NCBI RefSeq assembly: GCF_947498015.1
Contig: NZ_CANMIR010000005.1
Span: forward strand, 97,551 to 161,550
Origin: an uncultured Neptuniibacter sp.
Lineage (GTDB): Bacteria > Pseudomonadota > Gammaproteobacteria > Pseudomonadales > Balneatricaceae
DNA: 64,000 nt
Direction of reading: 5' to 3'
Part shown: positions 1 through 64,000 of the stretch, piece by piece
Numbering within the stretch: the first letter of the stretch is position 1
How the letters are laid out: every line of letters begins with the position of its first letter
Made by a program: the position numbers and the translations under genes
The notes under the pieces: generated by a model
The model's database searches: none
What the model was told of the DNA's origin: nothing
The model's input: the letters and a program-made list of their open reading frames with translations, nothing else

Positions 1-3000
1 CCTATTGCTAAAGATACACTGCCCTTGATTGAGCAGGTATTCATCACTTCGGATGGTAAGAGTGAGCGAGAACTGGCTATTAGCTTGTTCGTTGCGCGCC
101 GTAAAGCCGAAATCGCAATGGCTGCGGAAGAAGATTTCTACATCTGTAGTTTCTCAGACAAGGTTATCTCTTATAAGGGACTGACCATGCCGGTTGACCT
201 GCCAGTCTTCTATAAAGACTTGGCAGATCCGCGATTGGAAACTGCGGTATGTACCTACCATCAGCGATTTTCTACTAACACTGCACCGCGTTGGCCTCTG
301 GCTCAACCATTCCGCTTCTTAGCTCATAATGGTGAGATTAATACTGTTGAGGGTAACCGTAACTGGGCGAAAGCACGTGCTAGTAAGTTCGCTACTAAGC
401 AGCTACCAAACCTTGACGAGTTGCAGCCGATTGTAAATACGACAGGTTCTGATTCGTCCAGCATGGACAATATGCTGGAGTTCCTGTTGGTAGGCGGTAT
501 GGATATCTACCGTGCTGTTCGTATGATCGTTCCACCAGCTTGGCAGAATGTTGATACGATGGATGCGGATCTGCGTGCATTCTATGACTACAACTCTATG
601 CACATGGAGCCATGGGATGGCCCTGCGGGAATGGTTATGACAGATGGTCGTTTTGCTGTCTGTATGCTAGACCGAAATGGTTTGCGCCCGTCTCGTTGGG
701 TTATGACCAAGCAGGGATATATCTGTACGGCTTCTGAAATCGGTGTCTTCAGCTATCAGCCTGAAGATATTGTTGCTCAGGGGCGTGTCGGACCAGGTCA
801 GATTCTGGCTATTGATACTGAAACAGGCGATGTGCTGCATACTCGTGATGTGGATAATCGTCTGAAATCTGCTCAGCCGTATAAAAAATGGTTGAGAGAG
901 AACGCTCTGCGTCTTGAGCAGACTATGAGCCTCGACGAAGAGTCTAAATCATTCCGCGAAATGTCAGCGGATGAGATTAAGACCTATATGAAGATGTTCC
1001 AGGTCACTTTCGAAGAGCGAGACCAGATTCTGCGTCCACTTGGCGAAAGTGGTATGGAAGCGATCGGTTCTATGGGTGATGACAAGCCAATGGCTGTTCT
1101 GTCTCATCGTGTACGCTCGATCTACGATTACTTCCGTCAGCAGTTTGCTCAGGTAACCAATCCACCGATCGACCCGTTGCGTGAAGCGATTGTGATGTCG
1201 TTGGAGACATGTATCGGTGCTGAGCGTAATGTCTTTGAAGAGACGCCGGAACATGCCCGTCGCGTTATTCTGACAACGCCTGTACTCTCTGCCAGCAAAT
1301 TTAATCGTTTGCGTGATAATCAGGAGCAGGGTTTCGACGTTGCTCAGATCGATCTGAATTATGATGCTGCGACGCAGTCGCTCGAAAGCGCTATCGAAGG
1401 TATTGCAGATCAGGCAGAGCAGGCTGTACGCGATGGTAAAGTCATCCTTATTCTTACAGATGCAGGTATTGCGCGTGGTAGTTTGCCAGTTCATGCTGCA
1501 TTAGCGACCGGTGCTGTTCACCATCGCCTGCTCGATAAGGGGTTGCGTAGTGATGCGAATATCGTGGTAGAGAGTGGCACCGTCCGTGACCCTCATCATT
1601 TCGCTGTTCTATTTGGGTTTGGTGCAACAGCAGTATATCCATATCTTGCATACCGTGTACTGAATGACCTTTGTGCGGCAGGAGAGATCCAGATTGATCC
1701 TCTGCAGTCTCATGAGAACTACCGCAAAGGGATTAACAAGGGCTTGATGAAGATCCTGTCTAAGATGGGTATCTCCACAATTGCCTCCTATCGCGGTGCG
1801 CAGTTGTTTGAAGCGATCGGCCTGAGTTCGGAAGTTGTTGATCTCTGCTTCAAAGGTGTGACCAGCCGAATTGAAGGTGCACGCTTTGAAGACTTCCAGT
1901 TTGAACAAGGCTTGCTGGCTAAGGAAGCCTGGACTGCGCGCAAGCCTATTCAGGCTGGTGGCTTGTTAAAGTATAAGCATGACAGCGAGTATCACGCATA
2001 CAACCCGGACGTTGTACGTACTATTCATGAAGCGGTAGAAACCGGAAGTCAGGATGCGTATCAGCGCTATGCTGACCTGGTTAATAACCGTGGATATGCG
2101 ACCCTGCGTGACATGTTAGGTCTGCGTAAAGATGTGAAATCTATTTCAATCGATGAAGTTGAGCCGATTGAAAATATCTTCCCTCGCTTTGACTCGGCGG
2201 CGATGTCTCTGGGTGCTCTTTCACCTGAAGCGCATGAAGCATTGGCTGTTGCCATGAATGAGCTGGGCGGGCGCTCTAACTCTGGCGAAGGTGGTGAAGA
2301 TGAGGCGCGTCATGGCACCATGAAGCGTTCTAAGATTAAACAAGTGGCTTCAGGACGTTTTGGTGTAACCCCAGAATATCTGTCTAACGCAGAAGTTATG
2401 CAGATTAAGGTTGCTCAGGGTGCGAAGCCGGGTGAAGGTGGGCAGCTACCAGGTGGTAAAGTTAATAGCCTTATTGCCCGACTACGCTACTCTGTCCCTG
2501 GTGTTACGCTAATTTCGCCACCACCGCATCATGATATCTATTCGATTGAAGATCTGGCGCAGCTGATCTTCGATCTTAAGCAAGTTAACCCTGAAGCGCT
2601 GGTATCCGTAAAACTGGTATCACGCCCAGGTGTAGGTACGATCGCTTGTGGTGTAGCCAAAGCATATGCTGACCTGATCACCATTTCGGGTTATGACGGC
2701 GGTACAGCGGCGTCACCTATGACCTCTATTCACTATGCGGGTTCCCCTTGGGAGCTGGGTCTGGCAGATGCGCATCAGTCTCTACGTGGTAACCAGCTAC
2801 GTGGCTCTGTTCGTCTACAGACGGATGGTGGTTTGAAAACAGGTCTGGATGTTATTAAGGGCGCTATTCTGGGTGCTGAAAGCTTCGGCTTCGGAACCAT
2901 GCCTATGGTAGCCCTGGGTTGTAAGTACCTACGCATTTGTCACCTGAATAACTGTGCGACCGGTGTTGCCACTCAGAATGATAAGCTTCGAGAAGAGCAT

Positions 3001-4059
3001 TTCCGTGGCACAGTTGAGATGGTTAAGAACTTCTTCCGATTTGTCGCTCAAGAGACGCGTCAACTGATGGCACAGTTGGGTGTGCGCACAATGGAAGAGC
3101 TGGTGGGTCGTGTTGATCTGCTGGAGGTACTTGAGGGTGAAACTTCACGTCAGAAGAATCTGGATCTGTCTCCGATTCTGGCATCTGCTGGTGAGGAGTT
3201 CCCTAATACATGTCAGGTTGAACGCAACGAGCCATATGATACGGCAGAGCTGAACACTCAGATGATTCAGCTCGCACAGGCTGCAATCGAAGGTAAGCAG
3301 GGCGGTGAATGGGAGTTAACCATTACCAACTGTGACCGTTCTGTAGGTGCGCGTACCTCCGGTGCTATTGCAAAAGCGCATGGCAACCTGGGTATGAATG
3401 ACAAGCCGATCACCTTTAAGTTCAAAGGGCACGCAGGTCAATCTCTGGGTGTTTGGAACGCGGGCGGACAGAATCTGTACCTTGAAGGTGATGCTAACGA
3501 TTATGTTGGTAAAGGTATGGCTGGCGGTAAGATTGTTATCCGTCCATTTGATGAAGTTACATTTAAATCAAATGAAACTTCTATCATGGGTAATACCTGT
3601 TTGTACGGCGCTACTGGTGGTAAGTTGTTTGCTGCGGGTCAGGCGGGTGAGCGTTTCGCTGTCCGTAACTCCGGTGTACATGCCGTTGTCGAAGGAGCGG
3701 GTGACCACTGCTGCGAATATATGACAGGTGGTATGGTGACTGTCCTTGGTCCGACTGGCTATAACTTCGGTGCAGGTATGACCGGTGGTTTTGCTTATGT
3801 GTTGGATTTGGACAACAGCTTTGTGGATAAGTACAACCACGAGCTGGTAGAGATTCAGCGCATCCACACTGAAAATATGGAAGCTTATAAAAATCATCTG
3901 CGCTCAGTGATCATCGAATTCACTAAGGAAACAGGTAGTGCTTGGGGTCAGGAGATTGTTGATAATCTTGATGACTTCATCGGTAAGTTCTGGCTGGTTA
4001 AGCCTAAAGCTGCAAGCTTGAATGACCTGTTGGTAAATATCCGTACGCGCCCTGAGTAA
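1..4059 (+). CDS. gltB: Glutamate synthase large subunit (5' end lies upstream of the window)
   Basis: Frame is open from base 1 to TAA at 4057-4059. Motifs [35 protein letters not shown] and the 3Fe-4S motif CHLNNCATG. Confidence 0.98.
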
Positions 4060-4092
4060 CAGAGTGTACGTAAAGCAGATGAAGAGTAATTT

Positions 4093-4124
4093 GCAGCTGC
4101 CTTAGCCTTGTTTAAGGTAGCTGC
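4093..4124 (+). other. Intercistronic stem-loop between gltB and gltD
   Basis: gcagctgcctta-N8-taaggtagctgc forms a 12-bp stem with one G-U pair and no U-tract; more likely an mRNA stabiliser than a terminator. Confidence 0.55.
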
Positions 4125-4130
4125 CATTAA

Positions 4131-5564
<1,434 letters not shown>

Positions 5565-5581
5565 TCCGGTACATTGATATT

Positions 5582-5606
5582 AAAGGCCGCCTCAGCGGCC
5601 TTTTTT
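5582..5606 (+). terminator. Intrinsic terminator of gltBD
   Basis: aaaggccgc-ctca-gcggcctttttt. Confidence 0.85.
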
Positions 5607-5693
5607 ATGGTCTAAAGAGGGCACGCATTTCTGTGCAGAAATCGCTAGAATATGCGCAATTTATTTTTGACTGAACAGATGGCTGAATAACCC

Positions 5694-6761
5694 ATGGCTG
5701 AATTAAAAAATGATCGTTTTTTGCGTGCGCTATTGCGTGAACCTGTAGATGCAACACCGGTATGGATGATGCGACAGGCGGGGCGTTACCTTCCAGAGTA
5801 TCGTGAAACACGCGCACAGGCTGGCGACTTTCTGAGCTTGTGTAAAAATAAAGAGCTGGCATGCGAAGTGACGATTCAGCCTTTAGAGCGTTATGACCTG
5901 GATGCCGCTATTCTTTTCTCTGACATTCTTACAATCCCTGATGCGATGGGGTTGGGATTGTATTTTGAAGTGGGTGAAGGCCCTCGATTCAAAAAGATTA
6001 TCCGCACCGAGAAGGATGTGGCTGATCTGCCTGTTCCTGATGCGGCGAAAGATCTTGATTATGTGATGAATGCGGTTAAAGAGATCCGTCGTGAACTCAA
6101 TGGTCGTGTTCCTCTGATCGGGTTCTCTGGTAGTCCGTGGACGCTGGCAACCTACATGGTTGAAGGTGGATCCAGCAAGGATTTCCGTCATATAAAACAG
6201 ATGATGTATGCCACACCAGAAATCATGCACGCGTTGCTTGATAAGCTGGCTCAATCAGTCACAACCTATCTGAATGAACAGATTCTAAGCGGTGCTCAGG
6301 CTGTTCAGATCTTTGACACATGGGGTGGTGCACTCAGTGGTCCATGTTATGAAGAGTTCTCGCTTAAATACATGAAACAGATTGTGGATGGTCTGATTCG
6401 AGAGCGCGATGGGCGTAAGGTCCCTGTTATTCTCTTTACCAAGAATGGCGGTCAGTGGTTGGAAAAAATGGCGGAAGCCGGTTCAGATGCGCTAGGACTG
6501 GACTGGACAACTGATATAGGCAATGCACGTAACCGCGTTGGCGATAAAGTTGCTCTGCAGGGTAATATGGATCCGAGTGTGCTATATGCGCCGGCTAGCC
6601 GTATTGAGCAGGAGGTTGAATTTATCTTGGGCCAGTACGGTCATGGTGCAGGTCATGTATTTAACCTGGGCCATGGTATTCATCAGTTTGTGGACCCGGC
6701 TCAGCCGAAAGCATTTGTCGATGCGGTGCATGAATTAAGCGCCAAGTATCATCAATCCTGA
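5694..6761 (+). CDS. hemE: Uroporphyrinogen decarboxylase
   Basis: [24 protein letters not shown] and FNLGHGI motifs. Confidence 0.98.
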
Positions 6762-6771
6762 AATCTTATAT

Positions 6772-6793
6772 AGAGGGCGATTGCCCTCTTTTT
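6772..6793 (+). terminator. Intrinsic terminator after hemE
   Basis: agagggc-gatt-gccctct followed by a T run. Confidence 0.7.
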
Positions 6794-6808
6794 GCAAAAG
6801 TAATAACC

Positions 6809-7537
6809 ATGAAAAGGCTAACAGAATTACTAGAAAAGAATCGTGAATGGGCGGATAAGATTAATCAGGAAGATCCGCTTTTTTTCGAAACCTTAGCGCA
6901 GCAACAGGCGCCTGAGTATTTGTGGATCGGCTGCTCCGATAGCAGGGTTCCCGCCAATGAGATCGTTGATATGCTGCCCGGTGAGCTTTTTGTCCACCGA
7001 AATGTGGCCAACGTTGTCGTACACACCGATATGAACTGTCTCTCGGTAATACAGTACGCTGTAGAGGTGCTCAAAGTTAAACATATCATGGTCGTTGGGC
7101 ATTATGGCTGCGGAGGTGTTGCGGCTTCCATCGAACAAGAAGCGCATGGGTTGATCGATAACTGGCTGCGGAATATTCGCCGTGTTTTCCAGAAGCATAG
7201 TGATTTTCTCTCCGTCTGGGATCACTCTCATCAGCAGTTGGATCGTCTGTGTGAGCTCAATGTAATTGAGCAGTCAGTCAATGTCTGTGAAACCACCATT
7301 GTTCAACAAGCTTGGGAGAATGGTCAGGATCTGACCGTTCATGGTTGGATCTATGGATTGAGTGACGGTCTTGTTAATGATCTTGAGTTCAATGCGTCAG
7401 GAATCGCCGAGGTAGAGGAACAATATCAGTTGGCGATGAGCAAGATGAATAAGCTTCGAGAGTTGGCTGAGGCATCTGATAAAGGGCAGCAGAGTCCCCG
7501 AAGCCTCTGGGATAAGGTTAAGTCTATCTTCAACTAA
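6809..7537 (+). CDS. can: Beta-class carbonic anhydrase
   Basis: WIGCSDSRVP, HRNVAN and GHYGCGGV Zn-ligand motifs. Confidence 0.95.
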   Translation: MKRLTELLEKNREWADKINQEDPLFFETLAQQQAPEYLWIGCSDSRVPANEIVDMLPGELFVHRNVANVVVHTDMNCLSVIQYAVEVLKVKHIMVVGHYGCGGVAASIEQEAHGLIDNWLRNIRRVFQKHSDFLSVWDHSHQQLDRLCELNVIEQSVNVCETTIVQQAWENGQDLTVHGWIYGLSDGLVNDLEFNASGIAEVEEQYQLAMSKMNKLRELAEASDKGQQSPRSLWDKVKSIFN

Positions 7538-7565
7538 AAAAGGCCGCATTGAATGCGGCCTTTTT
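7536..7565. terminator. Bidirectional terminator between can and metY
   Basis: aaaaaaggccgcatt-g-aatgcggccttttt between convergent genes. Confidence 0.9.
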
Positions 7566-7584
7566 GCTGTATTAAGCAGAATAA

Positions 7585-8862
7585 TTACTGTTTGACAGCT
7601 GCCAGAGCCTGGTCAAGATCGGCCAGAAGGTCATCAATATGTTCAATACCGACCGATAAGCGAACCATCTCAGGTGACACGCCCGCAGAGGCAAGCTCTT
7701 CATCGTTTAGCTGACGGTGAGTTGTCTCGGCTGGAATGGAAGCAAGAGATTTACAATCACCAATATTGACCAGTCTCAGGAAGATCTGCAGTGCATCGTA
7801 GAACTTACGTGTACCTTCACGACCTGATTTTACGCCAAAGCTGAGGATGCCAGAGGCTTGGCCGTCCATATATTTTTTCGCAAGGGCGTAGTCTTTGTGG
7901 CTTTCCAGGCCAGCATATTTAACCCATTTGACCTCTTCATGGTTTTCCAGGAACTGAGCAACTTTCTGTGTGTTCTCATTAATGCGTTCCATGCGCAGCG
8001 CAAGTGTTTCCAGCCCCTGAAGCAATAAGAATGCGTTCATCGGGCTGAGGGCTGCACCCATATTGCGCAGTGGAACTACTCGGCAGCGACCAATAAAGGC
8101 TGCTGGACCAAAAGCTTCAGTGTAAACAACGCCGTGATAAGAGACATCAGGAGTATTGAGCAGAGGGAAACGTTCAGCGTTGTCAGCCCAGGGGAAGTTA
8201 CCTGAATCGATAATTACGCCACCAATGGAATTGCCGTGTCCGCCAATATATTTTGTAGCCGCCTGCACGACGATATCTGCGCCATGTTCGATTGGGCGCC
8301 ACATTGCCGGGCTGGGCACTGTGTTGTCTACAATTAGTGGAATCCCGTTGCGGTGTGCAACTTCAGCGAGCTTTTCAATATCAGCAATTCCGCCGGATGG
8401 GTTACCAACTGATTCACAGTAAATACCTTTTGTACGTTCATCAATCTGAGCTTCAATCGCAGCAAAATCATCTTTATTGACGAAGCGGCATTCGATGCCC
8501 TGTCGTGGAAGAGTGTGTGCGAACAGGTTGTAGGTGCCACCGTAGAGTTCGCTGGTTGAGATAAAGTTATCCCCAGTTTCTGCCAGTGTCTGGATGGTGT
8601 AAGTGATCGCGGACATACCAGAGGCGACAGCCAGAGCAGCGATACCGCCCTCCATCTCAGCAACGCGTTTTTCCAGAACGTCAGTCGTTGGATTCATGAT
8701 GCGTGTATAGATGTTGCCTTGTACTTTCAGGTCAAACAGATCGGCACCATGTTGAGCATCATCAAAGGCATAGGATGTAGTCTGATAGACCGGTACAGCA
8801 ACTGATTTTGTGGTTGGGTCTGGCTCGTATCCACCGTGGACTGCTACGGTTTCCAGTTTCAT
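7585..8862 (-). CDS. metY: O-acetylhomoserine aminocarboxypropyltransferase / cysteine synthase (PLP-dependent)
   Basis: VPVYQTTSY, IYTRIMNPT, QAATKYIGGHG (PLP lysine) and NIGDCKSL motifs. Confidence 0.9.
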   Translation of the reverse strand: MKLETVAVHGGYEPDPTTKSVAVPVYQTTSYAFDDAQHGADLFDLKVQGNIYTRIMNPTTDVLEKRVAEMEGGIAALAVASGMSAITYTIQTLAETGDNFISTSELYGGTYNLFAHTLPRQGIECRFVNKDDFAAIEAQIDERTKGIYCESVGNPSGGIADIEKLAEVAHRNGIPLIVDNTVPSPAMWRPIEHGADIVVQAATKYIGGHGNSIGGVIIDSGNFPWADNAERFPLLNTPDVSYHGVVYTEAFGPAAFIGRCRVVPLRNMGAALSPMNAFLLLQGLETLALRMERINENTQKVAQFLENHEEVKWVKYAGLESHKDYALAKKYMDGQASGILSFGVKSGREGTRKFYDALQIFLRLVNIGDCKSLASIPAETTHRQLNDEELASAGVSPEMVRLSVGIEHIDDLLADLDQALAAVKQ

Positions 8863-9013
8863 ATGACATCTCCTTTGATGTTCGGGAATACCCTGAATAT
8901 TTTTTGTTAGAGGGTCGATTGTAGTCCAATCATAAAATAAAAAAAGAGCTGTAGGTTATAAGGTTTAGGTTGGGTAGAATTTATCGGATCAGGAACCGGT
9001 TCGGAGTGACTTA

Positions 9014-10393
9014 ATGGCGCGGCAGAAAACAGCCTACGTATGTAATGACTGTGGAGCAGATTATACCAAGTGGCAGGGGCAGTGTACCGCTTGTAACGCC
9101 TGGAATACCCTAGCTGAAGTTCGTTTGGCGTCAGCTAAAACAGCCTCAAGTGAGGCGCGAAATGTCAGATTTGATGGCTATGCCGGCGGTGCGGGTAAGC
9201 AAGCGGTTGTCAATCTGTCGGATGTCGCTTTGGAGGCGATGCCGCGTTTCTCATCCGGGGCGGGCGAATTGGATCGTGTGCTTGGTGGTGGATTGGTGCC
9301 TGGTTCTGCGGTCTTGATGGGGGGGCATCCTGGTGCAGGTAAAAGTACCCTGTTGTTGCAAACTATGTGTTATCTGGCTGCGCAGATGCCGGCGCTATAT
9401 GTTACGGGGGAGGAGTCTTTGCAGCAGGTTGCCATGCGGGCTAACCGTCTGGGGCTGCCGACAGATAAGTTGAAGATGTTATCTGAAACCAGTGTTGAGA
9501 CTATCTGCGATGTTGCACAGCAGCTGCAGCCGAAGGTAATGGTGATCGATTCGATTCAGGTTATGCACATGGCTGAAGTTCAGTCTGCACCGGGGTCAGT
9601 GTCTCAGGTAAGAGAGTCTGCAGCGTATCTGACTCGATATGCTAAGCAAACGGGAACGGTGCTGTTTCTCGTTGGTCATGTCACCAAAGATGGCAGTTTG
9701 GCGGGACCTAAGGTGCTGGAGCATATGATCGACTGCTCTTTACAGCTTGAAGGATCATCAGACTCTCGTTTCCGTACCCTTCGTTCTCACAAAAACCGCT
9801 TTGGTGCGGTGAATGAGCTGGGGGTCTTTGCGATGTTGGAGCATGGACTGAAAGAGGTTAAAAACCCAAGCTCTATTTTTCTTAGTCGGGCAGAAGGCCC
9901 GAGCCCCGGTAGCGTAGTCATGGTGGTATGGGAGGGGACCCGTCCTCTCTTAGTTGAAGTGCAAGCATTGGTTGATCAGTCACATATGAATAATCCAAGG
10001 CGCGTGGCGGTCGGGTTAGAGCAGAATCGGATGGCGATGCTGTTAGCTGTACTTCATCGTCACGGTGGTTTGATGACGGGTGATCAGGATGTTTTTGTCA
10101 ATGTGGTGGGAGGGGTCAAAGTACTTGAAACCAGCGCGGACCTTGCATTGTTGATGGCTGTTGTATCCAGTTTTCGTGATCAATCATTACCGCATGATCT
10201 GATGGTGTTTGGTGAAGTGGGTTTGTCCGGTGAGATCCGCCCGGTCCCCAATGGACAGGAGCGAATCCGTGAGGCGGCGAAGCATGGCTTTAAGCGCGCA
10301 ATAGTTCCTAAAGGGAATGTGCCTAAAGAGTCGTTACAGGGAATGCAGATTGTACCGGTGACGACCCTTTCAGAGGCATTAGAAGCGCTTTAG
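9014..10393 (+). CDS. radA: DNA repair protein RadA/Sms
   Basis: N-terminal CxxC...CxxC, Walker A GHPGAGKS, KNRFG motif and C-terminal Lon-like domain. Confidence 0.97.
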   Translation: MARQKTAYVCNDCGADYTKWQGQCTACNAWNTLAEVRLASAKTASSEARNVRFDGYAGGAGKQAVVNLSDVALEAMPRFSSGAGELDRVLGGGLVPGSAVLMGGHPGAGKSTLLLQTMCYLAAQMPALYVTGEESLQQVAMRANRLGLPTDKLKMLSETSVETICDVAQQLQPKVMVIDSIQVMHMAEVQSAPGSVSQVRESAAYLTRYAKQTGTVLFLVGHVTKDGSLAGPKVLEHMIDCSLQLEGSSDSRFRTLRSHKNRFGAVNELGVFAMLEHGLKEVKNPSSIFLSRAEGPSPGSVVMVVWEGTRPLLVEVQALVDQSHMNNPRRVAVGLEQNRMAMLLAVLHRHGGLMTGDQDVFVNVVGGVKVLETSADLALLMAVVSSFRDQSLPHDLMVFGEVGLSGEIRPVPNGQERIREAAKHGFKRAIVPKGNVPKESLQGMQIVPVTTLSEALEAL

Positions 10394-10773
10394 TTGGTGG
10401 GCTTGTCTACAAAAAGGTGGTCAAGTTCCCGTTCGAGTAGCTCCTCATCGCCCAGATTCAATTCGACCAGACGGCGCAATAGTGTCAACGAATCCAGATC
10501 AAGATTTTCGATCAGGAAGCCATATTCCTGTGCCTGATCATGGGCTAAGGTGCAGGGGGTTCTTATGGTGATGTCGTCACCGAGAAGGTGGATGACGGCA
10601 GTAACCTGATCGCCTTTTTTAAAAGGTAGAGTCTGATCAGATTTAACCAGAATGCCATTAAACGAGATGTCATGTAGCTGAACATCCCAGCTTCCCCCTT
10701 CACTAACCAGCTCGGTTTTTGCATCAAAGTCGATACGTGTAAAACGGCGGCGTTCAATCTCTGTGTTTGTCAC
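10390..10773 (-). CDS. Single-domain PilZ protein (c-di-GMP receptor)
   Basis: RRRFTR (RxxxR) and DISFNG (DxSxxG) intact; C-terminal LRRLVELNLGD. Its stop overlaps the radA stop. Confidence 0.88.
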   Translation of the reverse strand: MTNTEIERRRFTRIDFDAKTELVSEGGSWDVQLHDISFNGILVKSDQTLPFKKGDQVTAVIHLLGDDITIRTPCTLAHDQAQEYGFLIENLDLDSLTLLRRLVELNLGDEELLERELDHLFVDKPTN

Positions 10774-10962
10774 AATGCAGGTTCCTGTTATTTAACAGTT
10801 GCTTGACCATCTTAGTATAGACCGCAGACTAAAATAAACAGCCAAGCTTAAATTTGTACTAGGCTTATGCATGCTTGCAAGCATTTTTTAAACAAGGTTT
10901 GTTGTGAAGTCTGAGCTGAATCAACACCTTTTTATCCAAAAAACGATAGTATTTAACACCCT

Positions 10963-10976
10963 AACAATAATAACGA
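10963..10976 (+). promoter_or_regulatory. A-rich CA motif (AAnAAnAA), candidate Hfq/Crc translational control site
   Basis: aacaataataacga lies 13 nt upstream of the ATG at 10990. Confidence 0.45.
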
Positions 10977-10989
10977 ACCGAATACACTT

Positions 10990-12084
10990 ATGCTTTTTGA
11001 TACTCTGCTTGATCTCTCTAGTGGGCGTCGTCACTCACGTTATTTTAATCAGACGCGTAGTCACTATCTCTACCGACGTATACGTGTTATCGCACTTATA
11101 TTGGCGCTGATTCAGCCAGCCTGGCTGTTGGTTGATCTTATCCTACTGCCGGAAGATATGGTGCAGTCAATTATGATTGCGAGGGGCAGTGCCGCGTTCG
11201 CCTGCCTGCTGCTGGCAGTATCCAGCTACAAACGCTACAGCTTAAAGTTGGCACAGTTGCGTCTGGTGTTGCTGGTTCTGATTTTGTCTGTGTTTCAGAC
11301 CATATCAAGTTCCCTGCTGATCGCCGAAGGTTATTCCACCTCGGTAGCGGGATATCACTTCTTCCCCTTTATGATCATCACGATGATGGCCATTTTTCCG
11401 CTGTCTATTCTGGAGGTGGTAGGGTTTACCTGTTTCATATTGGCGATAGAGCTGGTGACTCAGTTTTTTCGTCAGACCGTGGGGATGGTTGGTTCTGTGA
11501 ATAACCTGTGGCTGCTCACTGTGTTGGGTGGGATTGCGGGTTGGGCGGCAGTCAATCAGTTGAATATGTTGTTGGGGCTTTATCGTCAGGCGACACGGGA
11601 TCCGCTCACCGGTCTGTCCAACCGCAGGCAGGCGATGGATCAGCTGTCTGGAGATATCAATTTAAGCAGGGAGCAGCAGCAACCGCTGAGTGTTCTGCTG
11701 TTTGATCTGGATAAATTTAAAAGTTTCAACGATACCTATGGTCATGCTGCAGGTGACATTGTCTTGCAGCGGTTCGCCAAGGTGATGCGTCGTCAGGCGC
11801 GTAAGCGTTTAGATCTGGTCTGCCGTTATGGGGGTGAAGAGTTTCTGATGGTTCTGCCGGGCATGGATCGACAGCAGGCGGGTGAGGTAGCGGAGCGCAT
11901 CAGATTGGCTTGTCATGATGAGCAGATTAAAACCCCATCTGGGGAATCTATAGGGTTCTCAACCAGTATCGGTGTGGCTGAGCTGGAGGAGCAGGACTCG
12001 ATTGATTCTCTTTTGCAGCGCTCGGATGATGCGTTGTATGAGGCTAAAGGGCTTGGCCGAGATCAGGTGAAGATCGCTGCATAA
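10990..12084 (+). CDS. Membrane-anchored diguanylate cyclase
   Basis: Several hydrophobic N-terminal helices, then DPLTGLSNRR, DLDKFKSFNDTYGHAAGD and RYGGEEF. Confidence 0.92.
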   Translation: MLFDTLLDLSSGRRHSRYFNQTRSHYLYRRIRVIALILALIQPAWLLVDLILLPEDMVQSIMIARGSAAFACLLLAVSSYKRYSLKLAQLRLVLLVLILSVFQTISSSLLIAEGYSTSVAGYHFFPFMIITMMAIFPLSILEVVGFTCFILAIELVTQFFRQTVGMVGSVNNLWLLTVLGGIAGWAAVNQLNMLLGLYRQATRDPLTGLSNRRQAMDQLSGDINLSREQQQPLSVLLFDLDKFKSFNDTYGHAAGDIVLQRFAKVMRRQARKRLDLVCRYGGEEFLMVLPGMDRQQAGEVAERIRLACHDEQIKTPSGESIGFSTSIGVAELEEQDSIDSLLQRSDDALYEAKGLGRDQVKIAA

Positions 12085-12089
12085 ATCAT

Positions 12090-12118
12090 AAAAAAGCCGA
12101 GGCATCTGCCTCGGCTTT
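12090..12118. terminator. Terminator between the convergent GGDEF gene and ettA
   Basis: aaaaaagccgaggca-tc-tgcctcggcttt; the U-tract is strongest on the minus strand. Confidence 0.85.
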
Positions 12119-12135
12119 ATCAGGTAGCGGTTTAT

Positions 12136-13803
12136 TTATCCCAGATCTGTCATACGCTTGTACTTGATACGCTCTGGCTGATGTTCTTTGCCGTAGCGGC
12201 GCTTGTAGTCAGCCTGGTACTCAGTGTAGTTTCCTTCGAAGAACTCAACCTTCGATTCGCCCTCATATGCCAGCATATGCGTACAGATACGGTCAAGGAA
12301 CCAACGGTCATGGGAGATCACTACTGCGCAGCCAGGGAATGCAAGCAGTGCTTCCTCCAGTGCACGAAGTGTTTCGATATCCAGATCGTTGGTCGGCTCA
12401 TCAAGTAGCAGTACGTTGCCACCCTCTTTCAGCAGTTTGGCCATATGCAGACGATTACGCTCACCGCCCGATAGGTCCTTAACGAATTTCTGCTGATCAC
12501 CGCCCTTAAAGTTGAAGCGCCCACAGTAAGAGCGAGATGGTGTGGTGTAGTTACCGACAGTGATCATATCCTGGCCATCTGACAACTCTTCGAAAACAGT
12601 TTTGTCACCATTCAGATCACGCGACTGATTAACGTATGCAAGTTGTACCGTTGAACCGATCTCGATCTCACCCGCATCAGGTTGTTCTTCACCTGCAATC
12701 ATACGGAACAGTGTGGATTTACCCGCACCGTTACCGCCGATGATGCCGACAATAGCGCCCTGAGGAATGGAGAAGCTAAGATTCTCAAAGAGTACCTTGT
12801 CGCCGTAAGCTTTGCTGATGTTCACCGCATCAATAACCTTGTCACCAAGACGGGGTCCTGGTGGGATGTAGATCTCCTGAGTCTCGTTGCGTGACTGGAA
12901 CTCTTTGGAGTTCATCTCTTCAAACTGCTTCAGACGTGCTTTCGATTTTGACTGACGGCCTTTAGAGCCTTGGCGAACCCACTCAAGCTCAGAAGCGACG
13001 GATTTACGGTGAGCAGCTTCCTGTTTGGCTTCCTGCTCCAGACGAGCCTCTTTCTGCTCCAGCCACGAGGAGTAGTTGCCTTCGTATGGTATGCCGCGAC
13101 CACGGTCTAGTTCCAGAATCCAACCAGCTGCGTTATCGAGGAAGTAACGGTCATGGGTGATTGCTACGACAGTGCCCGGGTATTCCTGAAGGAAGCGCTC
13201 AATCCAGGCGACTGACTCCGCATCCAGATGGTTGGTAGGCTCATCCAGCAGCAGCATATCTGGTTTGTCCAGAAGCAGGCGACAGAGAGCGACACGGCGC
13301 CGCTCACCACCGGACAGGTGCTTAACTTCAGCATCCCAGGCTGGCAGGCGCATCGCATCGGCTGCACGCTCCAGTGCTGTATCCAAATTGTGGCCATCTT
13401 TCGCCTGAATCAGGTTTTCGAACTCGGCCTGCTTCTTGGCTAGCTCATCAAAGTCTGCATCTGGCTCTGCATATGCAGCGTAAACAGCTTCCAGGCCATC
13501 CAGTGCTTCTTTTACATCGGAAACCGCTTCTTCAACGATCTCGCGTACGGTCTTTGTTTCATCCAGCTCAGGTTCCTGAGGCAGGTAGCCAACATTGATA
13601 CCGGGCATTGGACGTGCTTCACCGATAATATCAGTATCAAGTCCAGCCATGATTTTGAGCAGGGTTGATTTACCCGCGCCGTTTAGACCCAGTACACCGA
13701 TTTTGGCACCGGGAAAGAAGGAGAGAGAGATATCTTTTAAAATTTCGCGTTTAGGTGGAACGACTTTGCCAACGCGATTCATGGAGTAAACGTACTGAGC
13801 CAT
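12136..13803 (-). CDS. ettA: Energy-dependent translational throttle protein (ABC-F)
   Basis: 555 aa with two ABC cassettes (GLNGAGKS, GGNGAGKS), LSGGERRR and the MAQYVYSM N-terminus. Confidence 0.96.
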   Translation of the reverse strand: MAQYVYSMNRVGKVVPPKREILKDISLSFFPGAKIGVLGLNGAGKSTLLKIMAGLDTDIIGEARPMPGINVGYLPQEPELDETKTVREIVEEAVSDVKEALDGLEAVYAAYAEPDADFDELAKKQAEFENLIQAKDGHNLDTALERAADAMRLPAWDAEVKHLSGGERRRVALCRLLLDKPDMLLLDEPTNHLDAESVAWIERFLQEYPGTVVAITHDRYFLDNAAGWILELDRGRGIPYEGNYSSWLEQKEARLEQEAKQEAAHRKSVASELEWVRQGSKGRQSKSKARLKQFEEMNSKEFQSRNETQEIYIPPGPRLGDKVIDAVNISKAYGDKVLFENLSFSIPQGAIVGIIGGNGAGKSTLFRMIAGEEQPDAGEIEIGSTVQLAYVNQSRDLNGDKTVFEELSDGQDMITVGNYTTPSRSYCGRFNFKGGDQQKFVKDLSGGERNRLHMAKLLKEGGNVLLLDEPTNDLDIETLRALEEALLAFPGCAVVISHDRWFLDRICTHMLAYEGESKVEFFEGNYTEYQADYKRRYGKEHQPERIKYKRMTDLG

Positions 13804-14097
13804 GCAGTAACCTGTCTTGTATGTCAGAAATTAATAGAGTGATTTTAGCTGAAAGCGACTATCAATGGCTATCTCGATCCCAATCAATCTTGCAGGGAGG
13901 CATGAGTGCAAACTGGTTTAGGTTTTAAATTAAAGCTGCCGGAATCTGGTACATAACGGCCTAAAAGACTCCGGGTTTAAGTTGAGTTGCTTTAGAGAGC
14001 CGAGATAAAGCCAGAGAGGAAGCTGAAGGCTTAATTAATTGAGTAAAATTGAAGCAGTTTTGAGGCGGTTTCAAGTGTAACCCCGAAGATGTTTCGC

Positions 14098-14103
14098 TAT
14101 AAT
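14098..14103 (+). promoter_or_regulatory. Candidate sigma70 -10 element for glyA
   Basis: TATAAT 110 nt upstream of the glyA ATG; no good -35 at canonical spacing. Confidence 0.4.
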
Positions 14104-14212
14104 ACGCGCTTTCCCAATTCCCACATGGTTCTACGCTGGAAATATCTGGCGGCTCTGCCGTTATTTTGCAGCTGAACAGGGTCCACATTGTATTCAGGGG
14201 ACAGAAAATCCA

Positions 14213-15469
14213 ATGTTTAGCAAAGATATGACTATCGCCGATTTCGACGCTGATCTGTGGTCTGCCATGCAGGCTGAAGCTGTACGTCAGGAAGAGCACA
14301 TCGAACTGATCGCGTCTGAAAATTACACAAGCCCTCGCGTGATGGAGGCTCAGGGTTCTGAGTTGACCAATAAATACGCTGAAGGTTACCCAAGTAAGCG
14401 CTACTACGGCGGTTGTGAGCACGTTGACGTAGTTGAAGATCTGGCGATTGACCGTGCTAAAGAGCTGTTTGGTGCAACTTACGCAAACGTTCAGCCTCAC
14501 TCCGGTTCGCAGGCAAATGCTGCTGTATACATGGCGCTATGTAAGCCGGGTGATACGGTTCTGGGTATGAGTCTTGCTCATGGTGGTCACCTGACTCACG
14601 GTGCATCTGTATCTTTCTCTGGTCGTATCTACAATGCTGTACAGTACGGTTTGAACCCTGAAACAGGTGAGATCGATTACGCTGAAGTCGAGCGTCTGGC
14701 GGAAGAGCATAAGCCAAAAATGATCGTAGCCGGTTTCTCTGCATACTCTCGTGTTGTTGATTGGCAGCGTTTCCGAGATATCGCGGATAAAGTGGGTGCT
14801 TACCTGTTTGTCGATATGGCACACATTGCGGGTCTGGTTGCTGCGGGTGAATACCCATCACCCATTCAGATTGCGGATGTTGTAACGACTACAACGCACA
14901 AAACACTGGGTGGCCCACGTGGTGGTCTGATCCTGTCTGCACGCGCTGATGAAGATCTGCAGAAGAAGCTCAACTTCGCTGTTTTCCCTGAATCACAGGG
15001 CGGTCCACTGATGCACGTGATCGCGGCAAAAGCGGTTTGCTTTAAAGAAGCGATGGAGCCAGAGTGGAAAGCGTATCAGGGGCAGGTTGTTAAAAATGCT
15101 CAGGCGATGGCTGAAACGTTCAAAGCGCGTGGTATCAAAATTGTTTCTGACGGTACAGACGATCACCTGTTCCTGGTAGATCTGATCGGTAAAGAGTACA
15201 CAGGTAAAGATGCAGACGCGGCGCTGGGTCGTGCAAACATCACCGTGAACAAAAACTCCGTACCAAATGATCCACGTTCTCCGTTTGTGACTTCTGGTCT
15301 GCGTATTGGTACACCCGCTGTGACACGTCGAGGCTTCAAAGAAGCAGAAGTGACTGAGCTGACTAACTGGATCTGTGACGTGCTGGATAACATCGACAAC
15401 GATGAAGTGATTGCACGTGTTAAAGGTCAGGTTAAAGAGATCTGCGCCCGTTACCCTGTATACAAGTAA
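14213..15469 (+). CDS. glyA: Serine hydroxymethyltransferase
   Basis: [22 protein letters not shown] and TTTHKTL (PLP lysine) motifs. Confidence 0.99.
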
Positions 15470-15518
15470 TCCAGGGTAATCTGGCTGTAAGTTACAGCTG
15501 GAAAAATGTACAATTCTC

Positions 15519-15544
15519 AGGCGGCCAATTAGGTCGCCTTTTTA
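15519..15544 (+). terminator. Intrinsic terminator after glyA
   Basis: aggcggcc-aatta-ggtcgcct followed by a T run. Confidence 0.75.
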
Positions 15545-15626
15545 TTCCTTGGTGCTCAATGTGCAGGAATAGTTTCTCGCTCTTTATTTTCGGGGATAAC
15601 CCGCGCTCTTTATGTAGGAAAAGTTG

Positions 15627-16094
15627 ATGCATTGTCCGTTTTGTAATGCCAATGAAACCAAAGTTGTTGACTCTCGCCTTGTGGCTGAAGGTCAGCAAGT
15701 ACGGCGTCGTCGTGAGTGTATCAACTGTAATGAGCGATTCACTACCTATGAAGCAGCTGAGCTTCTGATGCCTCGCCTGATTAAGGCAGATGGCTCCCGC
15801 CAACCGTTTGACGATGAAAAACTGCGTGCCGGAATCCACCGGGCCCTGGAAAAACGCCCTGTCTCAATAGAAGAGTTTGAAGCCAGTATCAGTCGGATTA
15901 AACACCGCCTGAGAGCGACCGGTGAGCGAGAGTTACCTTCGCGGCAGGTGGGTGAAGAGGTGATGGCGGAACTGCGTAAGCTGGATGAGGTGGCGTATGT
16001 TCGGTTTGCTTCTGTGTATCGTAGTTTTCAGGATATTAATGAATTTAAAGCTGAGATCGACCGCTTGTCTGAAGAGCATGAGTCTGAAGGGTAA
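15627..16094 (+). CDS. nrdR: Transcriptional repressor NrdR
   Basis: [18 protein letters not shown] and ATP-cone with YVRFASVY. Confidence 0.97.
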
Positions 16095-16100
16095 CGACGA

Positions 16101-17243
16101 ATGACCTCATCAGTATGGAGTGCGGCTGATCGTTCCTATATGGCAAGGGCTATACAGCTTGCTAAACAGGGCTTATATACCACTCAGCCAAATCCCAGAG
16201 TTGGTTGCGTCCTGGTTAATGACGGGAAAGTTGTAGGTGAGGGGTTTCACTACCGTGCAGGTGAAGGGCATGCTGAAGTGAATGCCATTGCTGCGGCAGG
16301 CCATCTGGCGCAGGGAGCGACCGCCTATGTGACATTGGAACCCTGCAGTCACTACGGTCGTACACCTCCCTGTGCTGAGGGCCTAAAAAGTGCAGGTGTT
16401 AAGCGAGTCGTCTGTGCGATGGTTGATCCCAACCCGCAGGTGGCTGGTCGAGGCCTGGCTTTGCTACGTGAGGCTGGCATAAAAGCCGAGTCAGGTTTGT
16501 TGGAAAGTGAAGCACGTGCATTAAATCCGGGTTTTATCAAACGGATGGAGCAGGGGGTGCCGTTTGTCCGGGTTAAGATGGCTGCCAGTCTGGATGGTCG
16601 AACAGCAATGGCCTCTGGCGAATCACAGTGGATTACAGGGCCTGATGCACGTAGTGAGGTTCAGCGGTTACGTGCTCAAAGTGATGCAGTATTGACGGGA
16701 ATCGGGTCTATTCTGCAGGATGATTCAGCTTTGACCGTGCGTGCGCAGCAGTTAGGGATAGACAATGCAGAGGAGATCGCTCAGCGTCAGCCGCTACGTC
16801 TTGTGCTTGATTCCACGTTGAGAATGCCTCTGGATGCTAAAATATTACAGCAGCCAGGACGTACGGTAATCGTCACGGCCAGTGAAAATAAAAGCCGTAT
16901 TGAAGCTCTGCGAGAGGTAGGAGCAGAACTCTTATTGATGCCCGAATCTAAGGGGCGAATAGAGTTGCGACCTTTGTTAAGCTGGTTGGCCGAAACTGAA
17001 CAGTGTAATGAGCTTCTGGTTGAGACAGGGGCTACATTAGCGGGTGCGTTTATTGAGCAGAAGCTGGTGGATGAGATTCAGTTGTTTATGGCGATGAAAT
17101 TGATGGGTAGTGATGCCCGGCCTGTGTTCTCATTGCCGTTGAATGCGATGTCGGAGCAGATAAATTTAACCTTGCTTGATAGTCGCATGCTGGGTCAGGA
17201 TCTCAAATTAACATTGAAGCCGGTTGATGGAGAGATGCAGTAG
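16101..17243 (+). CDS. ribD: Bifunctional riboflavin deaminase/reductase
   Basis: HAE, TLEPCSHYGRTPPC and KMAASLDGRTA motifs. Confidence 0.97.
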   Translation: MTSSVWSAADRSYMARAIQLAKQGLYTTQPNPRVGCVLVNDGKVVGEGFHYRAGEGHAEVNAIAAAGHLAQGATAYVTLEPCSHYGRTPPCAEGLKSAGVKRVVCAMVDPNPQVAGRGLALLREAGIKAESGLLESEARALNPGFIKRMEQGVPFVRVKMAASLDGRTAMASGESQWITGPDARSEVQRLRAQSDAVLTGIGSILQDDSALTVRAQQLGIDNAEEIAQRQPLRLVLDSTLRMPLDAKILQQPGRTVIVTASENKSRIEALREVGAELLLMPESKGRIELRPLLSWLAETEQCNELLVETGATLAGAFIEQKLVDEIQLFMAMKLMGSDARPVFSLPLNAMSEQINLTLLDSRMLGQDLKLTLKPVDGEMQ

Positions 17244-17912
17244 ATGTTTACCGGAATTATTGAAGCGGTAGGGGCCATTGCAGGTATTGAAGAGCAATCC
17301 GGTGATATGCGTCTGTATGTGCGTACCGGATCGATGGATCTGTCAGATGTGAAACTGGGCGACAGCATCGCGACCAATGGGGTTTGTTTGACTGCGGTTG
17401 AGTTACCTGGAGATGGTTTTGTGGCTGATGTTTCCTGTGAAACACTGGCGCATACCCGTTTTCATACCTTAACGGTGGGCGAAGAGGTAAACCTTGAAAA
17501 GGCTCTGATGCCCACTAGCCGATTGGGTGGTCATATTGTAACCGGCCATGTTGATGGCTTAGGTGAGATTGTCGAGCGCAAAGAGGATGCCCGGTCGATT
17601 CGTTTTAGTGTTAAAGCGCCTGCGAATATTCAGCGCTATCTGGCCGCCAAAGGGTCAGTGACGGTCGATGGTATCAGTTTGACGGTAAATGCCATTGACG
17701 GAGATAGGTTTGAATTGAATATTGTGCCTCATACGGCGCAGGAAACGATTATGACTGACTATGTACCGGGTCGCATGGTTCATCTTGAGGTGGATATTAT
17801 TGCACGCTATCTGGAACGATTGATTGGTCATGATCAGGTAAAAGATAACAACGAGGAGAGCGGTCAGGGGCTTACTATGGAGACTCTGATCAGCCACGGA
17901 TTTAACCGCTAA
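17244..17912 (+). CDS. ribE: Riboflavin synthase
   Basis: MFTGII N-terminus, GDSIATNGVCLT and VNLE motifs (ribC in E. coli nomenclature). Confidence 0.95.
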   Translation: MFTGIIEAVGAIAGIEEQSGDMRLYVRTGSMDLSDVKLGDSIATNGVCLTAVELPGDGFVADVSCETLAHTRFHTLTVGEEVNLEKALMPTSRLGGHIVTGHVDGLGEIVERKEDARSIRFSVKAPANIQRYLAAKGSVTVDGISLTVNAIDGDRFELNIVPHTAQETIMTDYVPGRMVHLEVDIIARYLERLIGHDQVKDNNEESGQGLTMETLISHGFNR

Positions 17913-17928
17913 CGACGGTACAAATTTA

Positions 17929-19047
17929 ATGAAATTAAATACACCCCAAGAACTGATTGAAGATATTCGTCAGGGTAAAATGGTCATCCTGATGGATGAT
18001 GAGGATCGTGAGAATGAAGGCGATCTGGTCATCGCTGCGGAGATGGTCCGGGCTGACGATATCAATTTTATGGCGACACATGCACGCGGTCTGATCTGCC
18101 TGACACTGACGCGAGAACGCTGTGAACAGTTAAATCTGCCTTTGATGGTACAGAGCAACGGTGCACAGTTTTCGACAAACTTTACCCTTTCAATCGAGGC
18201 CGCAGAGGGTGTAACTACCGGTATCTCTGCTGCGGATCGTGCGCATACGGTACGTACAGCAGTTAAAGCGGATGCGAAAGCGGAAGATATCGTTCAACCA
18301 GGCCATATCTTTCCACTGATGGCGCAGCCTGGTGGCGTACTTAGTCGCGCAGGCCATACTGAAGCGGGTTGTGACCTGGCACGTATGGCTGGGTTTACAC
18401 CTGCAGCTGCGATTGTCGAGATTATGAATGATGACGGCACTATGGCACGTCGTCCGGATCTAGAAGAGTTTGCGCAGAAGCATGACCTGAAGATTGGCAC
18501 CATTGCTGACCTGATCCATTATCGGACAGCAAATGAGCATACTGTTGAGCGTGCTGAAGAGGGAGTGATGGCAACTGAATATGGTGAGTTTGGTTATATC
18601 ACCTATCGTGATGAGATTCAGGGTTGTACTCATCTGGCCATGACGCTGGGGCAGTTCAAGGCGGATGAGCCTACGATGGTGCGTGTACATAACCGTAATG
18701 AAGTACTCCGTGATGTCGTAGGTGCAGTAGCCCCCGGTGAAGAGCCAAAGTGGACCATGCGTAAAGCGCTGGCGAAAGTGGCAGCTGAAGGCAGCGGTGT
18801 TGTGCTGTTACTGGATACCGGTGAACGTATTGATATGGGTGAATCGGTTGATCTGATGCTCAATGGTCGTCAGAAATCTAAAGTTAATGTGAGCGCTTCA
18901 GGTGCCTACCTGACCGTAGGAACGGGTTCGCAGATTCTGCGTGATCTGGGTGTTGGTAAAATGCGCCTGCTGAGCTCTCCAATGAAATTTAATGCGATCT
19001 CCGGTTTTGATCTGGAGATTGAAGAATATATTCCTTGTGAAGAATAA
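17929..19047 (+). CDS. ribB: DHBP synthase fused to a degenerate GTP cyclohydrolase II domain (RibBA/RibBX type)
   Basis: [18 protein letters not shown] and GHTEA motifs. The C-terminal domain lacks the Zn-binding cysteines. Confidence 0.92.
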
Positions 19048-19066
19048 CTGGATCGGTATTTAAATC

Positions 19067-19540
19067 ATGACTGTTAAAACCTTTGAAGGTGATTTTGTAA
19101 ATGCGGACGGTAACTACGCAATCGTAGTAGGCCGCTTTAATGCATTTGTCGTAGAAAGTTTGCTGGAAGGCGCTATTGATACACTGAAGCGCCACGGTGT
19201 AAATGAAGAGAATATCCGTGTGATCCGTGTTCCGGGCGCATTTGAGATTCCACTGGCTGTTAAGCGTGTTGCAGCACAGAAAAAAGATGATGCGATCATT
19301 GCGCTGGGTGCCGTTATTCGTGGTGGTACTCCTCATTTCGAATATGTATCTGGTGAAAGCTCAAAAGGGGTTGCGCAGGTATCTCTGGATTATGATCTTC
19401 CGGTTGCTAACGGTATTCTGACGGTCAACAGCATAGAACAGGCGGTTGAGCGTTCAGGTACCAAAATGGGTAACAAAGGTGCCGAAGCGGCTCTCTCAGC
19501 ACTTGAGATGGTTAGCCTGCTGAAGCAGCTTGAGGTTTAA
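19067..19540 (+). CDS. ribH: 6,7-dimethyl-8-ribityllumazine synthase
   Basis: [22 protein letters not shown] and NKGAEAA motifs. Confidence 0.97.
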
Positions 19541-19546
19541 GCGCAG

Positions 19547-20035
19547 ATGAGCGACAACGAAAACAGATCTGCTGCAAAGAAAAAGAAACCATCTCTGACC
19601 TCTCAGCGTCGGAGTGCACGTAGCTTTGCTCTGCAGGCTTTGTATTCCTGGACTTTGGCGGGTCAGCCACTGCATGAATTGGAAGCGCAGTTCCGCGTGG
19701 ATAATGATATGCGCGATACTGATGTCCGACTCTTTTCTGAGCTTCTGCAGAATATCGCAGCTTCGAAGAGTGAACTGGATGCGTCATTCACCGACTTTCT
19801 TGACCGTCAGGTAGAGGAGTTGGATCCGATTGAGCTTAATGTATTGCGAATTGGTGCATATGAGCTTTCTAAGCGGATGGAAGTGCCTTATCGTGTGGCT
19901 ATCAACGAGAGCGTCGAGCTGGCGAAAAAGTTCGGTGCAACCGACAGTCACCGTTATGTGAACGGCGTTCTGGACAAGCTGGCACAGCGTGTTCGTATGG
20001 CTGAAATTCGCGAAAAGCGGGAAGGTAAGTCCTGA
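19547..20035 (+). CDS. nusB: Transcription antitermination factor NusB
   Basis: RRSARSFALQALY, INESVELAKKFG and YVNGVLD motifs. Confidence 0.96.
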   Translation: MSDNENRSAAKKKKPSLTSQRRSARSFALQALYSWTLAGQPLHELEAQFRVDNDMRDTDVRLFSELLQNIAASKSELDASFTDFLDRQVEELDPIELNVLRIGAYELSKRMEVPYRVAINESVELAKKFGATDSHRYVNGVLDKLAQRVRMAEIREKREGKS

Positions 20036-20038
20036 TCT

Positions 20039-21007
20039 ATGGCGCTTGGTGAATTTGATCTCATTAAGCGCTTTTTTGCGCAGGTTTCAGAGGCATCTTC
20101 GGATGCTTCTGTTGCTTTGGGTGTTGGCGATGATTGTGCGCTTTTAGATCTGCAGCAGAACCAGCAGCTTGCGGTTTCTATCGATACCATGGTGGAGGGC
20201 ACTCACTTCCTACCCGGGACACCTGCTGATCTGATCGCTTCCCGATTACTGGGTGCCGCAATCAGTGATCTTGCCGCCATGGGGGCTACACCAGCATGGC
20301 TGACTTTGGCATTGACCCTGCCCGGTGTGGATATAGAGTGGCTGGAAGCGTTCAGTCAAAGGTTAGCGGAGCTATGTCGTGAACACAGTATCGCCCTGAT
20401 TGGTGGGGATACGACTCGTGGCCCGTTGACCTTGTCTGCTCAGGTACATGGTTTTGTACCGACTGGTCAGGCCTTGTGTCGAGGCGGAGCAACATCTGGA
20501 GATCTGATCTGTGTCAGTGGTTCTCTGGGGGATAGTCGTGGCGGCCTAGAAGGCCTGCTTAGCGGCTTTGAGTGTGAGACTCATGCTGAATATCTGCTGG
20601 ATCGGTTTTACTCACCACAGCCTCGCTTGATACTGGGGCAGTCTCTAATCGGTAAAGCCAGTAGCTGTATCGATCTATCGGATGGTTTGCTTTCAGATCT
20701 GGCGCATATCCTGATGGCCAGTCAGGGGTATGGTGCGAGGCTCCAGTTGGAAGCACTACCAATATCTGAGCAATTACTCGCCACGTTTGGTGAGGAGCAG
20801 GCGCGTCAGTGGGCGTTGACCGGGGGAGAGGATTTTGAACTCTGTTTTACCATTCCCGCCGATAAATTACCTCTCCTCGCTGATCTGCCCGTAGCGGTAT
20901 CCGTGATCGGCAAAGTCACTGATGAACCTGGCATACAGCTATTCTTGCGGGGAGAGTCCTGTCAGATTAGTGGTACTGGGTACGATCATTTCATGCAGAA
21001 CAGTTGA
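20039..21007 (+). CDS. thiL: Thiamine-monophosphate kinase
   Basis: GEFDLI, GVGDDCA, GGDTT, DLSDGL and GGEDFEL motifs. Confidence 0.96.
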   Translation: MALGEFDLIKRFFAQVSEASSDASVALGVGDDCALLDLQQNQQLAVSIDTMVEGTHFLPGTPADLIASRLLGAAISDLAAMGATPAWLTLALTLPGVDIEWLEAFSQRLAELCREHSIALIGGDTTRGPLTLSAQVHGFVPTGQALCRGGATSGDLICVSGSLGDSRGGLEGLLSGFECETHAEYLLDRFYSPQPRLILGQSLIGKASSCIDLSDGLLSDLAHILMASQGYGARLQLEALPISEQLLATFGEEQARQWALTGGEDFELCFTIPADKLPLLADLPVAVSVIGKVTDEPGIQLFLRGESCQISGTGYDHFMQNS

Positions 21008-21025
21008 GTATTATTAGGAAGTGTT

Positions 21026-21502
21026 GTGAATAAAGTCCCTGCAAGTGTCTGGAAAAACCCGATTCATTTTCTTGCGTTCGGATTGGGGAGTGGGGCAGCG
21101 CCCTGGGCGCCTGGTACTTTCGGTACTGCAGCGGCCGTAATCCCCTATCTGTGGTTTCAGTATCTGGCTCTGCCAGCTTATTTAGTTATGCTATTGATCA
21201 CGACACTGATCGGAATCTGGCTCTGTGAGCGTACCTCAAAAGATATCGGTGTGCATGATCATGGAGGGATCGTTTGGGATGAGTTTGTGGGCTTCTGGCT
21301 CACCATGACTTTGGCTCCCTCCGGGTGGGAGTGGATTCTGGCCGGCTTCGTACTGTTCCGAATTTTCGATATTCTGAAACCCTGGCCGATCAAATGGGCC
21401 GATCAGAAGGTGTCGGGTGGGTTTGGTATCATGCTTGATGATCTATTAGCTGGCATCTATGCCGCGATACTCCTGCAGATAGGTGCTGCGCTCTGGTTCT
21501 AG
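21026..21502 (+). CDS. pgpA: Phosphatidylglycerophosphatase A
   Basis: APGTFGT, HDHGGIVWDE, FRIFDILKPWP and GIMLDD motifs. Confidence 0.95.
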   Translation: MNKVPASVWKNPIHFLAFGLGSGAAPWAPGTFGTAAAVIPYLWFQYLALPAYLVMLLITTLIGIWLCERTSKDIGVHDHGGIVWDEFVGFWLTMTLAPSGWEWILAGFVLFRIFDILKPWPIKWADQKVSGGFGIMLDDLLAGIYAAILLQIGAALWF

Positions 21503-21506
21503 CCCG

Positions 21507-23273
21507 TTACAGAGCGTTTTGAATCGCCCGTTCTATCCCTTCCTCATCAAGGCCGCATTGAGTGAGCTGTTGCTGACGAGATGCATGAGAGATCCATTGA
21601 TCGGGGATTCCCAGTGATAGTAGTGGCGTTCTTATATTGTTCTGATGTAGGTGCTCACTTACTGCGGAGCCTGCGCCGCCGATGATGCTGTGCTCCTCGA
21701 TAGTAACAATCAGGTCGTGTGTAGACGCAAGTTCCTGAATAACATGGTGGTCGAGTGGTTTGACAAAACGCATATCTACAAGAGAGTAGTTGTGCTTCTG
21801 TGCAACTTTCCGCGCACTGTCTAAGAGTGGTCCGAAATTAAGCAGAGCAACCCGATTACCCTGACTAAGGCGTCTGCTCTTTCCTATTTCGAGAGCGACC
21901 ATTGTTCCGGTTGCGGCTTGCTCTACACTGGCGCGAGGGTAACGGACAGCTGCTAACCCATCATACTGATAACCTGTATAGAGCATATTTCTGAGCTCAT
22001 CTGCATCTGACGGCGTCATGATCAACGCTTCAGGAAGGCAGCGGAGCATTGAGATATCAAAGCAGCCTGCATGAGTGGCCCCATCTTCCCCAACCAGTCC
22101 AGCGCGATCGATAGCAAGCAGTATATCCAGCTTCTGGATCGAGATGTCATGCACGAGCTGATCATAAGCACGTTGTAGGAATGTTGAGTAGATGGCGACA
22201 ACTGGCTTGATCTGTTGGCATGCCATGCCTGCAGCTAACGTCAGTGCATGCTGCTCTGCGATAGCAACATCGAAGTATCGTTGCGGATATTGTTGAGAGA
22301 AAGTGGTCAGGTCAGACCCCTCTCTCATCGCAGGGGTGATCGCTGTAAGCGCTGGGTCCTGCTGTGCCATCTCACAGATCCAGTGGCCGAAAATATTAGA
22401 AAATCGTTTTTTGGCGGCTTTTGGTTGGTGGATAGGCTCAATTTTGGTGATGGCATGATAACCCACGGGATCATCTTCAGCCGGTTTGAAGCCTTTTCCC
22501 TTTTTCGTGATCAGGTGCAGAAATTGGGGGCCGGGTTTATTTAGTGTTTCTTTGAGAATCGGAACAAGCGTCTCAAGATTGTGCCCATCTACAGGGCCTG
22601 TGTACTCAAAATCCAGTGCTTCAAACAGGGCTGCAGTGGTATCTCCATCAGTCCTGTTTTTGATGTTTTTAGCCAGATAGGTCGCGAGGCCCCCTTCGTT
22701 ATGCGAGATCGACATATCATTGTCATTTAGGATAACCAGCAGGTTAGTGTGGGTGTGGCCGGCATGGTTAAGGGCTTCAAAAGCCATTCCGGCGGTCATT
22801 GCACCATCGCCGATTACCGCAACTGTACGTCGTTGGTTACCACGTAGTTTATCTGCAATTGCCATCCCAAGTGCTGCACTGATAGAGGTGCTGGAGTGCC
22901 CAACGCCAAAATCATCGTACTGACTCTCTTCTCGCTTGGGGAATGGGGAGGGGCCATCGGACTGGCGAATCTTTGGCATCTCTTCGCGGCGCTCAGTCAG
23001 AATTTTGTGAGGGTAGCATTGATGTCCCACATCCCAAATAAGGTGGTCATCTGGCGTGTTCAGTAGGTAGTGCAGGGCTATGGTTAGCTCGATGACTCCG
23101 AGGCCGGCGCCGAAATGCCCACCGCTTTGGCCGACGCTGTAAAGCAGGTAGGCCCGGAGTTGCTCGGCTAGTTCCGTTAATTGTGCAGGATTGAGTAGAC
23201 GCAGCTGATGGGGATCGTTGACCTGATCCAGCAGAGGTGTCTGTGGACGTTCGTTCGGTATGTTATGGAACAT
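21507..23273 (-). CDS. dxs: 1-deoxy-D-xylulose-5-phosphate synthase (short-loop variant)
   Basis: GGHFGAGLG, WDVGHQ, GHSSTSIS, GDGAMTAG, FDVAIAEQHA and IYSTFLQRAYDQ motifs; sits in an xseB-ispA-dxs operon. Confidence 0.95.
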   Translation of the reverse strand: MFHNIPNERPQTPLLDQVNDPHQLRLLNPAQLTELAEQLRAYLLYSVGQSGGHFGAGLGVIELTIALHYLLNTPDDHLIWDVGHQCYPHKILTERREEMPKIRQSDGPSPFPKREESQYDDFGVGHSSTSISAALGMAIADKLRGNQRRTVAVIGDGAMTAGMAFEALNHAGHTHTNLLVILNDNDMSISHNEGGLATYLAKNIKNRTDGDTTAALFEALDFEYTGPVDGHNLETLVPILKETLNKPGPQFLHLITKKGKGFKPAEDDPVGYHAITKIEPIHQPKAAKKRFSNIFGHWICEMAQQDPALTAITPAMREGSDLTTFSQQYPQRYFDVAIAEQHALTLAAGMACQQIKPVVAIYSTFLQRAYDQLVHDISIQKLDILLAIDRAGLVGEDGATHAGCFDISMLRCLPEALIMTPSDADELRNMLYTGYQYDGLAAVRYPRASVEQAATGTMVALEIGKSRRLSQGNRVALLNFGPLLDSARKVAQKHNYSLVDMRFVKPLDHHVIQELASTHDLIVTIEEHSIIGGAGSAVSEHLHQNNIRTPLLSLGIPDQWISHASRQQQLTQCGLDEEGIERAIQNAL

Positions 23274-23285
23274 TAACTCTACTAC

Positions 23286-24167
23286 TTAGTGGTCTCGGTT
23301 AACGATAAAGTCAGCCAGGGCTCTCAGCGTGTCAGCCTCGGTGCCAAATTCATTCAGTGCTTCAATCGCTTCGTTATGCAGCTGTGCAAGTTTTAGCTTA
23401 GCACCTTCAAGTCCAAGCAGTGCTGGATAGGTGGGTTTATCCTGTTCTAAGTCTGAACCTTGAGGCTTTCCGATGGTGTCAGAATCACCTTCGATATCGA
23501 GGATGTCATCCTGTACCTGAAAGGCCAGCCCTATGGCTGCCGAGTACCTGTTCAGCTGTTCGATCTGCTCAGGTGTTGCGCTGTTGCTACAGTATGCTCC
23601 CATCAGTACTGCGCAATTGAGAAGAGCGCCTGTTTTGTGGTGATGCATAGCTTCAAGTTCTGCGAGGGAGAGGGCTTTGCCAACGTGTCGTAGATCGTAA
23701 GATTGACCGACAACCATCCCTTTATGCCCCGCAGCCATGCCTAATTGCTGTATCAGCTTTATGCGAGTCTCTGTAGGCAGCAGGTGATCATCTGCGAGTA
23801 GTTCAAAGGCAAGACACTGCAGTGCATCTCCGGCGAGGATGGCGGTCGCTTCGTCGTAGGCGATGTGACAGGTGGGTTTTCCACGCCGCAGGTCGTCATC
23901 GTCCATCGCAGGCAGGTCATCATGTACGAGAGAGTAGCTGTGGATACACTCTATGGCAGCGGCTGCACTATCAGCGGCTTCCACATGTCCACCCAGCATT
24001 GAATTGATTATGTAAACCAAAGCGGGGCGAATACGTTTGCCACCATTAAAGAGTGAATAGTGCATCGCTTCTTGCAGTGTTGGATCGATGCTCTCTTTGC
24101 TGATGCAATCCTGAAGGTGCTTATCTACCCTTTCCTGGTAGTGCTTGAGCAGATGGCGAATCTCCAA
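23286..24167 (-). CDS. ispA: Farnesyl diphosphate synthase
   Basis: GGKRIRP, DDLPAMDDDDLRRG and FQVQDDILD motifs; TTG start. Confidence 0.96.
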   Translation of the reverse strand: MEIRHLLKHYQERVDKHLQDCISKESIDPTLQEAMHYSLFNGGKRIRPALVYIINSMLGGHVEAADSAAAAIECIHSYSLVHDDLPAMDDDDLRRGKPTCHIAYDEATAILAGDALQCLAFELLADDHLLPTETRIKLIQQLGMAAGHKGMVVGQSYDLRHVGKALSLAELEAMHHHKTGALLNCAVLMGAYCSNSATPEQIEQLNRYSAAIGLAFQVQDDILDIEGDSDTIGKPQGSDLEQDKPTYPALLGLEGAKLKLAQLHNEAIEALNEFGTEADTLRALADFIVNRDH

Positions 24168-24169
24168 GT

Positions 24170-24412
24170 TCAGCTTTCCTCTGTGGGCGTGAAAGGTTCG
24201 GTCGACAGCTCCCCGCCTGACTCGATAAGGACCTGAACCTTCTGTTCAGCCTGAGTCAGGATAGTTTGGCACTCCCGAGTAAGCCCTACGCCTGTTTCAA
24301 AAGCCTGTAAGGATTCTTCAAGGGAAAGATCACCCTGTTCCATCTGGTTAACAAGAGACTCAAGTTCTTGCAGAGATTTTTCAAAATCCGGTGTTTTTTT
24401 CTTACGAGGCAT
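24170..24412 (-). CDS. xseB: Exodeoxyribonuclease VII small subunit
   Basis: [12 protein letters not shown]...[14 protein letters not shown]; position upstream of ispA. Confidence 0.95.
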
Positions 24413-24589
24413 GGGAAGGAATCATCTATTAAAGCGCTAAAGTTACCGAAGCCGGAGATCAGAATCAAATATCCGTTAAATTTAATAAGTTAAACGTTTG
24501 TAGGGTGGGTGAAAATGCACACTTTTTTGCTATTATAGTCGGTTCGTAAATGGGCTTGAAAGTTAGCTGGCTTTATCAAGGAGTGCTGG

Positions 24590-25348
24590 GTGGATATAGC
24601 AACGCTCGTCGGTTTGTTAGGCAGTTTCGGTATCGTGGTTGCCGCAATGGTTATGGGTGGTGATGTCGGAGTGTTTGTTAACCCTCCTTCACTGCTGATT
24701 GTTGTGGGCGGCTCTATATTTGTTGTCTTGATGAAGTACACCCTGCCCCAATTTCTTGGGGCAGGTAAAATTGCGGCAAAAGCATTTATGTTCAAGTCGC
24801 TGAATCCGGAAGAGATTATTGCTGAAACAGTCGATCTGGCTGATGCAGCACGTAAAGGTGGCCTTCTATCCCTTGAGGATAAGACCGTCAGCAGTGACTT
24901 TATGCAGCGCGGTATCCAGCTACTGGTTGATGGTCATGATCCTGACGTAGTTAAAACTCTCCTGAACAAAGAAGCTAAGCTCACAGCGGATCGTCATGGA
25001 TTTGGTGCAACCATCTTCTCCCAGATGGGTGATGTTGGCCCAGCAATGGGGATGATCGGTACACTAGTCGGCCTGGTGCAGATGCTATCCAACATGAGTG
25101 ACCCTAAATCGATCGGTCCTGCGATGGCGGTTGCACTACTGACAACATTATATGGGGCCATGATGGCCAATATGATCTGTTTGCCTATCGCTGATAAGTT
25201 GTCTGTTCGAAAAGATGAAGAGGCACTCAACTCTGCTTTGATTATTGACGGCTTGCTTGCTATTCAGGCGGGTCAGAATCCACGAGTGATTGAGCAGATG
25301 TTGCGTAACTATCTCCCTGAGAAGAAACGTGCAGCGGCTGAAGGCTAA
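24590..25348 (+). CDS. pomA: Flagellar stator subunit PomA (probably Na+-driven)
   Basis: MDIATLVG, PAMGMIGTLVGLV and GPAMAVALLTTLYG motifs; 252 aa, Vibrio-type location divergent from xseB. Confidence 0.9.
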   Translation: MDIATLVGLLGSFGIVVAAMVMGGDVGVFVNPPSLLIVVGGSIFVVLMKYTLPQFLGAGKIAAKAFMFKSLNPEEIIAETVDLADAARKGGLLSLEDKTVSSDFMQRGIQLLVDGHDPDVVKTLLNKEAKLTADRHGFGATIFSQMGDVGPAMGMIGTLVGLVQMLSNMSDPKSIGPAMAVALLTTLYGAMMANMICLPIADKLSVRKDEEALNSALIIDGLLAIQAGQNPRVIEQMLRNYLPEKKRAAAEG

Positions 25349-25368
25349 TTCGGAGAGGATGTTAAGAG

Positions 25369-26310
25369 ATGAGTGACGACTCCGAAGAACATGAATGCCC
25401 CCCCTGCCCCGCAGGCTTACCTGCATGGCTAGCAACATTCGGCGACCTGATGTCGCTGTTGATGTGTTTCTTCGTACTACTACTCTCCTTCTCGGAGATG
25501 GACGTATTGAAGTTTAAACAGCTTGCGGGCTCAATGCGTGAAGCTTTCGGTGTGCAGAATCAAATTAAGGTTGAGGATATCCCTAAAGGTACCTCAATTA
25601 TTGCTCAGGAGTTCAGTCCCGGACGCCCTGAACCTACGCCGTTGAATGAGATCCGTCAGATGACGGTGAATAACGATATGAATACATTGGATATTCGATC
25701 GAAGGAGGGGGAGAGTGATTCCCCTGATAAAGAGGCGGGTGAAGAACAGGAGCTGCAAAAGCAGCAGGAGCAGGAGGCTCAGGAGGAAGCGGTTGAATTT
25801 GCTGCAGCGCTGGCTGAAGAGATCGGTGATGGCAGTGTTGAAGTGGAAACAGATGGTAAAAAGATCATTATCCGTATTAAGGAAAAGGGGTCTTTCGATT
25901 CAGGTTCTGCTGAGCTGAAGTTTGAGTCTATTCCGGTGTTGGCCAAAATTAGGGATGTACTACTCAACGTTAAAGGTAATGTAGCAATCGAAGGGCATAG
26001 CGATAATATCCCTTATGCGGGCCGTCGCTTTGAGTCCAACTGGGACCTTTCAGTGGCACGTGCTTTAGCTGTAGCACATGAGCTATTCGGGGACCCCCGA
26101 ATTGACCAGTCCCGCTTTAAAGTGATGGGGTTAGCTGATACGAAACCGTTAGTTCCCAATGATACTCGTGCGAACAGGGTTAAAAACCGACGTGTTGAGA
26201 TCATTGTGACAAAAGGTAAAGACAAAGAGTCTCTGGAGAAAATACAGGCTCGAAAAGAGGGGGATTCGGATGGTGAACTGATTAATCTTTCACCTGACGA
26301 TATCTTCTAA
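25369..26310 (+). CDS. pomB: Flagellar stator subunit PomB
   Basis: WLATFGDLMSLLMCFFVLLLSF transmembrane helix and OmpA-like domain (GHSD, NWDLS, NRRVEI). Confidence 0.9.
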   Translation: MSDDSEEHECPPCPAGLPAWLATFGDLMSLLMCFFVLLLSFSEMDVLKFKQLAGSMREAFGVQNQIKVEDIPKGTSIIAQEFSPGRPEPTPLNEIRQMTVNNDMNTLDIRSKEGESDSPDKEAGEEQELQKQQEQEAQEEAVEFAAALAEEIGDGSVEVETDGKKIIIRIKEKGSFDSGSAELKFESIPVLAKIRDVLLNVKGNVAIEGHSDNIPYAGRRFESNWDLSVARALAVAHELFGDPRIDQSRFKVMGLADTKPLVPNDTRANRVKNRRVEIIVTKGKDKESLEKIQARKEGDSDGELINLSPDDIF

Positions 26311-26328
26311 GCTAGCTGTTAGCCAGAT

Positions 26329-26357
26329 AAAAAAACCGCCTGTTGGCGGTTTTTTTT
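26329..26357. terminator. Bidirectional terminator between pomB and the cytochrome c5 gene
   Basis: A-run-ccgcc-tgtt-ggcgg-T-run. Confidence 0.9.
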
Positions 26358-26375
26358 ATAGTGCTCAAGGGGTGT

Positions 26376-26669
26376 TTACTTGGAGTTATCCAGCATGAAC
26401 TGAATAGCGCCTTTGAAATCATCATCAGAGCAATCGTTGCACAGGCCTTTAGGAGGCATGGCGCCTTTACCGTTTTTGACAGACGCCAGTAAAGCATCCA
26501 TGCCCAGAGATGCGCGTGGAGCCCAGGCAGCAGCATCACCCAGCTTTGGCGCGCCGGCTGCGCCTGTTGCGTGACATGCTACGCATTTAGTGTTGTAAGT
26601 GTCGTTAGCCATTGCCGCTGCCGGTACCATCAGAGTTGCAGCAACTGCTGCCATCAGTACTTTTTTCAT
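26376..26669 (-). CDS. Periplasmic cytochrome c5
   Basis: Signal peptide, CVACH heme motif, GAAGAPKLGD, AMPPKG and C-terminal CxxC. Confidence 0.92.
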   Translation of the reverse strand: MKKVLMAAVAATLMVPAAAMANDTYNTKCVACHATGAAGAPKLGDAAAWAPRASLGMDALLASVKNGKGAMPPKGLCNDCSDDDFKGAIQFMLDNSK

Positions 26670-26865
26670 TATAGTTTCCTGTAAGTGCTCATAAATTTGT
26701 TTTTGGGACTAACGGGCTTTCCCCACAAATACCAAGCCAGCTACTCCTAGTAGCTACTATTAGTACCCCAAACAGGGTGAATTGTATCTGAACAAAATCA
26801 ATTGAAGGAAGGAATAATGCTAAAGAATATAGGTTTTTATCCGGAAGGCGGATAGGGCAGCTAGA

Positions 26866-27069
26866 TTAACCGCCCAGTCGCATCGCAAAGCTGGCTTGAT
26901 TGTGTTGAATCTGAAGCGTGTGGTCATGAACCCTTTGTTCAGCGTGGAATTCGTTAATGGCCTGATCGATAACCTGTTTCGGAGCGATCGCCAGGTTGCG
27001 CACGTCATGTTCGGAGTAGCCGCGTTTCAGCAATTGCTTCAGCTGAGTTTTTAATGTGTTATTCATCAT
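26866..27069 (-). CDS. Small hypothetical protein (about 67 aa), probably co-transcribed with ppk2
   Basis: ATG 27069 preceded by GAGG; helical, charged sequence; same strand as and just downstream of ppk2. Confidence 0.55.
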   Translation of the reverse strand: MMNNTLKTQLKQLLKRGYSEHDVRNLAIAPKQVIDQAINEFHAEQRVHDHTLQIQHNQASFAMRLGG

Positions 27070-27134
27070 ATTGTTAACCTCTATTAGATGAGGCTTATCA
27101 TGCACCGAAAATGTTTCAGTTTTATGGCATGGTG

Positions 27135-27965
27135 TTATTCATCTGAAATTTGTATTCCAAGAGCTGTAAAGGCTTCCCGGGTAACGTTGGGATCTACCGG
27201 GGGAGGGGTTGTATCGATATTTTTTGAGAGGGCTTTAACGATTGTTTTCAGAACCTCTATACGGGCATACCATTTGTGATCACCTGGGATAATTGTCCAA
27301 GGGGCTGCTTCGCTTGAGGTGAAGCGGAACATATCATTGATTGCTGACTCGTAGTCGTCCCAGCGTTGACGGTTTCGGATATCTTCAGAGGTCAGTTTCC
27401 AGCGTTTCACCGGATTATTAAGGCGCTCTTTAAATCGTTTGAGCTGCTCTTCCTGTGATATATGCATGAAAATTTTAATGATCCGCACATCATCATCAAA
27501 CAGCATCCGTTCATATTCATTAATCTCTTGGTAAGCGCGCTGCCACTCAGATTCGCTGGCAAAGTTCTCTACCCTTTCCACCAATACTCGGCCATACCAG
27601 GAACGATCAAATATAGCCAAAGTACCCGCTTCGGGGAGGCGTGTTTGAAAACGGTACAGATAATGTTTGCTTTGATCTATAGGTGTTGGGGCTCCGGTAG
27701 GGTGTACATTGAAGCCACGGGGGTCCAGTTTCTCTGTTAGGCGCCGAATTGCACCCCCTTTACCACTGGCATCCCACCCCTCAAAAACCAAAATGGCCCG
27801 TTTTCTTTGATGGTAGTACGCTTGCTGCACATGCAGCATTCTTTTCTGCCATTTTTTGAGTTGCTTAAAATATTGGGCTTTGTCAGCTAAAACATGCGCG
27901 GAAAAATCAATGCCGCTTAGGGTTGGCGGTGGGGATTGAAGAATGACAGGGCTTGGCTGATGCAT
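27135..27965 (-). CDS. ppk2: Polyphosphate kinase 2 family protein (single domain, class II-like)
   Basis: FEGWDASGKGG Walker A, FDRSWYGRVLVERV and KRWKLTSED motifs. Confidence 0.92.
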   Translation of the reverse strand: MHQPSPVILQSPPPTLSGIDFSAHVLADKAQYFKQLKKWQKRMLHVQQAYYHQRKRAILVFEGWDASGKGGAIRRLTEKLDPRGFNVHPTGAPTPIDQSKHYLYRFQTRLPEAGTLAIFDRSWYGRVLVERVENFASESEWQRAYQEINEYERMLFDDDVRIIKIFMHISQEEQLKRFKERLNNPVKRWKLTSEDIRNRQRWDDYESAINDMFRFTSSEAAPWTIIPGDHKWYARIEVLKTIVKALSKNIDTTPPPVDPNVTREAFTALGIQISDE

Positions 27966-28021
27966 GATAGGACTCTCTGGCGATTCATATCAGGATAGGA
28001 CAAGCCCCTGAGGCAATCAAA

Positions 28022-28606
28022 TCATTGATGAGGTTGCCATGCGATATCTGGATTGACTTTATAACTCCATGGTAGCCCGGAATTGCGCCATCCATTGACG
28101 GCTCTCACGCCTGCAGAGTCGCCTTGTTGAAGCTTGCTGCCTTCAAAACCATCTACGACGGTCCAGACCTTCTGATAGCCCAATTTTGCTAAGAGATTCA
28201 CGGCAGGGGCGCTACGGGTGGAGCCTGAGCGACACATAATAATGATATTTGATGTTTTTTTATCTGCGTTGAGCTGTGTGAGCTTGTCTAACAGCTCAGA
28301 TTCAAAGGTTGGGTTTTTCCTCATAGCCCAACTGCTTTTCTTGCTATTCCACTGATCGGGTGCTGCGAGCATCCAGGGGATGTGGATATCTGTAGGGGTC
28401 GCAAAGCCGGTAAACTTCACTTCCACGGGATCTCTTACATCAATCAGCAGTGTGTTTGGGTTGGCTTGTATCATATCCCAGGCTTCGATCGCGGTGACGT
28501 ATAGGTTTAGAGTTGTCTGCGCGCTGGCCTTCTGAGGTTTCTCTGCAGCTGCTAAATTTGTCGAGAGTGGGATCAGTAGGGCGCTTAGTAAGAGGAGGTG
28601 TTTCAT
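28022..28606 (-). CDS. Exported rhodanese-domain sulfurtransferase
   Basis: Sec-type signal peptide (MKHLLLLSALLIPL...AAA), LIDVRDP, active-site loop CRSGSTRS and DGFEG...NGWRNSGLPW. Confidence 0.85.
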   Translation of the reverse strand: MKHLLLLSALLIPLSTNLAAAEKPQKASAQTTLNLYVTAIEAWDMIQANPNTLLIDVRDPVEVKFTGFATPTDIHIPWMLAAPDQWNSKKSSWAMRKNPTFESELLDKLTQLNADKKTSNIIIMCRSGSTRSAPAVNLLAKLGYQKVWTVVDGFEGSKLQQGDSAGVRAVNGWRNSGLPWSYKVNPDIAWQPHQ

Positions 28607-28618
28607 GTAGTGGCCTCA

Positions 28619-28665
28619 AGTTCTCAAAATTAATATTAGAAACACTAATATTAATTTTGAGAACT
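28619..28665. repeat. Perfect 21-bp inverted repeat with a 5-nt spacer (47-bp palindrome)
   Basis: agttctcaaaattaatattag-aaaca-ctaatattaattttgagaact, checked base by base. Confidence 0.95.
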
Positions 28666-28666
28666 A

Positions 28667-28951
28667 TCAATAGTTCGGATTATCAGGGGTGTTTTCTAAT
28701 GCTTTGTGCACGAGTTGGCGGTAAAGGGTGATGGTGTGAGCAAGGAAACTATAGTGTTCTTTGTGATCTATAGTGAGAGATTGAAGGTCTTGAATGGCTT
28801 TATGAAGCTGGGTTAGAAACTCAAGATCATATTCATCAGGCTCTTCACCATCCAACAGCCTTTGCTGCAACTCATAGGCTCTGGGTAAAAGGCGCCTCTG
28901 TATATTAAGAATGCTGATCTTAATGGCGCCATTTGTATGAGAATCTGACAT
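28667..28951 (-). CDS. Hypothetical helical protein (about 94 aa)
   Basis: ORF fills the gap, ATG 28951 follows AAGGG. The pattern QRRLLPRAYEL...DLEFL...LYRQLVHKALEN resembles an uncharacterised gammaproteobacterial family (from memory, not searched). Confidence 0.7.
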   Translation of the reverse strand: MSDSHTNGAIKISILNIQRRLLPRAYELQQRLLDGEEPDEYDLEFLTQLHKAIQDLQSLTIDHKEHYSFLAHTITLYRQLVHKALENTPDNPNY

Positions 28952-29132
28952 GACGCTACCCTTTTTCACTATTCCTCTAAGCATAGTATCAATGCCGGAT
29001 CAGAGTTAATCATGACTCAAAGGTCAGGTGGCGGCGTAGATAGATATAGGAAAATTAAGAAAAAATCCTAGATAAACTCTCTGAGAGTTTGGGTAAGCTC
29101 ACCCCATCCAGCGATTAAGGAGGATTGCTGAA

Positions 29133-29330
29133 ATGGAAGATTTCATGCCTTGTGAACTTTGCAGTAAAAAACAGGTAGCCAGTTTCCCGCATCACTATAT
29201 GACGCTTATTAGTCGTATCCCCGAAAGCAGTATTTATCGTTGCCAGCAATGCCGGACGTTTTGGATGTGTTCCAATGAATTTGGCTGGGAAAACTTGGAT
29301 TTTGACTCGGTCTGGGATATCGCATCTTAG
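29133..29330 (+). CDS. Small Cys-rich protein (65 aa), putative zinc ribbon
   Basis: Strong SD TAAGGAGGA at 29116-29124, two CxxC pairs (CELC, CQQC) and a terminator directly downstream. Confidence 0.7.
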   Translation: MEDFMPCELCSKKQVASFPHHYMTLISRIPESSIYRCQQCRTFWMCSNEFGWENLDFDSVWDIAS

Positions 29331-29351
29331 CCTAAACAACCACATTGAGAT

Positions 29352-29376
29352 AGGGTCGCTTTTGAGCGGCCTTTTT
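29352..29376 (+). terminator. Intrinsic terminator after the small Cys-rich gene
   Basis: agggtcgct-tttg-agcggcc followed by ttttt. Confidence 0.75.
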
Positions 29377-29411
29377 GTTGCGTGTGATTTAAACGAGGCA
29401 TGCCTATAAAC

Positions 29412-29445
29412 GACAAAACCCTTTGATTTCTCAAAGGGTTTTGTC
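29412..29445 (-). terminator. ssrA terminator
   Basis: Perfect 15-bp stem gacaaaaccctttga / tcaaagggttttgtc with a GAAA loop on the minus strand, starting 6 nt after the tmRNA CCA end. Confidence 0.88.
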
Positions 29446-29451
29446 TGAAAG

Positions 29452-29811
29452 TGGTGGAGGTGGCGGGGTTCGAACCCGCGTCCGCCAATCCGCTGCCTAA
29501 AGCTCTACATGTTTAGGCTTCTCTATTGAGTTAACCCGTCACGACCCGAGAGCCAGGGTGTTATGGGCGAGCCTCTTTAGGTTTTAACCGTTCAGCCTGA
29601 GACAAGGCTTCCGGGCGATTCTGTCTCGAATGATACCGCAAAATCCTCTAGTTACAGACACCTGAAGGAGCGGCACAAGCTGACTTATGCAGCTAGAGCG
29701 TAGTTATCGTCGTTAGCAACTATAACTGTGTAGTGAGGGATTTACGAGATCCACTACATTCTCGACATGCACCCAAGGTTTTGTAATCAGCGTCGAAGCC
29801 AAGTCACCCCC
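29452..29811 (-). ncRNA. ssrA: Transfer-messenger RNA (tmRNA), tag peptide ANDDNYALAA
   Basis: Minus strand begins GGGGGTGACTTGGCTTCGAC and ends GGTTCGAACCCCGCCACCTCCACCA. Tag frame 29717-29685 reads GCT AAC GAC GAT AAC TAC GCT CTA GCT GCA TAA. Adjacent to smpB. Confidence 0.98.
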
Positions 29812-29858
29812 AGATAGTGGCCATTATAGCCTGTATGACTCAAATAGAAGAGTTAAGT

Positions 29859-30332
29859 TTATTTTGCAGCCATTACGCGCTGCTTTTGACGTGCCCAATC
29901 TTTATCTTTATCGGCAGCACGTTTGTCATGCTGCTTCTTACCTTTAGCCAGCGCGATTTCGCATTTAATCTTATTCTGTTTCCAGTACAAGGATAGGGCG
30001 ACGCAAGTATAACCTTTAGCCTGAATGGCATTGATAATCTTGACTAGTTCGCGGTGGTTAAGCAGTAACTTTCGATCTCGTGTTGGGTCCGCAACGACAT
30101 GGGTGCAAGCGGTTTTCAGTGGCGTAATATGCGCCCCGACTAACCAAGCCTCACCTTTGTGGATGTTGATAAAGGACTCAACTAATTGAGCACGGCCTTC
30201 ACGTAAACTTTTAACTTCCCAGCCGGTCAGCACCAAGCCTGCTTCGAATTTATCATCAATGATAAAATCGTGGCGTGCTTTTTTATTCTGACAGATGGTG
30301 TTACCCGAAGGCGCTTTCTTCTTCTTAGCCAT
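29859..30332 (-). CDS. smpB: SsrA-binding protein
   Basis: [31 protein letters not shown] and DKDW motifs. Confidence 0.98.
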
Positions 30333-30612
30333 GGCGGGCGATTATATAGTGCGGCTATACACAAAGAAAGCGCTATAGTTCATACATCAGCTTTTTCTTC
30401 GGTTGACGGTTTTTGGGATTAAGTTAAGGAATAAAGGCTGCTCAGGTAGCCATAAAATCCTCTGTTTTTGAGTCTTGATTCAGGATTTTTCCCTGAAATT
30501 TGGAGGCGGTAGTTCTGTGTGTGATTTTTAAACAGTTTCCGTTGTACATGACAATAAAAAGATGAAAAAATCGCCCCTTTTTTCGCTTATACAATAAGAG
30601 AGCAAGCGTTCC

Positions 30613-31977
30613 ATGCAGGAAAAGAAATCAATCCACGGTGCTTGGGCATCACGCTGGATTTTTATTTTGGCAGCGACTGGGTCGGCTGTTGGTCTGGGTA
30701 ATATCTGGAAATTCCCCTATATAGCTGGTGAAAATGGGGGCGGTGCTTTTGTACTGGTCTATCTGATCTGCATATTGTTGGTTGGTGTTCCAATCATGAT
30801 GGCGGAGGTGCTGATCGGTCGTCGTGGACGGCAAAGCCCTATCAACGCGATGAAGGATGTTGCGATTGAAGCCAATCATTCAGGGCGCTGGTCGCTTGTT
30901 GGATGGATGGGCGTGCTTGCGGGATTTATGATCTTCTCATTCTACTCTGTCGTGGCGGGCTGGGTTCTCTACTACATTGCTGGAATGGGGGTAGGTGACT
31001 TTATCGCAATCGGTAGCAGTGACGCTGGTGCTGTTTTTGAGGGACTTCTCGCTGATACACAGACGCTGCTGATCTGGCATACCATCTTTGTTCTGATGGT
31101 CATGTTGGTGATTGCGGGTGGCGTAAAGAAAGGCTTGGAAAACGCAGTTAAATTCCTGATGCCTGCACTCTTTGTCTTGCTCCTTGTTATGCTGGGTTAC
31201 TCAATGCAGACGGAGGGCTTTTCTGCGGGTTGGAATTTCCTTTTCCACTTTGATACGAGCGAACTGAGTTGGGATGCGGTTTTGATTGCCCTGGGACACT
31301 CGTTCTTTACCCTGTCGTTGGGTATGGGTGCAATTATGGCGTATGGCTCCTATATGCCGAAGAAAACCTCAATTGGTGGATCTGTTGTAATGATCGCGTT
31401 TATGGATACGCTTGTTGCGCTGATTGCCGGATTGGTGATCTTTCCGATCGTATTCACTAACGGTATGGATCCAGGCGCTGGACCTGGCTTGATGTTTGTC
31501 ACCCTGCCTGTCGCTTTTGGTCAGATGCCAGGTGGTCAGGTATTCGGATTTGTATTCTTCCTGTTGGTAGGGATTGCGGCATGGACCTCAGCGATCTCTC
31601 TGATGGAGCCTGCTGCTGCATGGTTGGTAGAAAAGTTCAGCTGGCATCGTGTACCCGCGTGTATCGTTCTGGGGCTGATGGTCTGGGGCCTGGGAATCGC
31701 GGCATTAGGGTCATTCAATTTTATGTCCGACTTTAAACTGTTAGGTTTTAATGTCTTTGACTTCCTGGATTTCATGACTGCAAATGTGATGTTGCCTTTG
31801 GGCGGCTTGTTCATCGCTATTTTTGCGGGTTGGTTTGTGACGCGTAAAATGGCAGAGAATGAATTGGCAATCTCGTCACCATTGCTTTTCAATGCATGGT
31901 ATATTGCTCTGCGTTTTGTATCGCCAATGGCGGTGGCGATCATATTTATTCTCAATCTTGTTGAGAAGTTGAAGTAG
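30613..31977 (+). CDS. Sodium-dependent transporter, NSS (SNF) family
   Basis: GSAVGLGNIWKFPY, NGGGAF, FFTLSLGMG, GPGLMF and TSAISLME motifs. Confidence 0.95.
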   Translation: MQEKKSIHGAWASRWIFILAATGSAVGLGNIWKFPYIAGENGGGAFVLVYLICILLVGVPIMMAEVLIGRRGRQSPINAMKDVAIEANHSGRWSLVGWMGVLAGFMIFSFYSVVAGWVLYYIAGMGVGDFIAIGSSDAGAVFEGLLADTQTLLIWHTIFVLMVMLVIAGGVKKGLENAVKFLMPALFVLLLVMLGYSMQTEGFSAGWNFLFHFDTSELSWDAVLIALGHSFFTLSLGMGAIMAYGSYMPKKTSIGGSVVMIAFMDTLVALIAGLVIFPIVFTNGMDPGAGPGLMFVTLPVAFGQMPGGQVFGFVFFLLVGIAAWTSAISLMEPAAAWLVEKFSWHRVPACIVLGLMVWGLGIAALGSFNFMSDFKLLGFNVFDFLDFMTANVMLPLGGLFIAIFAGWFVTRKMAENELAISSPLLFNAWYIALRFVSPMAVAIIFILNLVEKLK

Positions 31978-31993
31978 AGGTAATTCCAGCGGC

Positions 31994-32425
31994 ATGGCTC
32001 AGGTAGATCGCAGTGCATTAGTGTTGCACACTGCAGAAGAGATGTTTGATCTTATTAACGATGTAGAACGATATCCTGAGTTTTTGCCCTGGTGTGCTAA
32101 AACAGAGATCGTCAGCAAAACGGCTGATGAGTTGGTTGCTACACTTTATCTCTCGAAAGGGGGGTTAAAGTATAGCTTTACGACACGTAATCAATTGTCG
32201 AGACCCACTCAAATGACCCTTGAACTGGAGGAGGGGCCCTTCTCCACTCTTTCTGGTGTATGGGATTTCAAAGTGCTGAGCGATGAGGCTTGTAAAGTCA
32301 GCCTTAATCTTCAGTTTGAGTTTTCTGGTAAAATCGCATCCATTGCTATGAGTAAAGTATTTAATCAGGTTGCTACAACCCTGGTGGATGCTTTTGTGAC
32401 GCGTGCAGACCAGATTTACGACTAA
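31994..32425 (+). CDS. ratA: RatA/PasT (Coq10-like START domain) protein
   Basis: DVERYPEFLPWC, FTTRN, GPFSTLSGVW and FVTRADQIY motifs. Confidence 0.93.
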   Translation: MAQVDRSALVLHTAEEMFDLINDVERYPEFLPWCAKTEIVSKTADELVATLYLSKGGLKYSFTTRNQLSRPTQMTLELEEGPFSTLSGVWDFKVLSDEACKVSLNLQFEFSGKIASIAMSKVFNQVATTLVDAFVTRADQIYD

Positions 32426-32434
32426 GGAGCTCTT

Positions 32435-32746
32435 ATGAATATTGAGGTTGCTTACGCTCTGCCTACTGAACAGAAAATCATCTCCCTGAAAGTGCCGGAT
32501 GAGTGCACGGTCTATGAAGCAGTGATTAAATCGGGCATTAAAGATATTTTTCCTGAGATCGACCCTGAAAATGATCCTATGGGGATCTTTGCTAAGGCTG
32601 TTAAGAACCCTAAAGAGACAATTTTACGGGAAGGTCAGCGTATTGAGATCTATCGACCTTTGATTGCTGACCCTAAAGAGGCGAGAGCGAAGCGCGCAGC
32701 TAAGATGAAAGCAAAGAAGGAAGCCGAAGAAGCTGCGCGTAAATAG
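32435..32746 (+). CDS. rnfH: RnfH/RatB family ubiquitin-like protein
   Basis: IEVAYALP, GIFAK and RIEIYRPLIADPKEAR motifs. Confidence 0.93.
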   Translation: MNIEVAYALPTEQKIISLKVPDECTVYEAVIKSGIKDIFPEIDPENDPMGIFAKAVKNPKETILREGQRIEIYRPLIADPKEARAKRAAKMKAKKEAEEAARK

Positions 32747-32758
32747 TGTACGAAGTGA

Positions 32759-33088
32759 TTAGGAGCCGCCAGGTCTGAAATCACCGTTTAAGGCGCTCAG
32801 CTTACCGTCGGTGAAATTAAGCGTAATCCGTTCGCGCACATAGTTGCCATCAGCACCTGTTTTCTTGCTGTATATATAATCCCAGCGCCCTTCGTGGAAA
32901 GTGTCGGTCAGTAGCGGAGAGCCCATTACAAAACGGACCTGATTTGGGGTCATGCCGGGGCGCAACTGGTCCACCATCTCCTGTGTCACGACGTTGCCTT
33001 GAGGCACATCGATCTTATAAACACCTGGAAATCCTGAACAGCCTGTTAGAACTACAGTAAGTGCCGCAGTAATAAGAAGTTTTTGCAT
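32759..33088 (-). CDS. bamE: Outer membrane assembly lipoprotein BamE/OmlA
   Basis: Lipobox LTGC, IDVPQGN, GMTPNQV and WDYIY; divergent from fur. Confidence 0.95.
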
Positions 33089-33204
33089 CTGATTTTTGCT
33101 TCCACTATTGTGCGTAAATGCGGATAATAAAGTTTCATGCGTGTTTGGACAAGCGATTCAGTTCTATCCGCATTATGTAATCACCTATAGCCCAGAGAAA
33201 AATT

Positions 33205-33627
33205 ATGTCACTTGAAAATCAGGAACTACGAAAAGCGGGTCTTAAAGTTACCCTGCCGCGTGTAAAAATTTATCAGATTCTGGAGAAAGCCGGTGAAGGC
33301 GATCACTTCAGTGCTGAAGATATTTACAAGTTGTTGATGGAAAAGGGTGAAGATGTTGGTCTGGCTACTGTCTACCGTGTTTTAACTCAGTTTGAAGCAG
33401 CGGGTTTAGTGACTCGTCATCACTTTGAAGGTGGTCACTCTGTATTTGAGCTAGCACGTGATGAAGAGCACGATCACATCGTTTGTGTGAAAAGCGGTAT
33501 CGTAAGAGAGTTTAACGATCCTCGCCTCAATGAACTGTTGAACGAGATCGCAGAAAATATGGGCTTTACTGTGACTGATCGTACGATTTATCTGTACGGT
33601 GTTCACAAGGATGCTGAAGACAAGTAA
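33205..33627 (+). CDS. fur: Ferric uptake regulator with atypical metal-site residues
   Basis: LRKAGLKVTLPRVKI and GLATVYRVLTQFE; canonical bamE-fur-recN locus. Confidence 0.93.
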   Translation: MSLENQELRKAGLKVTLPRVKIYQILEKAGEGDHFSAEDIYKLLMEKGEDVGLATVYRVLTQFEAAGLVTRHHFEGGHSVFELARDEEHDHIVCVKSGIVREFNDPRLNELLNEIAENMGFTVTDRTIYLYGVHKDAEDK

Positions 33628-33654
33628 GCGGCTTTACCTAATGTCCAGGTGATC

Positions 33655-33687
33655 ACTAAAAGACCAGCATGATGCTGGTCTTTTAGT
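33655..33687. terminator. Bidirectional terminator between fur and recN
   Basis: actaaaagaccagcat-g-atgctggtcttttagt, a perfect 16-bp inverted repeat. Confidence 0.9.
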
Positions 33688-33727
33688 ATCTGCAATATCC
33701 ATGCAATTTGTAATGATGCTAGCCAGG

Positions 33728-35389
33728 TCATACAACCCCTAGCATCTCCCGGGCATGCTCAACAGATCGCTCAGTAATATCAATCCCCCCCAACATTCGA
33801 GCAATCTCCTGAATTCGCTTACTTTCATCCAGTTGATCAATGCGGGTGTGTGTTTTGAGTGTATCACTACGCTTGCTAACAAACAGATGCTGGTGGCCCT
33901 GAGAGGCGACCTGGGGTTGATGAGTAACGCAGAGGATTTGTGCTTGTTCTCCCAATTGACATAAGAGTCGACCAACAACTTCGGCGATCGCACCCCCGAT
34001 TCCGACATCCACTTCGTCAAAGATGAGTGTGGGTGTGGTTGAAGTTTGTGCGGTGATCACCTGAATCGCCAGACTGATGCGGGATAGCTCGCCTCCGGAT
34101 GCAATCTTAGCCAGAGGTTTCGCTGGCTGGCCTTTGTTTGTGATGATCAAAAATTCAATATCTTCCAGACCATTCGTGGTTGGCTTTTCAAGCCTGCTCA
34201 TATCAACCGAGATCTGTGCCGAAGGCATACCTAAACTGTGTAGCTGCTGATCGACGAGTTTGCTCAGCTTTTTGGCTGCTGAGGCGCGTTTATTGCTTAA
34301 CTTTTCTGCCAGTTGGAGGTATTTGACCTGAGTTGTTTCGACATCTTTTGCGAGCTGCTCCAGCTCTTCGTCGGATCTGTTCAGACCGGCAAGCTCATCA
34401 CAAAGCCTCTGGTGAAACTCTGCGAGTTGCTCCGGAGTAATACGGTGTTTGCGGGCAATTTCGTAAATTGAGGATAAGCGCTCTTCTACTTCCTGCTGGC
34501 GTTCAGGATTGATCTCGACTCTCTCTAAATAGTGGCGTATCTCTGTACTGGCCTCTTCAACCTGTATTAGTGCCGAATTAAGCATTTCGCTGGCCTGGCG
34601 CACTGAAGGTGATTCGGACTGAATATCGGCGAGCAGGTGAAGACAGTGATTGAGCAATTGAGCACAGTTATTCTCTTCATTGTCACTGGCCAGATTTATC
34701 ATCTGTTGGCCGGTACTGAGAATCTCACCGGCATTTGCCAAGGTTTTTTGTTCATCTTCCAGCTGCTTTAGCTCTTCAGGCTGCAATCCTAGTTGGTCAA
34801 GTTCTTCTATCTGATAACTGAGTAGTTGAACCCGAGCAGTTTGTTCCGCACTTTGCTCGGATAGCTGTTTTAATTCCTGAGCGAGTCTGTGCCAGTTTTG
34901 GTATGCATCGCGGACCTGGCTAGCTAGTTTTGCTTCACCGGCAAAGTTATCCAGAAGTTCACGGTGATGGTCTTTTTTCAGCAGGCGCTGGTGTTCGTGT
35001 TGACCATGTATGGCAATCAGGTGTTCACCTAATAGTTTGACCTGTCCAGCGGGTGTCGGGCGACCATTGATATAGCAGCGGGAACGGCCCTCTTTTGTAA
35101 TGACTCGGCGGAGAATGCATTCACCGTCATTATCCAGGTCATTGTCAGTTAGCCATTGCGCAGCATCAGGAATCGTATCGATATTAAAGCTTGCGCTAAT
35201 ATCGGCCTTGTCTGCCCCGTGACGTACAGCTCCGGCTTCGGCTCTGTCTCCCAGTGTCAGGCCCAGTGCATCCAGCATGATCGATTTACCTGCACCGGTT
35301 TCCCCGCTGACTACGGTCATGCCCTGTTTTAGTTCAAGGTCGAGCTGTTCGACGATTGCAAAGTCACGAATGGTTAACTGATTTAGCAT
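33728..35389 (-). CDS. recN: DNA repair protein RecN
   Basis: GETGAGKS, IHGQHEHQ, ASGGELSR, IFDEVD and VTHQPQVA motifs. Start placed at MLNQLTI (35389); an alternative ATG lies at 35401. Confidence 0.96.
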   Translation of the reverse strand: MLNQLTIRDFAIVEQLDLELKQGMTVVSGETGAGKSIMLDALGLTLGDRAEAGAVRHGADKADISASFNIDTIPDAAQWLTDNDLDNDGECILRRVITKEGRSRCYINGRPTPAGQVKLLGEHLIAIHGQHEHQRLLKKDHHRELLDNFAGEAKLASQVRDAYQNWHRLAQELKQLSEQSAEQTARVQLLSYQIEELDQLGLQPEELKQLEDEQKTLANAGEILSTGQQMINLASDNEENNCAQLLNHCLHLLADIQSESPSVRQASEMLNSALIQVEEASTEIRHYLERVEINPERQQEVEERLSSIYEIARKHRITPEQLAEFHQRLCDELAGLNRSDEELEQLAKDVETTQVKYLQLAEKLSNKRASAAKKLSKLVDQQLHSLGMPSAQISVDMSRLEKPTTNGLEDIEFLIITNKGQPAKPLAKIASGGELSRISLAIQVITAQTSTTPTLIFDEVDVGIGGAIAEVVGRLLCQLGEQAQILCVTHQPQVASQGHQHLFVSKRSDTLKTHTRIDQLDESKRIQEIARMLGGIDITERSVEHAREMLGVV

Positions 35390-35397
35390 AATAAAAT

Positions 35398-35429
35398 ACA
35401 TGTGTTTTTATACAGTGTTTTCTGTATAA
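35398..35429. promoter_or_regulatory. Probable LexA (SOS) box upstream of recN
   Basis: acatgtgtttttatacagtg has one core mismatch to CTG-N10-CAG; a second half-site ctgtataa lies at 35422-35429. recN is a canonical LexA target. Confidence 0.5.
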
Positions 35430-35492
35430 GCCAATTTCCAGGGCGATGCAATGTTTATCTGTTAATTGTGTAAAAAAATGCATCATTTACTG

Positions 35493-35519
35493 TTGAAAGG
35501 TTTAACTATGGCCCCATAT
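35493..35519 (+). promoter_or_regulatory. Sigma32 (RpoH) promoter of grpE
   Basis: TTGAAA-N13-CCCCATAT, a consensus match. Confidence 0.88.
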
Positions 35520-35588
35520 ATCTCGGCAGATGAAATTAACACCAACTCAGACGCTTTATGACTATGTAAAGCAGGCTGGAGATTATCA

Positions 35589-36194
35589 ATGGCAAATGAA
35601 GAACTTAACTCGGTAGATGGACAGCAGGAAGTAGAAACTGAGCAGCAAGTGAATGAAAGTGTTGCAGATGGTGCTGCAGATGAGAGCGCTGTTGCGGATG
35701 AAACGATTGAGCAGGATGCTTTACCTGATGCTGAAAAATTAGCTCAGGACCTTGCTGCGGCAACGGCAGAAGTTGAAGCCCTGAAAGATCAGATGTTGCG
35801 CATTCAGGCTGAAGCACAAAATGTTCGTCGTCGGGCTGAGCAGGACGTTGAGAAAGCACACAAATACGGCGTGGAAAAGTTTGCCAATGAGATGCTGCCG
35901 ATTGTTGATAGTCTTGAGCGAGCAATCGAAGCAGTAGGGGATGATGAAGCGCTGAAACCGATGCGTGAAGGCGTGGAGATGACAATGAATATGTTCCTCT
36001 CTGGCTTGGCAAAATTCCAGATGGAGCAGGTGAATCCCAAAGGTGAAAGTTTTGATCCTGCACTGCATCAGGCGATGTCAATGATTGAGGTGCCAGACAC
36101 CCCAGCAAATACCGTGGTTGATGTAATGCAGAAGGGTTACACCTTGCATGGTCGTTTAGTTCGTCCTGCCATGGTTATTGTGGCAAAAGGTTAA
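35589..36194 (+). CDS. grpE: Nucleotide exchange factor GrpE
   Basis: AEAQNVRRR, FDPALHQAM and QKGYTLHGRLVRPAMV motifs. Confidence 0.97.
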   Translation: MANEELNSVDGQQEVETEQQVNESVADGAADESAVADETIEQDALPDAEKLAQDLAAATAEVEALKDQMLRIQAEAQNVRRRAEQDVEKAHKYGVEKFANEMLPIVDSLERAIEAVGDDEALKPMREGVEMTMNMFLSGLAKFQMEQVNPKGESFDPALHQAMSMIEVPDTPANTVVDVMQKGYTLHGRLVRPAMVIVAKG

Positions 36195-36213
36195 GAAAAA
36201 AGTTGCACAGGGT

Positions 36214-36240
36214 CTTGAAACCTTACAAAACGCACTTATA
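36214..36240 (+). promoter_or_regulatory. Probable sigma32 promoter of dnaK
   Basis: CTTGAAA followed by a degenerate -10 (cgcacttata). Confidence 0.55.
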
Positions 36241-36329
36241 TAGGTTTCAAGTTGACTGAAAAGCAGTCAAAGAAAAGTTTATAAGACTATCCGTCCAATC
36301 TGGATAGCAAGATATTGGAGCAGATACAA

Positions 36330-38258
36330 ATGGGTAAAATCATCGGTATTGACCTGGGGACCACAAACTCTTGTGTTTCCATCCTAGACGGTGACAGCGC
36401 AAAAGTAATTGAGAATGCTGAAGGCGATCGTACTACACCCTCTATCATCGCTTATGCTGATGAAGGTGAAATTCTGGTTGGCCAGCCAGCTAAACGTCAG
36501 GCTGTTACAAACCCGAACAACACACTGTTTGCTATCAAGCGTTTGATCGGTCGTCGCTTTAAAGATGACGTCGTTCAGAAAGATATCAAAATGGTACCTT
36601 ACAAAATTATCGAAGCTGACAATGGTGACGCTTGGGTAGAAGTTAAGGATGAAAAGCTGGCTGCTCCTCAGATCTCTGCAGAAATTCTTAAAAAGATGAA
36701 GAAAACTGCTGAAGATTACCTGGGCGAGAGCGTCACTGAAGCGGTTGTAACCGTTCCGGCATACTTCAATGACTCTCAGCGTCAGGCGACCAAGGATGCA
36801 GGTAAAATCGCTGGTCTGGACGTAAAACGTATTATCAACGAGCCAACTGCTGCAGCGCTGGCTTACGGCATGGACAAGTCGAAAGGCGACAAAACCATCG
36901 CTGTATATGACCTGGGTGGCGGTACATTCGATATCTCTATTATCGAGATTGCCGAAGTGGATGGTGAGCATCAGTTTGAAGTACTGTCTACCAACGGTGA
37001 TACCTTCCTGGGTGGTGAAGACTTCGATCTACGTCTGATTGAATTCTTGGCAGAAGAGTTCAAAAAAGAATCAGGTATCGACCTGCATAATGATCCTCTG
37101 GCGCTGCAACGCCTGAAAGAGGGCGCTGAGAAAGCCAAAGTTGAGCTTTCCTCAGCACAGCAGACTGATGTTAACCTGCCTTACATCACTGCAGATGCAA
37201 CAGGTCCTAAGCACCTTAATGTGAAAATCACCCGCGCTAAACTGGAATCTCTGGTTGAAGAGCTGGTTAACCGTTCTCTGGAACCTTGTAAAATTGCCCT
37301 ACAGGATTCCGATCTGAGCACCTCTGAAATTGATGAAGTGATTCTGGTAGGTGGTCAGACTCGTATGCCAATGGTGCAGCAGAAAGTTGCTGAATTCTTT
37401 GGTAAGGAAGCGCGTAAAGATGTTAACCCGGATGAAGCAGTAGCGATGGGTGCTGCGATCCAGGGTGCGGTACTGGCAGGCGACGTAAAAGACGTACTGC
37501 TGCTGGATGTAACGCCTCTGACACTGGGTATCGAAACAATGGGTGGTGTTGCTACGCCAGTTATTGAGAAGAACACTACGATTCCAACGAAGAAATCTCA
37601 GATCTTCTCTACCGCAGATGACAACCAGAGCGCAGTGACTATCCACGTTGTTCAGGGTGAGCGTAAGCAGGCATCTTCTAACAAATCTCTGGGTCGTTTT
37701 GATCTGGCCGATATCCCGCCGGCGCCACGTGGTATTCCTCAGATCGAAGTAACTTTCGACCTGGATGCGAACGGTATTCTTAACGTGTCCGCTCAGGATA
37801 AGGCAACCGGTAAACAGCAATCTATCGTCATCAAAGCCTCTTCTGGCCTGAGCGATGATGAGATCGAGCAGATGGTTACCGATGCTGAAGCTCACGCTGA
37901 AGAAGATAAGAAGTTTGAAGAACTGACGACTGCCCGTAACCAGGGTGATGCGATGGTTCACTCCGCTAAGAAAACAATGGAAGAAGCGGGTGACAAAGCG
38001 ACAGATGAAGAGAAAGCAGCAGTTGAAGCGGCTACCGCTGAGCTTGAAGAAGTGCTGAAAGGCGATGACAAGGACGCTATTGAGGCGAAAACGGCTGCAC
38101 TCACTGAAGCGATCTCTGGCGTTGCTCAGAAAATGTATGCAGAAGCTGCACAGCAGGCGGAAGCTGCTCAGGGCGCCGAAGGTGCGGAGCAACAGGCTGG
38201 CGGTAACGATGATGCTGTAGACGCTGAGTTTGAAGAAGTGAAAGACGATAAAAAATAA
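36330..38258 (+). CDS. dnaK: Chaperone DnaK
   Basis: [25 protein letters not shown] and GGEDFD motifs; start at MGKIIG. Confidence 0.99.
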
Positions 38259-38295
38259 GTCGTCTGGAAACCGCTTCTCAGTGTATTAGCGTAGG

Positions 38296-38359
38296 CTTTC
38301 CGTGCTGGATTCAGCACGGAAAGTGAAATAACTCGGCACCGCGGGCTCTCAGGCCCGCG
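38296..38359 (+). other. Two intercistronic hairpins between dnaK and dnaJ
   Basis: ctttccgtgctg-gatt-cagcacggaaag (12 bp) and cgcgggc-N6-gcccgcg. Confidence 0.65.
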
Positions 38360-38399
38360 TTGTCATATTCGGCACTAAGCCGTGACACGTGTTGTGACT

Positions 38400-39533
38400 A
38401 TGTCAAAAAGAGATTACTACGAAGTATTGGGCGTATCCCGCGACTCATCAGATCGCGATATCAAAAAGGCCTTTCGCCGTATGGCGATGAAGTATCATCC
38501 AGACCGTAATCCGGATGATAAAGATGCGGAAGATAGCTTCAAAGAAGTGAATGAAGCTTATGAGGTACTTTCCGATGCGCAGAAAAAAGCCGCCTATGAT
38601 CAGTATGGTCATGCCGGTGTAGATCCGAATATGCGTGGCGGACAGGGTGGAGGCTTTGATGGTAACTTCTCCGATATCTTTGGTGATGTATTTGGCGATA
38701 TCTTTGGCGGCGGTGGTGGTCGCGGCGGTCGTAGTTCGGTCCAGCGCGGTGCGGATCTTCGTTACAACATGGAGATGTCACTTGAAGAAGCTGTACGTGG
38801 CGTAGAGAAGAGCATCAAAGTACCAACGCTGGTAGGTTGTGAAACTTGTGATGGGACAGGAGCTAAGCCGGGTACATCTGCGAAAGTCTGTGGTACGTGT
38901 GGAGGCCAGGGCCAGGTTCGTATGCAGCAGGGTTTCTTTTCGGTACAGCAAACATGCCCGAGCTGTCATGGTGAAGGTAAAGTTATCTCTGATCCGTGTA
39001 CTGACTGTCGGGGCCATGGCCGAATTGAAAAGACTAAGACTCTCAATGTAAAAATTCCTGCAGGTGTTGATACTGGCGATCGTATCCGTCTTGCGGGTGA
39101 GGGAGAAGCCGGTACTCATGGGGGCCCCGCGGGAGATCTCTATGTTCAGGTTCATGTTAAAGATCACCCTATCTTTGAGCGTGATGGTAAACACCTGTAC
39201 TGTGAAGTACCGATCAGCTTTGTTGATGCAGCGTTAGGTGGTGAGCTTGAAGTGCCTACATTGGATGGGCGCGTTAAGTTAAAAGTGCCGTCCGAAACTC
39301 AGACAGGCAAGATGTTCCGTCTGCGTGGTAAGGGCATCGCTCCAGTACGTGGCGGCTCTACGGGCGACTTGCTGGTTAAGGTTGTGGTGGAAACACCCGT
39401 TAAGCTAAGTGGACGCCAAAAAGAGCTGTTGCGTGAATTCCAGGATGAAATGGAGCAGGGCACACATAAGCACAGCCCGAAAAAGCATGGCTTCTTTGAT
39501 TCGGTTAAGAAGTTTTTTGAAGATATGACCTAA
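38400..39533 (+). CDS. dnaJ: Chaperone DnaJ
   Basis: HPD motif, G/F-rich region and four CxxCxGxG repeats. Confidence 0.98.
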
Positions 39534-39534
39534 G

Positions 39535-39562
39535 ATAAAGGGGCTTGTTAGCCCCTTTATTA
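39535..39562 (+). terminator. Terminator-like hairpin after dnaJ
   Basis: ataaaggggct-tgtt-agcccctttat. Confidence 0.7.
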
Positions 39563-39580
39563 TCGATATACGGAGATGGC

Positions 39581-41208
<1,628 letters not shown>

Positions 41209-41219
41209 ACTGAGCTTGT

Positions 41220-41251
41220 AAAAAAAAAACCGCCAGTTGGCGGTTTTTTTT
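41220..41251. terminator. Bidirectional terminator between dapB and the response regulator gene
   Basis: A-run-ccgcc-agtt-ggcgg-T-run. Confidence 0.9.
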
Positions 41252-42479
41252 ATTCATAAACCACCCGATTTCGTCCTGATTCTTTGGCTTTGTAGAGCAT
41301 CTCGTCGGCACAGTTCATCAGCTTGGTGAGATTATCGGATTGCTTTTGAGCTAAACCGATGCTGACGGTTACAGGCAGCTCCTGCTGTTCAAATTCAAAT
41401 GTTGTATCGTGTACCAACTGACAGAAATGCTGCATCAAGAGGGCTGACTGCTCCAGATTCAATCCGGGCAGTAGTATGCAAAACTCCTCACCACCGATGC
41501 GGGCAAGCAGAAATCGCTGGAAGCTACGTTTCATCAAATCGGCAATCTGTATCAGCACCGCATCTCCAGCGTTATGACCGTAGGTGTCATTAATGCTTTT
41601 AAACAGATCCAGATCCATCATGGCTAAACAGGTTGATGCTGAGCTGCTCATGACGCCCGAAGCCTGATCAAACAGGTAGCGCCGGTTATGTAGCCCTGTT
41701 AAGTAGTCTCTGTTAGCCGCCTCTTTAATCTGTTCAACCAGCTCCATCTCCTGCAAGTTATGCATGACACGGCAGTGCAATTCTTCGTAGTTAAACGGTT
41801 TTTTCAGGAAGTCATTCGCGCCACTTTTGATAAATTTAGAGGAGAGTGCTGGATTATCAGCTGCTGATAAGCCGATGATCTTAAGATCTGAAGTTTCATA
41901 CTCCTTACGGATACACTGGATCAGCTCTATCCCATCCATCACCGGCATTTCATAGTCCGTCAGTAATAGTCGGATATCGGGTTCCTGTTGCAGCATCTCA
42001 ATCGCATTGCGGCCATGCTCGGCTTCGCATACTTGGTAAAGGTGGCGTTCAAGATGTTTGCGGATCAGTTGGCGGTAAGAGGAAGAGTCATCTGTTACTA
42101 ATATTTTAATATGCTGATTTTTTATTAGCCGCTGTATCAGTTGGATGGTGTATTCGTATGAGAATCGGCTCTCTTTCACTATGTAATCGACGACACCTAA
42201 TTTCAGCAGCGCTTCCCGGCGTTGATCATTATAGGAGGAGGTCAGCACGATCGTAGGAAGTGATTGCGCCAGCATAAGCTCAACAACTTCACCATCTGGG
42301 GCGTCAGGGAGGTTAAGATCAACCAGTGCTACGAAGATATCATCTTGATGATCAATGACACTCTGCGCATCTTTTAAGGTGGAACAGAAGATGGTTTCAA
42401 GTGGTATATCAGACGTTTGGAACAGCCGTTGCAGTACACGACTGACCATTTGACTATCTTCTACTACAAGTACTTTCAT
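41250..42479 (-). CDS. Dual-receiver response regulator diguanylate cyclase (REC-REC-GGDEF)
   Basis: Two receiver domains with phospho-Asp (VDLNLP, TDYEMP), DYLTGLHNRR and RIGGEEF; no RxxD inhibitory site. Alternative GTG start at 42491. Confidence 0.92.
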   Translation of the reverse strand: MKVLVVEDSQMVSRVLQRLFQTSDIPLETIFCSTLKDAQSVIDHQDDIFVALVDLNLPDAPDGEVVELMLAQSLPTIVLTSSYNDQRREALLKLGVVDYIVKESRFSYEYTIQLIQRLIKNQHIKILVTDDSSSYRQLIRKHLERHLYQVCEAEHGRNAIEMLQQEPDIRLLLTDYEMPVMDGIELIQCIRKEYETSDLKIIGLSAADNPALSSKFIKSGANDFLKKPFNYEELHCRVMHNLQEMELVEQIKEAANRDYLTGLHNRRYLFDQASGVMSSSASTCLAMMDLDLFKSINDTYGHNAGDAVLIQIADLMKRSFQRFLLARIGGEEFCILLPGLNLEQSALLMQHFCQLVHDTTFEFEQQELPVTVSIGLAQKQSDNLTKLMNCADEMLYKAKESGRNRVVYE

Positions 42480-42635
42480 CCGGTATCCCACAGCAAAATG
42501 TATCGGGTAAATTAGAGAGCAGTTTTATCACTTTAGACTAGACCCTAGTGTAAATAGTATTAAGCTTTGATCTAGTCCTGTTTTTTATGGGATCTGACTG
42601 GTTTAGTCTAGTTAAGAGAATCCAGAGGAAATGCT

Positions 42636-43742
42636 ATGAGCCATCATCCTTTGCAATATCTTCAACGCACAGATCTTTCAACCCTGTTTGACCTTCTTAT
42701 ACAGAAAGGTTTCTCCCTGTACGGCCCTCAGGTTGTTGAGGACGTGATCTCTTACGATCAAATAGATAGTGTGGCAGCTTTGCCACAAGGTATGACTGAT
42801 CAACAGTCACCAGGGCGCTATCGATTAAAATCCAACGGTGATCAGCGTCAGTTCAATTGGTCAAATGGCCCCCAGGCGATTAAACCACTCCTCAATCCTG
42901 CACGTGATGTGTTGTGGCAGGCCAAGCGCGACTCCAAGGGCCAGATCCACTTTGTTGTGCCTGAGGAGCAGATACAGAAAGTCGCTGTCATAGGGGCCAA
43001 AGCCTGTGATATTGCTGCGTTGAAGTTGCAGGATAAACATTTTCTCAAGGGGGAATATCCCGATCCTGGCTATCAGGCACGCCGTAACGGACTCTTTCTG
43101 GTCGCAGTCAACTGCACGACCGCTTCTGAAAACTGTTTTTGTGTGTCTACCGGCGATGGTCCAGAGGTAGAGGACGGTTTTGATCTGGTATTAACCGAAC
43201 TCGAAGAGGGGTTTTTAATCCGCCCCGGCTCCCCTTCCGGGGGTGATCTATTATCACTGCTGCCGACCAGGCCGGCTGATAAGGTCCAGTTGGCGCAAGC
43301 GTGTGAACAAGCGAGCCAGGTTGAGCGGCAACAGGTCAGAAGTATGAAAAAGATCCTCAAGGGTGAGCTTGAAGCGCAACGTGATCACCCGCAATGGGAT
43401 GATGTCGCTGAGCGTTGTCTGGCATGTGGTAATTGTACTCTGGTTTGCCCCACCTGCTTCTGTCATAGACAGAGAGATGATGTTTCGGTTGATGGCGTAA
43501 CCTCCAGTCATCTTCGGGAGTGGGACAGCTGTTTTGGTGAGTCACATGGGCAGTTGGCGGGGTTTCAGGTCAGAGACAGTGTCAAAAAGCGTTATCAGCA
43601 GTGGATGATTCATAAACTGGATAATTGGCAGGAGCAGTATGATCGCTCTGGTTGCACCGGGTGTGGACGCTGTATGACCTGGTGTCCTGCCAGTATCGAT
43701 TTTGTTGCGGAAGCCAATAAGATCGCGGGGGATGATGAATGA
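42636..43742 (+). CDS. Group 3b [NiFe]-hydrogenase (sulfhydrogenase) beta subunit, 4Fe-4S (AsrA-like)
   Basis: GAKACD, NC...CFC, RCLACGNCTLVCPTCFC, REWDSC and CTGCGRCMTWCP motifs. Confidence 0.9.
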   Translation: MSHHPLQYLQRTDLSTLFDLLIQKGFSLYGPQVVEDVISYDQIDSVAALPQGMTDQQSPGRYRLKSNGDQRQFNWSNGPQAIKPLLNPARDVLWQAKRDSKGQIHFVVPEEQIQKVAVIGAKACDIAALKLQDKHFLKGEYPDPGYQARRNGLFLVAVNCTTASENCFCVSTGDGPEVEDGFDLVLTELEEGFLIRPGSPSGGDLLSLLPTRPADKVQLAQACEQASQVERQQVRSMKKILKGELEAQRDHPQWDDVAERCLACGNCTLVCPTCFCHRQRDDVSVDGVTSSHLREWDSCFGESHGQLAGFQVRDSVKKRYQQWMIHKLDNWQEQYDRSGCTGCGRCMTWCPASIDFVAEANKIAGDDE

Positions 43743-44575
43743 TGGATCGTTATCAAAAACCGATGCGGGCTGTTGTGGACGAGTATGTTCGTGAGTCTGA
43801 AACCATCTTTACGCTGAGGTTGAGGTTGGCTGATGCTAAAGATCGGGCGGTCTATAAATTTATGCCTGGCCAGTTCAATATGCTCTATCTGTTTGGCGTT
43901 GGTGAGGTTCCCATCTCGATTGTTTCTGATCCCTTGGACCCCGAACTGATCGATCATACGATCCGTATTGTCGGTCGAGTGACGGAGGGGCTGGCAAGGC
44001 TTAAAGCCGGAGATGAGGTGGGGATAAGGGGGCCATTCGGGCATGGCTGGCCCATGAGTTTAGCCAGTGACAAGGATCTGCTCATTATTACCGGAGGATT
44101 GGGCTGTGCACCGGTTGTTGCGGCGATCAATTATGCACTGAAACGACGCGACCGATATGAAAAGTTGAGCCTGGTGCAGGGGGTTAAGCACAGTAATGAC
44201 CTGATCTGGCAGGCGCAATATGAACAGTGGAAACAACTGCCTGGCGTTGAAGTGTTTCTTGCGGCCGATCAATCAGGGCCGGCCTGGCCGTTTCATACCG
44301 GGCGGATCACCGAACTTCTGGATCAGGTTTCAATTAATCTGAAAGAATGCCTGGTCATGATTTGTGGGCCTGAGGGGATGATGCAGGTGGCTGCAGAAAC
44401 GATGATCGCTAAAGGGGTTTCGCCGTTCAGTATATATCTGAGTTTGGAGCGTAATATGCAATGTGCTGTCGGGCATTGCGGCCACTGCCAGATGGGGCCG
44501 AATTTTATCTGTAAAGATGGCCCGGTGTTCGTCTACCCAGAGGTTCGAGATATATTGCAGTTGGAGGGGGTGTAG
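43739..44575 (+). CDS. Group 3b hydrogenase gamma subunit, FAD/NAD(P)-binding with a 2Fe-2S cluster
   Basis: PGQFNML, GEVPISI, RGPFGHG, GGLGCAP, CGPEGM and ERNMQCAVGHCGHC...CKDGPV motifs. Confidence 0.92.
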   Translation: MMDRYQKPMRAVVDEYVRESETIFTLRLRLADAKDRAVYKFMPGQFNMLYLFGVGEVPISIVSDPLDPELIDHTIRIVGRVTEGLARLKAGDEVGIRGPFGHGWPMSLASDKDLLIITGGLGCAPVVAAINYALKRRDRYEKLSLVQGVKHSNDLIWQAQYEQWKQLPGVEVFLAADQSGPAWPFHTGRITELLDQVSINLKECLVMICGPEGMMQVAAETMIAKGVSPFSIYLSLERNMQCAVGHCGHCQMGPNFICKDGPVFVYPEVRDILQLEGV

Positions 44576-44576
44576 G

Positions 44577-45362
44577 GTGGAGAAGCCAACACTGGCTGTG
44601 CATAAGTTTAGCTCCTGCGACGGTTGTCAGCTGGCGCTCCTGAATAAGGGTGAGGCGCTGGTGGCGCTGAGTCAGCGTGTACAGATTAAACACTTCGCTG
44701 AGGCTGGAGTGGTTGATCAAGATGCGCTGGTCGATATCTCATTGGTAGAGGGGAGCGTTGTAACTGCTGCGGATCAAGTCAGGATTCAAAAGGTCAGGAA
44801 GAGTAGCAAACTTCTGGTGACGATGGGCGCCTGTGCTACGTCGGGTGGAATACAGGCGCTGAAAAACCTGTCAGGTGAGGCTTCAGACTGGACCGCCCAG
44901 ATCTATCCACATCCGGAATTTATCGATACGCTGGCACAATCCTCTGCGATCAAAGCCTATGTGCCAGTGGATTTTGAACTCTGGGGTTGCCCAATCAGTA
45001 GTGGTCAGGTTGTAGCTGCCCTAAACCAACTGCTCTTTGGCGTGTCACCTTTTGATGAAAATGAAAAGCTATGTGTTGAGTGCAAACGCCAGGGTAATGT
45101 CTGCACAGTGATCACACAGCAGGAGGCCTGTCTGGGGCCGATGACCCGAGCAGGGTGTGGTGCTTTATGTCCTGCGTTTGGGCGTGGTTGCTATGGCTGT
45201 TATGGCCCTGCCAAAACGCTTAATGAATCAGCTATTCGGCGCTGCTTTAGTGGGCTGGGTTTAATGGAGCCTGAGACTGAACGGGCTCTTCATCTGATTC
45301 ACCCTGATTCGGCACAGCAGGGTATTCGACCAAGCTTGCGGAAGGGAGACGCTGATGAGTGA
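44577..45362 (+). CDS. Group 3b hydrogenase delta (small) subunit
   Basis: SSCDGCQ, VEGS, GACATSGG, WGCP, CVEC, CLGP and CYGC motifs; no Tat signal. GTG start at 44577 follows GGAGG. Confidence 0.92.
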   Translation: MEKPTLAVHKFSSCDGCQLALLNKGEALVALSQRVQIKHFAEAGVVDQDALVDISLVEGSVVTAADQVRIQKVRKSSKLLVTMGACATSGGIQALKNLSGEASDWTAQIYPHPEFIDTLAQSSAIKAYVPVDFELWGCPISSGQVVAALNQLLFGVSPFDENEKLCVECKRQGNVCTVITQQEACLGPMTRAGCGALCPAFGRGCYGCYGPAKTLNESAIRRCFSGLGLMEPETERALHLIHPDSAQQGIRPSLRKGDADE

Positions 45363-46644
45363 GCGTAAAATTCAGATCGATGTGCCCTCTCTGGCGCGTG
45401 TAGAAGGTGAAGGCGCACTGCACCTGAAAATTGAGCAGGGGAAGCTTAAGCATCTGCAATTCAAGATCTATGAACCTCCCCGCTTTTTTGAGAAGTTTCT
45501 TGAAGGGCGCCACTATTCGGAGGTGCCTGATATTGTCGCCCGGATCTGCGGAATCTGTCCGGTGGCTTATCAGGTCAGTGCTGTGAACGCACTGGAGTCA
45601 CTCTTTTCTGTTGAACTGACCCCCTGGATTAAACAGATGAGAAGGTTGTTGTACTGTGGTGAGTGGATCCAGAGCCACAGTTTGCATATCCATCTGCTGG
45701 CACTGCCTGACTACTTTGGCGAGGATACTGTATTAGGGCTGGCTACGCAGAAGCCGGAGGAGGTCAAACGGGGTTTTGCTATTCAGGAAGCGGGGAACCG
45801 GCTGATCAAGTTTCTGGGGGGGCGCTCTGTGCACCCGGTCGGATTACAGGTGGGCGGGTTTAGTAAAGCGCCGGATATGAGAGCGGCACGTGAGCTACTT
45901 ACTTTCTTGGAGAGTGCTCTTCCTGAGGCGGTCGCGATGGCTGAGTGGGTTGCTGGTATTGAGATCCCTGATGATCCGCAGTCTTTTAATTCGGTTGCTC
46001 TGTCAGCTGATGAACGCTACGCAATCGAAACCGGGCGTCTTAGAAGCAGCTCTGGGTTAGACCTGTCTGAAGATGAGTATGAAAAGCACTTTAAAGAACT
46101 GCAATCACCCCACAGTACAGCGCTCTGGAGTCTGTTGAATGGGGAGGACTATCTGGTGGGGCCTCTGGCTCGGATGAACCTTAATTACAGGGAACTACCC
46201 GCATCAATCCAGACCCTGCTGCAACGGTTGGGTCAGCCCTTCCCGAGTCAGAATATGTTTCACAGTATGCTGGCCCGAGCGATAGAGATCTGTCTGATGC
46301 TCGAAGAAGCGATCACCCTATTAAAGCAGTACCAGCCTGAACAGCCACGTGTTGATGTGCAGGTTAAAGCGGGTGTTGGCTTTGGTTGGAGTGAGGCGCC
46401 CCGGGGCTTGCTGTGGCATCGATATGAGGTGGATGCAGATGGCATGATCAAAGCTGCCAAAATTGTACCGCCGACTAGCCAGAATCAGGCGCGTATTGAG
46501 CAGGATCTTCTACGCTCGTTAACAAATTTCGGGCTGGATCGCTCTGATGAAGCGCTACGCCTCCACAGTGAGAAGGTGGTGCGTAATTATGATCCCTGTA
46601 TCTCTTGTGCCACCCATTTTATCCGTATGACGCTGGAACGCTGA
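45355..46644 (+). CDS. Group 3b [NiFe]-hydrogenase alpha (large, catalytic) subunit
   Basis: ARVEGEG, L1 motif RICGICPVAY, EAPRG, IVPPTSQN and L2 motif DPCISCATH followed by an 8-aa cleavable tail. Confidence 0.95.
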   Translation: MSERKIQIDVPSLARVEGEGALHLKIEQGKLKHLQFKIYEPPRFFEKFLEGRHYSEVPDIVARICGICPVAYQVSAVNALESLFSVELTPWIKQMRRLLYCGEWIQSHSLHIHLLALPDYFGEDTVLGLATQKPEEVKRGFAIQEAGNRLIKFLGGRSVHPVGLQVGGFSKAPDMRAARELLTFLESALPEAVAMAEWVAGIEIPDDPQSFNSVALSADERYAIETGRLRSSSGLDLSEDEYEKHFKELQSPHSTALWSLLNGEDYLVGPLARMNLNYRELPASIQTLLQRLGQPFPSQNMFHSMLARAIEICLMLEEAITLLKQYQPEQPRVDVQVKAGVGFGWSEAPRGLLWHRYEVDADGMIKAAKIVPPTSQNQARIEQDLLRSLTNFGLDRSDEALRLHSEKVVRNYDPCISCATHFIRMTLER

Positions 46645-47126
46645 TGATTGGGGTGTTGGGTTTGGGTTCACCCCATGGTGATGATCAGATCGGGTGGTGG
46701 ATCGTTGAGAGATTGAAAAGCTGCAACTTAGGGCCTAACGTAGGTGTGGAAAAGATCAGCGCACCGGGGGTGTCGCTGATGAGTCTCTTTCGGCACTATG
46801 AACAGGTCATTATTGTCGATGCCTGTGAGATGGGGTGTGAGCCGGGGACATATCGAATTATCGACGCAACGCACTTTTCCGATCTGATACTCTCTGATCG
46901 GTTTAGTACGCATTCATTAGGAGTAACGGAGAGTGTTCAGTTAGCTCAGACGCTGTCACTGCCGTTGCCCCGTATCAGCCTGTTTCTGGTGCAGATGGAG
47001 CAGACCGAGCTGATGGCGCCTTTGTCTGCTTCGATTGAACGGCGTGGAACCGAAATGGTTGAGTCCCTCTTGAGACAGCTGAAACAGTTCCACGGATGCA
47101 ATAAAACGGAAAATAATGGTGTATAA
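46644..47126 (+). CDS. Hydrogenase maturation protease (HyaD/HycI family)
   Basis: GLGSPHGDDQIG, IIVDA and STHSLG motifs; ATG overlaps the TGA of the large subunit. Confidence 0.9.
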   Translation: MIGVLGLGSPHGDDQIGWWIVERLKSCNLGPNVGVEKISAPGVSLMSLFRHYEQVIIVDACEMGCEPGTYRIIDATHFSDLILSDRFSTHSLGVTESVQLAQTLSLPLPRISLFLVQMEQTELMAPLSASIERRGTEMVESLLRQLKQFHGCNKTENNGV

Positions 47127-47430
47127 ACTAAGTTTCTTTGTGCCAGAAAGTGATCTTGAAACGGTTAAACAAGCACTGTTCGATGCCGGAGCTGGCCGAA
47201 TTGGTGATTATGATCGCTGCTGCTGGCAGGTACTGGGCGAGGGCCAGTTCAGACCACTGGAAGGGAGTGATCCCCATATTGGCTCCCATGGAAAAGTCGA
47301 AACAGTAGCGGAGTGGAAGGTCGAGTTGGTCTGCGCAGATCAACTGATCAATCAGGTTGTAAGTGCATTGCGCTTAGCCCACCCTTACGAAGAACCTGCG
47401 TTCGATGTCTGGAAGCTGGAGACATTCTGA
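47116..47430 (+). CDS. Stand-alone YqfO-type (NIF3-insertion, PII-like) small protein
   Basis: YKLSFFVP, AGAGRIGDYDRC, GQFRP, HIG and AHPYEEPAFD, the signature of the PII-like insert of NIF3/YqfO proteins. Confidence 0.85.
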   Translation: MVYKLSFFVPESDLETVKQALFDAGAGRIGDYDRCCWQVLGEGQFRPLEGSDPHIGSHGKVETVAEWKVELVCADQLINQVVSALRLAHPYEEPAFDVWKLETF

Positions 47431-47460
47431 TCTCTCATTGTCAGGAAAAGGAAGCATTAA

Positions 47461-48828
47461 GTGACACAGCTGTTGGTAAGATACTCCCGAATTCTTGAAA
47501 TCGTAGGCAACATTGTCAAAGTCCACGTTCCACTCACAGAGGAGGGCGCTTCTCCTGTTTGCTTTGGTGATCTGGCGCTGATTGAAAATGAGGAGAATCG
47601 TGGCCAGCCGACCGCGCTGGCACAGGTTATTCTGTTGGATCGGGACGCGGTCTCACTGCAGGTTTTTTCTGGCACGAAGGGACTGTCAACGCACTCGGTC
47701 GTTCGCTTTTTAGGGCGTTCGATGGAGGTGACCTTTTCGCCTAATATTCTGGGGCGTGCTTTTTCCGGAACCGGGCGAGCGATTGATCAGGGCCCGGCGC
47801 TGATCGAAGAACCCAAAATTGAGATTGATGGGCCAACGGTCAATCCCGCAAGACGAGTGCTGGCTTCCCATATGATCCGCACTGATGTACCGATGATCGA
47901 TGTGTTCAACTGTTTGGTTGAAAGTCAGAAAATTCCGGTCTTCTCGGTAGCCGGTGAACCTTATAACCAGCTATTGGCGCAGATCGGAACGCATGCTGAT
48001 GCTGATGTGGTGGTATTTGGCGGTATCGGCTTGGTGTTTGATGATTACTACTACTTCCGTCAGGCTTTTGAAGAGGCCGGAGTACTGGCACGCACTGTCA
48101 TGTTTGTGCATCAGGGCTCTGATCCAACGGTTGAAGGCTTGCTGGTGCCGGATATGGCGCTTGCGGTTGCTGAACGCTTTGCGGTCGAAGAGGGGAAGCG
48201 GGTATTGGTGTTATTAACCGATATGACCGCCTATGCTGATGCGCTTAAAGAGATCGGTATATCCATGGAACATGTACCCTCTAATCGGGGGTATATAGGA
48301 GATCTTTACTCCCAACTGGCACGCCGTTATGAGAAAGCCTGCGACTATAAAGGCGCAGGTTCAGTGACGATTCTATCAGTGACCACAATGCCTGGTGATG
48401 ATGTGACTCACCCGGTACCGGATAACACAGGCTATATAACGGAGGGGCAGTTCTATCTGCACGACGGTGTTATCGACCCGTTTGGTTCACTCTCCCGCTT
48501 AAAGCAGCATGTGATCGGTAAGGTTACTCGCGAGGATCACAGCCAGATCATGAATACTATGGTGCGGTTCTACGCGGAAGCGCAGGATGCTGCACAGAAA
48601 CAATCGATGTCGTTTGAACTGAGTGAATATGATGAGCGTCTGCTGACTTTCGGTGAAAAATTCAGGCAGCGTTTTATGAATATTCAAGTCACTATGCCAT
48701 TAGAGCAGGCGCTGGACCTGTGTTGGCAGACACTGGCTGAATGTTTTCAGCCGCATGAGCTACTCATGAAGCAGGGTTTGATTGATAAATATTTTCCACA
48801 AGAAAAACTCTCGAACATTAAGGGGTAG
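47461..48828 (+). CDS. V/A-type ATPase subunit B
   Basis: LVESQKIPVFS, VLLTDMTAYADAL, TTMPGDDVTHPVPDNTGYITEGQ and SLSRLK motifs. Confidence 0.95.
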   Translation: MTQLLVRYSRILEIVGNIVKVHVPLTEEGASPVCFGDLALIENEENRGQPTALAQVILLDRDAVSLQVFSGTKGLSTHSVVRFLGRSMEVTFSPNILGRAFSGTGRAIDQGPALIEEPKIEIDGPTVNPARRVLASHMIRTDVPMIDVFNCLVESQKIPVFSVAGEPYNQLLAQIGTHADADVVVFGGIGLVFDDYYYFRQAFEEAGVLARTVMFVHQGSDPTVEGLLVPDMALAVAERFAVEEGKRVLVLLTDMTAYADALKEIGISMEHVPSNRGYIGDLYSQLARRYEKACDYKGAGSVTILSVTTMPGDDVTHPVPDNTGYITEGQFYLHDGVIDPFGSLSRLKQHVIGKVTREDHSQIMNTMVRFYAEAQDAAQKQSMSFELSEYDERLLTFGEKFRQRFMNIQVTMPLEQALDLCWQTLAECFQPHELLMKQGLIDKYFPQEKLSNIKG

Positions 48829-48831
48829 TGT

Positions 48832-49449
48832 GTGGCAAAACTGGCGCTGAATAAAACGACGCTGAATCGCGAAGGCCGTAAGCTGAAAGCGTTTCGTCAG
48901 TTCGTGCCTGCGCTGGATCTGAAGCGAAAACAGCTGCTGGCTGCTCGTCAGGAGACTCGCTTGTTATTACGGCAGCAACAGGAGCTGTTACAGACACTTC
49001 AACAGCAGGTGAGCCAACAGCTGCCGATGCTGTCCGGATATGATTTGGATCCGAATGAGCTGCTCCAGGTGAGTAAGCTTGAAGTGCGTCATATTAACCT
49101 TGTCGGGCTGGAGCTACCTGAGCTTTCCGTATTAGAGCTGGAGATTTCCACGTATTCCAGACTGCTGTTACCTCACTGGGTTGATGCCGTGATTCTGTTG
49201 CTGGAGCAGGCATTCAGAGCAGAGGTGGAGATACAGATCTATCAGCAGAGGTATCACCTGCTCGAAGAGGGACTGCAGAAAACCACCCAGCGCCTGAATC
49301 TTTTTGATAAGGTTCTGATCCCCGAAGCTCAAGCTAATATCCGAAGAATCCGTATTGCGTTGTCTGATGCTGAGCGTGCCGGTGTTGTCAGAGCTAAGAT
49401 CGCCAAAAACAAACGCGCGCGGATCGCGCTCCAACGGGGTGGGTTATGA
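48832..49449 (+). CDS. V/A-type ATPase subunit D (central rotor)
   Basis: MAKLALNKT, LDLKRKQL and TTQRLNLFDKVLIP motifs. Confidence 0.93.
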   Translation: MAKLALNKTTLNREGRKLKAFRQFVPALDLKRKQLLAARQETRLLLRQQQELLQTLQQQVSQQLPMLSGYDLDPNELLQVSKLEVRHINLVGLELPELSVLELEISTYSRLLLPHWVDAVILLLEQAFRAEVEIQIYQQRYHLLEEGLQKTTQRLNLFDKVLIPEAQANIRRIRIALSDAERAGVVRAKIAKNKRARIALQRGGL

Positions 49450-51236
49450 GTATACTCGCCCTGAAAAAAGCCACACTGGTCGGTTTGAGTGAAGATAAGG
49501 GCTCGATACTTGATCAGCTCCAGTCTCTGGGAGTCTTGCATGTCATCCCTTTAAGCGCTGCTCGCAGTGTACCCCAGCATCGGGATACCTCGATGGAGGG
49601 GGTCTCACCTGAGCAGTTGCATGGCTCATTACATTACCTGTTGAGTTGTAAGCAGAAACGGAAACAGGTTGTGAGTGAACGCCATTTTTCACTGCAGGAC
49701 GTGATTACCGCTGTTGAGAAGAATCGTTCGACACGGCTGTCTCTGGTAGAGCGTCATGATTTTCTCCTAAAACGGATAAAGGACCTGACCCCCTGGGGGA
49801 GCTTTATTCTGCCTCAGGAAAATGAGCTTTATGGACAGCGCTTCTGGTTCTATCTGGTACCCAATTTCAAGATGAAAGAGGTTGATAAAACCAGTCTGCC
49901 CTGGGAGCTGGTTCACCGCGATAACCGTCATAGCTACATCGCAGTGATCGCTGAGCATGAGCCTGCATTAAATGAGATGCCTGTGACCAGAACGCATACT
50001 GGAGCGGTTCCTTTAGATCAACTTAAACGTGAACTTGAGGATCTTGAAGTTGAGCTGGAAACGGCAGAGGCAGAGCGAGAAGGGCTGACGCGTTGGATCT
50101 ACCTGTTACAGAGATCGGTTGCCGGGACAGAAGATGCGGCACAACTGGCTGATGTAGCCAGCCAAACCCTTGATCAGGATGAGGTGTTTGCCATTCAGGG
50201 GTGGTGTGCAGAGTGTAATGCCGACCAGTTACAGCGCTTTGCTGATCAGCATTCCATGGTGTTGCAGCTGGAGGAGGTCCGGGAAGATGAGTTACCCCCC
50301 ACCTTGCTGGAGAACCCCAGATCAGTCGCTGGTGGTGAAGAGGTCGTTCAGTTTTTTCAGGTCCCCGGATATCGCAGTTGGGATCCCTCAAGGGTGGTGT
50401 TTTTCTCCTTTGTATCCTTTTTCGCTCTGATTATGTCGGATGCCGGATACTCATTGTTACTGGCGGCTATATTACTGTTTTACTGGCAGCGGCTGGAGCA
50501 AACTGAAACGGGTATCCGTCTACGCTCGATGGGGGTTGCGCTTGCAGTCGCTGGCTTTGTTTGGGGTGTGATCGTAGGAAGCTATTTTGGTGCCGATGCT
50601 CCCTTTGCATGGTTGAACAGATTAAAAATGCTCGATCTGAATGATTTCGACAGCATGATGTTGTTGTCGATCTGTATCGGTGCGCTGCATCTTATCCTGG
50701 GGAATTTGATGATGGCCTGGGTTAGACGCAGGAGTCAGCAGGCATTAGCTTCGGTAGGCTGGGCGCTGAGTGTGATTGCCGCTCTGACAGGTTGGATACA
50801 GGGCGTTGGCATAGGGCATTGGTTACTATTGGCGGTTGGCTTATTACTGGTCCTAACCTTTTCCAGTGGTCGTCAGGACTGGGGAGGGCGTAGATTTCTG
50901 GATGGCTTGCTGGCTCTGACGGGGGTGACAAAACTGTTTGGTGATGTGTTGAGTTACCTGCGGCTTTTTGCCCTGGGACTGGCCAGCGCATCGTTGGCGA
51001 TAACCTTTAATCAGTTGGCACTGGATGTCGCGGCAGCTCTGCCGGCTATAGGCTTGCTTTTTAAAGTCCTGATATTGCTGGTAGGCCATCTGCTGAATTT
51101 TTTACTGACGGTTGTCAGCGGTGTAATCCATGGATTGCGCCTTAATCTGATCGAATTTTATAACTGGAGTCTGGCTGATGAAGGGTACCCTTTCCAGCCG
51201 TTTGCAAAACAGGAGGTTTCACCTTGGATAACCTGA
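49446..51236 (+). CDS. V/A-type ATPase subunit I (a)
   Basis: Soluble N-terminal half, PTLLENP, SDAGY, GDVLSYLRLFALGLAS (essential Arg) and HGLRLNLIEF motifs. Confidence 0.94.
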   Translation: MSILALKKATLVGLSEDKGSILDQLQSLGVLHVIPLSAARSVPQHRDTSMEGVSPEQLHGSLHYLLSCKQKRKQVVSERHFSLQDVITAVEKNRSTRLSLVERHDFLLKRIKDLTPWGSFILPQENELYGQRFWFYLVPNFKMKEVDKTSLPWELVHRDNRHSYIAVIAEHEPALNEMPVTRTHTGAVPLDQLKRELEDLEVELETAEAEREGLTRWIYLLQRSVAGTEDAAQLADVASQTLDQDEVFAIQGWCAECNADQLQRFADQHSMVLQLEEVREDELPPTLLENPRSVAGGEEVVQFFQVPGYRSWDPSRVVFFSFVSFFALIMSDAGYSLLLAAILLFYWQRLEQTETGIRLRSMGVALAVAGFVWGVIVGSYFGADAPFAWLNRLKMLDLNDFDSMMLLSICIGALHLILGNLMMAWVRRRSQQALASVGWALSVIAALTGWIQGVGIGHWLLLAVGLLLVLTFSSGRQDWGGRRFLDGLLALTGVTKLFGDVLSYLRLFALGLASASLAITFNQLALDVAAALPAIGLLFKVLILLVGHLLNFLLTVVSGVIHGLRLNLIEFYNWSLADEGYPFQPFAKQEVSPWIT

Positions 51237-51670
51237 TCATAGCCCTGGGTTGGGCAGGGTTGTATGGCCCCATGGCGTTAGGCGCAATTGGAAGCATGAT
51301 CGGTTGCGCTCAGGCCGGGCAGGCCGCGTGTGGGGCCTTGCTGGAAACGGAAACCGGGCATGGCCGTTATATCGGGATTGCGGCGATGCCCTCCTCTCAG
51401 TCAATCTACGGCATTGTCGTGATGTTTGCACTGAACCGGGAGATCACCCTTGATAATGCTCCAGGCCTGGCGGCTATCGGGCTGTTATGCGGCTTGGCTC
51501 TTCTGTTTAGTGCCGCTTGGCAGGGGCGCTGTTGTGCATCTGCGATCAATGTGGCCAAAATCCGGCCTGAGATCTTTGGGATGTCATTGGCACCCGCAGC
51601 GATCGTAGAGGGATTTGCTGTCTTTGCCTTTATCTTTGCGCTGGTTATCAGTGCAGGTGTTCCTGCTTAA
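51224..51670 (+). CDS. V/A-type ATPase subunit K (c), four-helix proteolipid
   Basis: 148 aa with four hydrophobic helices; PSSQSIY, AWQG and IVEG motifs. TTG start follows AGGAGG. Confidence 0.93.
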   Translation: MDNLIIALGWAGLYGPMALGAIGSMIGCAQAGQAACGALLETETGHGRYIGIAAMPSSQSIYGIVVMFALNREITLDNAPGLAAIGLLCGLALLFSAAWQGRCCASAINVAKIRPEIFGMSLAPAAIVEGFAVFAFIFALVISAGVPA

Positions 51671-51685
51671 TCTAGGTGTCTGTTG

Positions 51686-52369
51686 ATGAAAGATGACCAT
51701 AAAAGCCACGCCTCTTCAGGTGTTGAAGCGCTGATTGAAAAACTCCGGCTACAGGGGGTTGAAAAAGGGCAACATGAGGCAGAAAAGCTGGTTGAAGAGG
51801 CGGAGCATCGTGCGGATTGGCTTCTCTCTCAGGCGAAGCAGGAAGCGGAGATGATCGTAGCGAAAGCGCGTAAGGAAGCTTCTCAATTAAAACAGGCAGG
51901 GGAAGATGCGCTGCGAATAGCCGCACGGGATATGCACCTCGAGGTGAGGGAAACGCTGTCACACTCCTTTACTGATCAGGTTGAACGGCTGGTGGCAACG
52001 CAGATGGATAATGAGGAGTTTATGCGCAGCCTGATTATGGCGCTGGTCTCTAAAGCACATCGTGATCATGGTATCAGTCATGCAGAGCAGATCGATCTGC
52101 TATTACCTGATGAGTTGATCGGTCTTGATGAACTCAGGCGTAACCCCAAAGAGTACCGTGAAGGTAAATTAAGTCAGTTTGTGCAGTCTCTTGCCGCTGA
52201 ACAGATGCGAGAGGGTGTTAATTTTGAGTGGTACGAAGGCAAAGGGATTAGAGTGCGATTGAGGGGTGAACAGGTTGAGGTGGATCTGAGCAGTGAAGCA
52301 GTAGCCCAGTTACTCCTAAAGCATCTGCAGCCTCGATTCAGGGCGATTATTGAAGGGGTAATTCGTTAG
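51686..52369 (+). CDS. V/A-type ATPase subunit E (peripheral stalk)
   Basis: GVEALIEKLRLQGVEKG, a long coiled coil and C-terminal LQPRF; alternative TTG start at 51683. Confidence 0.88.
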   Translation: MKDDHKSHASSGVEALIEKLRLQGVEKGQHEAEKLVEEAEHRADWLLSQAKQEAEMIVAKARKEASQLKQAGEDALRIAARDMHLEVRETLSHSFTDQVERLVATQMDNEEFMRSLIMALVSKAHRDHGISHAEQIDLLLPDELIGLDELRRNPKEYREGKLSQFVQSLAAEQMREGVNFEWYEGKGIRVRLRGEQVEVDLSSEAVAQLLLKHLQPRFRAIIEGVIR

Positions 52370-53058
52370 TGTCTGATTACTATACGTTGATTACAGCGCT
52401 GCCCTGGTTGCCGGATCTGGATCAATGTAAGCAGCTTCCGCTGTCTCGAATCGCATTAGAGCAGCGCTTGACGATGCTCTCTGAGCAGGATCGCCAACAG
52501 TTATTACGGGTGGAGTCGCTCTATCACCCCTCTGATCCAGCTTTGAAAGAACTGACTGATCGTGCTCTGGTCAGCGCATGGCAGGCTCAGCTTGAGTTGG
52601 TTCAATCTCAGCCATTGCGGGAATGTGTGCTCTACCAGATGGAGCTCAGAACCTTATTAGCTGCACTGCGGAGTCGTTCATCTGGTTTGGAAAATCCTAT
52701 GCATTTCTTTGGATTGGGGCGCTGGCTTCCGCGCATTCGCAAGCATTGGTTTGAACCCGCTTTTGGGCTTGAAGATGTCTATCCGCCGGTGAAAGAGCTG
52801 CAGCGTTTATTAAGTAAAGATAACCCAATGTTGGTTGAGCGCTATCTGTCTCAGTTGCTTTGGCGTGATCTTTCACATACCGAGCATGAGCACCACTTTA
52901 CCTTTGAAACGCTGGCATGTTTTGTCCTGCGTTGGGGGATAGCGGAGCAGTACATTCAACATGATGGGGTGTTGGCTTTGGAGCGTTTTAATCATTCCGT
53001 AGCGGCATTGTTGGCTAGCACAGATCTCGAGCTGCAGTTAGCTCAGGGGGTAAGGTAG
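52369..53058 (+). CDS. DUF2764-type protein, probable V/A-type ATPase subunit C equivalent
   Basis: YYTLITALPWL N-terminus and FTFETLACFVLRW near the C-terminus; located between E and A. Confidence 0.8.
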   Translation: MSDYYTLITALPWLPDLDQCKQLPLSRIALEQRLTMLSEQDRQQLLRVESLYHPSDPALKELTDRALVSAWQAQLELVQSQPLRECVLYQMELRTLLAALRSRSSGLENPMHFFGLGRWLPRIRKHWFEPAFGLEDVYPPVKELQRLLSKDNPMLVERYLSQLLWRDLSHTEHEHHFTFETLACFVLRWGIAEQYIQHDGVLALERFNHSVAALLASTDLELQLAQGVR

Positions 53059-54863
53059 TGGAACAGCAGGTTACAGCAAGGGTGAGCTCAGTCAGGGATG
53101 ATATCGTCACGATCTCGCTGTTGCAGGACAGTGAAGGCGTTTTTTACCCGATCTTGAAGAATGAAATGGTCTTTATCTGTCCAATTCGTACGGGTGTTGA
53201 TGGGCGTAAGGAAGCGTTACAGGCAGAGGTACTTAGAATCCGCCATGGTGAAGCTGATGTACAGGTGTTTGAGAATACCCGGGGCGTAGCTGTTGGCGAT
53301 CCCGTCAGACAAAGCGGACATCTACTTTCGGTCTCTTTGGGACCTGGGTTGCTCGGGCAGGTCTATGATGGATTACAAAATCCGCTTGAGGTGATCGCTT
53401 CTCAGCACGGTTTCTTTCTGCCCCGAGGACTGGAGGTGGATGGTATCGATCTCCAGCAGCGTTGGTCATTCCAGCCCTGTGTGAAGGTTGGGGATCATGT
53501 TCAGGCAGGTGATGCGATTGGACATGTTCAGGAGGGACGTTTTGAACACAAGATAATGGCACCTTTTGGTATGTCGACTGAAGCTGAGATCAGTTGGATT
53601 CAGGAGGGCTCTTTTACCGTAGATACGCCGGTTGCCAGAGTAAAACACTCCTCGGGTTTGGAGGATGAGATCTGCATGCAGCAGCGTTGGCCGGTGAGAG
53701 TGCCCGTAAGTGAGCCTTTACTTAAGGCGGGACTGAGCAAACGTGAGTACCCCAATGAACCTCTGCTGACATCGATCCGTCTGATCGATACCTTTTTCCC
53801 TGTTGCCCGGGGTGGTACGGCGTGTATTCCGGGTCCTTTCGGTGCGGGTAAAACGGTGCTGCAAAGCCTGATTTCACGCTTCTCTGATGTGGATATTGTG
53901 GTCATTGTCGCTTGCGGTGAGCGTGCTGGCGAAGTGGTGGAAACAATTACTGAGTTTCCAAATATGTCTGATCCTAAAGGTGGTTCGTTGATGGATCGGA
54001 CCGTGATTATCTGTAACACCTCCTCGATGCCAGTTGCTGCACGTGAAGCGTCGATCTATACCGGTATCACGATCTCCGAATACTATCGGCAGATGGGCTA
54101 TAACGTATTACTTATCGCTGATTCGACATCGCGCTGGGCCCAGGCGATGCGAGAAACCTCAGGACGTTTGGAAGAGATTCCCGGTGAAGAGGCCTTTCCG
54201 GCCTACCTCGACTCGGCTGTGCGAGCGTTGTATGAAAGAGCAGGTATGGTTCGCAACAATGCCGATGTCGTTGGAAGCCTCACTCTGATTGGAACGGTCT
54301 CCCCGGCAGGGGGGAATTTTGAGGAGCCTGTGACGCAGTCCACATTGAGAACAGTTAAGGCGTTTCTGGGGTTGAGTGCAGAACGGGCTTACAAACGCGC
54401 TTATCCGGCGGTTGATCCACTTATCTCATGGTCGCGCTATCTTGATCAGTTGGAGGGTTGGTATCAGGAACATATGGGAGATGACTGGACCGATAAGGTT
54501 AGGGAGATGCAGCAGTTATTGGAACGTGGTGAATCGGTGCAGCAGATGATGCAGGTTACAGGTGAGGAGGGGGTGACTCTGCAGGACTTTATCCTCTATC
54601 ACCAATCGGTCTCTCTTGATCAGGTCTACCTGCAACAGGATGCGTTTGATGATGTGGATATCTCGGTACCCCTGAAGCGGCAAAAGGAGGTGTTTAATCT
54701 CTTACGAGAGAGTTTACTGACCTATCCTGAATTGAAGGATAAAGCTGAAGTCAGGGATTACTTTGTCAAACTGACAGGGTTATTTAAAAACCTGAATTAC
54801 AGTCGCAGTGATAGTCCGGATTATCGTCGTTACCTCGAAGAGATACGTTCTCTCTCCCTTTAA
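53058..54863 (+). CDS. V/A-type ATPase subunit A (catalytic)
   Basis: Walker A GPFGAGKT, CGERAGE, MPVAAREAS, ADSTSRWAQA, LEEIPGEEAFPAYL and VSPAGGNFEEPVT motifs. Confidence 0.97.
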   Translation: MEQQVTARVSSVRDDIVTISLLQDSEGVFYPILKNEMVFICPIRTGVDGRKEALQAEVLRIRHGEADVQVFENTRGVAVGDPVRQSGHLLSVSLGPGLLGQVYDGLQNPLEVIASQHGFFLPRGLEVDGIDLQQRWSFQPCVKVGDHVQAGDAIGHVQEGRFEHKIMAPFGMSTEAEISWIQEGSFTVDTPVARVKHSSGLEDEICMQQRWPVRVPVSEPLLKAGLSKREYPNEPLLTSIRLIDTFFPVARGGTACIPGPFGAGKTVLQSLISRFSDVDIVVIVACGERAGEVVETITEFPNMSDPKGGSLMDRTVIICNTSSMPVAAREASIYTGITISEYYRQMGYNVLLIADSTSRWAQAMRETSGRLEEIPGEEAFPAYLDSAVRALYERAGMVRNNADVVGSLTLIGTVSPAGGNFEEPVTQSTLRTVKAFLGLSAERAYKRAYPAVDPLISWSRYLDQLEGWYQEHMGDDWTDKVREMQQLLERGESVQQMMQVTGEEGVTLQDFILYHQSVSLDQVYLQQDAFDDVDISVPLKRQKEVFNLLRESLLTYPELKDKAEVRDYFVKLTGLFKNLNYSRSDSPDYRRYLEEIRSLSL

Positions 54864-55065
54864 TACCTAAAAGTTGATCTGAGTCATGTTTTTGACCGGT
54901 TATATGGTCGGTAACTGGATTAGCATCTGCTAAAGTTTCTCATTAGCCCGGTTGATCGTGCCGGGTTAACAGTGCGTGCAGGAAGTATGCTTAAAGTGCG
55001 CGGCGTAGTAGTAGACAAGAAGCCTCTTCAACCCGCCTGGTTATTTCAAAGAACCTCCCCGTCTT

Positions 55066-57894
55066 ATGACTCAGACAAATGTAAAAACGTTACCGCGTTT
55101 TTTAGTGCTCGGTACAGTGGCTATCACTGTGCTCCTGCTCGCGTCTGTGGCTACCCATTTCCTCTATAAAAACCAGAAAGATAGTGAAGAGCGCCTGGCA
55201 GCGCTTGAACTTGAGTTTATTGAGCGCGGTAAGGCGCGACTGGCTTCAGAGATTCAGAGTTCAAAAGATTACATCACCTATATGGTTTCGCAGGCAGAGA
55301 ATGTTCTTAAAGAGCAATCCCGGGCGGAAGTGATGAAAGCACATACGATCGCTGAAACCATCTATAAGAGTGAGCGTGGGAAGCGCCCGGATGCAGAAAT
55401 AAAAGAGTTGATCAGAGAGTCTTTGCGGAATATCCGTTTCTTTAATGGCCGGGGGTATATCTTTATCGATGATGATAAGGGCGTTTGCATATTACTACCG
55501 ACGCTCCCCCATGTTGAAGGGCGTTCTCTGTACGATAATCAGGATGACACCGGTCATTATATAATGCGCGGGTTGCTCAAGGCGGTTCAAAACCCACAGC
55601 AAGAGGGCTTTTCCAGTTATCGTTGGTACCCCCCTAACGATAAGCAGAATATGGCGGATAAGATCGCATTTGTTAAAACATTTGCACCCTACAACTGGTT
55701 GATCGGTGCGGGTGATTATCTGTATCAAATTGAGAATGACCTGAAAGCGCAGGCATTAAACCGTCTGAAAGCGATTAAATTTGGTGATCATGGTTATCTG
55801 GCTATCTTTGATGCGGATGGTCGGCTGCTATCTTCCCCTGGGATAAGTTCGCATAACGGGCAGGTACTGACCGATAGTCAGGAAAGTTTGGAAACGATCG
55901 CGTTAGAGCGAATATTTACCGCTGCAGAGAACGGTGGTGGGTATATTGAGTATGACTGGTACTTTCCAAATGGAGAGGGCCCCTTCCCGAAAATATCATT
56001 AGTGGATACCGTCCCTGGGCTGAATTGGACGCTGGTAGCCGGCTTTTATCCTGAAGATATCAAAGGGGTACGGGCTTCTCAGCAGGTGATGTTAGAGCGG
56101 GCAATGAGGGAAGATCGAACTCAGATCTATATCTTTCTGATATTGGCCGCCTTGGTGACGATTGGTCTAAGTATGTTATTTGGAGGTTGGGTTAACCGCC
56201 GATTTTCCCAGTATAACGATGAGATCGAAAGCAAACAGCGGGCCCTACAGCTGGCTTCCAGAGTATTTGATAATGCGCTGGAGGGGATTATGGTCTCTGG
56301 GGAAAACGGTCGTTTGCTCACTGTTAATGATGCTTTTACCGAGATTTCCGGGTATTCCAAAGACGAGGTGTTAGGGCGTAACCCAAGATTCCTTCAATCC
56401 GGACGTCATGATGAGCTGTTTTATCGAAATATGTGGCAGTCGATCAATACTCATGGTGGTTGGGCTGGTGAGATCTGGAACCGAAGAAAGAATGGTGAAG
56501 TTTTCCCTCAGTGGCTGTCGATTCGTGCGTCCCTGGATGAGCAGGGGATGGTGCAAAACTATATCGCCTCAATCACTGATCTCACTGAACGTAAGCAGGT
56601 GGAGGAGAAGCTTCGCTACCTCTCTGACTTTGATCCTCTGACCAATCTGCCAAACCGCCGGCTTCTGGGTTATCGCGTTGAGCAAACCATCGCCCTGAGC
56701 AAGCCGGGAGAGAATTTTGCGTTGCTCTATGTCGATCTTGATCATTTCAAGCATATCAATGACAGTCTGGGTCATAGTTTTGGTGATGAGATCCTCCAGA
56801 AGGTTGCTCAGCGGGTTCAGGAGATGGTGTCAGACGAGTGCACAGTGAGCCGTCTGGGTGGTGATGAGTTTATGGTGCTGATGCCTGATCTGACCAAGCT
56901 TGAACAGGTTGCTAATCTGGCTGATACCATTTTGAAACAGGTAGCATTACCGTTGGAAAGCGACGGACACCTGATGATTACTCCAAGTGTCGGTATCTCA
57001 GTATATCCGGACGATGGCCAGACCTTCGATAAACTGCTCCGTAATGCCGATGCAGCAGTACACTTTGCAAAGTCTCAGGGTCGTAATAACTATCAATTTT
57101 ATACGGCTGAGATGAATCAGCATGCCTCTGAACGATTAAAAACTGAATTGTCACTACGAAAGGCGGTCGAGAATCAGGAGTTTGAACTGTTCTTCCAGCC
57201 ACAGCTCTGCCTGAAAACTCAAAGGTTGGTGGGGTGCGAGGCGCTGATTCGCTGGCAGCATCCGGTTGAGGGGACTATTGCTCCAAACCGATTTATCCCT
57301 CTGGCTGAAGATACGGGGCTAATTCTGCCGATCGGCAGCTGGGTGCTCCAGCAGGCCTGCCTACAAGGGGTTAAATGGAAAGCAGAGTGTGCGGGCCCCT
57401 TCACAATGTCAGTGAATGTTTCTGTGCGTCAGTTCCGTCCAGAGCTGGTCGTTGAAGTTAAGGATGCACTGGAACAGTCAGGGTTATCACCTGAGTCTCT
57501 GGTTCTGGAGATTACCGAAAGCACCTTGATGCAGGATGAAGAGACAACGTTACAGTTGCTTCTTGAACTGAAAAGTCTGGGGGTGCAGCTTTCGTTGGAT
57601 GACTTTGGTACCGGCTACTCCAGTATGGCTTACTTGAAACGTTTTAATCTGGATCAACTAAAGATCGACCGGGCTTTTATCAGTGATCTTCCAAATAATC
57701 CTGATGATGCCGCAATCACCTCTGCCATTATCGATGTTGCAAGTCACTTCGGCCTGGTCACAGTGGCTGAAGGCGTGGAAACCGTTGAGCAGGCTCAGTT
57801 CCTCGCTTCAGTGGGATGTATTGAGGGGCAGGGATACCTTTACGAAAAACCGATCTCTGCCGTAGACTTCAATCGCAAATATTTCGCAAACTGA
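55066..57894 (+). CDS. Membrane-bound Cache-PAS-GGDEF-EAL c-di-GMP signalling protein
   Basis: Two transmembrane helices around tandem Cache-like domains, PAS (NDAFTEISGYS), intact GGDEF, EALIRW and DDFGTGYSS. Confidence 0.93.
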   Translation: MTQTNVKTLPRFLVLGTVAITVLLLASVATHFLYKNQKDSEERLAALELEFIERGKARLASEIQSSKDYITYMVSQAENVLKEQSRAEVMKAHTIAETIYKSERGKRPDAEIKELIRESLRNIRFFNGRGYIFIDDDKGVCILLPTLPHVEGRSLYDNQDDTGHYIMRGLLKAVQNPQQEGFSSYRWYPPNDKQNMADKIAFVKTFAPYNWLIGAGDYLYQIENDLKAQALNRLKAIKFGDHGYLAIFDADGRLLSSPGISSHNGQVLTDSQESLETIALERIFTAAENGGGYIEYDWYFPNGEGPFPKISLVDTVPGLNWTLVAGFYPEDIKGVRASQQVMLERAMREDRTQIYIFLILAALVTIGLSMLFGGWVNRRFSQYNDEIESKQRALQLASRVFDNALEGIMVSGENGRLLTVNDAFTEISGYSKDEVLGRNPRFLQSGRHDELFYRNMWQSINTHGGWAGEIWNRRKNGEVFPQWLSIRASLDEQGMVQNYIASITDLTERKQVEEKLRYLSDFDPLTNLPNRRLLGYRVEQTIALSKPGENFALLYVDLDHFKHINDSLGHSFGDEILQKVAQRVQEMVSDECTVSRLGGDEFMVLMPDLTKLEQVANLADTILKQVALPLESDGHLMITPSVGISVYPDDGQTFDKLLRNADAAVHFAKSQGRNNYQFYTAEMNQHASERLKTELSLRKAVENQEFELFFQPQLCLKTQRLVGCEALIRWQHPVEGTIAPNRFIPLAEDTGLILPIGSWVLQQACLQGVKWKAECAGPFTMSVNVSVRQFRPELVVEVKDALEQSGLSPESLVLEITESTLMQDEETTLQLLLELKSLGVQLSLDDFGTGYSSMAYLKRFNLDQLKIDRAFISDLPNNPDDAAITSAIIDVASHFGLVTVAEGVETVEQAQFLASVGCIEGQGYLYEKPISAVDFNRKYFAN

Positions 57895-57962
57895 CACGAT
57901 TTTAAGTTGATGGCGGGCTTTATACCTACCTGGGAGAGTGTTGCTGCGCTCTGGGTTATTGT

Positions 57963-58496
57963 TTAATTACTCTTCAATATGATCTCTCTAAGCGGGAATT
58001 CACCTGTTTTCCGATCATTAAAGTAGTAATTCAGAGCGTTTTTGATGGTTGGAAATGCCAATTGGTCCCATGGGATCTCACTCTCTTCGAATAAACGGAC
58101 CTCCAGAGACTCACTGCTTTTAGCAAATTCCGGCTTCTCCATTTGGGCCAGATAGATCATCTGTACCTGATTGACGTGAACAATCGACGTCAGCGTATAC
58201 AGGTGGCTGATAATCACATGAGCATTCGCCTCCTCCATGGTTTCGCGAATGGCTCCCTCTGTGGTTGATTCATCATTTTCCATAAAGCCTGCGGGCAGGG
58301 TCCAGTAACCTTTTCTGGGTTCGATCGCCCGCTTGCACAGCAGTACCTTATCTTCAAAGACAGGAAGGCATCCGGTAATCACGCGGGGGTTCTGATAGTG
58401 AATGGTGCCGCATGCATCGCAGATATGGCGGGGCAGATGATCGCCTTCAGGGATCCCTAAGTGTAATGGGGCTGCGCAGCTGGAGCAGTAGTTCAT
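57963..58496 (-). CDS. NUDIX hydrolase with N-terminal zinc ribbon
   Basis: MNYCSSC...CDAC, HYQNP and Nudix box GFMENDESTTEGAIRETMEEA. Confidence 0.92.
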   Translation of the reverse strand: MNYCSSCAAPLHLGIPEGDHLPRHICDACGTIHYQNPRVITGCLPVFEDKVLLCKRAIEPRKGYWTLPAGFMENDESTTEGAIRETMEEANAHVIISHLYTLTSIVHVNQVQMIYLAQMEKPEFAKSSESLEVRLFEESEIPWDQLAFPTIKNALNYYFNDRKTGEFPLREIILKSN

Positions 58497-58626
58497 GATA
58501 TATCCTTGTAGTAGGGAGTTAATTCTAGCCTGAGTGAAGTGCTGAAACAAAAATGTATCGCTTATGCTTAAATTAGCAGCCTACTTCAGAGTATGATGGT
58601 TTTATCTGCCGAGAAATTAAATTGTT

Positions 58627-59247
58627 ATGTTAACTACGATTCGTCAGCGTCTGGATAGCTTTGAACCCCGACGTTTTCCCTCAACCCAGCCAAAGGCCAG
58701 TGTGCTGATCGCATTAACTGATCATGATGACCCAGAGGTTATTCTGACAAAACGATCTGCGAGGCTTTCTACCCACAGTGGTGAGATCGCTTTTCCTGGT
58801 GGGAAGCATGATGCAACTGATCCCGATCTTCTCTATACCGCCCTGAGAGAAGCGCATGAGGAGGTTGGATTACCGCCCGATCAGGTTGACGTTATCGGGC
58901 CTTTAGGACAGGTTTTATCTAAGCATGGCTTACAGGTTACGCCCTGGGTGGGTGTTATTCCCCGCTCCCTAGAGTTGGTCGCTAATCCGGGTGAGCTGGA
59001 TGAAGTATTTAGTGTTCCTTTGAGCTTTTTTATTGAGGATCAGCGGTATTCAACTGATGAGATTCGTTTCAAAGGTAAAAATATGTATGTGCCGGCCTGG
59101 GAGTATGAGGGGCACATTATCTGGGGGTTGACCGCTTACATGCTGGTGGAACTCTTGAATGAGGGGTGTGGTGCCGGTATCCCAATGAAACCACGACCTG
59201 AACATAAAATCCGTCATTTCTCTAATGATTCACAGGAGTGGTTATGA
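58627..59247 (+). CDS. nudL: CoA pyrophosphatase (NudL-like)
   Basis: [20 protein letters not shown] and IWGLTA motifs. Confidence 0.88.
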
Positions 59248-59768
59248 TCTATTCCCTTGAAGGGCAAAGTGTCAGATTGATCGGGGAGGAGCACTTTGTT
59301 GCTGAAAATGCCACCGTCATAGGCAATGTTGAGCTGCATAACTGCAGTAGTGTTTGGTTCAATGTTGTTATCCGAGGGGATAATGACCCGATTATTATTG
59401 GCGAGGGAACAAATATTCAAGATGGGGCTGTGCTCCATACCGATCCCGGGTTTACGCTCCGCCTTGGACGGGATGTTACGGTTGGGCATATGGCGATGTT
59501 ACATGGCTGTGAGGTTGGGGAGGGCTCTTTAATTGGCATTGGGGCAGTTGTTTTAAATGGTGCTCGTATCGGTAAAGGGTGCCTGATCGGTGCGAATGCG
59601 CTGGTGCCTGAAGGGATGGAGGTTCCCGATTACTCTCTGGTGGTTGGATCTCCAGCAAAAGTGAAACGAACTCTCAGTGAATCTCAAATAGCAGGGTTGC
59701 GGGTGAATGCGGCGCATTATGTGGATAATATGCGTCGCTTTAATCGGAGTTTTGAGGTGCAGCGCTAA
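59244..59768 (+). CDS. Gamma carbonic anhydrase family protein
   Basis: [27 protein letters not shown] hexapeptide repeats and GSPAKVKR. Confidence 0.93.
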
Positions 59769-59773
59769 ATCCT

Positions 59774-59965
59774 ATGAGTAAAGCAGAAGAAAAACCGGTA
59801 CCGAATCCCTGTGTGGGCGTTTGTGCGTTAGATGAAAATGACCTCTGTATCGCCTGCCAGAGGAGCGGCATCGAAATAGCTGAATGGGGCGTTTACTCTA
59901 ACGAAGATAAGCGGCAGGTTTGGGAAAAGATCAAACAGCGCGAACAAGGCCATCTGATTAAGTAG
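59774..59965 (+). CDS. DUF1289-type small Fe-S/Cys protein
   Basis: NPCVGVC...CIACQRS..EI.EW motif. Confidence 0.88.
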   Translation: MSKAEEKPVPNPCVGVCALDENDLCIACQRSGIEIAEWGVYSNEDKRQVWEKIKQREQGHLIK

Positions 59966-59973
59966 GTAGTTTG

Positions 59974-60273
59974 ATGAATGTAATGATCGATATCTGCATC
60001 GTACCTTTGGGGGTCGGTGTATCAGTGTCTGAATATGTCACTGCGTGTCAGCGAGTCCTGAAGGAAGCGGGCTTAACGCATCAGATGCATGCTTATGGTA
60101 CCAATGTTGAGGGCGACTGGGATGAGGTAATGGCTGCGGTGAAACGTTGTCATGAGGTTGTGCACGAGATGGGCGCCCCTAGAATTACCACCTCTATGCG
60201 ACTGGGCACCCGAATCGATCGTGAACAGAGCATGGATGATAAGATCCAAAGCGTGAAGGTGAAGTTGGGATAA
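59974..60273 (+). CDS. MTH1187-family thiamine-binding protein
   Basis: IVPLGVGVSVSEYV, HAYGTNVEGDW and GAPRITT motifs. Confidence 0.88.
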   Translation: MNVMIDICIVPLGVGVSVSEYVTACQRVLKEAGLTHQMHAYGTNVEGDWDEVMAAVKRCHEVVHEMGAPRITTSMRLGTRIDREQSMDDKIQSVKVKLG

Positions 60274-60278
60274 GAGCC

Positions 60279-60300
60279 GGGGCCATTGAGGTGGCCCCTT
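60279..60300. terminator. Hairpin between the convergent MTH1187 and corC-like genes
   Basis: ggggccat-tgag-gtggcccc; U-tracts are weak. Confidence 0.5.
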
Positions 60301-60310
60301 CTAACAGTCA

Positions 60311-61582
60311 TTACTCTTCGGTAACTTTCGGTAGTGCGATAATACGCGCCGTCTTGATAACGTTATCGCTGATCTGGAGGGTTTCGATGCGATAGTTCTC
60401 AAGCTGCAGGCAGATATTCGCATCTGGGATCGATTCCAGTGTTTCTGTGATCAGGCCGTTCATCGTTTTAGGGCCATCGGTTGGCAGCTCCCACTCCAGT
60501 GCTTTATTCACATCACGGATGTAAGCGGAGCCATCGACAAAATAGCTGCCATCTTCCTGTAGGTAGATATCCTGATTCTCCTCTTTGTTATTCGAGGAAA
60601 GTTCGCCGACAATCTCTTCTAGAATATCTTCCAGGGTTACGATCCCCTGAATATCACCGTATTCATCGACAACCAGGCCGATGCGTCTGTTCTGGGACTG
60701 GAAATGTAGCAGCTGAGTCTGTAGTGGTGTGCTTTCAGGGATAAAGTAAGGCTCCCGAATAACCTGTAAAATCGCGGCCTTAGTAACTGTACCCTCGTGG
60801 AAGACCTGTGCGAGGTTGCGCATATGGAGTAAACCAACGACTTTGTTCAATTCGCCCTGAAAAACCGGAAGGCGGGTGTGTTCTGTCTGGCTTAACTGCC
60901 CGATAATCGTATCCAGATCATCATCCAGATCTATGCCGATCACCTCATTTCGCGGGATCATGATATCGTTGACCGTCACCTCTGACAGTTCCAGAACCCC
61001 CAGTAGCATATTTTGGTTGTTCTGGGGGAGTAATGCGCCTGCTTCATGTACTAACGTACGAAGCTCTTCTGTGCTGAGATGGTGGTTATTGTCCCCGGTC
61101 ACATTGACTCCGAAGAGGCGTAGGAATGTATTGGTAATACCATTAATGATCCATACGATCGGATAGATCAGTTTGAGTAAGGGGGCCAGGATATACGCTG
61201 CGGGGAACGCAATTTTCTCAGGGTGGAGAGCCGCCATGGTTTTGGGTGAGACTTCGGCGAATATCAGAATGACGACCGTCAGCATTGCCGTGGCAATCGC
61301 AATACCTGCATCACCCCAGAGTCTGACTGCAACAACAGTCGCTATTGCAGAAGCGAGAATATTGACAAAGTTGTTACCGATCAGAATAACGCCGATCAAA
61401 CGATCAGGGCGCTCCAGCAGCTTGCTGGCTTTACGGGCACCGCGATGCTTCTTTTTGACCAGATGTTTTAACCGATAGCGGTTAAGCGACATCATGCCGG
61501 TTTCAGAGCTGGAGAAAAATGCGGAACAAAAGATCAGGAAGCAGAGAACCCCTAAGAGAAAACCTATCGACGCGTCTTCCAA
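60311..61582 (-). CDS. HlyC/CorC (CNNM-CBS-CorC) membrane protein, YfjD-like
   Basis: FFSSSETGM, ILIGNNFVNI, FAEVSPKT, CBS pair with VVDEYGDIQGIVTLEDILEEIVGE; TTG start. Confidence 0.93.
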   Translation of the reverse strand: MEDASIGFLLGVLCFLIFCSAFFSSSETGMMSLNRYRLKHLVKKKHRGARKASKLLERPDRLIGVILIGNNFVNILASAIATVVAVRLWGDAGIAIATAMLTVVILIFAEVSPKTMAALHPEKIAFPAAYILAPLLKLIYPIVWIINGITNTFLRLFGVNVTGDNNHHLSTEELRTLVHEAGALLPQNNQNMLLGVLELSEVTVNDIMIPRNEVIGIDLDDDLDTIIGQLSQTEHTRLPVFQGELNKVVGLLHMRNLAQVFHEGTVTKAAILQVIREPYFIPESTPLQTQLLHFQSQNRRIGLVVDEYGDIQGIVTLEDILEEIVGELSSNNKEENQDIYLQEDGSYFVDGSAYIRDVNKALEWELPTDGPKTMNGLITETLESIPDANICLQLENYRIETLQISDNVIKTARIIALPKVTEE

Positions 61583-61672
61583 GACTGTATGCCTATATTA
61601 TGAATGGAGTGACATTTTTAAATTTGGCTTCAACACTGTCAAGACGTATCAAAGTATTAAGTCATTGAAGGG

Positions 61673-62458
61673 CTATACAAACCACTCAATGACCATTTTG
61701 CTACCGAAGAAACCCAGTGCCAGAGTAATGAAGCTGGCAATTGTCCAGCGCACTGCTGTATTACTACGCCAGCCAAAACTGATGCGCCCAAAGAGCAGAG
61801 TGGCATAGAGGCACCATGCCACGATAGAAAGCACGGTTTTGTGTACCAGGTGCTGTGCGAACAGGTCATCAAAAACGATAAACCCGGTAATCAACGAAGC
61901 TGACAGTAGAATCAACCCGGTCCATACCATCTCAAACAGTAACCGCTCCATTGTTTGTAACGGAGGGAGGGAGGAAACCAGTCCACGGGTATGATGATGC
62001 TTTAGGGCAGAGACTTGTCGGGATAAAAGGATCGCTTGTAATGCCGCGATGGTAAAAATGCTGTATGCCAGAATGGAGAGAAGGATATGGGCGATTAGGC
62101 CCGCATCATAGGCTTTGCCATCACTTACCCCAGTGACTAAAGCAGCTAAAGCGGTAACTGCAGCCAGGGGGAAGACGCCAATGAACAGATTGTCTACGCT
62201 CTGGCGCAGGCTACTCAAAAGAACCAGGCCAGCGACCAGCCAGGAGATCAAAGAACCTGCACTGAAAAGACTGAGGTTAATGCCAGAGGGTTGATGCAAA
62301 ATCAGATAGATAGCAAATGTGTGTGCAACCAGGCCAGCAAGCCCAAGGCTCTGATTTATCGTTCTGGATTGTTTACGATCACCCCGCATCACCTGCCATT
62401 GCAGAAAACCTGCAGTGGAATAAAGCAAAACTGCAACAAGGGTGGAAATGTTTAACAT
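61673..62458 (-). CDS. Cytochrome c assembly family inner-membrane protein (YpjD/CcsA-like)
   Basis: Multi-TM protein with LPPLQTME, HLVHKT and GWR motifs; divergent from ffh. Start placed at MLNIS (62458). Confidence 0.88.
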   Translation of the reverse strand: MLNISTLVAVLLYSTAGFLQWQVMRGDRKQSRTINQSLGLAGLVAHTFAIYLILHQPSGINLSLFSAGSLISWLVAGLVLLSSLRQSVDNLFIGVFPLAAVTALAALVTGVSDGKAYDAGLIAHILLSILAYSIFTIAALQAILLSRQVSALKHHHTRGLVSSLPPLQTMERLLFEMVWTGLILLSASLITGFIVFDDLFAQHLVHKTVLSIVAWCLYATLLFGRISFGWRSNTAVRWTIASFITLALGFFGSKMVIEWFV

Positions 62459-62686
62459 CGTCGTCTCTTCTGTCCAGTGTTCCGGTAGAACAGTGTTTAC
62501 AGGGTGGAGCGTTAGTTTGTCATAGAAAGAGAACGGATAAAAGCGATGCAATCCTCCTATATAGAGTGGGGGGCTGCTATGCATACCCTGAGTACGGTAT
62601 AATGCTGCGATTCGTATTCCCAGTTTATCCATTTCCCCGCACATCACTGCCGTAAACAGTTAACGCCGGGGGGTTTGAGGCAGGAC

Positions 62687-64000
62687 ATGTTTGAGAATTT
62701 AACAGAACGACTTACGCATACGCTCCGCTCCGTTACCGGACAGGCAAAACTGACCGAAGAGAATATCAAGGGGACATTGCGTGAAGTGCGTATGGCGCTG
62801 CTGGAAGCAGACGTGGCGCTGCCCGTTGTTAAAGAGTTTGTTAATGGCGTTAAAGAGCGTGCGGTTGGTGCAGAAGTCACTAAAAGCCTGACTCCGGGTC
62901 AGGTCTTTGTAAAGATAGTCAATGAAGAGATGATCAAGGTGATGGGGGAGGCAAATGAGCAGCTGAACCTGGCTACATCTCCTCCTGCAGTTGTTCTGAT
63001 GGCAGGTCTGCAGGGGGCGGGTAAAACAACCTCTGTAGCTAAACTGGGTCGCCACCTGCGTGAGCGTGAGAAGAAGAAAGTTCTGGTTGTTTCTGCGGAT
63101 GTTTATCGTCCTGCTGCGATCAAACAGTTGGAAACTCTGGCGGGTGAAGTTCAGGTCGATTTCTTCCCATCTACCGCCGATCAGGATCCGGTAGATATTG
63201 CGAATGCAGCTATCGCGCATGCTCGCATTCAGCATCATGATGTAGTTTTGGTCGATACTGCCGGTCGTCTGCATGTCGATGAAAATATGATGGGCGAGAT
63301 TAAACGCCTTCATGCGGCTGTAAACCCGATTGAGACGTTATTTGTCGTTGACGCAATGACCGGTCAGGATGCGGCAAACACCGCTCGCGCATTTAATGAA
63401 GTGCTTCCTTTAACCGGTGTCGTACTGACCAAAACAGACGGTGATGCCCGTGGTGGTGCAGCACTTTCTGTCCGCCAGATCACGGGTAAACCGATTAAGT
63501 TCCTGGGTGTTGGCGAGAAAGTTGATGCCTTAGAACCGTTCCATCCGGATCGTATTGCCTCCCGTATCCTGGGTATGGGTGATGTGCTCTCCCTGATAGA
63601 GGAAGCAGAGCAAAAGCTTGATAAAGCCAAAGCGGAGAAATTCGCCAAGAAGATCAAAAAAGGTAAAGGTTTTGATCTTGAAGACTTCCGTGAGCAGATC
63701 TCCCAGATGAAAAATATGGGGGGCATGATGGGCATGCTCGACAAACTGCCTGGAATGGGACAATTGGCTCAGGCGGCTGATGCGGCTAATGCAGAGAAAG
63801 GGATGCATCAGATGGAAGCGATCATCAATTCGATGACACCGTTGGAACGTCGCAAGCCTGAGATTATCTCTGGTTCACGAAAAAAGCGTATCGCGATGGG
63901 ATCAGGGACACAGATACAGGATGTTAATCGCTTGTTAAAACAGCATAAGCAGATGTCGAAGATGATGAAAAAATTCAGCGGCAAAGGCGGCATGACTAAG
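62687..64000 (+). CDS. ffh: Signal recognition particle protein Ffh (runs off the 3' end; absent from the ORF track)
   Basis: Translated by hand: MFENLTERL, ALLEADVALPVV, GLQGAGKTT, DTAGR, DAMTGQD, TKTDGDARGG and RIASRILGMGD. Confidence 0.97.
   Translation, partial: MFENLTERLTHTLRSVTGQAKLTEENIKGTLREVRMALLEADVALPVVKEFVNGVKERAVGAEVTKSLTPGQVFVKIVNEEMIKVMGEANEQLNLATSPPAVVLMAGLQGAGKTTSVAKLGRHLREREKKKVLVVSADVYRPAAIKQLETLAGEVQVDFFPSTADQDPVDIANAAIAHARIQHHDVVLVDTAGRLHVDENMMGEIKRLHAAVNPIETLFVVDAMTGQDAANTARAFNEVLPLTGVVLTKTDGDARGGAALSVRQITGKPIKFLGVGEKVDALEPFHPDRIASRILGMGDVLSLIEEAEQKLDKAKAEKFAKKIKKGKGFDLEDFREQISQMKNMGGMMGMLDKLPGMGQLAQAADAANAEKGMHQMEAIINSMTPLERRKPEIISGSRKKRIAMGSGTQIQDVNRLLKQHKQMSKMMKKFSGKGGMTK

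Follow-up and report, generated by a model that had tools for sequence, protein, structure and literature searches.

What group 3b [NiFe]-hydrogenases do in aerobic and facultative bacteria, and what 'extra' V-type ATPases do in proteobacteria that possess an F-type synthase, are two physiological questions that meet in the locus described here: the genes of the second system follow directly on those of the first, within a conserved run, in a cultivable marine genus, Neptuniibacter (type strain N. caesariensis MED92). Since close relatives also provide natural knock-outs of the hydrogenase (N. marinus) or of the ATPase (Pontibacterium, Marinobacterium arenosum), the run makes both questions accessible to direct experiment. 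A published account of this hydrogenase/V-ATPase operon was not found in the literature. The question that the run raises is whether the two systems form one coupled machine, a pair under common control, or a set of mere neighbours.

The window analysed is a stretch of 64,000 nt from an uncultured Neptuniibacter sp. (GCF_947498015.1, contig NZ_CANMIR010000005.1). Between positions 42636 and 54863 it carries 13 genes on the + strand, which open reading frames, Pfam and NCBIfam identify as hyhBGSL, a protease gene, a gene for a 104-aa YqfO/PII-like protein, and the V-ATPase genes B-D-I-K-E-C-A. The features of the run and of its flanks are the following:

41250..42491, - strand, divergent flanking gene, response-regulator diguanylate cyclase (Pfam Response_reg x2 + GGDEF)
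42492..42635, + strand, candidate promoter region of the run, 144-nt region upstream of hyhB, shared with the divergent RR-GGDEF gene
42636..43742, + strand, hyhB, hydrogenase beta subunit (4Fe-4S; AsrA-like); Pfam Fer4_22 6e-29, top NCBIfam sulfhydrogenase HydB/ShyB
43739..44575, + strand, hyhG, gamma subunit (FAD/NAD(P)-binding + 2Fe-2S; AsrB-like); Pfam NAD_binding_1, DHODB_Fe-S_bind; NCBIfam HydG / 'cytochrome-c3 hydrogenase gamma'
44577..45362, + strand, hyhS, small (delta) subunit; Pfam Oxidored_q6, top NCBIfam HydD/ShyD
45355..46644, + strand, hyhL, [NiFe] large (alpha) subunit, 429 aa; Pfam NiFeSe_Hases; PDB 5yxy, 9nez, 9e15 (sulfhydrogenase I alpha) ~1e-63
46644..47126, + strand, hycI-type maturation endopeptidase; Pfam HycI, TIGR00072 87 bits
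47116..47430, + strand, yqfO-like stand-alone PII-like domain, 104 aa, the 'hinge' gene; residues 163-261 of 2gx8, 4e-22
47461..48828, + strand, V-ATPase subunit B; Pfam ATP-synt_ab, ATP-synt_VA_C
48832..49449, + strand, V-ATPase subunit D; Pfam ATP-synt_D
49446..51236, + strand, V-ATPase subunit I (a); Pfam V_ATPase_I, NCBIfam V-type subunit I
51224..51670, + strand, V-ATPase subunit K (c), double hairpin, predicted Na+-type site; Pfam ATP-synt_C x2, aligns with E. hirae NtpK 2bl2
51683..52369, + strand, V-ATPase subunit E; NCBIfam V-type subunit E, PRK01558, 1e-24
52369..53058, + strand, C/d-like V-ATPase subunit (DUF2764); Pfam DUF2764 4e-9
53058..54863, + strand, V-ATPase catalytic subunit A; Pfam ATP-synt_ab, ATP-synt_ab_Xtn, ATP-synt_VA_C; Walker A GPFGAGKT
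55066..57894, + strand, downstream flanking gene, dCache-PAS-GGDEF-EAL signalling protein (Pfam)

The 12 junctions of the run are overlaps of 4, 8, 1, 11, 4, 13, 1 and 1 nt or gaps of 1, 30, 3 and 12-15 nt, and re-reading of the open reading frames reproduces every junction size reported in the preliminary description. The true start of hyhS is the GTG at 44577, 1 nt after hyhG; a longer reading frame from 44463 was rejected in its favour. The single-operon layout proposed earlier holds, with all genes on the same strand, tight junctions and conservation across the genus, and there is no sign above chance of a terminator inside the run: terminator-like matches number 16, as against 13 +/- 3.8 in shuffled sequence, and all fall within coding sequence, while the 202-nt gap 3' of atpA contains a 10-bp hairpin that lacks a T-run. 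Sigma-70-like sites are absent from the + strand inside the run, and RNA folding at the hinge reveals no unusual structure (z = +0.57). The 144 nt upstream of hyhB contain no match to the sigma-70 consensus; TTGATC and TAnnCT elements precede hyhB in several Neptuniibacter species, at variable spacing, and a promoter may be located there. FNR-type boxes were not enriched, and no regulator site was found. The RR-GGDEF gene occupies the position upstream of hyhB in only a subset of species.

The enzyme encoded by the first half of the run is, judged from its sequence, a group 3b [NiFe]-hydrogenase, predicted to be soluble and NAD(P)-linked. Its subunit order, beta-gamma-delta-alpha, displays the group 3b architecture (Pfam; NCBIfam HydB/G/D/A and ShyB/C/D/A), with all four subunits matching sulfhydrogenase models best. 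In PDB searches the closest solved structures to HyhL are the alpha chains of SHI and of the T. kodakarensis cytosolic hydrogenase (2e-64 to 3e-61), and matches to other groups are weaker, namely Mvh (3c, 8e-49), the NAD-reducing enzyme (3d, 2e-42) and Frh (3a, 1e-36 or weaker). The translation of hyhL contains both NiFe-binding CxxC pairs, RICGICP and DPCISCATH, the latter followed by a C-terminal tail of 8 aa (FIRMTLER), after which the HycI-family gene begins with a 1-nt overlap. Subunit order, a dedicated endopeptidase and the lack of a membrane subunit are shared with Pyrococcus furiosus sulfhydrogenases I and II, Thermococcus kodakarensis Hyh and Mycobacterium smegmatis Hyd3; unlike in those systems, the Neptuniibacter hydrogenase genes run directly into an ATPase operon, and the hyp genes are placed elsewhere, on contig C4. 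Scores far under the archaeal equivalog cut-offs set the enzyme apart from the archaeal members, and thus assign it to a bacterial branch of the group. Uptake-type hydrogenases are also encoded in the genome.

The second half encodes a V/A-type rotary ATPase, in agreement with the preliminary description, which had also named the hydrogenase group correctly. The A subunit carries the ATP-synt_ab_Xtn insert and the GPFGAGKT motif, the non-catalytic B subunit carries ATP-synt_ab and VA_C domains, and the rotor and stator components D, I(a), K(c), E and C/d are all recognized by Pfam or NCBIfam; no reading frame in the run matches ATP-synt_F or G/H in Pfam, an absence that fits a compact seven-gene V-ATPase subtype. 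Such compact operons in Bacteroidota and Chlamydiae have the order E-DUF2764-A-B-D-I-K; the Neptuniibacter operon has the same seven subunits, including DUF2764, in a rotated order with B first and A last. The order B-D-I-K-E-C-A is fixed in 80/80 related loci from Pseudomonadota and Gemmatimonadota, with the DUF2764 gene in the same position in each. HMMER alignment of AtpK with Enterococcus hirae NtpK (2bl2) places PSSQSIY, WQG and VEG opposite PGTQGLY, AQG and VET, so that where NtpK has the Na+ ligands T64, Q65, Y68, Q110 and E139, AtpK keeps S/Q/Y, Q and E. AtpK is thus predicted to carry an Na+-type site of the NtpK kind, and the complex to be an Na+-type V-ATPase. The E. hirae Ntp enzyme shares with it subunits A, B, D, I, K and E, the double-hairpin K and the Na+ ligands, and probably also its role as an ATP-driven Na+ pump; it differs from the Neptuniibacter system, whose operon has seven genes in the order B-D-I-K-E-C-A without F or G/H, whose C-like subunit is a DUF2764 protein, and whose host is a gammaproteobacterium. 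The separate F-type synthase that had been presumed is represented by an alpha/beta pair on contig C10, and NqrF is present in the genome. A sodium economy is plausible, as the Na+ ligands in AtpK, NqrF and the F-type synthase all occur together.

Between the two halves, the 104-aa hinge protein has no match in Pfam or NCBIfam; its alignment to the NIF3-related structure 2gx8 suggests that it adopts the PII-like insert fold of NIF3 proteins, and its gene may be translationally coupled to that of the protease.

The pairing of hydrogenase and V-ATPase is genuine, goes far back in the genus, and has parallels in other bacteria. A genome survey of the kind suggested in the preliminary description shows that linkage of a 3b hydrogenase to a BDIKECA cluster recurs across Neptuniibacter and a few relatives: the 13-gene layout is kept in about 20 Neptuniibacter species, two Neptunomonas-like genomes and one Oceanospirillaceae MAG, always between dapB and nudix. 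In 18 further species the same gene order is accompanied by an equally tight hinge (hycI to yqfO -14 to +45 nt; yqfO to atpB 25-42 nt), and the layout is therefore more than chance. Of 20 same-genus genomes with hyhL, 18 have it ~7.7 kb upstream of atpA, the other two being fragmented assemblies. The two halves evolve at different rates in the same genome pairs, the hydrogenase genes much faster than those of the ATPase; hydrogenase subunits are 58-80% identical among the further species that share the 13-gene order and hycI has diverged most of all genes in the run (32-49% identity within the genus), whereas AtpB is 90-93% identical over most of the genus and 84-85% in the two most divergent genomes.

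The locus nevertheless exists in three states, with both modules, with yqfO and the ATPase only (the commonest, 27 species), or with the hydrogenase and yqfO only (a Pontibacterium MAG and Marinobacterium arenosum); yqfO is the one gene kept in all three, always at the hinge. In N. marinus and Neptuniibacter sp. 1_MG-2023 the ATPase is intact and a 138-nt remnant of the hycI 3' end lies directly upstream of yqfO, which reveals that the hydrogenase was deleted there and, together with the three states, that the modules are separable. In Marinobacterium sp. YM272 and M. sediminicola both modules are present but unlinked. The words 'dedicated' and 'couples' in the preliminary description were thus too strong, the modules having been lost independently at this locus and the BDIKECA ATPase standing without the hydrogenase in 57/76 scorable species loci; the 3b hydrogenase, for its part, occurs in one quarter of the gammaproteobacteria sampled, most of which have no V-ATPase beside it in the genome.

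The reading that we favour, with modest confidence, is that of a composite cluster of two mechanistically independent modules with shared regulation, probably co-transcribed as a response to low oxygen or energy limitation, in which the hydrogenase would vent reductant and the ATPase would pump Na+. As each half also survives alone, shared regulation is a better fit than a single coupled machine. An apparently complete group 3b cassette (hyhBGSL and the protease) abuts a yqfO-headed, seven-gene operon for a putative Na+-type V-ATPase, and the two would most likely be co-transcribed from the region upstream of hyhB, the inducing condition probably being oxygen or energy limitation. The soluble hydrogenase would then relieve the cell of surplus NAD(P)H by forming H2, and the V-ATPase would spend ATP from substrate-level phosphorylation on holding the Na+ gradient normally made by Na+-NQR; both directions are those that we infer. 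Co-induction under oxygen limitation would link fermentative H2 production to the upkeep of sodium-motive force.

In metatranscriptomes, contigs from N. caesariensis-like cells are found over both halves, with comparably low depth, and run across two junctions, hyhL-hycI and yqfO-atpB; no RNA contig spans the hycI-to-yqfO hinge, positions 9639-9653 of the N. caesariensis locus (L044) being uncovered, the window's own sequence was found in no RNA run, and another species likewise yielded no transcript across the hinge. These data bear on a possible, if less probable, alternative, in which a hydrogenase cassette lies upstream of an older yqfO-ATPase operon that has kept a promoter of its own within the 3' part of hycI, the two being separately regulated and functionally unrelated, and the tight spacing reflecting genome compaction. 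The contigs are somewhat deeper over yqfO and the 5' end of atpB (3.6-7) than over hycI (2.2-3.3), the yqfO-ATPase operon clearly works alone in its 27 species, the 138-nt remnant kept after deletion could hold an ATPase promoter, and the faster divergence of the hydrogenase genes points the same way. However, an alignment of 19 sequences of the hycI 3' region contains no conserved -35/-10-like block, the only conserved element being an A-rich stretch just before the yqfO start; the hinge stays within -14 to +45 nt in all species; and the clustering of hyh genes with a different type of V-ATPase in six other families, together with co-expression in a vent symbiont (see below), is hard to call accident.

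In a sample of 400 gammaproteobacterial genomes, HyhL and V/A AtpA co-occur in 27 (odds ratio 4.1, p = 8e-6), a statistic that ignores phylogeny and shared lifestyle. Seven of these 27, from six families, have a V-ATPase of a different type 7-25 kb from hyhL (binomial p about 2e-7, with the same limits), with the order G/H-C-I-K-F-E-A-B-D and a single-hairpin c subunit. In Sulfurivermis fontis (AP018724) the hyh and V-ATPase operons diverge across a common 164-nt region; in genome G200, hyhBGSL-hycI is followed by hypCABDFE and, 70 nt on, by the V-ATPase on the same strand; in Thiohalomonas denitrificans, genes for HycI, HupH, HypA and HypB flank the V-ATPase. S. fontis, G200 and a third genome, G168, thus resemble Neptuniibacter in that a 3b hydrogenase operon directly adjoins a complete V-ATPase operon, but the V-ATPase is of the other type (A subunit 39-41% identical), the arrangement is divergent or joined via hyp genes, and yqfO is absent. 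Unlike the Neptuniibacter run, the type-2 V-ATPase operons of other genomes include F. Some type-2 loci lack the association: those of Thiohalobacter and Thermithiobacillus have no hydrogenase nearby, and that of Ramlibacter lies inside a formate dehydrogenase cluster.

In 'Candidatus Endoriftia persephone', the Riftia symbiont, Hyd3b, Hyd1e and V-type ATPases are reported to be co-expressed with the rTCA cycle, the F-type ATPase instead following the CBB cycle in its expression (Mitchell et al. 2024, PMC11636981). Here too the host is a gammaproteobacterium, and its 3b hydrogenase and V-type ATPases are expressed together, separately from the F-type enzyme; it differs in that the evidence is transcriptional rather than operonic, the host is a sulfur-oxidising autotroph, and its V-ATPase is called 'type 2'. 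Co-induction of the Neptuniibacter modules under oxygen limitation would help to explain such co-expression in vent symbionts. The functional association suggested in the preliminary description gains support from co-occurrence and clustering in other families, which use a different V-ATPase type, and from the Endoriftia data (PMC11636981), and is tempered by the persistence of the modules apart. It may be proposed, tentatively, that the linkage represents an 'anoxic survival' unit of Gammaproteobacteria that has arisen recurrently and by convergence, on at least two occasions and from V-ATPase operons that are not orthologous (the Neptuniibacter fusion; the Sulfurivermis/G168/G200/Thiohalomonas clusters), in which co-induced H2 venting of NAD(P)H and ATP-driven ion pumping would keep membranes energised without respiration, YqfO being the regulatory hinge in Neptuniibacter.

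The preliminary description had also envisaged a reverse mode, with H2 oxidation and ATP synthesis at low ion-motive force; the hydrogenase would then yield NAD(P)H, and the V-type enzyme would be driven by Na+. ATP synthesis is known for some bacterial V/A-ATPases, the Thermus enzyme among them. Group 3b enzymes are moreover bidirectional (summarised in PMC6852473), and the uptake-type hydrogenases of the genome indicate that H2 is part of the lifestyle (Barz et al. 2010, PMC2974642). This mode is nonetheless improbable: AtpK, the double-hairpin c subunit, has a single carboxylate for its four helices, as in the E. hirae Na+ pump, which lowers the ion/ATP ratio and hence favours hydrolysis-driven pumping, a separate F-type synthase is present, and H2 oxidation is already served by the uptake-type enzymes. 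Least probable is direct physical or allosteric coupling, in which the V-ATPase would be bound and gated, in one supercomplex, by the hydrogenase or by its redox state as sensed through the PII-like YqfO; the constant place of yqfO at the hinge and its predicted fold speak for it, but a membrane subunit is lacking in the hydrogenase, many genomes retain one module in the absence of the other, the type-2 clusters elsewhere dispense with yqfO, and the BDIKECA operons of Oceanospirillum, Marinospirillum and Gemmatimonadota have neither yqfO nor the hydrogenase.

In the region 42636-54863, ORF listing and family searches confirm the 13 same-strand genes of the preliminary description, arranged as follows:

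42636-54863, one strand: hyhB, hyhG, hyhS, hyhL, a HycI-type endopeptidase gene (hycI), the gene of a 104-aa protein (yqfO), and the V-type ATPase genes B, D, I, K, E, DUF2764 (C-like) and A

All 12 junctions have the sizes originally reported once the start of the small-subunit gene is set at the GTG at 44577, as opposed to 44463 for the longer ORF. The reported lack of an internal terminator also holds, terminator-like and promoter-like consensus matches within the run being no more frequent than in shuffled sequence. Searches for sigma-70 and terminator consensus sequences revealed nothing exceeding chance in the region upstream of hyhB or in the dapB-yqfO spacer of Neptuniibacter sp. 1_MG-2023, and RNA folding of the hinge, the hycI-yqfO-atpB stretch that joins the two halves, showed no unusual structure. 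Control through an FNR/ANR box was dropped as a candidate, the motif TTGAT-N4-ATCAA not being enriched over shuffled sequence in the 250 nt that precede the first gene of each of 80 loci. TTGATC and TAnnCT elements with variable spacing are present upstream of hyhB, and no interpretation is drawn from them.

The hydrogenase and the ATPase are ordinary members of known families. The assignment of the former to group 3b, made in the preliminary description, is well supported by sequence comparison, since all four subunits find their best matches in sulfhydrogenase (Hyd/Shy) models, the solved structures nearest to the large subunit are sulfhydrogenase I alpha chains (~1e-63), ahead of those of groups 3c, 3d and 3a, and both CxxC pairs are present in the large subunit, whose C-terminal tail is cleavable. 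Some metagenomic proteins (P0060, P0076) combine the NiFeSe_Hases and HycI domains in one chain of 592-597 aa, open frames of 590-715 aa occur at hyhL in genomes G264, G167, G136, G391, G140 and G411, and the frame continues past hyhL in many genomes; these long chains may represent large subunits naturally fused to their own maturation proteases. The 104-aa hinge protein is without a family match and has its counterpart in residues 163-261 of 2gx8, a NIF3-related protein in which they form a PII-like insert. The ATPase is of the compact seven-gene kind, devoid of F or G/H subunits, and its double-hairpin c subunit aligns with Enterococcus hirae NtpK, with which it shares the Na+ ligand positions.

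The nearest named homologues of the hydrogenase assign the window to Neptuniibacter. Within the genus, the ATPase is present in all 22 genomes compared and hyhL in 20, in 18 of which hyhL lies ~7.7 kb upstream of atpA, the remaining two being fragmented assemblies. Gene order is the same throughout the 18 fetched loci, where the hycI-to-yqfO junction measures -14 to +45 nt and that of yqfO to atpB 25-42 nt. This layout is constant despite divergence of the hydrogenase subunits to 58-80% identity with those of the window, the corresponding values for ATPase subunits B, K and A being 75-97%.

A broader view was provided by 80 species loci fetched through AtpB (L043-L122), which range from Oceanospirillaceae to Gemmatimonadota and include the Alphaproteobacteria Bauldia and Algihabitans. 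The B-D-I-K-E-C-A order is invariant in all of them, suggesting that the operon spread horizontally as a unit, and the surroundings of the ATPase genes differ as listed below.

Surroundings of the ATPase genes in the 80 species loci
hyhBGSL-hycI upstream of yqfO-ATPase: 19 loci; Neptuniibacter, a Neptunomonas MAG, an Oceanospirillaceae MAG
yqfO-ATPase only, usually dapB-yqfO-atp-nudix: 27 loci; Marinobacterium, Nitrincola, Neptunomonas japonica, N. marinus, Neptuniibacter sp. 1_MG-2023
ATPase without yqfO: 30 loci; Oceanospirillum, Marinospirillum, Gemmatimonadota, others
Loci cut by a contig edge: 4 loci

In Neptuniibacter sp. 1_MG-2023 the hydrogenase was deleted, since the spacer still aligns over 138 nt (74.6%) with hycI of N. 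pectenicola, at its 3' end:

L013:10155-10290 (Neptuniibacter sp. 1_MG-2023), against L050:9446-9582: hycI 3' remnant, upstream of yqfO

This 138-nt remnant survives upstream of yqfO in both hydrogenase-less Neptuniibacter species, in which the deletion took hyhBGSL and most of hycI. For the left breakpoint in sp. 1_MG-2023, local alignment at best equalled shuffled sequences. The reciprocal state, dapB...hyhBGSL-hycI-yqfO-nudix lacking the ATPase, is found in a Pontibacterium MAG and in Marinobacterium arenosum, and rules out yqfO as a gene of the ATPase module only; in Amphritea, the hydrogenase stands alone at another genome site. Between dapB and the nudix gene, yqfO is kept whichever module is lost, ATPase or hydrogenase (L136:7252-12640; L137:1462-8645; window 47116-47430). 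The locus states, the deletion remnant and the ATPase-less loci therefore define one chromosomal site with three states, of which yqfO is the sole constant, and show that the hydrogenase and the ATPase can each be lost without the other. In the HyhL tree, the Neptuniibacter copies form one clade (100/100) nested in a larger one (97/94) with Neptunomonas, Pontibacterium, Amphritea and M. arenosum; the latter clade mixes dapB-site-linked Neptuniibacter and Neptunomonas with unlinked or ATPase-less relatives, a topology compatible with either one or two origins of the dapB-site linkage in these two genera, and the unlinked hydrogenases of other Marinobacterium species branch elsewhere.

Searches for hyhL and V/A-type atpA were made in 400 genomes sampled evenly from the class Gammaproteobacteria. 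Genes resembling hyhL were detected in 102 genomes, V/A-type atpA in 51 and both in 27 (odds ratio 4.1, Fisher p = 8e-6, without phylogenetic correction). In seven of these 27, from six families, the two genes lie 7-25 kb apart on the same contig, chance closeness being ~1.7% per genome (binomial p ~2e-7). The ATPase genes of these seven follow the order G/H-C-I-K-F-E-A-B-D; the c subunit is a single hairpin, and the A subunit is only ~40% identical to that of the window. A survey for 3b hydrogenases beside BDIKECA clusters was proposed in the preliminary description: 19 of the 80 BDIKECA species loci are linked, and closeness recurs in six other families with a non-BDIKECA type. Arrangements around this second type are varied:

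Sulfurivermis fontis: ATPase operon and hyhB divergent across a 164-nt spacer, unlike the head-to-tail plan of the window
Genome G168: divergent ATPase operon and hyhB, plan as in Sulfurivermis fontis
Genome G200: hyhBGSL-hycI, then hypCABDFE, then the ATPase after 70 nt, same strand
Thiohalomonas denitrificans: ATPase flanked by HycI, HupH, HypA and HypB genes

In the fetched loci of Thiohalobacter sp. COW1 and Thermithiobacillus, no hydrogenase was found near the ATPase. Given these mixed arrangements, hydrogenase-less ATPase loci included, the association is recurrent yet facultative. Another pairing of a redox module with a V-ATPase is seen in Ramlibacter sp. 2FC, in which a full type-2 V-ATPase operon (L142:2764-20669) lies within a formate-dehydrogenase-like cluster (molybdopterin subunit, Fer4_11, cytochrome b, FdhD). 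In Sulfurivermis fontis, a chemotaxis protein gene (PilJ-HAMP-MCPsignal-CZB; L134:6402-8360) sits between hyhB and hyhG within the operon, and a guanylate-cyclase-domain gene follows the hydrogenase operon in Sulfurivermis.

The gene layout makes co-transcription across the hinge plausible. No RNA run among those searched contained the window's own sequence; in four metatranscriptomes, contigs of low depth that match the N. caesariensis MED92 locus at 90-99% identity cover both halves, reaching from hyhL into hycI and, in three of the runs, from yqfO into atpB. These sparse contigs leave 15 nt uncovered right before the yqfO start, and the metatranscriptomes gave no match to the locus of another species. 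A serious, if less probable, rival reading is that the two halves are pure neighbours, the ATPase being driven by an internal promoter in hycI; the remnant retained in N. marinus and the fact that contigs are deeper past the hinge speak for it most strongly. The 19 sequences aligned upstream of yqfO in search of such a promoter share only AATAAAACGGAAA just before the start codon. This block, ~10 nt 5' of the yqfO start (window 47098-47115) and at the same position in 18 other species, is kept at the nucleotide level both within the hycI coding sequence and in spacers, and is probably the translation-initiation signal of yqfO.

Two independent machines under shared control provide the most economical reading, as opposed to an energy-coupled complex. 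The genome encodes NqrF, and the separate F-type ATP synthase whose confirmation had been advised is represented by an alpha/beta pair elsewhere in it. In Endoriftia, the symbiont of Riftia, expression of Hyd1e, Hyd3b, the V-type ATPases and Mrp-Mbx goes with that of the rTCA cycle, and the CBB cycle is accompanied by the F-type ATPase, the bc1 complex and the cbb3 oxidase (PMC11636981). Four considerations suggest that the shared control responds to oxygen or energy limitation, namely how 3b enzymes are known to behave, a c subunit resembling that of a pump, a genome equipped with both Na+-NQR and an F-type synthase, and the expression pattern of Endoriftia: Na+-NQR and the F-type synthase would serve aerobic life, the hydrogenase would vent NAD(P)H as H2, and the V-ATPase would spend ATP to hold the Na+ gradient. 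The energy module of the preliminary description is partly supported, H2 venting with Na+ pumping being the mode that fits best, while "couples" and "dedicated" overstate the data; H2 oxidation with ATP synthesis, its other mode, is less likely. The 3b enzyme of N. caesariensis was catalogued in 2010, with the ATPase unmentioned (PMC2974642), and full-text searches of the literature found no account of a hyh-atp operon; no earlier description appears to exist of the conserved head-to-tail fusion, of the three-state locus or of the recurrence with another type of V-ATPase. Since the system can be cultured and offers natural knock-outs, two open questions, those of 3b hydrogenases and of accessory V-ATPases, are directly testable here.

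The window's genome also holds two further [NiFe] large-subunit loci, a weaker third match and a single hypD:

C8:32005-33612, C4:234201-235538, C4:245781-246116, C4:251485-252558 (contigs C8 and C4): further large-subunit loci and hypD

The only hyp set, which lies on C4, presumably serves the maturation of every hydrogenase of the genome, the 3b enzyme included. Finally, c-di-GMP signalling genes (RR-GGDEF, Cache/PAS/MASE1-GGDEF-EAL) border 3b hydrogenase operons in several unrelated lineages:

Window 41250-42491 and 55066-57894: c-di-GMP genes beside the run
L135:3635-6958: c-di-GMP genes beside a 3b operon
L020, L022 and L023: c-di-GMP genes adjoining hyhB
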